The notes under the pieces: model-generated
Databases searched by the model: none
What the model was told of the DNA's origin: nothing
Seen by the model: only the letters and a program-made list of their open reading frames with translations
NCBI GenBank assembly: GCA_012518905.1
Contig: JAAYRF010000047.1
Location: 1 to 38,942 of the forward strand
Length of the DNA stretch: 38,942 nucleotides
Reading direction: 5' to 3'
DNA from: Bacillota bacterium
Lineage (GTDB): Bacteria > Bacillota > Limnochordia > DTU087
Part shown: positions 1 through 38,942 of the stretch, one piece after another
Numbering within the stretch: the first letter of the stretch is position 1
Layout of the letters: each line of letters begins with the position of its first letter
Position numbers and translations under genes: made by a program

Positions 1-9
1 GCAGAATCA

Positions 10-906
10 TCAAACCTTGGCACTGCTAACGGCTTTTCGCCGATCATCCCATTCTCTCCAGACAACCCATAGGGGGCCTGCCACAAAAATGGAGGAGTAG
101 GTCCCCACTAGAATGCCAAGCAAGAGGGCCAACACAAAGTCTTGAATGGTTGCACCACCGAAGAAAAAGAGAGCCAAAACAGCTAAAAGCGTTGTCAGAC
201 TGGTGTTAATCGAACGGGTCAACGTCTCATTGATGCTCTTGTTGGCCAGTTCTGCCCATGATTCCCGCTTCCTAAAGCTTATATTCTCTCTGATCTTATC
301 GAAAATGACGATGGTGTTGTTTACAGAGTAACCAACCACAGTCAATATGGAGGCGATAAAGGGACTGTTGATCTCCCTTGCCAACAAAGCAAACAAACCT
401 AAGACGACTATGGCATCATGGAGAACCGCTATAACGGCCACGACCGCAAATCTATACTCGAATCTAAAGGATAGATATATCAGCATCCCTATGGCAGCCA
501 ATAGTAAGGCCATAAGTGCCTGCCTTACCAACTCCTGGCCAACTACCGGTCCCACCATCTCTGTCCGTCGGGCTTCAACTTCGCCGAAATGGGCTCTCAG
601 TCCCGCATCTATGGCCTGAATCTGCTCATTGCTCAAGGTCTGGGAACGAATCAGTGCCGCCCGGTTGTTATCCGTGGGCTGGATGACACTTTTTGCCATG
701 TCTAGGCCCTCTATCTGCAAAGAACCTAGTACCTGCCGAACCTCGCCAGCGGTTACGGACCGCTCAAACCCACGCTCCATCAGGGTACCACCGGTAAAAT
801 CCACCCCCCAGTTAAGACCAGGCTTAATGAGAAGAATCAGCGATAGCACCACTAGGGCCAGGGAGATTCTGAAGGATATCTTGCGTTTTCCAACAAAGTC
901 CACCAT
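10..906 (-). CDS. secF: Protein translocase subunit SecF
   Basis: GLNWGVDFTGG, VGPVVGQEL, GYSVNNTIVIFDKIREN, TLTRSINTSLTT and GTYSSIFVA motifs; six TM-like segments; ATG overlaps the secD stop. Confidence 0.97.
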   Translation of the reverse strand: MVDFVGKRKISFRISLALVVLSLILLIKPGLNWGVDFTGGTLMERGFERSVTAGEVRQVLGSLQIEGLDMAKSVIQPTDNNRAALIRSQTLSNEQIQAIDAGLRAHFGEVEARRTEMVGPVVGQELVRQALMALLLAAIGMLIYLSFRFEYRFAVVAVIAVLHDAIVVLGLFALLAREINSPFIASILTVVGYSVNNTIVIFDKIRENISFRKRESWAELANKSINETLTRSINTSLTTLLAVLALFFFGGATIQDFVLALLLGILVGTYSSIFVAGPLWVVWREWDDRRKAVSSAKV

Positions 907-2117
907 TACTGCAGCACCCCTTTCACTCCCAGGTGTCTCTCAAAAGCGCTGGGGTTAGCATCGACAATCATGTTGAGCATCAGCCTAGTTACCACAATAG
1001 CGGTAAACATGCTGGCCAGGATGCCAAGACTTAAGGTAACGGCAAATCCCTTAACAGGGCCGCTGCCATAGTAGAACAACACAACAGCGGTAAGCAAAGT
1101 AGTGATATTGGCATCAAAGATAGCCCGGAAAGCTCTGTCAAAACCAGCAGCCACCGCAGCTCGAACATGCTTGCCTGCTTTGAACTCTTCTCGAATCCGT
1201 TCAAAAATCAAAACGTTGGCGTCCACCGCCATACCAATCGATAGGATAAATCCAGCAATACCCGGTAAAGTCAAAGTAGCCCGCAGTCCTGCCATAGCTG
1301 CAAGGACGATTACTACATAGATGGCCAGTGCTATATCGGCTACCAGGCCTGGAAGGCGATAATAGGCCAGCATATAGAGGAAAACTAGAATAATACCAAT
1401 GATCCCAGCCCGTAGACTGCGAGAAATCGATTGCTGACCTAGAGTAGGTCCAACATTGCGGATCTCCATGACTTCCATGGGAACTGGTAATGAACCGGCT
1501 TTTAGCAACACTGCCAGGTTCTTAGCTTCGTCGATAGTGAACTGACCGGTAATCTGGCCCTTGCCTCCGGTAATGGGGCCTTGGACCACTGGATTGACCA
1601 AAATCTCCCCATCAAGGACATGGGGAATAGCTTGTCCTTGGTAAACTGTTGTCAGCTGGGCGAATTTTTTCGTCCCTTCCTTATTGAATTCGACTGCTAC
1701 CGAGGGACGACCAAACTGATCTCGGGACAACTGAGCATCGATGAGATCGGCACCGGTTAGCACTGTCTCTCCCAGAGGGTTCTTGATTTCTAGTTGGGCC
1801 GTCTTGCCGATGGTAGCAATGGCAGCTTGCTGATCATAGATCCCCGGGAGTTGGATAATGACTCTTCGGCCGCCTTGTCGCTGAATGATGGGCTCTGATA
1901 CTCCCATACCGTTGACCCGTCGCTCAACTACACTAACGACCCGCTGCATAGTCTCCTCTGTAATCTTTACACCCGGACTCTCCTGTGCTTGCATTACCAC
2001 ATGGACACCGCCCCGCAGGTCTAGGCCTAGATTCATAGGCACTCTATACAATACTACACCTGCCACAGCAACGATGACCACGAGGAGCAGCAAACGTATA
2101 CTGTCTCCACGTCGCAT
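906..2117 (-). CDS. secD: Protein translocase subunit SecD
   Basis: LGLDLRGG, RRVNGMGVSEP, TLPGIAGFILSIGMAVDANVLIFERIREE. Start moved to ATG 2117 (SD AAGGGGGA) because the track's ATG at 2165 overlaps the -10 box. Confidence 0.96.
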   Translation of the reverse strand: MRRGDSIRLLLLVVIVAVAGVVLYRVPMNLGLDLRGGVHVVMQAQESPGVKITEETMQRVVSVVERRVNGMGVSEPIIQRQGGRRVIIQLPGIYDQQAAIATIGKTAQLEIKNPLGETVLTGADLIDAQLSRDQFGRPSVAVEFNKEGTKKFAQLTTVYQGQAIPHVLDGEILVNPVVQGPITGGKGQITGQFTIDEAKNLAVLLKAGSLPVPMEVMEIRNVGPTLGQQSISRSLRAGIIGIILVFLYMLAYYRLPGLVADIALAIYVVIVLAAMAGLRATLTLPGIAGFILSIGMAVDANVLIFERIREEFKAGKHVRAAVAAGFDRAFRAIFDANITTLLTAVVLFYYGSGPVKGFAVTLSLGILASMFTAIVVTRLMLNMIVDANPSAFERHLGVKGVLQ

Positions 2118-2163
2118 TCCCCGTTTATCCCCCTTCGTTATGCTCCGCAAAACGCACAAAATC

Positions 2164-2193
2164 ATTATAGATCTCGCCTAGATAACTTGTCAA
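2164..2193 (-). promoter_or_regulatory. SigA-type promoter of secDF
   Basis: TTGACA-18 nt-TATAAT on the - strand, both hexamers perfect. Confidence 0.88.
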
Positions 2194-2231
2194 TTTGGGC
2201 GATACCAGCCGTTTAGCTCCCCATACATGGT

Positions 2232-2264
2232 AAAAACCCCGCAGGCACTGGCAAGCCCAGGGGT
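2232..2264 (-). terminator. Intrinsic terminator after secG
   Basis: ACCCCTGGGC..GCCTGCGGGGT imperfect GC-rich stem followed by a T run. Confidence 0.7.
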
Positions 2265-2327
2265 CGTCTTCAAAAGACTATGCTACCTCCAAAGGCAACA
2301 GTTAGCAATACTGTGTCTCAAATGGGC

Positions 2328-2546
2328 TTAGATAAAGGTCAAAATTAGGGACATCGCCATAAAGGCAATGGCAAGGTATTTGGTAACCTGTTCCAAAGTA
2401 CGATCAATGCCTTTGATATTGCCAAAAAACATTTGAGCACTACCGCCAATAGAGCCTAGCCCTTCACCCTTACTCTCTTGCATCACTACGGCCACGATAA
2501 GGGCAATGGAGATGAGAAACTGAATAACCATGAGGACCGTTACCAT
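2328..2546 (-). CDS. secG: Preprotein translocase subunit SecG
   Basis: About 72 aa, two TM helices, VVMQESKGEGLGSIGG loop; follows eno; ATG 2546 has SD GGAGGAGGTG. Confidence 0.95.
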   Translation of the reverse strand: MVTVLMVIQFLISIALIVAVVMQESKGEGLGSIGGSAQMFFGNIKGIDRTLEQVTKYLAIAFMAMSLILTFI

Positions 2547-2584
2547 TGACTCCACCTCCTCCGCTACTGAGAAGCATTCACCTC

Positions 2585-2614
2585 ATTGTAACATACCACC
2601 GGGGAGACTGACAA
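2585..2614 (-). promoter_or_regulatory. SigA-type promoter of secG
   Basis: TTGTCA-18 nt-TACAAT with an extended -10 TG. Confidence 0.7.
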
Positions 2615-2677
2615 CCACCTGCCCAAACAAGCAAGGGCGCCATGTCTCCTCCGGTGTGCTAAAACAGCTCTTAGAAG

Positions 2678-3976
<1,299 letters not shown>

Positions 3977-4028
3977 CTATGTTTCTGATATCTGAAGCCT
4001 TAGCGTAAGCAAGGCTCTAGGTTCTCAT

Positions 4029-5579
4029 TTACCTCTTGCTGCTTTCAATGAGTGATTGTCCCGTCATCTCCGGCGGCGTATCTAGATCCAATAGGTCTAA
4101 CACCGTCGGAGCCAAGTCAGCCAAGATGCCGTCCCGCACTTTTAGATCCTTTCCGTCGGTAATCAGTACAACCGGCACAGGATTTAGCGTATGGGCAGTA
4201 TGGGGTTCACCGGTCTCATAATCCACCATCTGTTCGGCATTGCCATGATCAGCTGTCAGAACAATATATCCGCCCTGGGCCACCATGGCCGACACCACCT
4301 CTTCCACGGCTCGATCAACCGCTTCTACCGCCTGTATGGCTGCTGGAAGAATGCCGGTATGGCCTACCATATCACAGTTGGCGAAATTCAATACAATAAG
4401 GTCATATTCTCCTCGGTTGATGGCTGCCACTGCCTCAGCTGCTACCTCCGGTGCGCTCATCTTTGGCTGAAGATCATAAGTGGCAACTTTAGGTGATGGG
4501 ATAAGCTTCCGGTCCTCTCCAGGGAAATTGTGCTCATCGCCGCCGTTGAAGAAAAACGTTACGTGGGCGTATTTTTCCGTCTCGGCTATGCGCAGTTGCC
4601 GCCAACCAGCTTTCCCCACTACCTCTCCTAAGGTGTTCTTAAGATCTTGAGGCGGAAAGGCGTAAGGAGCCACTATGGTCTCATCATAACGGGTCATACA
4701 GACAAAGGTGATCTCCGGCCATTGAGCCCGAGTAAAGGCAGTAAAGTGTTCGTCGGTAAAAGCCCTGGTGATCTGCCGAGCGCGATCGGCCCGGAAATTG
4801 AAGAAAATCACCGAATCACCATCTGCGATCATCCCCAGTGGTCGACCTGAATTATTAGCGACCACAGTAGGGATAACAAACTCGTCGGTCTCACCCCGGT
4901 CGTAAGCCATCTGTACTGCCTCGACACCGTTCGCTGCCAAAAAGCCCTCACCGAATACCATAGCTTTATAGGCTTTCTCAGTCCTCTCCCACCGCTTATC
5001 TCTATCCATGGCGTAGTAGCGTCCGGAAACCGTAGCTACCTGGCCTACGCCGATGCGCTCTATCTCCTTTTCTAAGTCCTGCATGTACTCCAAAGCACTT
5101 GCAGGTGGCACATCTCGCCCATCGAGAAAAGCATGAATGTACACCTGTCTAATACCCATCTCGACGGCCATCTCCAACAGAGCATAAAGATGGGAAGAAT
5201 GGCTATGCACTCCACCCGGAGATAGTAAGCCCATCAAGTGCAAAGCAGTTCCCTTGTCTCGGCAAGCGGTCATGGCTTTGACCAGCCACTCATTCGTATG
5301 GAAACTCTTTTCCCGCACCGCCTTACTAATTCGCGCGACATCCTGGTAGACAATGCGACCGGCACCGATGTTCAAATGCCCTACATTTGAATCACCCATC
5401 TGACCTTCCATCAGGCCTACTGCTTCACCAGAAGCCACCAAGCGTGCCGTAGGGTAGCTCATCCATAACTTGTCGAGGAATGGCGTATTGGCTAGTTTTA
5501 TCGCGTTAGCCTCTTGATTTTCATTGATCCCGAAACCATCTAAGATCAGCAGACAGACAGGGTGTTTTGCCCTTGCCAC
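4029..5579 (-). CDS. gpmI: 2,3-bisphosphoglycerate-independent phosphoglycerate mutase
   Basis: LILDGFG, GQMGDSNVGH, GRYYAMDRD, AETEKYAHVTFF, DMVGHTG, TADHGN. Confidence 0.98.
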   Translation of the reverse strand: MARAKHPVCLLILDGFGINENQEANAIKLANTPFLDKLWMSYPTARLVASGEAVGLMEGQMGDSNVGHLNIGAGRIVYQDVARISKAVREKSFHTNEWLVKAMTACRDKGTALHLMGLLSPGGVHSHSSHLYALLEMAVEMGIRQVYIHAFLDGRDVPPASALEYMQDLEKEIERIGVGQVATVSGRYYAMDRDKRWERTEKAYKAMVFGEGFLAANGVEAVQMAYDRGETDEFVIPTVVANNSGRPLGMIADGDSVIFFNFRADRARQITRAFTDEHFTAFTRAQWPEITFVCMTRYDETIVAPYAFPPQDLKNTLGEVVGKAGWRQLRIAETEKYAHVTFFFNGGDEHNFPGEDRKLIPSPKVATYDLQPKMSAPEVAAEAVAAINRGEYDLIVLNFANCDMVGHTGILPAAIQAVEAVDRAVEEVVSAMVAQGGYIVLTADHGNAEQMVDYETGEPHTAHTLNPVPVVLITDGKDLKVRDGILADLAPTVLDLLDLDTPPEMTGQSLIESSKR

Positions 5580-5612
5580 TAAGCATCCTCCTTTGCACCG
5601 GATTTCCTGGCT

Positions 5613-6368
5613 TCAATCGTCATAGCGTACAATCCGGGCAAATGACACTGCGTCAAGACTAGCTCCCCCGACCAAAGCCCCGTCAATCTCTGGTTGCCCC
5701 ATCAATTCCGCCATGTTGCCTGGTTTGACACTGCCACCATATTGAATCCGCATGGCTGCAGCGGTAGCATTACCATAGATCCCCGCCAACGTCTCACGTA
5801 TGACCTTGATGACCCGGTTGGCCTCCTCCGCCGTAGCCGTCTTGCCGGTTCCAATGGCCCACACAGGTTCATAGGCAACCACTATTTCCTTGGCGTAGCC
5901 TTCAGCAATCCCCTTAAAGCCCTGCTCGATCTGGCTTTTCACCAAGGATTCTGTGATGCCGGCCTCCCTTTGTTCTAAGGTTTCTCCTACACAAACTATG
6001 GGCAGCAGGCCGTGATCCAGCGCAGCCTGCATCTTTCTGTTTACCATTTCATCGGTCTCGCCGAAATACTGACGTCGCTCCGAATGGCCGATAATCACAT
6101 ACTTTACGCCTAAGGCCTTAAGCATTGGTGGTGCAACCTCACCAGTATAGGCACCACTTATCTCGTAGAAGACGTTCTGTGCGCCCAAGGAAAGCTTCGT
6201 TCCCCGAATGGCCTCCCCTACAGCAGGTAGTGCAGTAAAGGGGGGACAGAGAACTACTTCCCGGTCATCTAGTTTACCGAGGCGAGGGATCAGATCGCGA
6301 CACAAGGCAACGGCTTCCTCCGGCAATTTATGCATTTTCCAGTTACCTGCAATGATTGGAACTCTCAA
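5613..6368 (-). CDS. tpiA: Triosephosphate isomerase
   Basis: AGNWKM, IGHSERR, AYEPVWAIGTG, YGGSV, LVGGASL. Confidence 0.99.
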   Translation of the reverse strand: MRVPIIAGNWKMHKLPEEAVALCRDLIPRLGKLDDREVVLCPPFTALPAVGEAIRGTKLSLGAQNVFYEISGAYTGEVAPPMLKALGVKYVIIGHSERRQYFGETDEMVNRKMQAALDHGLLPIVCVGETLEQREAGITESLVKSQIEQGFKGIAEGYAKEIVVAYEPVWAIGTGKTATAEEANRVIKVIRETLAGIYGNATAAAMRIQYGGSVKPGNMAELMGQPEIDGALVGGASLDAVSFARIVRYDD

Positions 6369-6386
6369 AACTCAATCGCCTCCGGT

Positions 6387-7571
6387 TTATCTATCGTTCA
6401 GAGCCTCAACTCCAGGCAATGCCTTTCCTTCGAGAAACTCCAAAGATGCCCCTCCGCCTGTGGACACATGGGTCATCTTGCTCGCCAAGTTAGCTTGTTC
6501 TACGGCGGCGGCGGAATCGCCTCCCCCGATAATAGTAATCGCATCGCTATTGGCCATGGCCTCTGCAATCGCGTTGGTACCCTTAGCAAAAGCCGGCATC
6601 TCGAAAACGCCCATGGGGCCATTCCAAACAACGGTCTTGGCTGTTTGGATTTCCCCTGCAAACAACTCTATAGTTCTTGGTCCAATATCCAATCCCTGCC
6701 ATCCGGCTCGCATCTTGTCAGCATCCACAACTTCGTGTTTAGCGTCAGCCGCGAAAGCATCGGCAATGACCACATCTACGGGCAGAAGGAATTTAACGCC
6801 CAGCTGTTTAGCCTCATCCATCAAATCCAGAGCCAGCTGAAGACTCTCGCTATCGAGCAATGAATTGCCGATCTCGTATCCTTGAGCCTTTAGGAATGTA
6901 TACGCCATTCCGCCCCCGATAACTAATGTATTGACCTTCTGCATGAGGTTGCTGATGACTCCGATTTTGTCTGCAACTTTAGCGCCTCCTAAAATAGCGA
7001 CAAAGGGGCGCTCGGGGTTCTGTAGGGCTTTACCCATAGTCTCGATTTCCTTCTGCAAAAGAAAGCCAGCTACTGCCGGCAAGTACTGCGCAATGCCGGC
7101 TGTGGACGCGTGAGCCCGGTGGGCTGCACCAAACGCGTCATTGACATATATGTCCGCCAGTGCCGCCAACCCCTTGGCGAACTCCGGATCGTTTTTCTCC
7201 TCCCCCGGATGGAAGCGCACATTTTCCAGAAGGAGAATGTCTCCATCTTGAAGAGCATCGGCAGCCTCCATGGGCTCAGCACCAATGCAGTCATCTACCT
7301 TTGTGATCTCTTGGCCGAGCAATTCAGCCAGCCTTTGAGCGACTGGATCGAGCCGATACTTTTCCCCAGGTCTACCTTTGGGCCTGCCTAGATGGGAAGC
7401 CAAGATCACCCTGGCACCTTGGTCAGCAAGATACTGGATTGTGGGCAAGGCTGCTCTAATGCGCTTGTCATCAGTTATGTTGCCCGCCTCATCCATGGGA
7501 ACATTAAAGTCCACCCGCACAAATACCCGTTTGCCCTTCACATTGATATCTTTCACCGTGCGTTTGTTCAT
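6387..7571 (-). CDS. pgk: Phosphoglycerate kinase
   Basis: [43 protein letters not shown]. Confidence 0.99.
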
Positions 7572-7616
7572 CCTAATCCCCCCGATCTAGTCTGCCTTGC
7601 ACTGAGTATCAAGCAG

Positions 7617-7651
7617 AAAATCCCCCGGCTGAACTCTCGGCCCAGCCGGGG
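7617..7651 (-). terminator. Hairpin/leaky terminator between gap and pgk
   Basis: 9-bp perfect stem CCCCGGCTG/CAGCCGGGG followed by GATTTT on the - strand. Confidence 0.7.
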
Positions 7652-7665
7652 TAGCGTTTATCGTC

Positions 7666-8706
<1,041 letters not shown>

Positions 8707-8723
8707 CTACTTTATGACAATAG

Positions 8724-8769
8724 CCCCTGGCACCTGCCTCTAGCAGTGCGAGGAAGGCCAAATCAGGGG
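8724..8769 (-). promoter_or_regulatory. Stem-loop between cggR and gap, a possible mRNA processing or stability element
   Basis: CCCCTG..CAGGGG outer stem with inner CCTC/GAGG pairing; no T tail. Confidence 0.45.
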
Positions 8770-8772
8770 TCC

Positions 8773-9843
8773 TTAAAAGCTCCCCCACACTCGGTTAGGC
8801 TCCTCAGCTCCCGCATCACTCCCCTCCAGGCTAGCCATCATCAGTCGGGCAGCACCTTCATCGGTGATGCAAACATGCTGGTAGCGATTGGACATGACAG
8901 CTAGGGCCGCTGCTGCCTTGCTGCGGCCTCCCCCTACAGCTACAACCTTACCGATATTGGGCAAATCTTCCATTCGTAAGCCAACACTGCTTGTGGTGTA
9001 GACAATGTCTCCGCTGTGATTGAAGTAATAACCGAAAGCCTCTCCCACGGCTTGCTTTTCCCGCAGAACACTGAGATCTTTTTCAGCCAATCCCCTGCGC
9101 TTAGCCATTTCCTCCGCTGTCCCGATACCGTGCAGGACCATATCCGTCTCTTTGATCAAATCTAGCATTTCCTTAATCTTTGGATCCCCACACAGGGAGG
9201 CAATTACATCTTCTCCCACATCGTCGGGAACATGCAACAGCCGATAGGTGCCGCCAAGTCGCTCTGCTATATTAGCCGCCACAGTATTGGCCTGTTTCTC
9301 TACCTCTTCACCGAGGCCTCCCCGGGCCGGCACCACCATCACTTCCCGTTTCTCACCGGAGGCAGGGAAACTCCTGGCCACTTCGGCTAAGGTAGTTCCA
9401 CCGGTTACAGCTAGAACGTCTCCATCCTTCAAAACAGCCTTCAGATACTTGGCCGTGGCTTTGGCCATCTCTTTCTTAACAGTCTCGTCTTCATCAGAAT
9501 CCCCGGGTACTATGATAACTTGCTGCAAACCCAAAAGACGGGCCAGGCGTCGCTCTAGATCCGACAAACCTCTGAGCTCTCGGACGTATTCCTTCAAATC
9601 ACCCAAAAGGCGCTCCCCGGCAGGAGTGACCTCCATTCCGGCAGGATTAGATATAAGCAACCCCTGCTCTCTTAAGAGCTCGATTTCATTGCGTACGGTA
9701 CGTTCCGGTAAGCGCAAACGGGCTGCCAAAGCCCGTCGGCCTACGGGCTGAACGAAATAGATGTTTCGTAGAATAATGTATCGCTTCTCCACAAGCTCGG
9801 CGATTTCCGGCGCAATTTTCCTTATGATCTCCAAGTTCACCAT
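8773..9843 (-). CDS. cggR: Central glycolytic genes regulator (SorC/DeoR family)
   Basis: QPVGRRALA..ERTVRNEIELLREQGL winged HTH, VTGGTT and PARGGLGE sugar-binding domain; directly upstream of gap; start placed at ATG 9843. Confidence 0.95.
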   Translation of the reverse strand: MVNLEIIRKIAPEIAELVEKRYIILRNIYFVQPVGRRALAARLRLPERTVRNEIELLREQGLLISNPAGMEVTPAGERLLGDLKEYVRELRGLSDLERRLARLLGLQQVIIVPGDSDEDETVKKEMAKATAKYLKAVLKDGDVLAVTGGTTLAEVARSFPASGEKREVMVVPARGGLGEEVEKQANTVAANIAERLGGTYRLLHVPDDVGEDVIASLCGDPKIKEMLDLIKETDMVLHGIGTAEEMAKRRGLAEKDLSVLREKQAVGEAFGYYFNHSGDIVYTTSSVGLRMEDLPNIGKVVAVGGGRSKAAAALAVMSNRYQHVCITDEGAARLMMASLEGSDAGAEEPNRVWGSF

Positions 9844-9968
9844 ATAGAAGCGAGCAAGGCTCGCAGCCCCCCTGTGTTCCATATTACTGCCATGGCAGTG
9901 TTAGTGTTGGCCAATAGAGCGACATAATGTATTCAAGACTACCGGCTAGGTGATGGAGCCGCCTTGGG

Positions 9969-10004
9969 GTCTGATATTGTCCCGCCCCAACACATTCTGT
10001 CCCA
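9969..10004 (-). promoter_or_regulatory. CggR operator
   Basis: TGGGAC-AGAATG-TGTT-GGGG-CGGGAC-AATATC-AGAC matches the B. subtilis direct-repeat operator CGGGAC-N6-TGTC-N4-CGGGAC-N6-TGTC with exact spacing. Confidence 0.88.
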
Positions 10005-10042
10005 CTGGTGGCAAAAAAAGAGAGACCGTGTACGATTAATAT

Positions 10043-10069
10043 ATTCGAGTCAGCAAACCAAAGTCCTCC
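10043..10069 (-). promoter_or_regulatory. SigH-like promoter of the cggR-gap operon
   Basis: GGAGGACTT-11 nt-CTCGAAT versus consensus RNAGGAWWW-N11/12-RNNGAAT; about 40 nt upstream of the operator. Confidence 0.55.
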
Positions 10070-10101
10070 AGATCCTAGACAACTTCTTCAGAAGTTTACA
10101 G

Positions 10102-11010
10102 TTAGTCTTCCCCCCGCAGATCGTCCGCGATCCTGTCTATTTTCCGCAAACGATGGTTTACCCCTGACTTGCTCAACGGTGGATCTAGAAGCGTGCCTAG
10201 TTCCTTAAGGCTTGCATAGGGGTACTGCAGCCGAAATAGGGCAATTTCCTGGAGCTCTGGGGCTAGTGAATCCATGCCTTTCGTTTCAGCAATCAGTCTG
10301 ATATTCTCCACTTGCCGCAAAGAGGCGTCAAGGGTCTTATCCATATTGGCAGTTTCACAGTTGACTAGACGATTGGCCTGGTTCCGCATCTCCTTCAACA
10401 CACGGATACTCTCGAGTTTGAGCAGAGCAGTATGGGCCCCCAGCAAACTGAGAAGTTGACCAATCAACCCCGCGTCTTTTAAATAGACGGTGACATGTCG
10501 CTTACGCTGCACCACGCCCGGAGATATGCCAAATGTCTCCATACAGCTCTGCACCAGGGCTGCTTGTTGAAATGTATCAGTCACTATCTCCAAATGGTAA
10601 TTCTTATTGGGGTTGGTAGCAGAGCCTCTGCCTAGATATATACCTCTGAGAAAAGCCCTCCGGCAGCAGGCTCTTCCCCATCGGCCCCGCAAATACCGGC
10701 GCTGAACACCCTCAAGACTCTTGGTAATCCTCACCAGGCCCGGCTGTTGGGGTATTCTCACCACATAGATATGGTGCTTATTAAATTGGGCCCGTCGGCG
10801 GACTTTGATCTCTAGATACGGCTGATACAACTGCTTAAAGAGAGTATAAACCTTCCGGGCCGCGGCGGCCTGGCCGGCTACCACCTCATATCCATCAGCT
10901 ACTATGAGCCCGTCAACATAGGCCAAACCTGCCAATTCAGCCAGTTGGCAGCACCGGCGTTCTGGCATGATGCGGGCTAATTCATCTCTAATGCCTCGGG
11001 AAAATCCCAT
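10102..11010 (-). CDS. whiA: DNA-binding protein WhiA (LAGLIDADG-like domain plus HTH)
   Basis: MGFS..IRDELARI..RRCCQLAEL, CCRRAFLRG, NRLVNCETAN, SKSGVNHRLRK; family-typical start at ATG 11010. Confidence 0.96.
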   Translation of the reverse strand: MGFSRGIRDELARIMPERRCCQLAELAGLAYVDGLIVADGYEVVAGQAAAARKVYTLFKQLYQPYLEIKVRRRAQFNKHHIYVVRIPQQPGLVRITKSLEGVQRRYLRGRWGRACCRRAFLRGIYLGRGSATNPNKNYHLEIVTDTFQQAALVQSCMETFGISPGVVQRKRHVTVYLKDAGLIGQLLSLLGAHTALLKLESIRVLKEMRNQANRLVNCETANMDKTLDASLRQVENIRLIAETKGMDSLAPELQEIALFRLQYPYASLKELGTLLDPPLSKSGVNHRLRKIDRIADDLRGED

Positions 11011-11090
11011 TTCCGCGTGGGAGATGCCCCACTTCCCCCTCTCTTTCTCATACAACCTGGGGCTCAGGCATTCCTATGCTTACCTCGGCC

Positions 11091-11118
11091 CTTCGCCACT
11101 TAAAACCTCAATTCCTCT
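11091..11118 (-). promoter_or_regulatory. SigH-like promoter of whiA
   Basis: AGAGGAATT-12 nt-GGCGAAG. Confidence 0.6.
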
Positions 11119-11215
11119 ATTGCACCGGGTATCACACACCTTGCTTCCATGGTACGCTCGATTTGACTTGTAGTGTTGATAATCCCTTAATTGAGCTGTC
11201 GCAGCACCAAACGGT

Positions 11216-11245
11216 GTATCACTTTGGCTCGGGAAACTCATATTA
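11216..11245 (+). promoter_or_regulatory. SigG-like promoter upstream of the PHP gene
   Basis: GTATC-18 nt-CATATTA versus consensus GHATR-N18-CATXHTA. Confidence 0.4.
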
Positions 11246-11285
11246 TTTGGGGGATGGAGCACTACTTAAGAAAGAGGTAACTACC

Positions 11286-12017
11286 CTGAGAATCTTCGCC
11301 GATTATCACACTCATACAGTGCACAGCCATGGTCGAGGTACAGTGGAAGACAATGTGAAAGCCGCTATTTCCGCAAATCTGAGGGCCATTGCCATAACCG
11401 ACCATGGACCGGCTAACCTTTTTGGTGTCGGTGTAAAGAATTTGGATGTCTTCCAAGTCATCAGGCAAGAGATAATCGCCTGTCAACGCAAGTTCCCCCA
11501 CATCCAGATCCTATTGGGTGTGGAAGCCAATATCATAGACCTGGACGGAACCTTGGACGTACCTTTAGAAAGGCTCCACGAGTTCGACATAATCTTAGCC
11601 GGCCTCCACCTACTTGTGCATACTAACAGCTTGCTTTCGGGCATGGTCATGGCCGGCAATCTCATTGGCCGCTACTGCCCAGTGGCAAGGAACCGTCTGC
11701 GTAAACTCAATACGCAAGCAGTCATTGCAGCCTTGACCCAGTATCCCATAGATATTCTTACCCATCCAGGCCTTAATGTTGACATTGATACCCGGGCAGT
11801 TGCCGAAGTGGCTGCCCAAACAGGTACCTATATGGAAATTAGCACAAGGCACCACAACATCCAGCCATCCTACCTAGAAACTGCTTTCGTGGCCGGAGCT
11901 CGTTTCGTCATAAGTAGTGATGCCCACTCTCCCGGTGAGGTAGGAGAGGGAGAGCTCGGTACGCAGCTAGCTAAGGCTGCAGCCATACCTCCTTGGGCCA
12001 TACATAACCTGAGCTAG
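11286..12017 (+). CDS. PHP-domain phosphoesterase (YcdX/HisPPase-like)
   Basis: DYHTHT, ITDHGP, GVEANI, THP and SSDAH metal ligands; probable CTG start at 11286 behind SD AAGAGGT. Confidence 0.88.
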   Translation: MRIFADYHTHTVHSHGRGTVEDNVKAAISANLRAIAITDHGPANLFGVGVKNLDVFQVIRQEIIACQRKFPHIQILLGVEANIIDLDGTLDVPLERLHEFDIILAGLHLLVHTNSLLSGMVMAGNLIGRYCPVARNRLRKLNTQAVIAALTQYPIDILTHPGLNVDIDTRAVAEVAAQTGTYMEISTRHHNIQPSYLETAFVAGARFVISSDAHSPGEVGEGELGTQLAKAAAIPPWAIHNLS

Positions 12018-12019
12018 GG

Positions 12020-12047
12020 GAAGGAAAGCCCAGTAGCCATGGCGAAA
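12020..12047 (+). promoter_or_regulatory. SigH-like promoter of rapZ-yvcK
   Basis: GAAGGAAAG-12 nt-GGCGAAA. Confidence 0.55.
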
Positions 12048-12086
12048 CCGTAAGGCGACTACACTATGGAAGGAAGCGCATAGCCT

Positions 12087-12959
12087 TTGGATGATCTGAA
12101 GTTCGTACTCATCACCGGCCTGTCTGGTGCTGGCAAAACCGAGACTGTTCGCATTCTGGAGGACCTAGGCTTTTTTTGCGTAGACAACCTACCTCCGGCC
12201 CTCATCCCGAAATTTGCAGAGCTTTGTGTTCAATCAGAGGGTAAGATCAAACATGTAGCCCTGGTCTGCGACATCCGGGGCAGAGGCTTCTTTGATCATC
12301 TGATTGAAGTATTGGAGGACCTGGAAGAGACAGGTTTTTCCTATGAGATTCTGTTCCTGGAAGCCTCCGATGAAGCTTTGGTACGACGCTACAAAGAAAG
12401 TCGACGCCGACACCCGCTGGTTCCGGAAGGTACCATACTGGAAGGTATCAGGCAAGAGCGCCAACGCCTTCAAGAGCTAAGGGGCAGGGCTCATCGGCTC
12501 GTAGATACTAGCTCACTTAGCCCTCGGGAGCTTCGAGATGAGATCGGACAATGGTTTGCCGATAATCGGCAGCAATCACCCATGGCCATATCAGTTATCT
12601 CCTTTGGGTACAAACACGGTCTTCCGCTGGATGCCGATCTGGCCGTAGATGTACGTTTCCTTCCCAATCCCTATTGGGTAGAATCTCTTTCGCGCCTGAC
12701 GGGCCATGACAAAGAGGTGCGAGACTACGTTCTTAAATGGTCAATCACCCAAAAGTTCCTCCGCAAGTACCTTGACCTTGTGGAATTTTTGCTTCCTCAG
12801 TATGTGAAAGAAGGCAAGCAAGAGCTAGTTATCGCCATTGGTTGTACCGGAGGACGTCATCGTTCTGTTGTCTTGGCCAACTATATAGCCGATTTCATCC
12901 GGCAGCAGGGGTTTGTTGTCAATGTTGAACACAGAGGGTTACAACAACGGGTCAAATAA
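12087..12959 (+). CDS. rapZ: RapZ/YvcJ family P-loop nucleotide-binding protein
   Basis: ITGLSGAGKT, CVDNLPP, SFGYKHG, DVRFLPNP, IGCTGGRHRSV. Confidence 0.97.
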   Translation: MDDLKFVLITGLSGAGKTETVRILEDLGFFCVDNLPPALIPKFAELCVQSEGKIKHVALVCDIRGRGFFDHLIEVLEDLEETGFSYEILFLEASDEALVRRYKESRRRHPLVPEGTILEGIRQERQRLQELRGRAHRLVDTSSLSPRELRDEIGQWFADNRQQSPMAISVISFGYKHGLPLDADLAVDVRFLPNPYWVESLSRLTGHDKEVRDYVLKWSITQKFLRKYLDLVEFLLPQYVKEGKQELVIAIGCTGGRHRSVVLANYIADFIRQQGFVVNVEHRGLQQRVK

Positions 12960-14253
12960 GCTATGGAGACGGGCTTTAAAATGGCTGTACCCCGGAATGC
13001 GGGTGAAGCGCTGGATTCTCCTCATGGCACTGGGCGCGCTCTTGGCTGCCGTAGGTGTTTTGGTCCTTGTGGGGCCATATAACCTCATCATCTTTGGCCG
13101 CAAGGTGAACCAGGTGCTGAGGCAGTGGCAGCAGCCGGGGCATGCTCCTCCATCTAGATATACCAGTGTTGTATTGGTCTTCGTCGGCATCTTAGCAGCC
13201 TGTCTCGGCTTTCGGCAGGTGATCAATTCACTCGTGGTTGATCTCTTACCATCGGATCCCCGGGATCTGGCAGAGATCATTTTCCACAAACGGGGATTGG
13301 ATAACGAACCGACTTTGGTAGTAGTTGGGGGAGGCACCGGACTGGCCACCCTCTTGCGCGGCCTAAAACACCAAACAGAGAAGATCACTGCCATTGTTAC
13401 CGTTGCCGACGATGGCGGAAGCTCCGGCAGGATCCGCTCAGAGCTAGGCATACCTCCTCCCGGAGATATTCGCAATACTCTGGTGGCTATGGCTAATACT
13501 GAGCCCTTGATGGAAGAGCTTTTTCAGTATCGCTTTGACTGGGGTGAAGGGCTTCAGGGCCACAGCTTCGGCAATCTGTTTATTGCCGCCATGACAGAGA
13601 TCAGCGGAGACTTCGAGGAAGCCATCAGAGCCTTTAGCCAAGTGCTAGCTGTGCGAGGACGTGTGCTACCTTCCACCTTGAGTTCTGTTACACTGCGGGC
13701 TGAGTATGCCGATGGCACCGCCACCATCGGTGAAAGTCTGATCCCCCAACCAGGCAAAGCCATCCGGCGCGTATTTCTCGAACCCGAGGATTGTCACCCA
13801 GTACCAGAGGCTATAGCTGCCATACAAAGTGCAGACGCGATCATCTTAGGTCCCGGCAGCTTATATACGAGTGTACTACCTAACATACTGGTGCACGAGA
13901 TTAGAGATGCCATTGCTCGTTCCTCGGTCCCGCGGATTTATATCTGCAATGTGATGACCCAGCCCGGGGAGACCGATGGCTATAAGGCATCCGATCACAT
14001 TAAGGCCATCCTGGACCATGCTGGGACCAGAATAATCGATTACGTCGTCGTCAATACCATCCCTATTCCAGAGGCTTTGCAGGAACGGTATAAAGCAGAG
14101 GGGGCCATACCGGTGAAAGCCGATCTAGCAGAAATCCGAGCCCTAGGCGTAACGCCAATTGAGGCTTCGGTAATCAGCATGACTGATTTGGTCCGGCACG
14201 ACCCCGAACGATTAGCACAAGTGATCGTAGAGCTGCTTTGGCAGCAAGTCTAG
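12922..14253 (+). CDS. yvcK: YvcK/GlmR family protein (UPF0052) with a two-helix N-terminal membrane extension
   Basis: GGGTGL, VADDGGSSG, PPGDIRN, GHSFGNL, GPGSLYTS, MTQPGET, RHDP; start uncertain (ATG 12922). Confidence 0.95.
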   Translation: MLNTEGYNNGSNKLWRRALKWLYPGMRVKRWILLMALGALLAAVGVLVLVGPYNLIIFGRKVNQVLRQWQQPGHAPPSRYTSVVLVFVGILAACLGFRQVINSLVVDLLPSDPRDLAEIIFHKRGLDNEPTLVVVGGGTGLATLLRGLKHQTEKITAIVTVADDGGSSGRIRSELGIPPPGDIRNTLVAMANTEPLMEELFQYRFDWGEGLQGHSFGNLFIAAMTEISGDFEEAIRAFSQVLAVRGRVLPSTLSSVTLRAEYADGTATIGESLIPQPGKAIRRVFLEPEDCHPVPEAIAAIQSADAIILGPGSLYTSVLPNILVHEIRDAIARSSVPRIYICNVMTQPGETDGYKASDHIKAILDHAGTRIIDYVVVNTIPIPEALQERYKAEGAIPVKADLAEIRALGVTPIEASVISMTDLVRHDPERLAQVIVELLWQQV

Positions 14254-14265
14254 TAAACTGACGCC

Positions 14266-15003
14266 CTACCTGCGGCTGTGGGTTAGCTTTTTGGCTGCCT
14301 GCTGATCCAATATAAAGGTACAATCTGGATGCAACTGCAAGACCGATGCCGGTAGCCCCTCGGTAACCGGGCCCTCTACAGCCCTCGCTATAGCATCCGC
14401 TTTACTTTCCCCATTGGCCAAAAGCACGATCTTGCGGCTGTTCATGATACTCTTGATTCCCATGGAAATGGCTTGTCTAGGGACATCTTCTGGCTTATCG
14501 AAGAACCGCGAATTGGCCTCGATAGTGGCCAAAGCTAGGTTAACAAGACTAGTGGTGCCACCAAAGGGAGCACCGGGCTCGTTGAACCCTATGTGACCGT
14601 TGGTGCCAATGCCAAGGATCTGTAGATCGATGCCACCGGCTGCCGTGATCTTATCTTCATAGCTGCGACACTCGCTGGCAGCATCGGTATTGGCACCATC
14701 GGGGATGTTGATCCTCTCTTTGGGCACATTCAAGTGCTTGAACAAGTGCTCATGCATGTAATAGTGGTAACTAGCAGGATGTTCAGCATGGAGGCCGTAG
14801 TATTCATCGAGATTGAAGGTAGTTACCTTCGAGAAATCCAAACCCTCCTGGTGCCTTTCCACCAATTCCTCATAAAGGCCTAGCGGCGTGCTACCTGTAG
14901 CCAACCCGAGAACCCCGGAAGGTTTCGCCTTTATGAAGTCAGCAATAATGTCAGCCGCTAGCTTACTCATCTCCTGATAGTCTCGCGCAATTTTAATCTG
15001 CAA
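14266..15003 (-). CDS. nagB: Glucosamine-6-phosphate deaminase
   Basis: LGLATGSTP, TFNLDEY, LGIGTNGHIGFNEPG, PASVLQLH; TTG 15003 with SD GAGGTG. Confidence 0.98.
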   Translation of the reverse strand: MQIKIARDYQEMSKLAADIIADFIKAKPSGVLGLATGSTPLGLYEELVERHQEGLDFSKVTTFNLDEYYGLHAEHPASYHYYMHEHLFKHLNVPKERINIPDGANTDAASECRSYEDKITAAGGIDLQILGIGTNGHIGFNEPGAPFGGTTSLVNLALATIEANSRFFDKPEDVPRQAISMGIKSIMNSRKIVLLANGESKADAIARAVEGPVTEGLPASVLQLHPDCTFILDQQAAKKLTHSRR

Positions 15004-15044
15004 ATCTATCACCTCGCGTGATTAGCCCGAGATTCTGCCTCTGG

Positions 15045-16214
15045 CTAGTCCCTTTGATAAACCACCTTACCTCCTACAATAGTAGCCAGCGTATTCAAGT
15101 CATGGTCGAATATGGCTGCGTCTCCATCCTTGCCTACTACTAAGCTACCTTTGCATCTATCCATATTAACGGCCTGTGCCGGATTCAAAGATGCCATGCG
15201 AATGGCTTCAGGAAGAGATGCGCCTAGCATACACATCGCATTCTTCACCGCTCTTGCCATAGATAACGTGCTGCCTGCTAGATTACCACTCATCAGGCGA
15301 GCCGCCCCATCTACTACTTCAACTTCGAGACCGCCCAATTCATACCGGCCCTCCGGCAGGCCCATTGCGGATATGGTATCTGTGATGAGAACGATTCTCT
15401 CGGGACCTTTGGCTCGGTAAACGAGCTGCATGGCAGCGGGATGGACATGGATGCCATCACATATCAGTTCTGCGGAGAAACCGTCACAGACCAATGCCGC
15501 CCCTGCTAGACCCGGCTCTCTGTGATGCAAACCCCGCATTCCGTTGAAGGTGTGGCAAATGTGGCTAGCACCCCACAGATAGGCCTCCATCGCTTGATCG
15601 TATGATGCATCGGAGTGGCCAAGGGACACAGTAATGCCCCAGGACCGCAATTGACGTATGGCAGAAAGAGCCCCTTCCACTTCAGGAGCAAGGGTAACTA
15701 GTTTGAGCAAAGGACCAAGCTCTCCTTGGATCTCCTTCAACTCTTCCAGGGAGGCAGGGCGGATATATTTAGGATTTTGAGCTCCCTTTTTCTCCTCATT
15801 AATGAATGGACCTTCCAGGTGCAAACCCATGACTTGGGCACCACTTGTTCCCTCTTGAGCAGCTCGCTTAACTGCCCCTGCAATCCTTCGAAGCTCCGAT
15901 TGGGAAGCAGTTACTGTAGCTGGCAAGAAAGCGGTCGTGCCGTAACGACTGAAGGTCTCAGACATTTTCTCCAAAGACTCCACAGTCCCATCCATTACGT
16001 CGCCTCCGCCCGCGCCATGGACATGAATATCGATGAGGCCCGGTGTAACGTAAGCACCCTGAGCATCAAAAACAGGTCCTACCTCGGGGGCTCCATCCTT
16101 TGGCCCTACATAGACTATAATCCCATCCTCAATAACAACTGTCCCTTCCATGACCTGAAAGGGAGTCACCAGCTGTCCATTAACGATGGTAATACTGTGC
16201 TTATGCACACTCAA
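15045..16214 (-). CDS. nagA: N-acetylglucosamine-6-phosphate deacetylase
   Basis: PGLIDIHVHG, HLEGPF, TLAPE, HTFNGM..LHHREPG, DGIHVHP, LAGS. Confidence 0.98.
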   Translation of the reverse strand: MSVHKHSITIVNGQLVTPFQVMEGTVVIEDGIIVYVGPKDGAPEVGPVFDAQGAYVTPGLIDIHVHGAGGGDVMDGTVESLEKMSETFSRYGTTAFLPATVTASQSELRRIAGAVKRAAQEGTSGAQVMGLHLEGPFINEEKKGAQNPKYIRPASLEELKEIQGELGPLLKLVTLAPEVEGALSAIRQLRSWGITVSLGHSDASYDQAMEAYLWGASHICHTFNGMRGLHHREPGLAGAALVCDGFSAELICDGIHVHPAAMQLVYRAKGPERIVLITDTISAMGLPEGRYELGGLEVEVVDGAARLMSGNLAGSTLSMARAVKNAMCMLGASLPEAIRMASLNPAQAVNMDRCKGSLVVGKDGDAAIFDHDLNTLATIVGGKVVYQRD

Positions 16215-16238
16215 TCACCCCTTTCACCTCCACTCTCG

Positions 16239-16266
16239 CTTCGCCAGGATGGGAGGTATTTCCTGC
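16239..16266 (-). promoter_or_regulatory. SigH-like promoter of nagAB
   Basis: GCAGGAAAT-12 nt-GGCGAAG. Confidence 0.6.
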
Positions 16267-16320
16267 CAGAAGAGACAGGTTCTTCATGGTAGGACACTCC
16301 CTGGTTGATTGTCGTCCTCC

Positions 16321-16350
16321 AATTATGCCCTCTCTCCAGGCTACCTATCC
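16321..16350 (-). promoter_or_regulatory. SigF/SigG-like promoter directed toward nagAB
   Basis: GGATA-15 nt-GGGCATAATT versus SigF consensus GYATA-N15-GGnnAnAnTW. Confidence 0.4.
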
Positions 16351-16360
16351 TAGGGTAGAC

Positions 16361-16390
16361 GCATAAATGCCCTGGGCAGGACACATACTT
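16361..16390 (+). promoter_or_regulatory. SigG-like sporulation promoter of DUF4912-GH57
   Basis: GCATA-18 nt-CATACTT. Confidence 0.5.
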
Positions 16391-16442
16391 AAGAAGGTAT
16401 TCTCACATTGCCGGTTGGCGTTATGGGGCTGGAGGTGCCATA

Positions 16443-17156
16443 GTGAAGGGATTAGGTGTCGAAGCAAAGTCCCCAGAGAGAAGCAAAGTCGCAACCGAAC
16501 TAACAGCTGGTATGGAGACGGCTAGCCCTCCTACCAGCGACTTGTGGATCGATGGCACCAGCGAAGAATGCCTGCCTGAACCTTCTACAGCTCTAACCAC
16601 CAAGGAGCTTCCCAGGGGCTATGGGGAAGATGTTGTTGTGCTCTTGGCTCGGGATCCTACCTGGCTGTTCGCGTACTGGGAGATCACCGCAGAGGGTTGG
16701 GCCAGGGTACGACAAGACCTGTCTGACGGGCAATGCTCTCCTACCTTGCGAGTCTATGACCTGGGGCCTCAGGGACAACAGCCAACGGGATTCTTCGATG
16801 TTGCCGTTCAACCCTTCGCCGATAGGTGGCACATTAACACAGGCAAAGTAGGCTGCAGATTCCGGGTGGATATCGGGATACGTACACCTACAGGGGATTT
16901 TCGTCCCATTGCTGCCTCTAACATTATCCAAATGCCAAGAGGAAGAATGAGCTCTGCCGTGGCCAACAAGTGGTTTAGAATCGAGGAATTCTGGCTCCCC
17001 ACTGCCGCCTTTCCCCCAGGCGGCAGCCCCATGGGTTGGCTCAAACAACGAAAGGCACAGTTATCGGAGCTAGAAGGATATCCCACCAGCCCCGGGATTT
17101 TTAGCCCCATGGGTTTCGGCAGTCAACCCAAGCAGCCACCCCAAGGCCCAATCTGA
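16443..17156 (+). CDS. DUF4912 domain protein
   Basis: ELPRGYGEDVVVLLARDPTWLFAYWEI..LRVYD..W..FRPIAASN signature; usual partner of GH57; SD GGAGGTG. Confidence 0.85.
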   Translation: MKGLGVEAKSPERSKVATELTAGMETASPPTSDLWIDGTSEECLPEPSTALTTKELPRGYGEDVVVLLARDPTWLFAYWEITAEGWARVRQDLSDGQCSPTLRVYDLGPQGQQPTGFFDVAVQPFADRWHINTGKVGCRFRVDIGIRTPTGDFRPIAASNIIQMPRGRMSSAVANKWFRIEEFWLPTAAFPPGGSPMGWLKQRKAQLSELEGYPTSPGIFSPMGFGSQPKQPPQGPI

Positions 17157-17215
17157 TCGATAGCACAGGGCATAGAACCATTCTTGGAAAGGGAGTATAT
17201 TCCCAGGAAAGGAGT

Positions 17216-18859
17216 ATGGGCTTGCACCACAACTCTGGTTATGTCGCCATCGTTCTTCATGCCCATCTACCGTATGTAAGGCATCCGGAGACCACAAAAT
17301 GTCTGGAAGAACTCTGGCTGATGGAAGCCATCACTGAAACATATATTCCCCTACTCGAGATGCTGCAGGGCCTTTTGCGTGATGACATAGACTTTCGAAT
17401 CACCATGTCCATCACGCCTACGCTGGCTTCCATGCTGTCAGATGAATTCTTGCAGATGCGTTATGTGGGCCACGTCGATCAGCTCTTAGAACTGGCCGAA
17501 AAAGAAGTGAACAGGACCCGTTGGCAACCGAAACTTCAGGCCATTGCGCTAATGTACAGAAACCAGTTTCAAAGAGCTAGGCAAGTGTTCGATACCTATC
17601 ACCACCGTCTATTGGACGGTTTCAATGAGGTTGAAGCCACCGGCAAACTGGAAATCATGGCTTCTGCTGCTACCCATGGGTATCTGCCCCTGCTCTTTGT
17701 GGATAAGAAAGCCGTCGAGGCACAGATTGCCGTAGGGGTGGAAGCTTATCGCTATGCTTTCGGTAAAGACCCCGAGGGCTTTTGGCTCCCAGAATGTGGT
17801 TTTACACCCGGCATAGACGACATCCTGGCAGCTCATGGGATCCGTTACTTTCTTACTGATACCCACGGCATACTTCACGCTGAACCTCGTCCCGAAACCT
17901 CAGTCTATTCCCCCATCTATTCAGCGGCTAACGTAGCAGCTTTCGGCCGAGACTGGGAGTCATCCAAACAGGTTTGGAGTGCCACCGAAGGATATCCTGG
18001 CGATTACTGCTATAGAGATTTCTATCGTGATATTGGCTTTGATGCAGACTACCAATACATCAAGACTTATCTGGTCAACGGCATCAGGGGCTTTACTGGC
18101 ATCAAGTACCACAGGATAACCGGGCCTTCTGATCACAAGGAACTATATGATCCGGCTATGGCCCAGAAGAAAGCCGCTGAGCACGCCGGCAATTTTATGT
18201 TTAATCGAAAGTTACAGATCCAGTATCTGGCAACTCAGATGAACCGTCCACCCTTGATAGTTGCTCCCTATGATGCAGAGCTGTTTGGTCATTGGTGGTA
18301 TGAAGGCCCTCAGTGGCTAGATTACCTCTTACGTAAATGCGCTCATGATCAGAATACTTTCACCCTGATTACTCCCCGAGAGTACCTGGAGCGCCACCCT
18401 TCTGCACCGGTAGGCATGCCTTCCGAATCAAGCTGGGGTAATGGCGGATACCATGAAGTCTGGCTGGACGGGAGCAATGATTGGATTTATCGGCATCTTC
18501 ATAAAGCTGCCCAACGAATGGTAAAAATGGCCAATCAATATCAAAATGCCCAAGGGACTCTGGAAAGGGCTCTAAATCAAGCCGCTAGAGAATTGTTCCT
18601 GGCTCAAGCAAGTGATTGGGCCTTTATCATGAAGACCGGCACCTTAGTAGAATATGCCCGGCGTCGTACCCAAGACCATATTCTCAACTTCACTGAGCTC
18701 TTTGGGCAGATTACTGCCAATCATCTCGATGAAACTTGGTTAAATGGCTTGGAAGCAAGGCATAACATCTTCCCCTGGCTGGATTTTCGAGTTTTTGCCG
18801 GGGACTTGAAACAGCCTGCCACCAAGGCAAGCTGGCTCTCCAGAGCTGGCACCAGGTGA
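17216..18859 (+). CDS. GH57 1,4-alpha-glucan branching enzyme (with DUF1957 C-terminal domain)
   Basis: LHAHLPYV, ATHGYLP, FWLPECG (nucleophile Glu), PYDAELFGHWWYEG (acid/base Asp), LAQASDWAFI; true start may be TTG 17222. Confidence 0.93.
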   Translation: MGLHHNSGYVAIVLHAHLPYVRHPETTKCLEELWLMEAITETYIPLLEMLQGLLRDDIDFRITMSITPTLASMLSDEFLQMRYVGHVDQLLELAEKEVNRTRWQPKLQAIALMYRNQFQRARQVFDTYHHRLLDGFNEVEATGKLEIMASAATHGYLPLLFVDKKAVEAQIAVGVEAYRYAFGKDPEGFWLPECGFTPGIDDILAAHGIRYFLTDTHGILHAEPRPETSVYSPIYSAANVAAFGRDWESSKQVWSATEGYPGDYCYRDFYRDIGFDADYQYIKTYLVNGIRGFTGIKYHRITGPSDHKELYDPAMAQKKAAEHAGNFMFNRKLQIQYLATQMNRPPLIVAPYDAELFGHWWYEGPQWLDYLLRKCAHDQNTFTLITPREYLERHPSAPVGMPSESSWGNGGYHEVWLDGSNDWIYRHLHKAAQRMVKMANQYQNAQGTLERALNQAARELFLAQASDWAFIMKTGTLVEYARRRTQDHILNFTELFGQITANHLDETWLNGLEARHNIFPWLDFRVFAGDLKQPATKASWLSRAGTR

Positions 18860-18908
18860 CAATTGATCTTGGCCCCTTTTCCAAAGAAAACGTCTTCATC
18901 TTCGATTA

Positions 18909-21380
18909 CTATCGAAGCTGTCCCTCAATTTCACCCAAATATAGCTGAGCTAAGGAATCTGCTTCATCGTATGTTGGTGCTTCAGCATAGACCCTCACCA
19001 TCGGGTCTTCACCATCTGGCAAGACTAGAGCCCATCCCTGCTCATGATAGACCTTAATGCCATCGATCAAATCTCTGGGTCTATCTACAGTACTTGCCAA
19101 AAGGGTGTGCATAACCCTTCCCTTCTCCTGCCAAGTCACAGGTATATCCAGTTCTCTTCTTCCCTTTGCTGGAATGGAGGCCACTAGTTTTTCCAGGCTC
19201 ACTCCCTCCCGGGCCACCAAGCTCAGTAGTGCAGCAATGAAGGACAGAGCATCAAAGGCAGGGTGCAGCAAGGTCAGATCTCCCTCAGCTTGACCGTCAG
19301 CCCCCTGGAGAACAGCCCGGGGATTATTGGGAGTCCGTACAACCGGAAGATGGTATCTGGCCGCCAATTCCTCAACAGAGTGGGGTGCCGTCACCGGTAC
19401 CGCCATAACCTTACCAATATCTTTACCTCTAACAGCAAAAGCCCATGTGAGTAACGGCCAATACACATCCTCCGACAAGAGCTCACCTTCACCGCCAACT
19501 ACCAAGACAGTTCTTCCACTACCGCCAACCAGAAGGCCTAGAGCCGCCTCCTCTCGGAGTACCGTATCTATCACTTGACTCAGATAAGAGTCCTGCTGAA
19601 ACAAAGCTGTATTGGGGGCAACCCCTGGTTCTTTGTCGAAAGCGACATCAATAACTTGGCAGCCTAGCTCATCTAGCAGTGGTGGCAGCAAAAACCTCAG
19701 GGCCGGTGAGGTATAGCCAATCACCACCGATAGACGTTGGCCACCAAAAGAGGCTTTGCCGTACTGCTGGCAAAGAGCCTTCAGATAGGCTTGGTTGGCA
19801 CCAGCGGCAAATTGCGTTCTCCCAACCTCACCTCCCGGAACTCGGCGAAAATCTCCCCGGTAGAAGTAGTTCTCCAAAGCCCGTTCCTGATTGCGACTAA
19901 ATGGAAAGCCTTTCTCATCGAGGATCTCAACCTCGATTTGATCCGACATTTTCCGTCCTTGTTGGACATATACTCCTGCTTTGGTCTTTGTCAGTACCGT
20001 GGTAAAGCGGGTTACTGGCAGTGTAGTGGATCCGATATCAACTACATTAACTCCGCTTGACAAAACACCGGCGGTAAGCGCTCTCTTCACCATACGGGAT
20101 GGTTCCCAACCATCAGCTGCAACTAACACTGCTTGTCGTAGATCCAGCATTGCCCCTAGACTAGCCCCTACCCGAGCAGCAAATTCCGGGCTAATCTCCA
20201 CATTGGCAAGCCCCACTATGCCAGTGTTGCCAAATAGGCTGCTGGAGCAGGTTCCAGCCCATACTACATCTTCGGTAACAGTAGTGGACTTCTCAACCAG
20301 TTTCTGGGGCCAGATCTTAACACTGGGGCGAATTGTACTTGACATCCCCAAGATACTGCTTTGGCCAATAACAGCTCCTTCAAATATCCTGACCTTAGGT
20401 TTCACCACAGCCTGATTGCAGATTACCGTGCCCCTGACTTCTGCCCCATTGCCGATATGTACATTGTTCCAAACAATTGAACGCTTAATCGAACTCTGCT
20501 GACCTACCACACTATTGGACCCTATGATCGTATGGGGACCAACGACAGCCCCCCGCTCTACACGGCTGTTTCTTCCCAAGATGGCAGGAGGCCTAATTAC
20601 TGCATCTTGATGGATGAAGGCTCCTTCTTCCGTCCAGATACCCCCTTGATCTTGGCCCGAAAGCCGCGTCCGCACCTTTCCCTCCAACAGATCGATATGG
20701 GATTGTACATACTGTTCTAAATTTCCGATATCTGACCAGTAACCACTGGCCACATAGCCATAGAGGGGCTCACCACGTTGAAGCATGAGGGGAAAAAGGT
20801 CCTTGCTAAAATCGAATTGGCGCCCCGTTGGTATCAAGGATAGAGCCTCGGGCTCTAGTATATAGATGCCGGTATTAACTGTATCGCTGAAGACTTCTCC
20901 CCAACCAGGCTTTTCCAGGAAACGTTCTACCTGGCCAGCCTCGTTGATAAATACTAACCCATATTCTAATGGTGATGATACTCGGGTCAGGACTAAGGTA
21001 GCCAGCGAACCTTTCTCATGATGATAGGCTACCGCCCCCTCTAGATCCAAATCGGTTAGACTATCTCCCGAGATCACAAGACAGGTCCCATCTAGGAAAC
21101 TCCTCGCGTTTTTGACGCTACCGGCGGTACCTAGGGGCTGATCTTCCACGAAGTATTGCAGTCTAACGTTCCACGGAGCGCCATCCCTAAAGTGCTCTTC
21201 AATGATCTCTGGTATATAGCAGGTAGTTACAGCTATATCTTCTATCCCATTTAGAGCCAAAAGTTCAACGATGTATTCCATCATCGGGCGGTTAGCTACT
21301 GGCACCATGGGCTTGGGAAGATCACAAGTTAAAGGCCGAAGTCGACTTCCTTGTCCCCCCGCCATAATGACTGCCTTCAT
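18909..21380 (-). CDS. Sugar-1-phosphate nucleotidyltransferase (mannose-1-P guanylyltransferase-like) + left-handed beta-helix + phosphohexomutase-like domains
   Basis: AGGQGSRLRPLT..PKPM, FLEKP, YWSDIG; hexapeptide repeats; LFGNTGIVG and DGIKV..W.LVLP..P.VRVYAE mutase-fold segments. Confidence 0.9.
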   Translation of the reverse strand: MKAVIMAGGQGSRLRPLTCDLPKPMVPVANRPMMEYIVELLALNGIEDIAVTTCYIPEIIEEHFRDGAPWNVRLQYFVEDQPLGTAGSVKNARSFLDGTCLVISGDSLTDLDLEGAVAYHHEKGSLATLVLTRVSSPLEYGLVFINEAGQVERFLEKPGWGEVFSDTVNTGIYILEPEALSLIPTGRQFDFSKDLFPLMLQRGEPLYGYVASGYWSDIGNLEQYVQSHIDLLEGKVRTRLSGQDQGGIWTEEGAFIHQDAVIRPPAILGRNSRVERGAVVGPHTIIGSNSVVGQQSSIKRSIVWNNVHIGNGAEVRGTVICNQAVVKPKVRIFEGAVIGQSSILGMSSTIRPSVKIWPQKLVEKSTTVTEDVVWAGTCSSSLFGNTGIVGLANVEISPEFAARVGASLGAMLDLRQAVLVAADGWEPSRMVKRALTAGVLSSGVNVVDIGSTTLPVTRFTTVLTKTKAGVYVQQGRKMSDQIEVEILDEKGFPFSRNQERALENYFYRGDFRRVPGGEVGRTQFAAGANQAYLKALCQQYGKASFGGQRLSVVIGYTSPALRFLLPPLLDELGCQVIDVAFDKEPGVAPNTALFQQDSYLSQVIDTVLREEAALGLLVGGSGRTVLVVGGEGELLSEDVYWPLLTWAFAVRGKDIGKVMAVPVTAPHSVEELAARYHLPVVRTPNNPRAVLQGADGQAEGDLTLLHPAFDALSFIAALLSLVAREGVSLEKLVASIPAKGRRELDIPVTWQEKGRVMHTLLASTVDRPRDLIDGIKVYHEQGWALVLPDGEDPMVRVYAEAPTYDEADSLAQLYLGEIEGQLR

Positions 21381-21382
21381 GA

Positions 21383-22726
21383 TCACACCCCTCCCCTTTG
21401 ACTAGGGAAAGACTCCCGGGCATTGTCAAAGCCATGGGCGAAGGATGCTGTATCTTGATAGCGGGACAATGCACCTTGGGTTGTAAGCCGCGTTCCTCCT
21501 AGAATACCGTCAGCGGGGAAACTATCGGCCTCTCGCCACGGGCTCTCGGCAAACTCACTGAGTATCTCCTCATATACTGCCAGAGTCCTTTGGGCGATCA
21601 AAGACCAGCTGTACTCCTCCTTAACCATTTCAAGAGCACGTGTTTTGATGTACCTTGCGAATTCTGGTGCATCAAGGTACGCCAATATATTATCTGCCAG
21701 GGACTGGGCATTACCTGGATAGGCCCGAAGCCCGTTTTGGGCATGCTGTACTATCTCTGACAGTCCTCCTGTATCGGACACAACTACTGGTACTCCAGCA
21801 GCCATGGCCTCGAGCGCCACTATGCCAAAAGGTTCATATAAGCTGGGCACTACGGCCACATCAGCGCAGGCATACAGGCGGTTGCGGGTGAGATCGTCGA
21901 TAAACCCGGCAAAGTAAACGCTTTGGGCCACTCCGAGTCTCTGGGCCCGTTCTCTTAAGGCAAATTCCGCCGGACCTCTACCGGCAACAACGAACTTAAC
22001 CCGTTTGAATCTGGACAGGACTCGAGGAATTGTCTCAACAAGTGTATCAACGCCTTTTTCATGTACCAAACGACCTACAAAGAAAACAATGGCTTCACTA
22101 TCTGCTGCGTAGCGACGCCGAAAACCCCGACGATCAAAGGAGTCTTCAATGGAAAAATCCGATACATCTACACCATTGGGCAACACAGAGATCTTGTCTA
22201 TAGGTGTTTGGAAAATATACTGAATCTCGCCCCGCATGTACTGGCTACAACATATTACCTTCCAAGCTTCATATGTCAACCACCACTCTAGATTGCTGAT
22301 GTGGCGCTGCTGATCATTGTGGAGCCCGTGGTTGCGTCCAAATTCTGTAGCATGAATAGTGGCTACCAAGGGGCGCATAAGGCCGTGTTTCATCGTTTTG
22401 CCGGCATGTGCTGCTAACCAGTCATGCCCGTGGATGATATCAAAGGTGTGGCCTTGTCGGATCAGTCCCAAAGCAGCCTCTAACATGTGTACATTGAGAT
22501 GGGTAACAGATTCGATGAAATCCCGACCTTGAGGACCATACATCCTCAATCTGTGAACATGGACGCCTTCTACAACTTCCACCGAGGGAGTACCGTCTGC
22601 ATCACCAGTTAGTACATGCACCTCTTGACCCAGCTTAGCCAATTCCTCGGAGAGCTCGGCCACATGCCGACCCAATCCTCCAACAACTTGGGGAGGGTAC
22701 TCCCACGATAACATCAGAATCTTCAC
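21383..22726 (-). CDS. GT4 family glycosyltransferase (glycogen-synthase-like N-terminus)
   Basis: WEYPP.VVGGLGRHV, HGHDWL, TIHATE, VGRLVHEKG, PSLYEPFGIVALEAM (EX7E); GTG 22726 with SD GGAGG. Confidence 0.92.
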   Translation of the reverse strand: MKILMLSWEYPPQVVGGLGRHVAELSEELAKLGQEVHVLTGDADGTPSVEVVEGVHVHRLRMYGPQGRDFIESVTHLNVHMLEAALGLIRQGHTFDIIHGHDWLAAHAGKTMKHGLMRPLVATIHATEFGRNHGLHNDQQRHISNLEWWLTYEAWKVICCSQYMRGEIQYIFQTPIDKISVLPNGVDVSDFSIEDSFDRRGFRRRYAADSEAIVFFVGRLVHEKGVDTLVETIPRVLSRFKRVKFVVAGRGPAEFALRERAQRLGVAQSVYFAGFIDDLTRNRLYACADVAVVPSLYEPFGIVALEAMAAGVPVVVSDTGGLSEIVQHAQNGLRAYPGNAQSLADNILAYLDAPEFARYIKTRALEMVKEEYSWSLIAQRTLAVYEEILSEFAESPWREADSFPADGILGGTRLTTQGALSRYQDTASFAHGFDNARESFPSQRGGV

Positions 22727-22834
22727 CGAACCGCCTCCCAGCTCTTTTCTTCTAGCTTTTCCCAGACCACCAATTCTATGCAATCGAAATAGAGTCTAGG
22801 GGCTTATGGCTTTTCGGTTATGTCTTGAGGAGGT

Positions 22835-23851
22835 TTAGATTCGCTGGAGCTCTTCTCCGGCGGCCCGCAGAAAGCTCACCAGCCTGCGGAAGTGCCGTCG
22901 GCTGCTTCGTTCGTGTTTAAGCCTTGCTATCATGTGTTGAGCAAAGATCAGTAGGCTAGCATCCACCGTCTGCGGTGTAAGGCTTGTCGACCAGCCTTCT
23001 GCAATCCAAGCGGAGTCTCGAAAGGCCTGGCGAACTACTACATGGGGCGCGAAAGCACGAGTATGCCAGAAAAGGTAGTATAGCAGATCAAAAAGGGGAG
23101 GTGCTTGGAAACACTGTTCACCCCAATCGATAACATAAAGAGATCCATCGTGGCGGATAACGTTGGGGTGCTTTAGATCTCCGTGTACCAGACCCTGCCG
23201 AATAGGCTGCCCGTTAAGAATGCTTGGCATCCCATCAAGACCCGCCTCCTTCAGCACATTGAGTAAGGTCTCGCATTTGCCCTCGAAACGTAATTCCAGT
23301 GGTTTGTCGAAGACTTGGGTATCGAAGACCAGGCCGAGATGGGGCCAAAGAACCCGTAAAGCTGCCAGACCCTCATCGAGGTCGTACAGGGGGATACACC
23401 GTCCATGCATGTATTGCTCTGTAAATATTAGGTTAGGCTCGTCCCATTCAAGAATAGCCGGGCTTATGGAGATCACAGCCGGCTGGCGGCGCACCCATAG
23501 TTCCTGGTGGAAAAGAGCTTTGGATGAAAGCTTCCGGGTCACCCTGGCCCGCTCAAAATCAAAGGCAATCCACTTTTCATTGTTTCCCATGAACACAACA
23601 TCCCAGTAGGTATCCGACAATATCGGGGCACTACCAACCGGCAGCAAGTGTCGCCAAATAGGACGCCGCAAAACTCCAAATAATCCTGCTTTGATCCTTC
23701 GTCCCAACCAGCTTCCTTCTGCCGCCAAAACGTTGGGGGCCATGCTGTCTACCACCTGTTGCCAGGCTATCTTCGAATCAGCTACATAAAAGTTGCCTAT
23801 GCCCCGCATTTGATACGACTTATCGACTGCCGTTACCTGATAGGTCACCAT
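22835..23851 (-). CDS. APH/choline-kinase-fold phosphotransferase of unknown substrate
   Basis: HGDLKHPN catalytic loop, YVIDWG metal motif, PLFDL; ATG 23851 with SD GGAGAG (ORF is open to 23905). Confidence 0.75.
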   Translation of the reverse strand: MVTYQVTAVDKSYQMRGIGNFYVADSKIAWQQVVDSMAPNVLAAEGSWLGRRIKAGLFGVLRRPIWRHLLPVGSAPILSDTYWDVVFMGNNEKWIAFDFERARVTRKLSSKALFHQELWVRRQPAVISISPAILEWDEPNLIFTEQYMHGRCIPLYDLDEGLAALRVLWPHLGLVFDTQVFDKPLELRFEGKCETLLNVLKEAGLDGMPSILNGQPIRQGLVHGDLKHPNVIRHDGSLYVIDWGEQCFQAPPLFDLLYYLFWHTRAFAPHVVVRQAFRDSAWIAEGWSTSLTPQTVDASLLIFAQHMIARLKHERSSRRHFRRLVSFLRAAGEELQRI

Positions 23852-23977
23852 GGAATACACTCTCCACATCAGTAGACTAATCTCCTCACTAGTAGAGGAT
23901 CGCATGTGGAGTCCTTAGCGTTCATGGTAAGCTTCTCCTGCCTCTGCCTTGCCATATCGTCCCTTTGCCTTACCATT

Positions 23978-24008
23978 AAGAAACCGGAAGTGAGTACACC
24001 TCCGGTTT
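23978..24008 (-). terminator. Probable terminator after the DOMON gene
   Basis: AAACCGGAGGTG-TACT-CACTTCCGGTTT stem followed by CTT. Confidence 0.65.
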
Positions 24009-24046
24009 GCCCTGTATACATAGGAATGTTTGGGTTGTTTTCTTGA

Positions 24047-25012
24047 CTATTGGCCATAGCCCGGTGGCTCTTGTCGGAAGACTGTTATGAAGATTCCTCC
24101 TAGCAAGCACAGCACAGCTAAACTTGCTAACAAATGTCCCATGGTAAAAGGCAAAGATAGCCCGTGACTGACTGGGATAAGGACGGGATACTCTCCTTGG
24201 GCTAGATCCTTGGTCTCCAGTTGTGCTTTTTGGCTCCTCTTGCCACCTAGCCTAGGATCCAGTAGATCGATAACATTAGGCCCATCAGCCATCGTGGCCC
24301 CACCAAAGGACCACTGACTCGCCACCTCCTGAATAGCCCGATATTGATCGGGCCCAAAGGTGTCAAATCCGCCGACTAGCACATAGTATTGCCATTTTCG
24401 AGCAGGGATCCCGGCAATCTCCAGAGGCACCTCTCCCCGAATAGTCTTGTTATCGGGCAATAACAAGGCCTTGATGGGGTGGACTTTGGCTGGATCAGAG
24501 CGAGCGTCTAGCCAGCGGGAGCCGCCCCAAGGCTGTATCCGCAAGCGATACTCCCAGCCGGCCTCCGGCGAAAACATGATCCCCGGACCCGGTGCCACAG
24601 GTTTAAGGTGACCGCCGGGTTCACTATCAATATATACATCTATGAGCTGATGGAAGAACCCCTCTGGCGCCTTCCACGGGTTTGTGACCTTGGCAAAAGA
24701 AATGTCGAAATAGATATTTTCATTGTCATGCCAGATGTGGACTCGCCTTAGATCAAACAACCCTGGCTCAAATACATGGTGAAGTGGGTAGGTCACGGCA
24801 CCGGAGCCGTAATCATCGCCTAATCTGTCCTCCACGCTAAAGACTACCTGACTGGCAGCGACATTTTGTCCAGCAAATGGTAAAATCCAGACTAACATGA
24901 CGCCTACCATGGTCATAGCTGACCATATCTTCGTTCTCCGGGATAGGCCGCTGCGCATCCTACTCGATTTTGGCCACAGCCTCCTAGCCTTCCTTAGCGC
25001 TCTGTGCTGCAT
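24047..25012 (-). CDS. Exported, C-terminally anchored glucodextranase DOMON-like domain protein
   Basis: GDDYGSG..TYP...F..G.FDL, NPWKAPEGF.HQLIDVYID, VLVGGFD; basic then hydrophobic N-terminal signal; C-terminal TM helix. Confidence 0.8.
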   Translation of the reverse strand: MQHRALRKARRLWPKSSRMRSGLSRRTKIWSAMTMVGVMLVWILPFAGQNVAASQVVFSVEDRLGDDYGSGAVTYPLHHVFEPGLFDLRRVHIWHDNENIYFDISFAKVTNPWKAPEGFFHQLIDVYIDSEPGGHLKPVAPGPGIMFSPEAGWEYRLRIQPWGGSRWLDARSDPAKVHPIKALLLPDNKTIRGEVPLEIAGIPARKWQYYVLVGGFDTFGPDQYRAIQEVASQWSFGGATMADGPNVIDLLDPRLGGKRSQKAQLETKDLAQGEYPVLIPVSHGLSLPFTMGHLLASLAVLCLLGGIFITVFRQEPPGYGQ

Positions 25013-25033
25013 GGTGCTCCCTCCCCGCTTACC

Positions 25034-25062
25034 ACACTATGCTGACGGGGGGTTCATTATGT
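25034..25062 (-). promoter_or_regulatory. SigE-like promoter of the DOMON gene
   Basis: ACATAAT-14 nt-CATAGTGT versus consensus ZHATAXX-N14-CATACAHT. Confidence 0.5.
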
Positions 25063-25067
25063 CGGGT

Positions 25068-26288
25068 TCAAGTTTCTCTATGCATGGGGCAAATGTGCTC
25101 AGCGGTAAAGCCCTGTCCTACGGCCTCTTCGCCGACGTAGACCCGGGGTACTCTGCCTCCAATCATACAAATGATCTCGTAGTTGATAGTCCCCATCTTT
25201 TCGGCGAGCTCGTCGGCGCTGATAAACTCATCCCCTTGCCTGCCTAAAAGCACTGCTTCGTCCCCGATACTAATCGAATCATCTCCTACATCCACCATGC
25301 ACTGATCCATGCAGATGTTGCCCACTACGGGATAGCGTTTGCCCTTTAGAAGGACTTCCCCTTTGCCGCTGAGCAGGCGTGAATAGCCATCAGCATAGCC
25401 AACAGGTAGTGTCACAATATTCGTATCTCTATGAGTCACATAATCCGCTCCATAACTAATACCACTACCTGCTGGCACCCGGTGCACAAAACTCACTGCT
25501 GCTTTTAGCTCTAAAGTAGGCATTAGTTCCGGTAGTCCTTGTAGACTGGGCATCGGCGATAGACCATAGGCGGCTATACCGCTGCGTACCATGGACAAAC
25601 ATGTCTGTGGCAGTCTCAAAGCCGCGGCAGTATTGGCAACATGTTTTATGGGTATCTCGATGCCGACCTGTTGTAGATCGGTCGTGACCTGCACAAACGC
25701 TTCAAACTGCCGAAGAGCGTAGGTTTCATCCATGGCATCGGCAGTAGCAAAATGGGAGAATATGCCCTCAAGCTCTAAGTTGGGCAACGTCAATATGCCT
25801 TTGATAAATCCCACCGCTGTTTCTGGCAAAACTCCCAATCGACCCATACCGGTATCCAGCTTGACATGGACCCGTGCCGTGGTGTCCCGCAACTTAGCCG
25901 CGGCGGATAGCGCCTTAGCCCCTTCCCAGGTACATACAGCAACTCTCAGATCATTTTCTACCACCAAAGGTGCCTGCCACTTAGGGGGCTGTCCCAAGAT
26001 CAAGACAGGTTCAGTGATCCCGGCTTGCCTTAAAGTCATGCCCTCCTCGACAATAGCCACTCCCAGCCAGCTTGCTCCGTTTCTAAGAGCCGCTTTGGCT
26101 ACGGGTACCGCGCCATGTCCGTAACCATTTGCCTTGACTACTACCATAAGTTCCGTTGACATTGGCAGATGCTGTCGCAGCAACCGCACGTTATGGCTAA
26201 GGCCATCCAAATTGACTTCTACCCAAGCCGGGCGATGTGGTCCCAAAGACAAAGCGGCTACTGCTCGCTCTACACTAGGTAGCTCCAC
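25068..26288 (-). CDS. alr: Alanine racemase
   Basis: VVKANGYGHG (PLP lysine), HVKLDTGMGRLG, SHFATAD, ISYG, GYADG, TINYE. Confidence 0.97.
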   Translation of the reverse strand: MELPSVERAVAALSLGPHRPAWVEVNLDGLSHNVRLLRQHLPMSTELMVVVKANGYGHGAVPVAKAALRNGASWLGVAIVEEGMTLRQAGITEPVLILGQPPKWQAPLVVENDLRVAVCTWEGAKALSAAAKLRDTTARVHVKLDTGMGRLGVLPETAVGFIKGILTLPNLELEGIFSHFATADAMDETYALRQFEAFVQVTTDLQQVGIEIPIKHVANTAAALRLPQTCLSMVRSGIAAYGLSPMPSLQGLPELMPTLELKAAVSFVHRVPAGSGISYGADYVTHRDTNIVTLPVGYADGYSRLLSGKGEVLLKGKRYPVVGNICMDQCMVDVGDDSISIGDEAVLLGRQGDEFISADELAEKMGTINYEIICMIGGRVPRVYVGEEAVGQGFTAEHICPMHRET

Positions 26289-27856
26289 CGTTCCTTCACT
26301 TCTTCCTTTTGTATAGCATTTAGTGCCTCCGGTATGGCTTCCACCAAATCACCGGCCAATAGCGAAACCTCTCCCTGCTTCTTTAAGGCCATGTCTCCGG
26401 CCAAGCCGTGGATATATACAGCAGCTCGAGCCGCAGCGACGGGGTCGATGCCTCCTGCCATGAACCCTCCCACCATGCCGCTTAGTACGTCACCGGTGCC
26501 ACCCGTGGCCATTCCGGGGTTGCCAGTAGTATTCACCCAAAATCGCCCATCCCATGCGCCCACAACGGTACCAGCCCCTTTAAGGACCGCTATACAGCTA
26601 AAGCGCTGGGCAGCAGTAAGAGCTGCTCTTACTCTATCTTTTTCGATATCTGCTATGGAACACTCCAAAAGACGAGCCATTTCCCCGGGATGGGGAGTAA
26701 TCACCAACGGGCAATCTTTATCAATTTGGCGCTTGTCCAAACAGCGGGTCTTAGCTGCCAAGTTGAGGCCATCAGCGTCGAGAAGAACGGGGCAGGTAGC
26801 TTCCAGTAGTAAAGCTTCAACCAGCTCTCCCGTGGAATCATGCTGCCCTAGGCCCGGACCTATTACCACAGCATCCATATGAGGCAGCAATCTCTGAATA
26901 ATAGGCAATGCTGCCACGCTTAAGCTCCGCTCGGCTGTCTCAGGCAAAGGAATAGTCATCGCCTCAGTCACTTTCATCTCGAGGATGTCGTTGAGGCTAG
27001 CGGGAACACCGAGGGATACTAACCCGGCTCCACTTCTCAATGCTCCATAAGTAGCGAGACTAGCCGCTCCCGTCATACCCACTGATCCGGCCAAAAGAAG
27101 AACGTGACCAAAGGTCCCTTTATGGCCATGGACAACCCGACAAGGTATGAGTTCCTTGGTAGCAGAAGCTGTCAAGAGGCTACCGGGTCCCCCCAAATTC
27201 AGTATCTTAGGGGGGATACCGATGTTGGCGACATAGACCAATCCAGTCTGCCGAACTCCAGGGTGGATGAAGAGGCCCACTTTCGGAGCGGCGAAGGTCA
27301 CAGTCATATTGGCCTTGATACACGGCCCATATGCCGTGCCGATGCTGGCATCAAGACCAGAAGGGACATCCACTGCCAGTACTGGTTTCTCCACCTCGTT
27401 GACCAACTGAATTACTTGTGCCATGATACCTTGTGGTTCGCCCCTGATACCGGTTCCCAACAGGGCATCAACGACGAGATCGGTTAACGATAGCCCAAAC
27501 CGCAGTTTAGGTAGATACTGCTCATCGACCTCTTGCATGTCTATTCCCAACTGCTCACAAATACGGTAATTGGCCAGCGCATCATGGACAAGCTCTTCGG
27601 CCCTTGCACAAAGAAACAGCCGCACTTTGTAACCTAAATTGCTCAGGTAGCGGGCAGCCACAAAACCATCGCCGGCGTTATTGCCCTTGCCGGTCAGAAT
27701 CGCTATCTTCCGTCCCTGGCTCTTCTCTAAAAAGGTGGCAGCCACTTCTGCCACCTGTCGACCGGCGTTTTCCATTAGTACTATACTGGGAATACCAGTC
27801 TCTGTCACAACCTGATTATCAACTGCCCGCATCTGGGCAGCTGTCAAGAGTCTCAT
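26270..27856 (-). CDS. nnr: Bifunctional NAD(P)HX epimerase/dehydratase
   Basis: LMENAG, GKGNNAGDG, DALLGTG, VDVPSG, HKGTFG, GPGLG, TPHPGEMARL, ATGGTGDVL. Confidence 0.96.
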   Translation of the reverse strand: MRLLTAAQMRAVDNQVVTETGIPSIVLMENAGRQVAEVAATFLEKSQGRKIAILTGKGNNAGDGFVAARYLSNLGYKVRLFLCARAEELVHDALANYRICEQLGIDMQEVDEQYLPKLRFGLSLTDLVVDALLGTGIRGEPQGIMAQVIQLVNEVEKPVLAVDVPSGLDASIGTAYGPCIKANMTVTFAAPKVGLFIHPGVRQTGLVYVANIGIPPKILNLGGPGSLLTASATKELIPCRVVHGHKGTFGHVLLLAGSVGMTGAASLATYGALRSGAGLVSLGVPASLNDILEMKVTEAMTIPLPETAERSLSVAALPIIQRLLPHMDAVVIGPGLGQHDSTGELVEALLLEATCPVLLDADGLNLAAKTRCLDKRQIDKDCPLVITPHPGEMARLLECSIADIEKDRVRAALTAAQRFSCIAVLKGAGTVVGAWDGRFWVNTTGNPGMATGGTGDVLSGMVGGFMAGGIDPVAAARAAVYIHGLAGDMALKKQGEVSLLAGDLVEAIPEALNAIQKEEVKERWSYLV

Positions 27857-28262
27857 CGCTGGTCTTCACCTCGCTTGCTCGCTTCAATGCCACGGCACTA
27901 GCTATAGCATATTTTCGGCTATGGGAGAGGGAAATATGGATGAGGCCAATCCCTCTAGCAGCTGCCAATTCTTTGCTGGCCCCCCACAAACACACATAGG
28001 GCTTTCCTGAGCTCTCATGTCTGATCTCGATATCACGCCAGCGTACGCCTTGCCGCCAGCCCGTTCCTAAGGTCTTCATTACCGCTTCTTTGGCGGCAAA
28101 ACGAGCGGCCAATTTTTCCCATTGGGCCCGCGGAGCCCCCACCAAACAACGCTCTTGCTCTAAGGGAGTATATACCCTATCCAAAAATCTCTGCCCTTGT
28201 CTTTTCCAGACTGCGGCTACTCTCTCAATCTCGATGATATCGATTCCTGTACCGTAGATCAA
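27819..28262 (-). CDS. acpS: Holo-[ACP] synthase
   Basis: GTGIDIIEI.R, LAARFAAKEAVMK.LGTG, GKP, ISLSH; TTG 28262 with SD GGAGGT. Confidence 0.96.
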   Translation of the reverse strand: MIYGTGIDIIEIERVAAVWKRQGQRFLDRVYTPLEQERCLVGAPRAQWEKLAARFAAKEAVMKTLGTGWRQGVRWRDIEIRHESSGKPYVCLWGASKELAAARGIGLIHISLSHSRKYAIASAVALKRASEVKTSDETLDSCPDAGS

Positions 28263-28266
28263 CAGC

Positions 28267-29673
28267 CTACCTCCGTCTTTCTCCCTCACCTAATGAACCC
28301 AGCTCCGCTCCGATGATGGCTACAAGCTCCCCGACAATGCTGTTCACCATCTGTTCCTCGGGGCCCTCCGCCATAACTCTAATCAACGGCTCTGTGCCTG
28401 AAGCTCTAACCAAGATGCGTCCATTATCTCCTAGAATCTCGGTAGCCTGGCTAATAGCCGACTGAATCTTGCGGTTGCCTTCCCATCCGTGTTTGTCTTT
28501 GACGTGAACATTGCGCAGAACTTGAGGATATTTTTGCAGCTGAGCCGCTAAATCTGATAATGGCCGAGATTCGTCCTGCATGACTTCAAGGAGTTTCAGG
28601 GCTGACAAGACGCCATCACCCGTCGTATTGTGATCGAGGAAAATTATATGTCCCGACTGTTCACCTCCAAGATTAAGCCCCTGGACTCGCATGGCTTCCA
28701 GTACATATCTGTCTCCATTGGCTGTTACCACAACATCGCCCCCTGCAGCCCTGAGGGCAGCTCGTACCCCCAAGTTGCTATAGACCGTCACAGCCATGCG
28801 ATCCTTAGCCAGCTTTCCCCGGCGAAGCATATGCAGTCCACAGATAACTAAAATGTGGTCCCCGTCCACTAGATTGCCCTTTTCGTCCACTGCAATCATG
28901 CGATCAGCATCGCCATCATGGGCTATCCCTATGTCGGCGCCATACCGGGTAACAGCGGCAGCAAGAGCCTCTGGTTTGGTGGAACCACATCCATCATTAA
29001 TATTGAGGCCATCGGGGCTGTCGAAAAGGCTGATCACCGTAGCACCTAGTTCCCGCAAAATGCGAGGGGTCACTTGGCAAGCAGCTCCGTTTCCTGAATC
29101 GACAACCACCTTCAGCCCAGTCAGATCCTTCGGTCCAACGCCCTTAAGAAAACTAACGTACGCATCAATCCCATCGGTCCTAACCTCTACCCTGCCCACA
29201 TCCTTTCCTGTAGGCCGAGGTAGTCCATCTTCTTGAGACCAGAAGGATGTCTTTATACCCTGGGCAGTCTCCTTCATGAGGGACTCTATCTCATCTTCCA
29301 CGCTATCTATCAACTTAAAACCATCTCGGGCAAAAAACTTGATGCCGTTGTCCGCAACCGGATTATGGGAGGCAGAAATCATTACGCCGGCATCTACTTG
29401 CCACCTTCTGGCCAGATAGGCAACGCCGGGAGTCGGCAGAACACCAGCTTGCAGCACATTCGCCCCTACGGAGGTTATGCCTGCGGTAAGAGCAGCTTCC
29501 AGCATATGCCCGGAGATCCGCGTATCCCGCCCAACCAAGACCTGGGGGCGCCGGGCTTCACTGTCTCGCAGTAGTACATACGCACCATAACGGCCCAAAG
29601 CATAGGCTAGCTCCGGGGTGAGAGCTTTGTTGGCCACCCCCCGGACACCATCGGTTCCAAACAGCCTCGTCAA
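28267..29673 (-). CDS. glmM: Phosphoglucosamine mutase
   Basis: LFGTDGVRG, MISASHNP (catalytic Ser), DGDADR, GGEQSGH, RASGTEP; start probably TTG 29673 (ORF is open to 29682). Confidence 0.96.
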   Translation of the reverse strand: MTRLFGTDGVRGVANKALTPELAYALGRYGAYVLLRDSEARRPQVLVGRDTRISGHMLEAALTAGITSVGANVLQAGVLPTPGVAYLARRWQVDAGVMISASHNPVADNGIKFFARDGFKLIDSVEDEIESLMKETAQGIKTSFWSQEDGLPRPTGKDVGRVEVRTDGIDAYVSFLKGVGPKDLTGLKVVVDSGNGAACQVTPRILRELGATVISLFDSPDGLNINDGCGSTKPEALAAAVTRYGADIGIAHDGDADRMIAVDEKGNLVDGDHILVICGLHMLRRGKLAKDRMAVTVYSNLGVRAALRAAGGDVVVTANGDRYVLEAMRVQGLNLGGEQSGHIIFLDHNTTGDGVLSALKLLEVMQDESRPLSDLAAQLQKYPQVLRNVHVKDKHGWEGNRKIQSAISQATEILGDNGRILVRASGTEPLIRVMAEGPEEQMVNSIVGELVAIIGAELGSLGEGERRR

Positions 29674-29703
29674 AATCATCACCCACTGTAACTAATATAA
29701 AGA

Positions 29704-31137
29704 CTACCATGGACTTATTCTCGGTAACCGCCGCTTCTCCTTCGCTTTTCGCTCCTTGCCAGCCTCCAGCTCTGCCCCTAGTGCCAAAGCCAGCCGCTCC
29801 GCCGTATCCGGGCCAGCTCTTCCCAGGATGACTTCGTCAAGAGCAGGTATCAATATCTCGCCAACCATGCGCCTGCGAACCTCGTGCCATTCCGCTGCCA
29901 AGGGGGGCAATCCCATCGACCGTTCCAGAACCTCTATTAGATTTTCGCTTTGACTAGCAGAGAGCCCCATTTCTTGCTGCCATTCATGAAATACACTTCT
30001 ACAAGCAGGGATTCCGTGATTATTTTTGCTAAGCTCTCGCCCTAGCTTCAGGCTGAGACTTCGAGCAAACTCCATGGAAAGGCGGGAATGGGCCAAACCT
30101 TGGAAGCGTCGATGACGAAATACTGATACGCTTACCATTGTGCCTCCAAGGTAGCCGTTTTCGCCGGTGCTGCCGGGAGGTGGTATGAGGACAATATCTT
30201 GCGGAATACTTAAAGATCGATATCCCCGCAACCGGGCGTTCTCACCCATGCCCCATATCCAAGGCCCCACCGGACCTATTGCCACCTTCCTACCTGACAC
30301 GAAATCAGTGAGTAAGGTACCCTGAACCATAGATAAGAGTTTCTCATCTTGCCATTTTTGCCAATCAGTGAGGACAGATTCGATTATCTGTTTGGTTAGC
30401 AAGAGCTCTCCCTTAGGGCCCACAACCCCTCCGCTCAGGGTGACAAGAAGCTGAAGGAGGGTATCTGAGTTCCCCATGGCATGGGCCATATAAGGCTGGC
30501 GGATTGGTTTAGCCTTATCTAGTCTATCCTTGAGCTCCTGCCAACCATACCCTTTCCAGGTAGCGGCATCGCCTAGTTGGTCGATAAGTACAGCCAAATC
30601 CAAGCCCAACCCCGCGAGCATCTTCTTGTTGGCAGCCCAGATCTGGGGCCGTATCTGGCACGGCCAAGCCATGTGATTCTCACCCACCGTTACATGGGCC
30701 AAAGCAGCGGGAAAGTAATTTGAACGTTCCTGCTCCGGCAAGAAGCGATCTATTGGCAGCTGCAGATCTGACCAAACTCGAAACCACTCAGCATTCTCTA
30801 CCAAGACATGGGGAGGTCGCCCCGCGGCTAGGGCCTTTTCCATTGCTTCATCCAAACTAGATGCTGGTACTACCTCAAAGGATATCTCTATATTGGGATA
30901 GAGACTATGAAAAGCTGTTGTCACATCTGACCAAAACTCAGACTCCAAAGGCGGGGGCTGGCACAGACCACCATCATTCTCCACCCAGATTTCCAGGGAA
31001 TATGTGGTTTGGCCATCGATTTTGGCATAGGGATCTAAAGTCAACTGAGGGTGCTGAACCCTCCACCACCAACCACCTATAGCGGCAAGAACGATGATTA
31101 CCCCAGCCAGAAGGAGTGCAAGCCTGCGGTTTTTCAC
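29704..31137 (-). CDS. Membrane-anchored extracellular solute-binding-like protein (sugar SBP fold, divergent)
   Basis: N-terminal TM helix; FHSLYPNIEISFEVVP, AAGRPP and F.SG..AI..GPW segments resemble family-1 SBPs; GTG overlaps the upstream stop. Confidence 0.6.
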   Translation of the reverse strand: MKNRRLALLLAGVIIVLAAIGGWWWRVQHPQLTLDPYAKIDGQTTYSLEIWVENDGGLCQPPPLESEFWSDVTTAFHSLYPNIEISFEVVPASSLDEAMEKALAAGRPPHVLVENAEWFRVWSDLQLPIDRFLPEQERSNYFPAALAHVTVGENHMAWPCQIRPQIWAANKKMLAGLGLDLAVLIDQLGDAATWKGYGWQELKDRLDKAKPIRQPYMAHAMGNSDTLLQLLVTLSGGVVGPKGELLLTKQIIESVLTDWQKWQDEKLLSMVQGTLLTDFVSGRKVAIGPVGPWIWGMGENARLRGYRSLSIPQDIVLIPPPGSTGENGYLGGTMVSVSVFRHRRFQGLAHSRLSMEFARSLSLKLGRELSKNNHGIPACRSVFHEWQQEMGLSASQSENLIEVLERSMGLPPLAAEWHEVRRRMVGEILIPALDEVILGRAGPDTAERLALALGAELEAGKERKAKEKRRLPRISPW

Positions 31138-32198
31138 TGTCTCACCCCCAAGAGTAGATACACATCGGGCCAGCCTATGCCATCGGCCATGAGACCATAT
31201 GCCTTTTGGAGCTGTTTTACAGCCTCTGCCGTCTGCTCTCCGTATCTGCCATCGGCAAGTCCACAGTCACAACCCTGCTCCCTTAAGGCAAACTGTAGAG
31301 CAACCACATCTTGACCACTGCTACCTTGCTCCAACTGCCTAGCAACCCCGCCAGGGGAGCGACCCACCATGCGGACTATAGTACCTTCAGGTATAATTCG
31401 AAACACCTGCTCCACATGGCGATTAAACATGCGTATACATCCGCCGCTGGCCATGGTGCCTATAGACCAGGGTTTATTAGTACCATGGATCCCGTAGATG
31501 CCCCAGGGCACGTTCAGACCTAGCCAGCGGCTACCAAACCCTCCGCCCCAATTCATACTCTTGTGGGCGATGCGAAACTCACCGATGGGACTTGGCGTCT
31601 TGGCCATACCCACTGCTACGGGGAACTTCTGGTATTCCTTACCTTCTATGTGGATTGTCAGCAGACGCCGGCTTACATCGATGACTATCTCCCGCTCACC
31701 GTCGGGTACCGGCTGGGCACCTTCGATAACAGGCACAGGAAAATCATTGGCTAGCGCCTGCCACGTCATGGGGCCCACTACCCCGTCGTGGCTAAGTCCC
31801 TTCTGGCGTTGCAAGCCTTGCACTGCTGCCATTGTCAAACGGTCAAATCGACCTGAAATAGCTCCTCCGTATAGATTCAGGCACTTAAGACCCCTTTGTA
31901 GTTCGGCAACATCCTCACCTTCCATCAAAGGGTCTGCGAGATACAGAAGTCGGTCTGATTCGCATTGAGCATGCTCGAGTCGGCCCATTTTGGATTCATC
32001 CTCCGCGGCCATTAGTCCAGAGCCAGCCGGTGGAACATAAATATCCATCAAAGAGTCGATTCCAGCACTAGCAGTCCAAACACACCACCAAAATACCGCC
32101 AACAAAAACAGCGTGCAAATGGTGGCCCCTACTAACGGCAGAGACTGTCTCCAACGCGGCCTCTTATCTTTTAACATTGTCCAATCCCTTCCCGTCAT
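31134..32198 (-). CDS. YkuD L,D-transpeptidase with two peptidoglycan-binding domains
   Basis: GEDVAELQ..L..G, DGVVGPMTW; FPVAVG..TPSP.G, YGIHGTN..SGGCIRM (catalytic His/Cys); GSSGQDVVALQ..ADG; alternative start 32177. Confidence 0.9.
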   Translation of the reverse strand: MTGRDWTMLKDKRPRWRQSLPLVGATICTLFLLAVFWWCVWTASAGIDSLMDIYVPPAGSGLMAAEDESKMGRLEHAQCESDRLLYLADPLMEGEDVAELQRGLKCLNLYGGAISGRFDRLTMAAVQGLQRQKGLSHDGVVGPMTWQALANDFPVPVIEGAQPVPDGEREIVIDVSRRLLTIHIEGKEYQKFPVAVGMAKTPSPIGEFRIAHKSMNWGGGFGSRWLGLNVPWGIYGIHGTNKPWSIGTMASGGCIRMFNRHVEQVFRIIPEGTIVRMVGRSPGGVARQLEQGSSGQDVVALQFALREQGCDCGLADGRYGEQTAEAVKQLQKAYGLMADGIGWPDVYLLLGVRQ

Positions 32199-32230
32199 CT
32201 ATTCATCCCCGCCAAGGTTGGGAGGTCTAC

Positions 32231-32259
32231 CACGATGTAATCCCTATCACGATGTAATC
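32231..32259. repeat. 12-bp perfect direct repeat, 17-bp period
   Basis: CACGATGTAATC at 32231-32242 and 32248-32259. Confidence 0.85.
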
Positions 32260-32326
32260 TTTATTCAAAGAAACCGCTGAGCAGAACCAGTCTCTAGGCA
32301 TAGGCTGCCATGATCAGGCAATAAGC

Positions 32327-32364
32327 AAAAAAGCAGGCGACACTCAAGGAAAGCGCCACCCGCT
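32327..32364 (-). terminator. Intrinsic terminator of the leu-cimA operon
   Basis: GCGGGTGGCGC..GTGTCGCCTGC stem (with G-U pairs) followed by TTTTTT. Confidence 0.8.
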
Positions 32365-32388
32365 GTCTTCTGTTCGGAAACCATTATC

Positions 32389-33969
32389 CTATAGCTTTTC
32401 CACGCCAGTTCGCAAAAGCCCGTACTCTATGCTATCTACTAAAGCTCGCCAACTAGCCTCAATCAAGTTGGTAGATACACCTACTGTTCCCCACGTCTGC
32501 ACCCCATCGGTGGATTCGATAAGCACTCGCACCTTAGCACTGGTGCCGCGCCGTTCATTTAAAACCCGCACCTTATAGTCAGCGAGCCGGATATCCTTCA
32601 GACGCGGGTAGGCTTCTTCCAGTGCTTTGCGAAGGGCATTATCCAAAGCATTGACGGGCCCGTTGCCTTCTGCCACCTGATGGGATGTCCGCCCGCCGAT
32701 CTTTACCTTGACAGTGGCTTCGGCCAGAGGCTCTTCATCCCGATCTTGCTTTTCAATAATGACCCTGAGTCCCTCCAGGTGGAAAAAGGGGGTGTATAGA
32801 CCAAGGGATTTCCTTAACATGATCTCAAACGAAGCTTCAGCTCCTTCAAAATGGTACCCCTGATACTCCAGGTCTTTGATCACATCTACCACACTGCGCA
32901 ATGCCGAAGAGTCCTCTTCTAAGGCAATATTATACTCTTGCGCCTTGTAAGCTATGTTGCTGGCACCGGATAGTTCAGAGATCAGGACCCTGCGTCGATT
33001 ACCCACTGACTCCGGCGGTATATGCTCATACGTTTCAGGGTGACGCATCAAAGCACTTACGTGCAGACCTCCCTTATGAGAGAAAACGCTTCTGCCTACA
33101 AAGGGCTGCCTATCATTGGGAATCTGGTTGGCCACTTCCGAAACAAACTTTGATAGGCGGGTAAGCTGCCTTAGGCTCTCTGGGGTGAGGCATTCTCGAC
33201 TAGCCTTGAGCTGCAGGTTCGGAATCACGCTGCACAAGTCGGCATTGCCACACCGCTCGCCATATCCGTTGATGGTTCCTTGGATGTGCTGAGCTCCCGC
33301 ATTCACCGCAACTAAGGTGTTGGCGACTGCCAAACTTGAGTCATTGTGGACGTGTATTCCCACCTGGACGTTTACAGCATCGACAGCTGCTCGGGTCGCA
33401 ACATCTACCTCCCAAGGCAAGGTGCCACCGTTGGTATCGCAAAGGACCACCACCGCCGCTCCGGCCTTTGCGGCACACTGCAATACTTCTAGGGCATAGA
33501 CAGGATTCTTCTTATAGCCATCAAAGAAATGCTCAGCATCAAATATCACTTCCAGGCCCTGGGCACAAAGGAAGGCAATACTATCTCTTACCATGGCCAA
33601 GTTTTCTTCCAGTGTAGTCTGGAGGGCGTTAGTAACATGGAAATCCCAGGCCTTACCAACAATAGCCGCTACGCTGACCTCTGCTGCTAATATGGCCTGG
33701 AGGTTTCTATCCTGGGAAGCTGCGACACCAACCCGACGGGTGCTACCAAAGGCGGAGAGCTTGGCATGCTGCCACTTCATCTCCTTGGCTCTCTGAAAGA
33801 ACTCGTTGTCCTTGGGATTGGAGCCGGGCCACCCTCCTTCAATGTAATCGAACCCTAACTGATCTAGCCTTTGAGCGATCTTGAGCTTGTCTTCCACGGA
33901 AAAAGAGATTCCCTCTCCCTGGGCTCCGTCCCGCAAGGTTGTATCATAGAGAATGATTTTGCCGGTCAT
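32389..33969 (-). CDS. cimA: Citramalate synthase
   Basis: [53 protein letters not shown]. Confidence 0.93.
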
Positions 33970-35050
33970 ACACGCCTCCTCCTAAAATAGCTGCTACCAC
34001 TAAGTTGCCCATGGTCTTTGTATCAACCAATCGATCTTCGGGCTGCCAAATATCCCTGGTGCGAAAGCCCTGGGCTAATACTGACTCTACCGACCTCTCG
34101 ACTAGTGCCGCCCCTTCCGGATTGTCCAAAGAGTACGCCAGTAGCATAGCGGCGGAAAGTATGGCTGCCAAGGGATTAGCAACACCCTGTCCGGCAATAT
34201 CCGGTGCAGAGCCGTGGACGGGCTCATATAGGCCTACTTCTCCTCCAAGACTGGCCGATGCCAGCATTCCCAGGGAACCCGTTAACATCGCAACTTCATC
34301 ACTGAGAATGTCACCAAACATATTTGTAGTCAAAATCACATCAAATTGCTGCGGGTTTCGAAGTAGCTGCATAGCGCAGTTATCTACAAAGAGGTGGCTT
34401 AGCTCAACATCGGGGAATTCTTCTCCCACCTTAGTCACCGTCTCCCGCCATAAGCGGGAAGATTCCAGAATGTTGGCCTTATCCACCGACGTGACCATGC
34501 CCCGCCTGCCCCTGGCAGCTTTAAATGCCACCCTCGCAATTCGCTCAATCTCAATGGTTGTATACTCTAGGGTGTCAACGGCCCGCATGCCGCCATTGGG
34601 CAAGACCTCTCTAAAGCGGGGGCGACCAAAATAGAGTCCACCGGTGAGCTCCCTCACCACCAGAATGTCAATACCGGCCACCACTTCCGGCTTCAAGGTG
34701 GAGGCTGCCTCCAAGGGCCCGAAGATTCGAGCTGGCCGCAAATTAGCATAAAGCCCCAACCCCTTGCGAATTCCCAAAAGTCCGGCCTCCGGACGCTCAT
34801 CACCGGGAAGGGCATCCCACTTCGGCCCCCCCACTGCACCCAACAAGACTCCAGCCGCCGATCGGCAAACCGCCAAAGTGGCTTCTGGTAAAGGCGTCCC
34901 GTGCCTATCTATAGCTATGCCGCCCATATCAGCCGTCTCCCAAGTAAAAGACAAGTCTTGCACTTGGGCTACAGCTTCTAGTACCTTAACGGCCTCTGCC
35001 ACAATCTCGGGCCCAATGCCATCACCGGGAAGCAAGGCTATTTTAGCCAT
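33944..35050 (-). CDS. leuB: 3-isopropylmalate dehydrogenase
   Basis: [47 protein letters not shown]. Confidence 0.98.
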
Positions 35051-35555
35051 GTCTGCTTCCCTCCTCTAGGCCCTCTTTGACAAAATCAATGAGTCCACCA
35101 GCCCCGATAATCGCCTGCATGAATTCGGGAAACGCCACGGCGTTGTATGTTCTTTGTAAAGTCACATTACTGACCAATCCCCGGGCCAAATCCACAGCCA
35201 CCTCATGGCCTTCTTTAGCTTCCCGGACGGCTTCCGGACACTCCAAGATAGGAAGACCGATATTGATGGCATTGCGATAGAAAATCCTGGCAAAGGATTC
35301 TGCGATAACACACGCCACTTTAGCAGCCTTGATGGCAATAGGAGCATGTTCCCGAGAACTGCCGCACCCAAAGTTGCTTCCCGCCACTATGATATCTCCC
35401 TCACCCACTTTCTCGGCAAAAGTAGGATCGGCATCCTCCATACAGTGCAGCGCCAGTTCCCTAGGAACCGAAGTATTTAGATGTCGAGCCGGTATGATGG
35501 CATCAGTATCAATATCATCACCGAAGACCCAGATTTTCCCTTTAAGCTGCCTCAT
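35043..35555 (-). CDS. leuD: 3-isopropylmalate dehydratase small subunit
   Basis: [32 protein letters not shown]; ATG 35555 overlaps the leuC stop. Confidence 0.96.
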
Positions 35556-36832
35556 CCCAAGCACCCCTTTCCCATTATTGCCTCCGGGCTGGTAATCCGG
35601 CCAGCAATGGCGGAAGCTGCGGCCACCGCCGGGCTGCTTAAGTAGACTTCGCTTTCCGGATGTCCCATACGTCCCACGAAGTTTCGATTAGTGGTTGCCA
35701 AGGCTCGCTCACCTTTAGCCAAGACTCCCATGTGACCTCCAAGACAAGGACCGCAAGTGGGGGTACTCACCGCTGCTCCCGCAGCGACAAAGATATCCAA
35801 GAGCCCTTCCCGCAAGGCTTCCCGGTAAATTGCCTGGGTGCCGGGGAAAATGATCAACCGCACATGTGAAGCCACCTGTCTGCCAGCCAAGATGCTAGCT
35901 GCCACCCGCAGATCTTCCATGCGTCCATTGGTGCAAGAGCCGATCACCACCTGATCGATGGTCACATCAGCTACATCACTGATACCCCGAGTGTTTTCTG
36001 GTAGATGAGGAAAAGCCACTTGCGGTTCGATTTCGCTGACATTGATTTCTATAATGTCGGCATAGTCCGCATCGGCACAACTGGTGTAGAACTTGTAAGA
36101 ACGCCGAGCCCGAGCTTTAACGTACTCGTCAGTGATGGCATCGGGGATGAAGACCCCGTTCTTGGCCCCTGCTTCAATGGCCATATTGGCCATGGTAAAG
36201 CGGCTATCTTGAGAAAGCCCTGCGACGGTTTCGCCGGCAAACTCCATGGCCATATAGCGGGCGCCGTCTACTCCAATCCGGCCAATGGTATGCAAGATCA
36301 AGTCTTTCCCACTGACCCAAGGCCTGGGCTTGCCGTAATAAATGAGTCGCAGGGTGGCAGGCACCCTAAACCAAGCTTCACCGGTAGCCATGGCCGCAGC
36401 CATGTCCGTACTGCCCACACCGGTAGCAAAGGCACCCAGGGCCCCATAGGTGCACGTATGGGAATCTGCCCCAATCACCACATCACCCGGCAGAACTAGA
36501 CCCAGTTCAGGGAGAAGGCAATGCTCAATACCCATTCGCCCAATCTCAAAGTAGTTGGTGATACCGTGGCGTTGGGCAAATTCCCGCATGATCTTTACCT
36601 GCTCCGCCGACTTAATGTCCTTATTCGGAGTGAAATGATCTGGTACCAGCGCTATCTTATCGGGGTCAAATACGGTCTTTACCCCAATGCGCTCAAACTC
36701 CTGAATGGCCAAGGGAGCAGTCACATCATTGCCCAAGATCATGTCTACCGGAATGCTGATCAATTCACCGGCTCGCACCTCGTCTTTCCCAGCATGGGCT
36801 GCTAGGATCTTCTCTGTAATGGTCATGCCCAT
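35552..36832 (-). CDS. leuC: 3-isopropylmalate dehydratase large subunit
   Basis: [34 protein letters not shown]. Confidence 0.97.
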
Positions 36833-36835
36833 ACT

Positions 36836-38383
36836 CTAAACCTCCCCTTCTATTGCCACAGGGCTCTTTGGGCTCTCACCTTGTTCATAGACTAACTTGT
36901 TAAGAGCATGGACATAGGCCTTGGCGCTAGCTTCAATCACATCAGTGCTCATCCCCCGGCCAACATAGTCAGAACCGTTACTGGTAATGCGCACGGTAAC
37001 TTCGCCCAAGGCGTCCTTGCCGCCGGTGACGGCCCTTAATGCATAACTTTGCAGTTGCACCATGATACCGCTAGCCCGATCTATCGCCCTATAGACAGCA
37101 TCGATGGGTCCGGCTCCGCAAGCCGCTTCCTCGACTACAACTTCACCCCGCAGCAAACGCACCGTAGCTGTAGGCACCGTGGAATTGCCACTGGAAACAT
37201 GGATGTAGTCCAAAACGAAGCTTTCCGGGACAGCTATCAGGTCTTCCTTTAGCAGAGCCTCCAAATCACGGTCAGAGATCTCCTTTTTCTTATCGGCCAG
37301 ACTAATGAACCTCTCAAATGCCTTCTCCAACTCGATCTCCGTGAGATGATAGCCCATCTCCTTGAGCTTCTCCCGAAAGGCATGCCGGCCAGAGTGCTTC
37401 CCCAGCACTAACCGGCTCTGATGTAATCCAATGGACTGGGGTGTCATGATCTCATAGGTAGAAGGAGCCTTGAGAAATCCATCTTGGTGAATACCCGATT
37501 CATGAGCGAAGGCATTGGCACCGACAATAGCCTTATTGGGCTGTACCGATATACCGGTCAGAACGCTGACCAAGTGACTGGTCCTGTAGATATGCTCTGT
37601 CACGATTTTGGTCTCTAGGCCATAGGTATCTTGTCGAGTAGCCAAGGCCATCACGATCTCTTCTAAGGAAGCATTGCCGGCCCTTTCCCCCAGGCCATTT
37701 ATGGTGCACTCCACTTGTGTAGCGCCGGCTTGTAAAGCGGCTAAGGAGTTGGCTACGGCTAAACCTAGATCATTATGGCAGTGAACACTTAGCTGACACC
37801 TATGGATCTCAGGAACACTATCTTTCAAGTACTGAATAAGCCTTCGGTATTCCTCCGGAGTCGTATACCCTACTGTATCAGGGACATTGATGCGAGTGGC
37901 ACCGGCTTCAATCACCGCGGCAAGGATCTCGGCCAAGAAGACCCAATCACTGCGGGTAGCATCTTCAGCTGAAAACTCTACATCGTCAGCGAACCCGCGG
38001 GCATGAGCCACAGCCTCAATCGCCATTTGCATAACCTGATTTGGTCTTTTGCGAAGCTTATACTCCATGTGAATAGGCGACGTAGCAATAAAGGTATGGA
38101 TCAATGGCTGCTTGGCTTGCTTAAGGGCAGCAGCCGCGGCCTTTATGTCCTTGGCGGTTGCCCGAGCCAAAGCAGCAATAGCGGGTCCCTCAATCTCAGC
38201 GGCGATAGCTGCGGTAGCCTCAAAATCTCCCGGCGATGCCACGGGAAATCCAGCTTCTATCACGTCAACTTGCAGCTTGGCTAACTGTCGTGCGATCTCT
38301 AACTTTTCCTCCACACTAAGGCTAATGCCCGGCGTTTGTTCGCCATCTCGCAACGTTGTATCGAAGATATAAACCCGTGACAT
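36836..38383 (-). CDS. leuA: 2-isopropylmalate synthase
   Basis: [39 protein letters not shown]; C-terminal regulatory domain. Confidence 0.97.
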
Positions 38384-38441
38384 ACTAACCCCCCTAAAAA
38401 GAGCTGCTTACCTAGATGGTGCTGGAGCCTGGTCTTGTTTC

Positions 38442-38942
<501 letters not shown>

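Follow-up and report, generated by a model that had tools for sequence, protein, structure and literature searches.

The closest described systems come from bacteriophage T4. There a hairpin cuts the spacing between the Shine–Dalgarno sequence (SD) and the start codon from 22 to 5 nt in gene 38 and from 27 to 11 nt in gene 25, with mutational and DMS evidence for both genes and a layout confined to one clade (PMC3014915 and PMC7297116, in their accessible text). These split regions, called "noncontiguous" or "accommodated", go back to Gold 1988, Nivinskas et al. 1999 and Malys and Nivinskas 2009, as cited in the same two papers (PMC3014915, PMC7297116). The literature we searched, with subscription journals outside its coverage, calls split SD–AUG regions rare, documents them for genes 38 and 25 and yielded no chromosomal bacterial case. 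Escherichia coli thrS and rpmE also tolerate a stable hairpin within the ribosome-binding region, where it arranges the flanking elements. As described in the accessible text of PMC3936740 and PMC7297116, that hairpin has on one side an upstream enhancer, single-stranded or AU-rich, and on the other an SD with normal spacing, and it serves as a protein operator.

Our subject is a pair of neighboring regulator genes, whiA and cggR, both on the minus strand of a 38,942-nt stretch of DNA (the window) from an uncultured biogas-reactor bacterium of the Bacillota. The first-pass annotation of the window had named T4 genes 38 and 25 as the precedent for their leaders, and the precedent, going by the accessible part of PMC3014915, is real. 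As in the phage genes described there, where the SD lies 22–27 nt from the AUG and the spacing is reduced to 5–11 nt, the predicted hairpin stands wholly between the two; as there, the layout is kept within one clade, is missing in more distant relatives and comes with no alternative SD. The T4 genes belong to a coliphage, whereas whiA and cggR are chromosomal, adjacent and unrelated regulators of an uncultured Bacillota family. The T4 case was built on mutations and probing, ours on sequence comparison, and our stems of a G-run and a C-run could also mask the SD. The two leaders would resemble thrS and rpmE, as those are described, in tolerating the hairpin, but in whiA and cggR it parts the SD from the start codon itself.

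Leader hairpins that sequester the SD are familiar from RNA thermometers and riboswitch expression platforms. Our leaders resemble them in having an anti-SD-like, C-rich segment close to a G-rich SD, with pairing between the two possible in predicted folds. They differ in three ways: the SD stays free in the pairing that is most local and best conserved, no aptamer matches, and the SD comes to a working distance only if the hairpin forms.

Two neighboring regulators and their leaders

WhiA is identified by Pfam matches to PF10298, PF14527 and PF02650, all above cut-offs, which cover N-terminal and central LAGLIDADG-like domains and a C-terminal HTH. Its gene has matches in 40 of 41 related genomes, with alignments mostly beginning at residue 1–3. 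CggR, of the SorC family, matches PF21715 and PF04198, and the product of the next ORF is GAPDH, also by Pfam; the pgk and tpi labels beyond it come from ORF size and position alone. In the 12-species family, whiA and cggR each head their own transcription unit. The features are as follows.

10102..11010, minus strand: whiA coding sequence, 302 aa plus stop (Pfam WhiA_N, LAGLIDADG_WhiA, HTH_WhiA)
11035..11041, minus strand: whiA distal SD run GAGGGGG, within the purine-rich stretch GAGAAAGAGAGGGGGAA
11017..11032, minus strand: whiA spacer hairpin GTGGGG-CATC-TCCCAC, 6 bp with a G-U closing pair, arms 11032-11027 and 11022-11017
11008..11016, minus strand: whiA right spacer GCGGAA (6 nt) and ATG (11010-11008), read directly
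8773..9843, minus strand: cggR coding sequence, 356 aa plus stop (Pfam CggR_N and Sugar-bind), followed by gap, pgk and tpi
9867..9873, minus strand: cggR distal SD run AGGGGGG (the 12 other leaders of the family have GGAGGG)
9850..9864, minus strand: cggR spacer hairpin GCGAGC-CTT-GCTCGC, 6 bp with a triloop, arms 9864-9859 and 9855-9850
9841..9849, minus strand: cggR right spacer TTCTAT (6 nt) and ATG (9843-9841), read directly

From SD run to ATG there are 24 nt at whiA and 23 nt at cggR; in each, 2 nt (AA and CT, respectively) separate the SD from the stem and 6 nt separate the stem from the ATG. The strand reads exactly as the first-pass annotation had it, coordinates included. Its two further points about the layout also hold: both SDs lie beyond the linear working range, and the two stems differ in sequence while sharing a geometry in which a hairpin takes up the gap. 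The right spacer of cggR is rich in A and U, and a simple scan flags the cggR hairpin, with its tail TTCTATAT, as terminator-like.

Across the window's own genome, strong SD 5-mers are most frequent 7–8 nt from the start codon, with 362 and 304 counts where the background is about 50–130, and no second peak appears at 20–26 nt. The genome is strongly SD-dependent.

Conservation of the layout and the start codons

Our comparison set spans 12 species in six genera and holds 11 distinct whiA and 13 distinct cggR leaders; the genomes are interrelated, so counts of conservation overstate independence. A scan of metagenome contigs yielded only duplicates and one near-duplicate cggR leader (L032). 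Every one of the 11 whiA and 13 cggR leaders keeps the distal SD, a spacer made of G-arm, loop and C-arm, and the same ATG. An SD-like 5-mer lies 16–28 nt from the conserved ATG in all of them (11/11 and 13/13) and 3–13 nt from it in none (0/11 and 0/13), whereas outside the family 33 of 54 whiA and 13 of 17 cggR leaders have one at 3–13 nt. In three whiA leaders a GTG close by could serve instead, having an SD-like 5-mer 3–13 nt away: L004 (at -24), L005 (-21) and L009 (-3). The whiA distal SD is AAAGGGGGG in 7 of the 11 orthologs, complementary to a 16S 3' end of ...CACCUCCUUUCU. This canonical anti-SD was read in genome G004, the only one of the 12 with an assembled 16S 3' end; a search of the window's own assembly did not find that end.

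The 28 nt upstream of the SD have drifted to 30–40% identity within the family, against 71–79% for the SD and 5' arm. Loops in the whiA G-arm/loop/C-arm unit are 4–7 nt long (11/11 leaders), and 3–8 nt across the orthologs of both genes. A covariance model (R1) finds all 11 family whiA loci, six of which were its seeds, and none of 19 non-family loci; in the window's own genome its sole match is whiA. The leaders have no Rfam match at E <= 1. The first-pass annotation had staked its claim on the stem being conserved in close relatives, and the arrangement is present in all of them. As judged from these comparisons, the bridged layout is a family-specific innovation.

The start codons hold up too. 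WhiA begins MGFSR throughout the family, and M-x-F-S across the class; CggR begins M(V/D)NL in the family. Spacer lengths range over 19–28 nt with differences that are not multiples of 3, and in-frame stops interrupt the spacer, namely TAA at -15 in whiA L006, L010 and L011, and stops 3–6 nt upstream of the ATG in cggR L006, L010 and L031. Because of these lengths and stops, we read the spacer as non-coding and, with the conserved N-termini, the annotated ATGs as the real starts. Read upstream in frame from the ATG, seven of the 13 cggR leaders reach a stop before any other start codon. We rejected the upstream starts that would have undone the first-pass reading, ATG 9882 and TTG 11055: neither is conserved or has an SD, and relatives lack them, have them in another frame or cut them off with a stop. 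Also rejected, with start codons unconserved in orthologs, were an upstream ORF or translational coupling, from GTG 11032 or from a TTG in the cggR loop whose frame ends at TGA 9839-9837. Initiation in frame at a non-canonical codon close to the SD (ATC in whiA) was rejected on the same differences in spacer length.

Might the distal G-run do something other than initiate? Stabilizing ribosome-binding sites exist, such as the STAB-SD of Bacillus thuringiensis cryIIIA, and the run could be one, or could form with the hairpin a 5' protective element, leaving the ATG to start without SD help. An SD-like run far from the start, near a stable hairpin and in the first genes of transcription units, would suit such a role, as would the composition of the cggR right spacer. 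The family leaders, however, offer their ATGs no other SD in a genome that depends on SDs, and the SD–ATG distance is held at 19–28 nt without drift. In four metatranscriptome runs, contigs with >=99% identity span 9799-10023, up to 9979, and 10997-11220. They run well upstream of both leaders, to 10023 and 11220, but carry no information on strand, start or level; they show only presence in RNA libraries and do not bear on where transcripts end. We consider this reading quite improbable.

Hairpin folding, covariation and chance

Folded on their own, the spacers form a hairpin in all 11 whiA and all 13 cggR leaders, beating shuffles at p<0.05 in 9/11 and 9/13, respectively. The window's cggR spacer has a minimum free energy of -9.5 kcal/mol, which none of 500 shuffles equals. 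What stays unpaired in these folds comes to 1–10 nt for whiA and 7–12 nt for cggR, the latter predicted to fall close to the genome's normal optimum of 7–8 nt. In genera g1–g5, the cggR hairpin sits exactly between SD and ATG and includes neither. The stem shrinks to just 3–4 G-C pairs (-3.1 to -4.3 kcal/mol) in six genus-g6 cggR leaders and in L008 (p = 0.52 for L008).

Longer folds are less tidy. Local folds of the window's leaders are unexceptional against shuffles (z = -1.28 for cggR, -0.28 for whiA). In the 49-nt minimum-energy fold of whiA, the SD run (GGGGGA) instead pairs with the C-arm UCUCCC; in 65-nt contexts the probability that the SD is unpaired ranges from 0.05 to 0.72 across leaders, the SD run pairing with the C-run in L001, L003, L006 and L009. 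The stretch that holds the whiA ATG, AUGGGAUUUUCCCG, is self-complementary. In either leader a first G-run is followed by a second, then by the loop and a C-run. These pairings and this shared order would suit a leader that is mainly inhibitory or a switch, its C-rich arm mimicking the anti-SD and leaving the SD free when paired with the proximal G-run but masking it when paired with the SD run itself, so that translation is kept low or answers to temperature, a protein or a small RNA, with the long spacing a by-product. Masking alone, however, leaves unexplained why an SD at normal distance is absent from 24 of 24 leaders and why the unpaired remainder matches normal spacing; the g1–g5 cggR hairpin leaves out both the SD and the ATG, and no ligand-binding or Rfam family is recognized. 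We hold an inhibitory or switch-like leader to be unlikely, and it need not conflict with bridging, since the two are compatible.

Covariation is modest at both stems. Across seven cggR sequences from five genera, 88% of cells are paired in register against 36–52% when the stem is slid, and two pairs have changed on both sides (compensatory A-U/G-C), a number that 17 of 500 shuffles reach. At whiA four of six pairs are invariant and one has a double change; with an alignment fitted to the model, 62–119 of 500 shuffles reach the observed value. MAFFT with RNAalifold recovered no consensus hairpin from the family leaders because loop lengths differ. The compensatory changes that the first-pass annotation had proposed to look for in orthologs occur at two cggR pairs, and for whiA do not rise above shuffles. 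Its interpretation is supported in part: the structural claim stands, with this modest support from covariation.

The same substitutions bear on whether the inverted repeats, in the two promoter-proximal regions, are DNA operators for a dimeric transcription factor, or whether the cggR hairpin terminates or attenuates transcription in the leader. Inverted repeats near both gene starts, perfect or nearly so, invite the first idea, and the terminator-like flag on the cggR hairpin and its tail the second. Yet half-sites that change by complementary substitutions around loops of 3–8 nt point to RNA pairing and not to a fixed protein footprint, and G-U pairs occur in the stems of both genes. The recognizable repeats that resemble a CggR operator lie elsewhere, at 10004-9979. 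T-rich tails are missing at whiA and in most orthologs (gtgctgc in L003, aatctat in L004). We would be surprised if either idea proved right.

Chance had to be weighed as well, since G/C-rich leaders often fold and the likeness of the two genes might be functionless. Our scan asked for an SD, a gap of <=4 nt, a stem of >=5 bp, a gap of 3–9 nt and a start, with shuffled spacers as the null. In the window's own genome, the 20,297 candidate starts include 38 with this geometry, and shuffling gives 27.3 +/- 4.9; at first or second candidate starts only, there are 14 matches with 7.0 +/- 2.3 expected, so that shuffled spacers alone give about seven per genome; and for stems of >=6 bp there are six against 1.9 +/- 1.4. 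Within this one genome, the bridged geometry barely exceeds chance.

Twelve other top hits were fetched, and seven of them were discounted. A canonical SD and start lie close by in four of these (MreB, PurC, an EEP-family nuclease and a methyltransferase); the starts proposed for a GFO/IDH/MocA protein and a TetR protein cut into Pfam domains; and the N-terminal 57–85 residues of a ParA-like protein are unconserved in 10 of 11 family orthologs. L101 and L105, whose ORFs have no Pfam match, were left unjudged, and C50+429, C131+5554 and C215-5977 were left out of inspection. With a single SD-distance peak and the inspected hits mostly discounted, we rejected a genome-wide class of bridged sites; the scan proposed in the first-pass annotation thus gave its small excess and no such class. 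By our comparisons, it is conservation at both genes in every family genome that raises the layout above chance: the arrangement is kept in 12 species and six genera, against a background of divergence upstream of the SD. We find a neutral resemblance very hard to credit.

Split initiation regions as the preferred reading

The layout, the start codons, the absence of a canonical SD, the family-wide conservation and the non-coding spacer are, at the level of sequence, established here. On these grounds translation of whiA and cggR probably begins at split (noncontiguous) initiation regions like those of T4 genes 38 and 25. The 30S subunit would pair its canonical anti-SD with the strong, G-rich SD that precedes the ATG by 19–26 nt. 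A short hairpin rich in G-C pairs and lying wholly within the spacer would loop out 11–19 nt, and the unpaired remainder, about 5–10 nt, would bring SD and ATG to a normal spacing. We infer that the hairpin forms on ribosome-bound mRNA and that the distal G-run is the working SD. The net effect would be to permit translation of both regulators and probably to limit it, and structure-dependent initiation may, as the first-pass annotation proposed, tune their expression.

If split initiation is what these leaders do, hairpins in the spacer can also be accommodated by the ribosome in a Gram-positive lineage that depends on SDs, and gene callers and models of ribosome-binding-site strength that assume linear spacing would mis-score such starts. 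The layout would also be one that can arise and become fixed at two unrelated, neighboring regulators in a single family, and the 12 species, with their differing stems and loops, would form a natural comparative series. A bolder idea, and a long shot, is a lineage-specific bistable translational module made of the SD G-run, a decoy G-run and the anti-SD-like C-run. Through it a shared signal, such as temperature, the level of free 30S or an RNA-binding factor, would control together WhiA, with its role in cell division and chromosome biology, and CggR, with its role in glycolysis; the module would have arisen when whiA left the rapZ-yvcK operon. Adjoining the cggR–gap region, the pgk start has ordinary spacing, with GGGGGG at 6 nt.

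Two leaders with a distant Shine–Dalgarno run

The genes whiA and cggR are each preceded by a G-rich Shine–Dalgarno (SD) run, a hairpin and an ATG, and the leader sequences and geometry put forward for them in the first-pass annotation match the window's - strand exactly.

ATG 11010, stop at 10102, - strand: whiA
ATG 9843, - strand: cggR, 258 nt beyond whiA
whiA leader, - strand: GAGGGGG-AA-[GTGGGG CATC TCCCAC]-GCGGAA-ATG
cggR leader, - strand: AGGGGGG-CT-[GCGAGC CTT GCTCGC]-TTCTAT-ATG

Downstream of cggR come gap, pgk and tpi, on the same strand. The G-run lies 23 nt from the ATG at cggR and 24 nt at whiA, and in both a 6-bp hairpin starts 2 nt past the run and ends 6 nt ahead of the ATG. RNA-library contigs span both leaders at no less than 99% identity, which speaks to their presence in RNA only. 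Our best reading, which we hold to be rather probable, is a split translation initiation region at both genes: the distal G-run would act as the SD, and folding of the hairpin in between would loop out the excess nucleotides, letting the ATG reach the P site.

The claim that the distance is too long for linear use holds up against the window's own genome (2.41 Mb in 299 contigs), where strong SD 5-mers ahead of candidate starts peak sharply at 7–8 nt with no second peak at 20–26 nt. The neighbor pgk has GGGGGG at 6 nt and tpi has GGAGG at 10 nt. The 16S 3′ end was not found in this assembly; among 12 family genomes searched it is assembled in one, ending ...GGATCACCTCCTTTCT, the canonical anti-SD. 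Seven of the 11 whiA leaders carry AAAGGGGGG, whose pairing with the 16S tail uses one G–U.

The GTDB family to which the genome belongs is represented in our collection by 12 species from 6 genera (g1–g6), recorded as uncultured MAGs, and yields 11 distinct whiA and 13 distinct cggR leaders after removal of duplicates; because these genomes are related, counts across them overstate independence. The arrangement recurs throughout these close relatives. The start ATG is the same throughout the 24 leaders (whiA MGFSR...; cggR M(V/D)NL...), and each of them has a G-rich SD 16–28 nt upstream of it and forms a hairpin when the spacer alone is folded. None has an SD-like 5-mer at 3–13 nt from the conserved ATG; three whiA leaders have one at that distance from an alternative GTG close by (loci L004 at -24, L005 at -21 and L009 at -3). 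By the same strict test, 33 of 54 whiA and 13 of 17 cggR leaders outside the family show the ordinary distance, and those that fail mostly have weaker purine runs close to the start. That the distal run is instead an SD that stabilizes the mRNA is a reading we consider improbable.

Two upstream starts had been named as possible spoilers, ATG 9882 for cggR and TTG 11055 for whiA; both lack an SD, and neither is conserved in frame. The spacer varies from 19 to 28 nt across the family by differences that are not multiples of three, and three leaders of each gene carry in-frame stops within it, so on this evidence it behaves as non-coding RNA. Pairwise identity is down to 30% (whiA) and 40% (cggR) upstream of the SD, and is 71–79% over the SD and 5′ arm.

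Stability and covariation of the spacer hairpin

Compared with 500 shuffles, the spacer hairpins of 9 of 11 whiA and 9 of 13 cggR leaders have greater stability (p<0.05). What remains unpaired of the spacer is 7–12 nt at cggR (median 9) and 1–10 nt at whiA, set against the genome's optimum of 7–8 nt; the low whiA values come from weak outer pairs in the fold, or from extra G residues that the SD definition leaves in the spacer.

Compensatory stem changes, which the first-pass annotation proposed to look for, give a modest signal at cggR and do not rise above shuffles at whiA. Across seven cggR sequences from g1–g5, 88% of cells are paired versus 36–52% with a slid partner, and two pairs change on both sides (A–U in the window where others have G–C; A–U in L004), a level reached by 17 of 500 shuffles. 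The whiA GGGG/CCCC core is invariant, with changes in flanking pairs only (G–U, G–C, A–U, U–A); in an alignment fitted to the model, 96.8% of cells are paired and 62–119 of 500 shuffles do as well in covariation. In g6 and L008 the cggR stem has just 3–4 G–C pairs (-3.1 to -4.3 kcal/mol). MAFFT with RNAalifold recovered no consensus from the leaders because loop lengths differ.

A leader that is mainly inhibitory or bistable is an unlikely main explanation, and it could coexist with bridging. In its favor, the SD is unpaired with a probability of only 0.05–0.72 in 65-nt context folds, often because the C-arm pairs with the SD run rather than the proximal G-run, and the minimum-energy fold of whiA in a short window pairs the run with UCUCCC. 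Such short-window folds are unexceptional (z = -1.28 for cggR, -0.28 for whiA).

Two further structures are predicted around the start codons. The whiA ATG sits inside a self-complementary stretch, AUGGGAUUUUCCCG (10997–11010, - strand), and in most family context folds the AUG lies in a small hairpin (unpaired probability 0.00–0.93), which may further limit whiA translation. In the g6 cggR leaders (L006, L009–L011, L031, L032) a long-range helix would enclose the ATG by pairing GGCCGGGU, which directly follows the SD, with ACUUGGCU in codons 4–7.

Occurrence of the layout elsewhere

Scanning the window's own genome for an SD 5-mer at 16–32 nt, no SD-like 4-mer at 4–12 nt and a perfect stem of 5 bp or more (left gap up to 4 nt, right gap 3–9 nt) gave 38 matches among 20,297 candidate starts versus 27.3 ± 4.9 with shuffled spacers, 14 versus 7.0 ± 2.3 for first or second candidate starts only, and 6 versus 1.9 ± 1.4 when the stem had 6 bp or more. 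The geometry is hardly more frequent than chance, and chance is also an explanation of the two sites to which we attach little weight. Searched with a covariance model built on the whiA element, the genome yields whiA alone (E = 1.4e-4; next E > 5), so the layout is not a habit of this genome.

Twelve other top matches were retrieved and nine of them inspected. In four (MreB, PurC, a methyltransferase and a protein of the endonuclease/exonuclease/phosphatase type) a start with a canonical SD lies only a few codons off, two would truncate a Pfam domain, two lack a family match and were not judged genes, and a ParA-like match has an N-terminal extension missing from 10 of 11 family orthologs.

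In phage T4, according to PMC3014915, hairpins shorten the spacing from 22 to 5 nt at gene 38 and from 27 to 11 nt at gene 25; mutating the stem reduces translation, the fold is backed by DMS probing, and only close T-even phages have this layout. PMC7297116 calls such regions noncontiguous or split, and terms its own variant "rare". Our literature search, which covered sources other than subscription journals, returned SD–hairpin–AUG cases for T4 only. The whiA and cggR sites resemble the T4-type layout, with a predicted spacer hairpin that would loop out the excess distance, but they lie on the chromosome of an uncultured member of the Bacillota, in one of its families, and precede two neighboring regulator genes that are unrelated to each other. 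They differ from thrS and rpmE, whose SD is normally spaced and has the hairpin on its upstream side.

Gene order and neighboring features

Among the loci compared (L002–L030 and window 11011–12017), each of the 11 from the family has whiA and (PHP-)rapZ-yvcK in divergent orientation, whereas 16 of the 19 from other families have yvcK immediately ahead of whiA in the same orientation. L020, a locus from another family of the same order, is already divergent with an ordinary SD. Together these comparisons indicate that the bridged sites are a family-level innovation, at two genes each heading a transcription unit. PHP orthologs align only from about residue 65 of ORF 11076 onward, which probably places the real start of PHP near 11270.

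Upstream of cggR are two GGGAC repeats, TGGGAC (10004–9999) and CGGGAC (9984–9979, - strand), which we take to resemble the Bacillus subtilis CggR operator; comparable repeats precede cggR in other families. The cggR leader also holds a perfect 14-nt palindrome, ACTGCCATGGCAGT (9886–9899), flagged as terminator-like on the + strand and not visibly conserved in the related loci L002, L005 or L008. For the inverted repeats of the two spacer hairpins, a role as DNA operator or terminator seems to us a minor contender. The longest gap ORF starts ATGAGGAGGATG (8677–8688, - strand), with the GAPDH domain from residue 9; the real start is probably a downstream ATG, with that AGGAGG as its SD.

Follow-up and report, generated by a model that had tools for sequence, protein, structure and literature searches.

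The locus and the recurrence of its genes

Six genes lie close together between positions 16443 and 25012 of the window (the whole 38,942-nucleotide stretch of DNA that was analysed), and open reading frame and Pfam analyses found each of them where a preliminary description of this DNA had placed it and with the domains claimed for it. On the plus strand, a DUF4912 protein of 237 aa (16443..17156; Pfam DUF4912, 97.8 bits) is followed by a GH57 enzyme of the AmyC type of 547 aa (17216..18859; Pfam Glyco_hydro_57, 129.8 bits, and BE_C, 134.7 bits). The other four genes are co-oriented on the minus strand with gaps of at most 141 nt and encode an NTase-pseudomutase fusion of 825 aa (18909..21386; Pfam NTP_transferase, 189.4 bits, hexapeptide/LbH, and PGM_PMM_I, 68.6 bits), a GT4 glycosyltransferase of 466 aa (21383..22783; Pfam Glycos_transf_1, 145.5 bits, Glyco_transf_4, 105.3 bits, and Glyco_transf_5, 75.4 bits), an APH-fold kinase of 356 aa (22835..23905; Pfam APH, 31.7 bits against a cut-off of 23.2) and a Glucodextran_C (DOMON-like) protein of 321 aa (24047..25012; Pfam Glucodextran_C, 180.4 bits). 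The GT4 and fusion genes share 4 nt, where the end of GT4 runs into the start of the fusion gene. Pfam and profile scans of 31 window ORFs detected no glgA, glgB, glgC, glgD or glgP, in agreement with what had been claimed for the window.

Eighty public loci, fetched via the NTase fusion and representing the best 80 of its 522 confirmed relatives, served as the comparison set to which all locus counts below refer; GT4 orthologues were accepted at at least 40% identity and at least 75% coverage, and an upstream flank of at least 1.5 kb was available in 57 of the 80. In 22 of the 80 loci the gene immediately upstream of the fusion gene is a co-oriented GT4 orthologue, and in one further locus (L017) it stands 0.7 kb from the fusion gene. 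GH57 occurs in 14 and DUF4912 in 15 of these 22 GT4-adjacent loci, compared with one and none, respectively, of the other 58; for GH57 within 10 kb, the comparison of 14/22 with 1/58 yields a Fisher p of 3e-9 with kinship ignored, and the clustering of these genes exceeds chance. Where both flanks extend at least 8 kb, 11 of 15 GT4-adjacent loci carry GH57, and it is absent within 10 kb in the other 4 of these 15. In all 14 loci that have both, DUF4912 immediately precedes GH57 in the same orientation, with -14 to 101 nt between the DUF4912 stop and the first aligned GH57 residue. GH57 and GT4 form a single stop-free ORF in six loci (L019, L023, L026, L030, L035 and L036), a CBM53 starch-binding protein is encoded directly upstream of GT4 in 6 of the 22 GT4-adjacent loci, and GH15 is found downstream in 3 of the 22 (the latter two Pfam-checked), observations that support a tie between the core and alpha-glucan.

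Members of the fusion family are also found where GT4 is missing, namely in 57 to 58 of the 80 loci. Pfam analysis of 51 of 141 listed neighbour ORFs from 24 sampled GT4-less loci placed the fusion beside DUF881 in 6 and beside a CDP-alcohol phosphatidyltransferase in 4, and the fusion family is therefore not dedicated to the module. Because of the locus-comparison counts for the core, the fusions and the glucan-related neighbours, we regard DUF4912, GH57, GT4 and the NTase-pseudomutase as a real, conserved, cytoplasmic alpha-glucan module that is present in the window in one copy, and the recurrence that had been claimed for other Firmicutes is borne out across Bacillota lineages. The reading that we favour, with reasonable though incomplete confidence, is that the two gene pairs of this module (GT4 with the NTase-pseudomutase, and DUF4912 with the AmyC-type GH57) most likely build and remodel an alpha-1,4/alpha-1,6-glucan without GlgC, GlgA and GlgB, the kinase being a rare lineage addition and the Glucodextran_C protein a non-conserved neighbour.

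The GH57-DUF4912 pair and the GT4 enzyme

The catalytic Glu and Asp of the GH57, described earlier as intact, are indeed kept: Glu193 and Asp353 align gap-free with E185 and D349 of Thermotoga maritima AmyC, listed as its nucleophile and acid/base, respectively (PMC6616209, Table 1), and both are invariant in all 16 aligned module GH57s. The alignment with AmyC (PDB 2B5D; 523.8 bits, about 55% identity), the closest GH57, is near-gapless. Relative to the enzymes of T. kodakarensis, P. horikoshii and T. thermophilus, the window protein lacks inserts that follow the nucleophile or fall in the loop region. By sequence, the window GH57 is thus classed, like AmyC itself, as a loop-less AmyC type with neither the flexible loop nor the beta5-beta6 insert; AmyC has been studied as an isolated enzyme, whereas the window GH57 stands in a conserved four-gene context. 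Against the NCBIfam branching-enzyme equivalogs it scores 317 and 316 bits, with cut-offs of 1000 and 920. The general statement that GH57-DUF1957 proteins are branching enzymes does not extend to all of them. Branching activity has been measured for AmyC (PMC6616209; PMC9291813), but the part that the loop-less AmyC type plays in true glycogen branching is disputed in print: one study describes low or no amylose activity for loop-less GH57s and proposes that true branching of glycogen is not their function (PMC9291813). The AlphaFold2 model of DUF4912 exceeds a pLDDT of 90 at residues 60-165 (74.2 overall), and its best Foldseek matches in the PDB are FN3 domains (E about 1e-4, TM by target 0.53-0.72). 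In the model, residues about 60-165 form an FN3-like beta-sandwich and the ends are disordered. The cytoplasmic protein belongs to the core and is probably an accessory partner of the GH57.

The nearest described counterpart, by analogy, is the mycobacterial pair of Rv3032, a GT4 alpha-1,4-glucosyltransferase, and Rv3031, a GH57, which has been assigned to a "non-classical" glucan or methylglucose lipopolysaccharide (MGLP) route (PMC2674218; PMC9291813; PMC9041414) and which we liken to the window genes by family and pairing, each being an adjacent retaining GT4 and loop-less GH57 independent of GlgA and GlgB. The window module differs in adding DUF4912 and the NTase-pseudomutase fusion, and its GH57 and GT4 are fused in the six relatives named above. 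It is possible, although we consider it unlikely, that the product of the module is a short, primed alpha-glucan oligosaccharide instead of a storage polymer, as Rv3032 and Rv3031 do for MGLP, with the GH57 forming one special alpha-1,6 link. Beyond the shared pairing, this proposal would explain why loop-less GH57s act weakly on amylose, and it is consistent with the M. tuberculosis GH57, in which the loop and the beta5-beta6 region are likewise missing and which showed no activity on amylose (PMC9291813), and with the alpha-1,6 bond at the MGLP reducing end that Rv3031 has been proposed to form (PMC2674218). However, no methyltransferase, acyltransferase or glucosylglycerate genes were found in the window or in the scanned module neighbours, and the CBM53 and GH15 genes (6 and 3 loci) suggest longer chains.

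In the GT4 enzyme, the catalytic residues R238, K243, E317 and E325 (E-x7-E) are invariant across 24 of 24 orthologues and the N-domain matches the starch-synthase domain Glyco_transf_5 in Pfam at 7.4e-21; we presume that this retaining glycosyltransferase elongates alpha-1,4-glucan. It falls below every NCBIfam cut-off, scoring 119 bits with the glgA model (cut-off 328) and highest, at 176 bits, with the glgA_Coryne (GlgM) subfamily (cut-off 302), and its nearest solved relatives, GlgM (6TVP, 3.1e-31) and the archaeal GlgA of P. abyssi (2BIS, 4e-28), make it as similar to GlgM as to GlgA. These matches, together with the estimate in a review that GT4 enzymes account for about 32% of annotated GlgA homologues (PMC11046441), would fit a GlgM-type maltose-1-phosphate synthase feeding a GlgE whose gene lies elsewhere in the genome. 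We judge this quite unlikely, as the score lies far under the family cut-off, GlgM is described there as mostly actinobacterial (PMC11046441), neither the window nor 20 sampled GT4-linked loci (49 of 124 listed ORFs) revealed GlgE, TreS or Pep2, and fusion to GH57 is more in keeping with a polymer-handling pair than with a disaccharide-phosphate synthase.

The kinase and the Glucodextran_C protein

Only 51 nt separate the kinase gene from GT4, which follows it, and a conserved hairpin stands on its upstream side; the gene probably shares a transcript with GT4 and the NTase fusion. The kinase profile was found in only one of the 80 loci, L001, the window's closest relative, and its family is tiny (15 representatives at E<=1e-3 among 1.84 billion), with HGDLKxxN and IDWGE motifs kept throughout. 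Foldseek searches with its AlphaFold2 model (pLDDT 88.1) returned LicA choline kinase as the best fold match, along with APH(4)-Ia, CcrZ, glucosamine kinase, methylthioribose kinase and maltokinase, at query-normalised TM scores of 0.31-0.46 and 10-17% identity, and NTase-choline-kinase fusions occur among its structural neighbours in the Atlas. The protein is an APH or eukaryote-like-kinase-fold small-molecule kinase and a lineage-specific addition. AmgK-MurU and LicA-LicC are salvage pairs of an anomeric sugar kinase and a nucleotidyltransferase, and as in the window they set an APH-fold kinase beside an NTase; in contrast to these pairs, the window kinase has only the low identity given above to characterised kinases, and its pairing occurs in two genomes only in this comparison of the best 80 of 522. 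Our best guess, a tentative one drawn from fold and position, is that it may act as an anomeric sugar-1-kinase feeding the NTase.

The Glucodextran_C protein shows, on reading its sequence, hydrophobic N-terminal and C-terminal stretches that are kept in its homologues in L001, L002 and L041, and it is a putative exported, sugar-binding protein with a C-terminal membrane anchor. Its sole PDB relative is glucodextranase 1UG9 (residues 779-912, 2.2e-9); the C-terminal domain of this Arthrobacter enzyme (1UG9/1ULV) belongs to the same Pfam family, whereas in the window the domain is flanked only by a signal-like N-terminus and the anchor, with no catalytic domain. The gene is separated from alr by 55 nt and from the kinase gene by 141 nt, and the spacer on the kinase side contains a 12-bp hairpin (23981..24008, minus strand; whole-spacer fold z-score -1.69). 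L001 retains this hairpin, with three pair-compatible changes, in a spacer that is otherwise poorly conserved; it was not recognised as a terminator in a pattern scan, and it may mark a transcript boundary or processing site. Glucodextran_C was found in 4 of the 80 loci (L001, L002, L015 and L041), all of them GT4-adjacent (4/22 versus 0/58; Fisher p = 0.0046, kinship ignored). Three of the four belong to the window's own clade and there, too, have the gene beside alr/nnr, and shared ancestry therefore explains these three. No GH57 was found in the scanned flanks of L002 and L015 (up to 10 kb each side) or on the 12-kb contig of L041 (3.5 kb downstream). The protein is only loosely associated with the core, a neighbour of the module in few lineages and not a conserved part of it.

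These distributions run against the suggestion in the preliminary description that the kinase and the DOMON protein extend the system. In its full form, all six genes would make one phosphorylated or envelope-associated branched glucan, with the kinase modifying the polymer and the anchored DOMON-type protein holding it at the surface. The co-directional, closely spaced minus-strand genes, their order kept in L001, the restriction of Glucodextran_C to GT4-adjacent loci, its presence in the distant L041 with no alr nearby, and the derivation of its domain from an alpha-glucan enzyme all speak for such a system. Against this stand the occurrence of the kinase in only one of the 80 loci, the unrelated genes that separate Glucodextran_C from GT4 in L002, L015 and L041, the common clade and alr-nnr neighbours of three of the four loci, and the widest gap and conserved hairpin that divide the Glucodextran_C gene from the kinase gene. 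Moreover, the window holds no exporter, the four core proteins carry no export signals on reading, and the kinase has the fold of small-molecule kinases rather than of glucan dikinases. A six-gene system is thus not supported and appears very unlikely, and we treat the kinase and surface-protein genes as local additions.

The NTase-pseudomutase fusion and the proposed route

The fusion protein combines a sugar-1-phosphate nucleotidyltransferase (NTase) with an LbH domain (residues 1-350) and a phosphohexomutase-like domain (residues about 380-825). The name pseudomutase proved apt: alignment to the GlmM encoded in the window shows no SASHNP serine loop, GGSGRT in place of DGDADR and GEDP in place of the TEP loop, and the serine loop or metal loop is kept in none of 74 fusion proteins examined. 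Judged by these motifs, the mutase half is catalytically dead, and because of this the sugar-1-phosphate would have to come from elsewhere. Among solved structures, the NTase half comes closest to 8X7S, named "UTP--glucose-1-phosphate uridylyltransferase", which we take to be a CugP. The NTase and LbH architecture that the window protein shares with such GMPP/CugP-like enzymes aligns with 8X7S at 209 bits over 314 residues, but the window NTase is fused to a 450-residue mutase domain that is predicted to be dead. With the glgC model of NCBIfam it scores 129 bits (cut-off 425), and we presume that it supplies NDP-glucose. That it instead makes GDP-mannose for a mannosyltransferase GT4 and a product other than glucan would agree with its top NCBIfam model, an Rv3264c-type mannose-1-P guanylyltransferase, with the public database names "mannose-1-phosphate guanylyltransferase/phosphomannomutase" and with the PimA-type mannosyltransferases among the PDB matches of GT4. 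We consider this highly improbable, since the model score of 263 bits is below the cut-off of 440, the "phosphomannomutase" half is without catalytic motifs in 74 of 74 sequences, the nearest solved NTase is named as a UDP-glucose enzyme, and the GH57, CBM53 and GH15 partners all act on or bind alpha-glucans.

For the alpha-glucan module that we favour, the NTase half would convert glucose-1-phosphate to NDP-glucose, with UDP-glucose as the best guess, GT4 would extend alpha-1,4 chains, and the GH57 would transfer or trim them with the FN3-like DUF4912 as its partner, while the dead mutase half may serve as a sugar-phosphate-sensing or structural domain. Such a scheme would share the logic of the classical GlgC-GlgA-GlgB system (NDP-glucose supply, alpha-1,4 elongation and alpha-1,6 branching), yet every step would fall to another family, with a GMPP-like NTase, GT4 in place of GT5 and GH57 in place of GH13. 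Gene content, intact catalytic motifs, conservation of the two pairs and the GH57-GT4 fusions are observed; the steps of the scheme, and with them the complete route from donor synthesis to branching that the preliminary description had drawn, are inferred. Judging from their sequences and gene neighbourhoods, the four genes form a widespread set whose product is probably a branched glucose polymer, made along a non-classical route.

Layout and conservation of the four-gene core

The interval 16443-25012 comprises six open reading frames. On the plus strand, the gene for a DUF4912 protein of 237 aa is followed after 59 nt by one for a GH57 protein of 547 aa with a BE_C domain, and on this pair converges a minus-strand series of four genes that encode, in order of transcription, a Glucodextran_C protein (321 aa), an APH-fold kinase (356 aa), a GT4 glycosyltransferase (466 aa) and a fusion (825 aa) of a sugar-1-phosphate nucleotidyltransferase (NTase, with an LbH domain) to a phosphohexomutase-like half; the start of the NTase gene and the stop of the GT4 gene overlap by 4 nt. 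Both flanks are housekeeping in character, with nagA/nagB, yvcK, rapZ, whiA and the gap operon on one side and alr, nnr, acpS, glmM, genes for a solute-binding protein and an L,D-transpeptidase, and leu genes on the other. A PHP-domain gene (11076-12017) lies between whiA and rapZ, as it does in L001, the nearest relative among the public loci. Two LeuA/HMGL-type genes (32389-33969 and 36836-38383) lie either side of leuB, leuD and leuC, and the second could encode a citramalate or homocitrate-type synthase. Base composition is uniform over the region, and we rejected a recent horizontal origin for either the kinase or the Glucodextran_C gene because GC, GC3 and codon usage match the rest of the window. 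Classical glycogen genes are absent from all 31 scanned ORFs, as the preliminary description had stated, and the 39-kb window also contains no GlgE, CBM53 or GH15 gene. No Rfam family reached its gathering score anywhere in the window, and promoter and terminator pattern scans performed at chance level (16 versus 14.3 expected, 18 versus 15.1 expected). An anti-phage defence system was dismissed, with PADLOC matching none of the six proteins, TCAD9 matches below cut-off and spanning just a 30-residue loop of the kinase, and the Pfam GT4-conflict and TCAD9 matches being generic or under cut-off.

We queried public genomes with aligned sequences of the NTase fusion, the central gene, and compared 10-kb flanks around the best 80 of 522 confirmed relatives, labelling ORFs by BLASTP with the window's proteins (query coverage of at least 40%) and by custom-built profiles. 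Among these best 80 loci, 22 have a GT4 orthologue (identity of at least 40%, coverage of at least 75%) immediately upstream of the fusion gene and co-oriented with it, the upstream flank being long enough to reveal one in 57; in one further locus, L017, it lies 0.7 kb from the fusion gene. GH57 accompanies 14 and DUF4912 15 of the 22 GT4-adjacent loci, versus 1 (L017) and 0 of the 58 remaining loci, and GH57 is present in 11 of the 15 GT4-adjacent loci that extend at least 8 kb on each side. DUF4912 immediately precedes GH57, in the same orientation, in 14 of 14 of the loci compared, with -14 to 101 nt between its stop and the first aligned GH57 residue. GH57 and GT4 form a single stop-free reading frame in six of the best 80 loci (Phosphitispora, Fictibacillus, Halalkalibacter, Paenibacillus and two MAGs), a small CBM53 protein gene, checked with Pfam, lies directly upstream of GT4 in 6 of the 22, and a GH15 gene lies directly downstream in 3. 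Most of the GT4-adjacent loci carry record titles within Bacillota (Desulfotomaculia-like, Heliobacteria, Bacilli and the window's clade), and four are titled otherwise: Obscuribacteraceae, Armatimonadota and two MAGs (Betaproteobacteria and Desulfovibrio). The conservation of these gene pairs, together with their spread over mostly Bacillota loci, therefore establishes the four-gene core (DUF4912, GH57, GT4 and the NTase fusion) as real and conserved, and the preliminary statement that the core recurs in other Firmicutes is borne out among the best 80 of 522.

The fusion proteins of the MAGs titled Betaproteobacteria and Desulfovibrio (L015 and L017) cluster with Bacillota in the tree, a placement that could reflect binning error, mislabelling or gene transfer. 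Just past the module, at about 15250-17300, L004 carries a PHP-domain gene and additional ORFs resembling GH57 (32% identity), and L014 has a second, distant GT4 (26%) downstream, after GH57.

Proteins of the core

The GT4 protein combines Glyco_transf_4 and Glycos_transf_1 domains in Pfam, the CAZy GT4-type retaining GT-B architecture, and its R238, K243 and E317-x7-E325 (the E-x7-E motif) are invariant in 24 of 24 orthologues. Its N-domain also matches the starch-synthase family Glyco_transf_5 (7.4e-21), and among solved structures the protein comes closest to GlgM (3.1e-31) and then to an archaeal glycogen synthase (4e-28). The scores do not support assignment to GlgM or GlgA: the protein reaches 176.4 bits versus a cut-off of 302.4 for the maltose-1-phosphate synthase GlgM (TIGR02149) and 118.9 versus 328.45 for GlgA of family GT5 (TIGR02095), the latter match being confined to the C-terminal half, and it stays under all NCBIfam cut-offs.

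The GH57 protein is nearest to Thermotoga maritima AmyC (523.8 bits) and carries the C-terminal helical BE_C (DUF1957) domain (PF09210, 134.7 bits). The catalytic Glu and Asp are intact, as first noticed: Glu193 and Asp353 align without gaps to AmyC E185 and D349, which Table 1 of PMC6616209 gives as nucleophile and acid/base, and both are invariant in 16 of 16 related GH57s. In the excerpted text of PMC9291813, a 'true' GH57 glycogen branching enzyme is recognised by a flexible loop of 17-22 residues above the active site and by strands beta5-beta6. By alignment the window's enzyme has neither, and both it and AmyC lack the post-nucleophile insert and flexible loop of the Thermococcus kodakarensis, Pyrococcus horikoshii and Thermus thermophilus enzymes; its scores of 317 versus 1000 bits and 316 versus 920 bits likewise fall under the NCBIfam equivalog cut-offs for branching enzymes. 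It is in numerous company, as the same excerpts count 2296 of 2497 GH57 'branching enzymes' (92%) as loop-less and lacking elements required for good amylose branching, and describe the activity of loop-less enzymes on amylose as low or none, that of AmyC being low yet reproducible.

The model of the DUF4912 protein shows an FN3-like beta-sandwich (residues 60-165, pLDDT >90), the best PDB matches being FN3 domains (E ~1e-4), and by alignment its N-terminus is lineage-dependent. A hydrophobic, membrane-anchor-like N-terminal stretch occurs in five relatives (L021, L005, L014, L025 and the database protein P0147), a GKVQYRW.KYR motif is conserved near the N-terminus in four Bacilli loci (L023, L026, L030 and L035), and an extra C-terminal domain is present in P0143, P0145, P0149, P0150 and L004.

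For the NTase half of the fusion, the nearest solved relative is 8X7S (209 bits), named a UTP-glucose-1-phosphate uridylyltransferase. Scores fall below the cut-offs for both a GlgC-type ADP-glucose pyrophosphorylase (TIGR02091, 129.3 versus 424.9 bits) and an Rv3264c-type mannose-1-phosphate guanylyltransferase (best NCBIfam model NF052502, 262.6 versus 440 bits). The mutase-like half (18909-20250) is by motif not an active alpha-D-phosphohexomutase of the PGM, PMM or GlmM kind, and the label 'pseudomutase' stands: compared with the window's own GlmM, the SASHNP serine loop is absent, DGDADR is replaced by GGSGRT, and the phosphate-binding TEP loop by GEDP. The phosphoserine loop (T/S-A-S-H-N-P) and metal loop (D-x-D-x-D-R) are kept in none of 74 fusion proteins (the window's and those of 73 loci), the commonest replacements being RTS-PGV and DPVGER in Streptomyces. 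Because both loops are missing in 74 of 74, the public name 'mannose-1-phosphate guanylyltransferase/phosphomannomutase' is doubtful for a family with at least 7999 matches among 8000 scored candidates, of which we infer SCO1388 to be a member. In a tree of the fusion proteins from 73 of the best 80 of 522 loci, seven incomplete or <90%-coverage matches being omitted, GT4-adjacent members are scattered by host group and form no single clade; nothing in it therefore points to a specialised subfamily.

Outside the GT4 context, there are hints of a second, glucan-unrelated role for the fusion family. In 24 loci that lack an adjacent GT4, taken from the best 80 of 522, for which the Pfam scan of neighbours covered 51 of 141 listed ORFs, the fusion lies beside DUF881 in six (L007, L012, L013, L018, L033 and L048) and beside a CDP-alcohol phosphatidyltransferase (CDP-OH_P_transf) in four, all from Actinobacteria (L047, L048, L052 and L071). 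In three Clostridia-type loci of this kind (L007, L013 and L033), a small CBM53-like gene lies in divergent orientation just upstream of the fusion; these matches come from a custom profile, with Pfam confirmation for L013 only. Of the 21 Streptomyces loci among the best 80 of 522, 20 (L048, L053, L054, L059-L062, L064-L066, L068-L070, L072, L074, L075 and L077-L080) have no more than 0.83-1.15 kb between the start of the fusion gene and the end of the contig, and an assembly-breaking element appears to lie just upstream of it.

The kinase and the Glucodextran_C protein

The kinase matches Pfam APH (31.7 versus a cut-off of 23.2), and H241, G242, D243 and N248 of its H-x-D-x4-N loop are invariant, the metal-binding D260 nearly so. 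Its predicted model (pLDDT 88.1; Foldseek probability 1.00 to many APH-fold kinases) has the fold of a small-molecule kinase, with matches to LicA, APH(4)-Ia, CcrZ, glucosamine kinase, methylthioribose kinase and maltokinase (query-normalised TM 0.31-0.46, identity 10-17%); structural neighbours in the Atlas include NTase-choline-kinase fusions. A maltokinase proper (Pep2/Mak) is not supported, with no family match and 5JY7 at rank 35 (TM 0.35, 10% identity). The family is tiny, with 6 proteins in a word-indexed search and 15 at E<=1e-3 in an exhaustive search of 1.84 billion representatives. Among the best 80 of 522 loci, the kinase profile matches L001 only, whose fusion protein is 65% identical to the window's and which is syntenic with the window from the solute-binding-protein gene to cggR; profile searches for remote copies added none. 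The inclusion of the kinase in the system, as originally proposed, thus finds a counterpart in a single relative.

The Glucodextran_C protein matches its family (PF09985) at 180.4 bits versus a gathering cut-off of 22, over profile positions 1-227 of 228, and its sole solved relative is domain C of the Arthrobacter glucodextranase. The description of it as exported and anchored agrees with hydrophobic stretches seen by eye at both ends, here and in L001, L002 and L041. Its C-terminus (24047-24180) reads LPFT(M/W)G, a hydrophobic stretch and Arg, a sortase-signal-like ending also present in L001 and not kept in L002 or L041; the Atlas lead for the protein is a 'Firmicu-CTERM sorting domain' cluster (score 0.88), and NCBIfam returned nothing for a sorting signal.

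Stand-alone members of this family occur commonly among Bacillota. The gene occurs in 4 of the best 80 of 522 loci, all GT4-adjacent (4 of 22 versus 0 of 58 others, p = 0.0046, uncorrected). Three of them (L001, L002 and L015) share the window's clade of the fusion-protein tree and have the gene adjoining alr and nnr, so inherited gene order explains its presence there. The sole independent case, L041, is distant and lacks alr, with a ROK kinase gene and a weak DUF4912 match adjoining. No GH57 lies within 10 kb in L002 or L015 or on the short L041 contig. Between the Glucodextran_C gene and GT4, gene content differs from lineage to lineage, the unnamed ORFs at this place in L015 matching no Pfam family even at E 0.1, and profile searches added no remote Glucodextran_C copies in the best 80 of 522 loci. 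The neighbourhood comparison thus does not place this DOMON-type protein in the system, and the six-gene arrangement with kinase and surface protein that had been read as one system is for the most part a chance product of local gene order.

Of the spacers in the minus-strand series, the longest (141 nt) lies between the Glucodextran_C and kinase genes, versus gaps of 55 nt between alr and the Glucodextran_C gene and 51 nt between the kinase gene and GT4. It contains a 12-bp hairpin (23981-24008, minus strand), matched by no Rfam family, whose counterpart in L001 (about 7320-7350) is preserved through three pair-compatible changes while the remaining spacer has diverged, as judged from these two sequences. 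Spacer widths and the conserved hairpin together suggest, from the nucleotide sequence, that the Glucodextran_C gene and the kinase-GT4-NTase genes may be carried on two transcripts, although the pattern scans called no firm promoter or terminator.

A candidate alpha-glucan pathway

We propose that the four-gene core works as a cytoplasmic module, in which the NTase half would make NDP-glucose, the GT4 would extend an alpha-1,4 chain, and the AmyC-type GH57, with DUF4912, would transfer or trim chains; the dead mutase domain may serve as a sensor or scaffold. The alternative that the GT4 makes only a small solute or glycolipid, which the preliminary description had named as grounds for abandoning its claim, is disfavoured relative to a glucan chain by the GH57-GT4 gene fusion, the DUF4912-GH57 coupling and the CBM53 and GH15 neighbours. 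The data lend no support to a surface glucan, since the exported Glucodextran_C protein cannot reach a cytoplasmic polymer and no exporter lies nearby. In kinase-NTase salvage pairs, the kinase supplies sugar-1-phosphate to the NTase, and by its fold and position the kinase of this locus would most plausibly do the same.

The closest known system is the mycobacterial GT4/GH57 pair Rv3032/Rv3031, whose MGLP cluster has methyltransferase and acyltransferase genes beside the pair, whereas the 31 ORFs of the window include none. The classical GlgCAB route is analogous to the module step by step, but with a different family at each step. Of the papers found on GH57 branching enzymes and GT4, only a Chem Rev review (PMC11046441) discusses GT4 genes beside GH57 genes, raising them as possible uncharacterised glycogen synthases for archaea alone. 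A literature search with most subscription journals outside its coverage returned no description of the four-gene module and nothing on the function of DUF4912 or on stand-alone Glucodextran_C proteins. We attach a low probability to a more ambitious joint reading, in which Bacillota and some other Terrabacteria would possess a stand-alone alpha-glucan pathway, independent of GlgCAB, as the physiological setting hitherto missing for the 92% of GH57 'branching enzymes' that are loop-less, with DUF4912 as an obligatory GH57 partner, membrane-anchored in some lineages, and the dead mutase as an allosteric sensor of sugar phosphate; in this lineage the pathway would also have acquired a surface glucan-binding protein and an anomeric sugar-1-kinase bypassing phosphoglucomutase, and would thereby link cytoplasmic synthesis to an envelope-associated glucan.

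Our findings call into doubt the public name of a very large family of NTase fusions and provide a first structural and contextual hypothesis for DUF4912. The authors of PMC9291813, in the excerpted text, propose that loop-less GH57s work in unidentified pathways, perhaps on a growing chain, and leave open the question of their pathway in vivo. To this question the core brings a testable context, consisting of translational coupling to DUF4912, fusion to GT4, and linkage to the NTase-pseudomutase fusion, CBM53 and GH15, in which the likely substrate of the GH57 would be the chain growing on its partner GT4.
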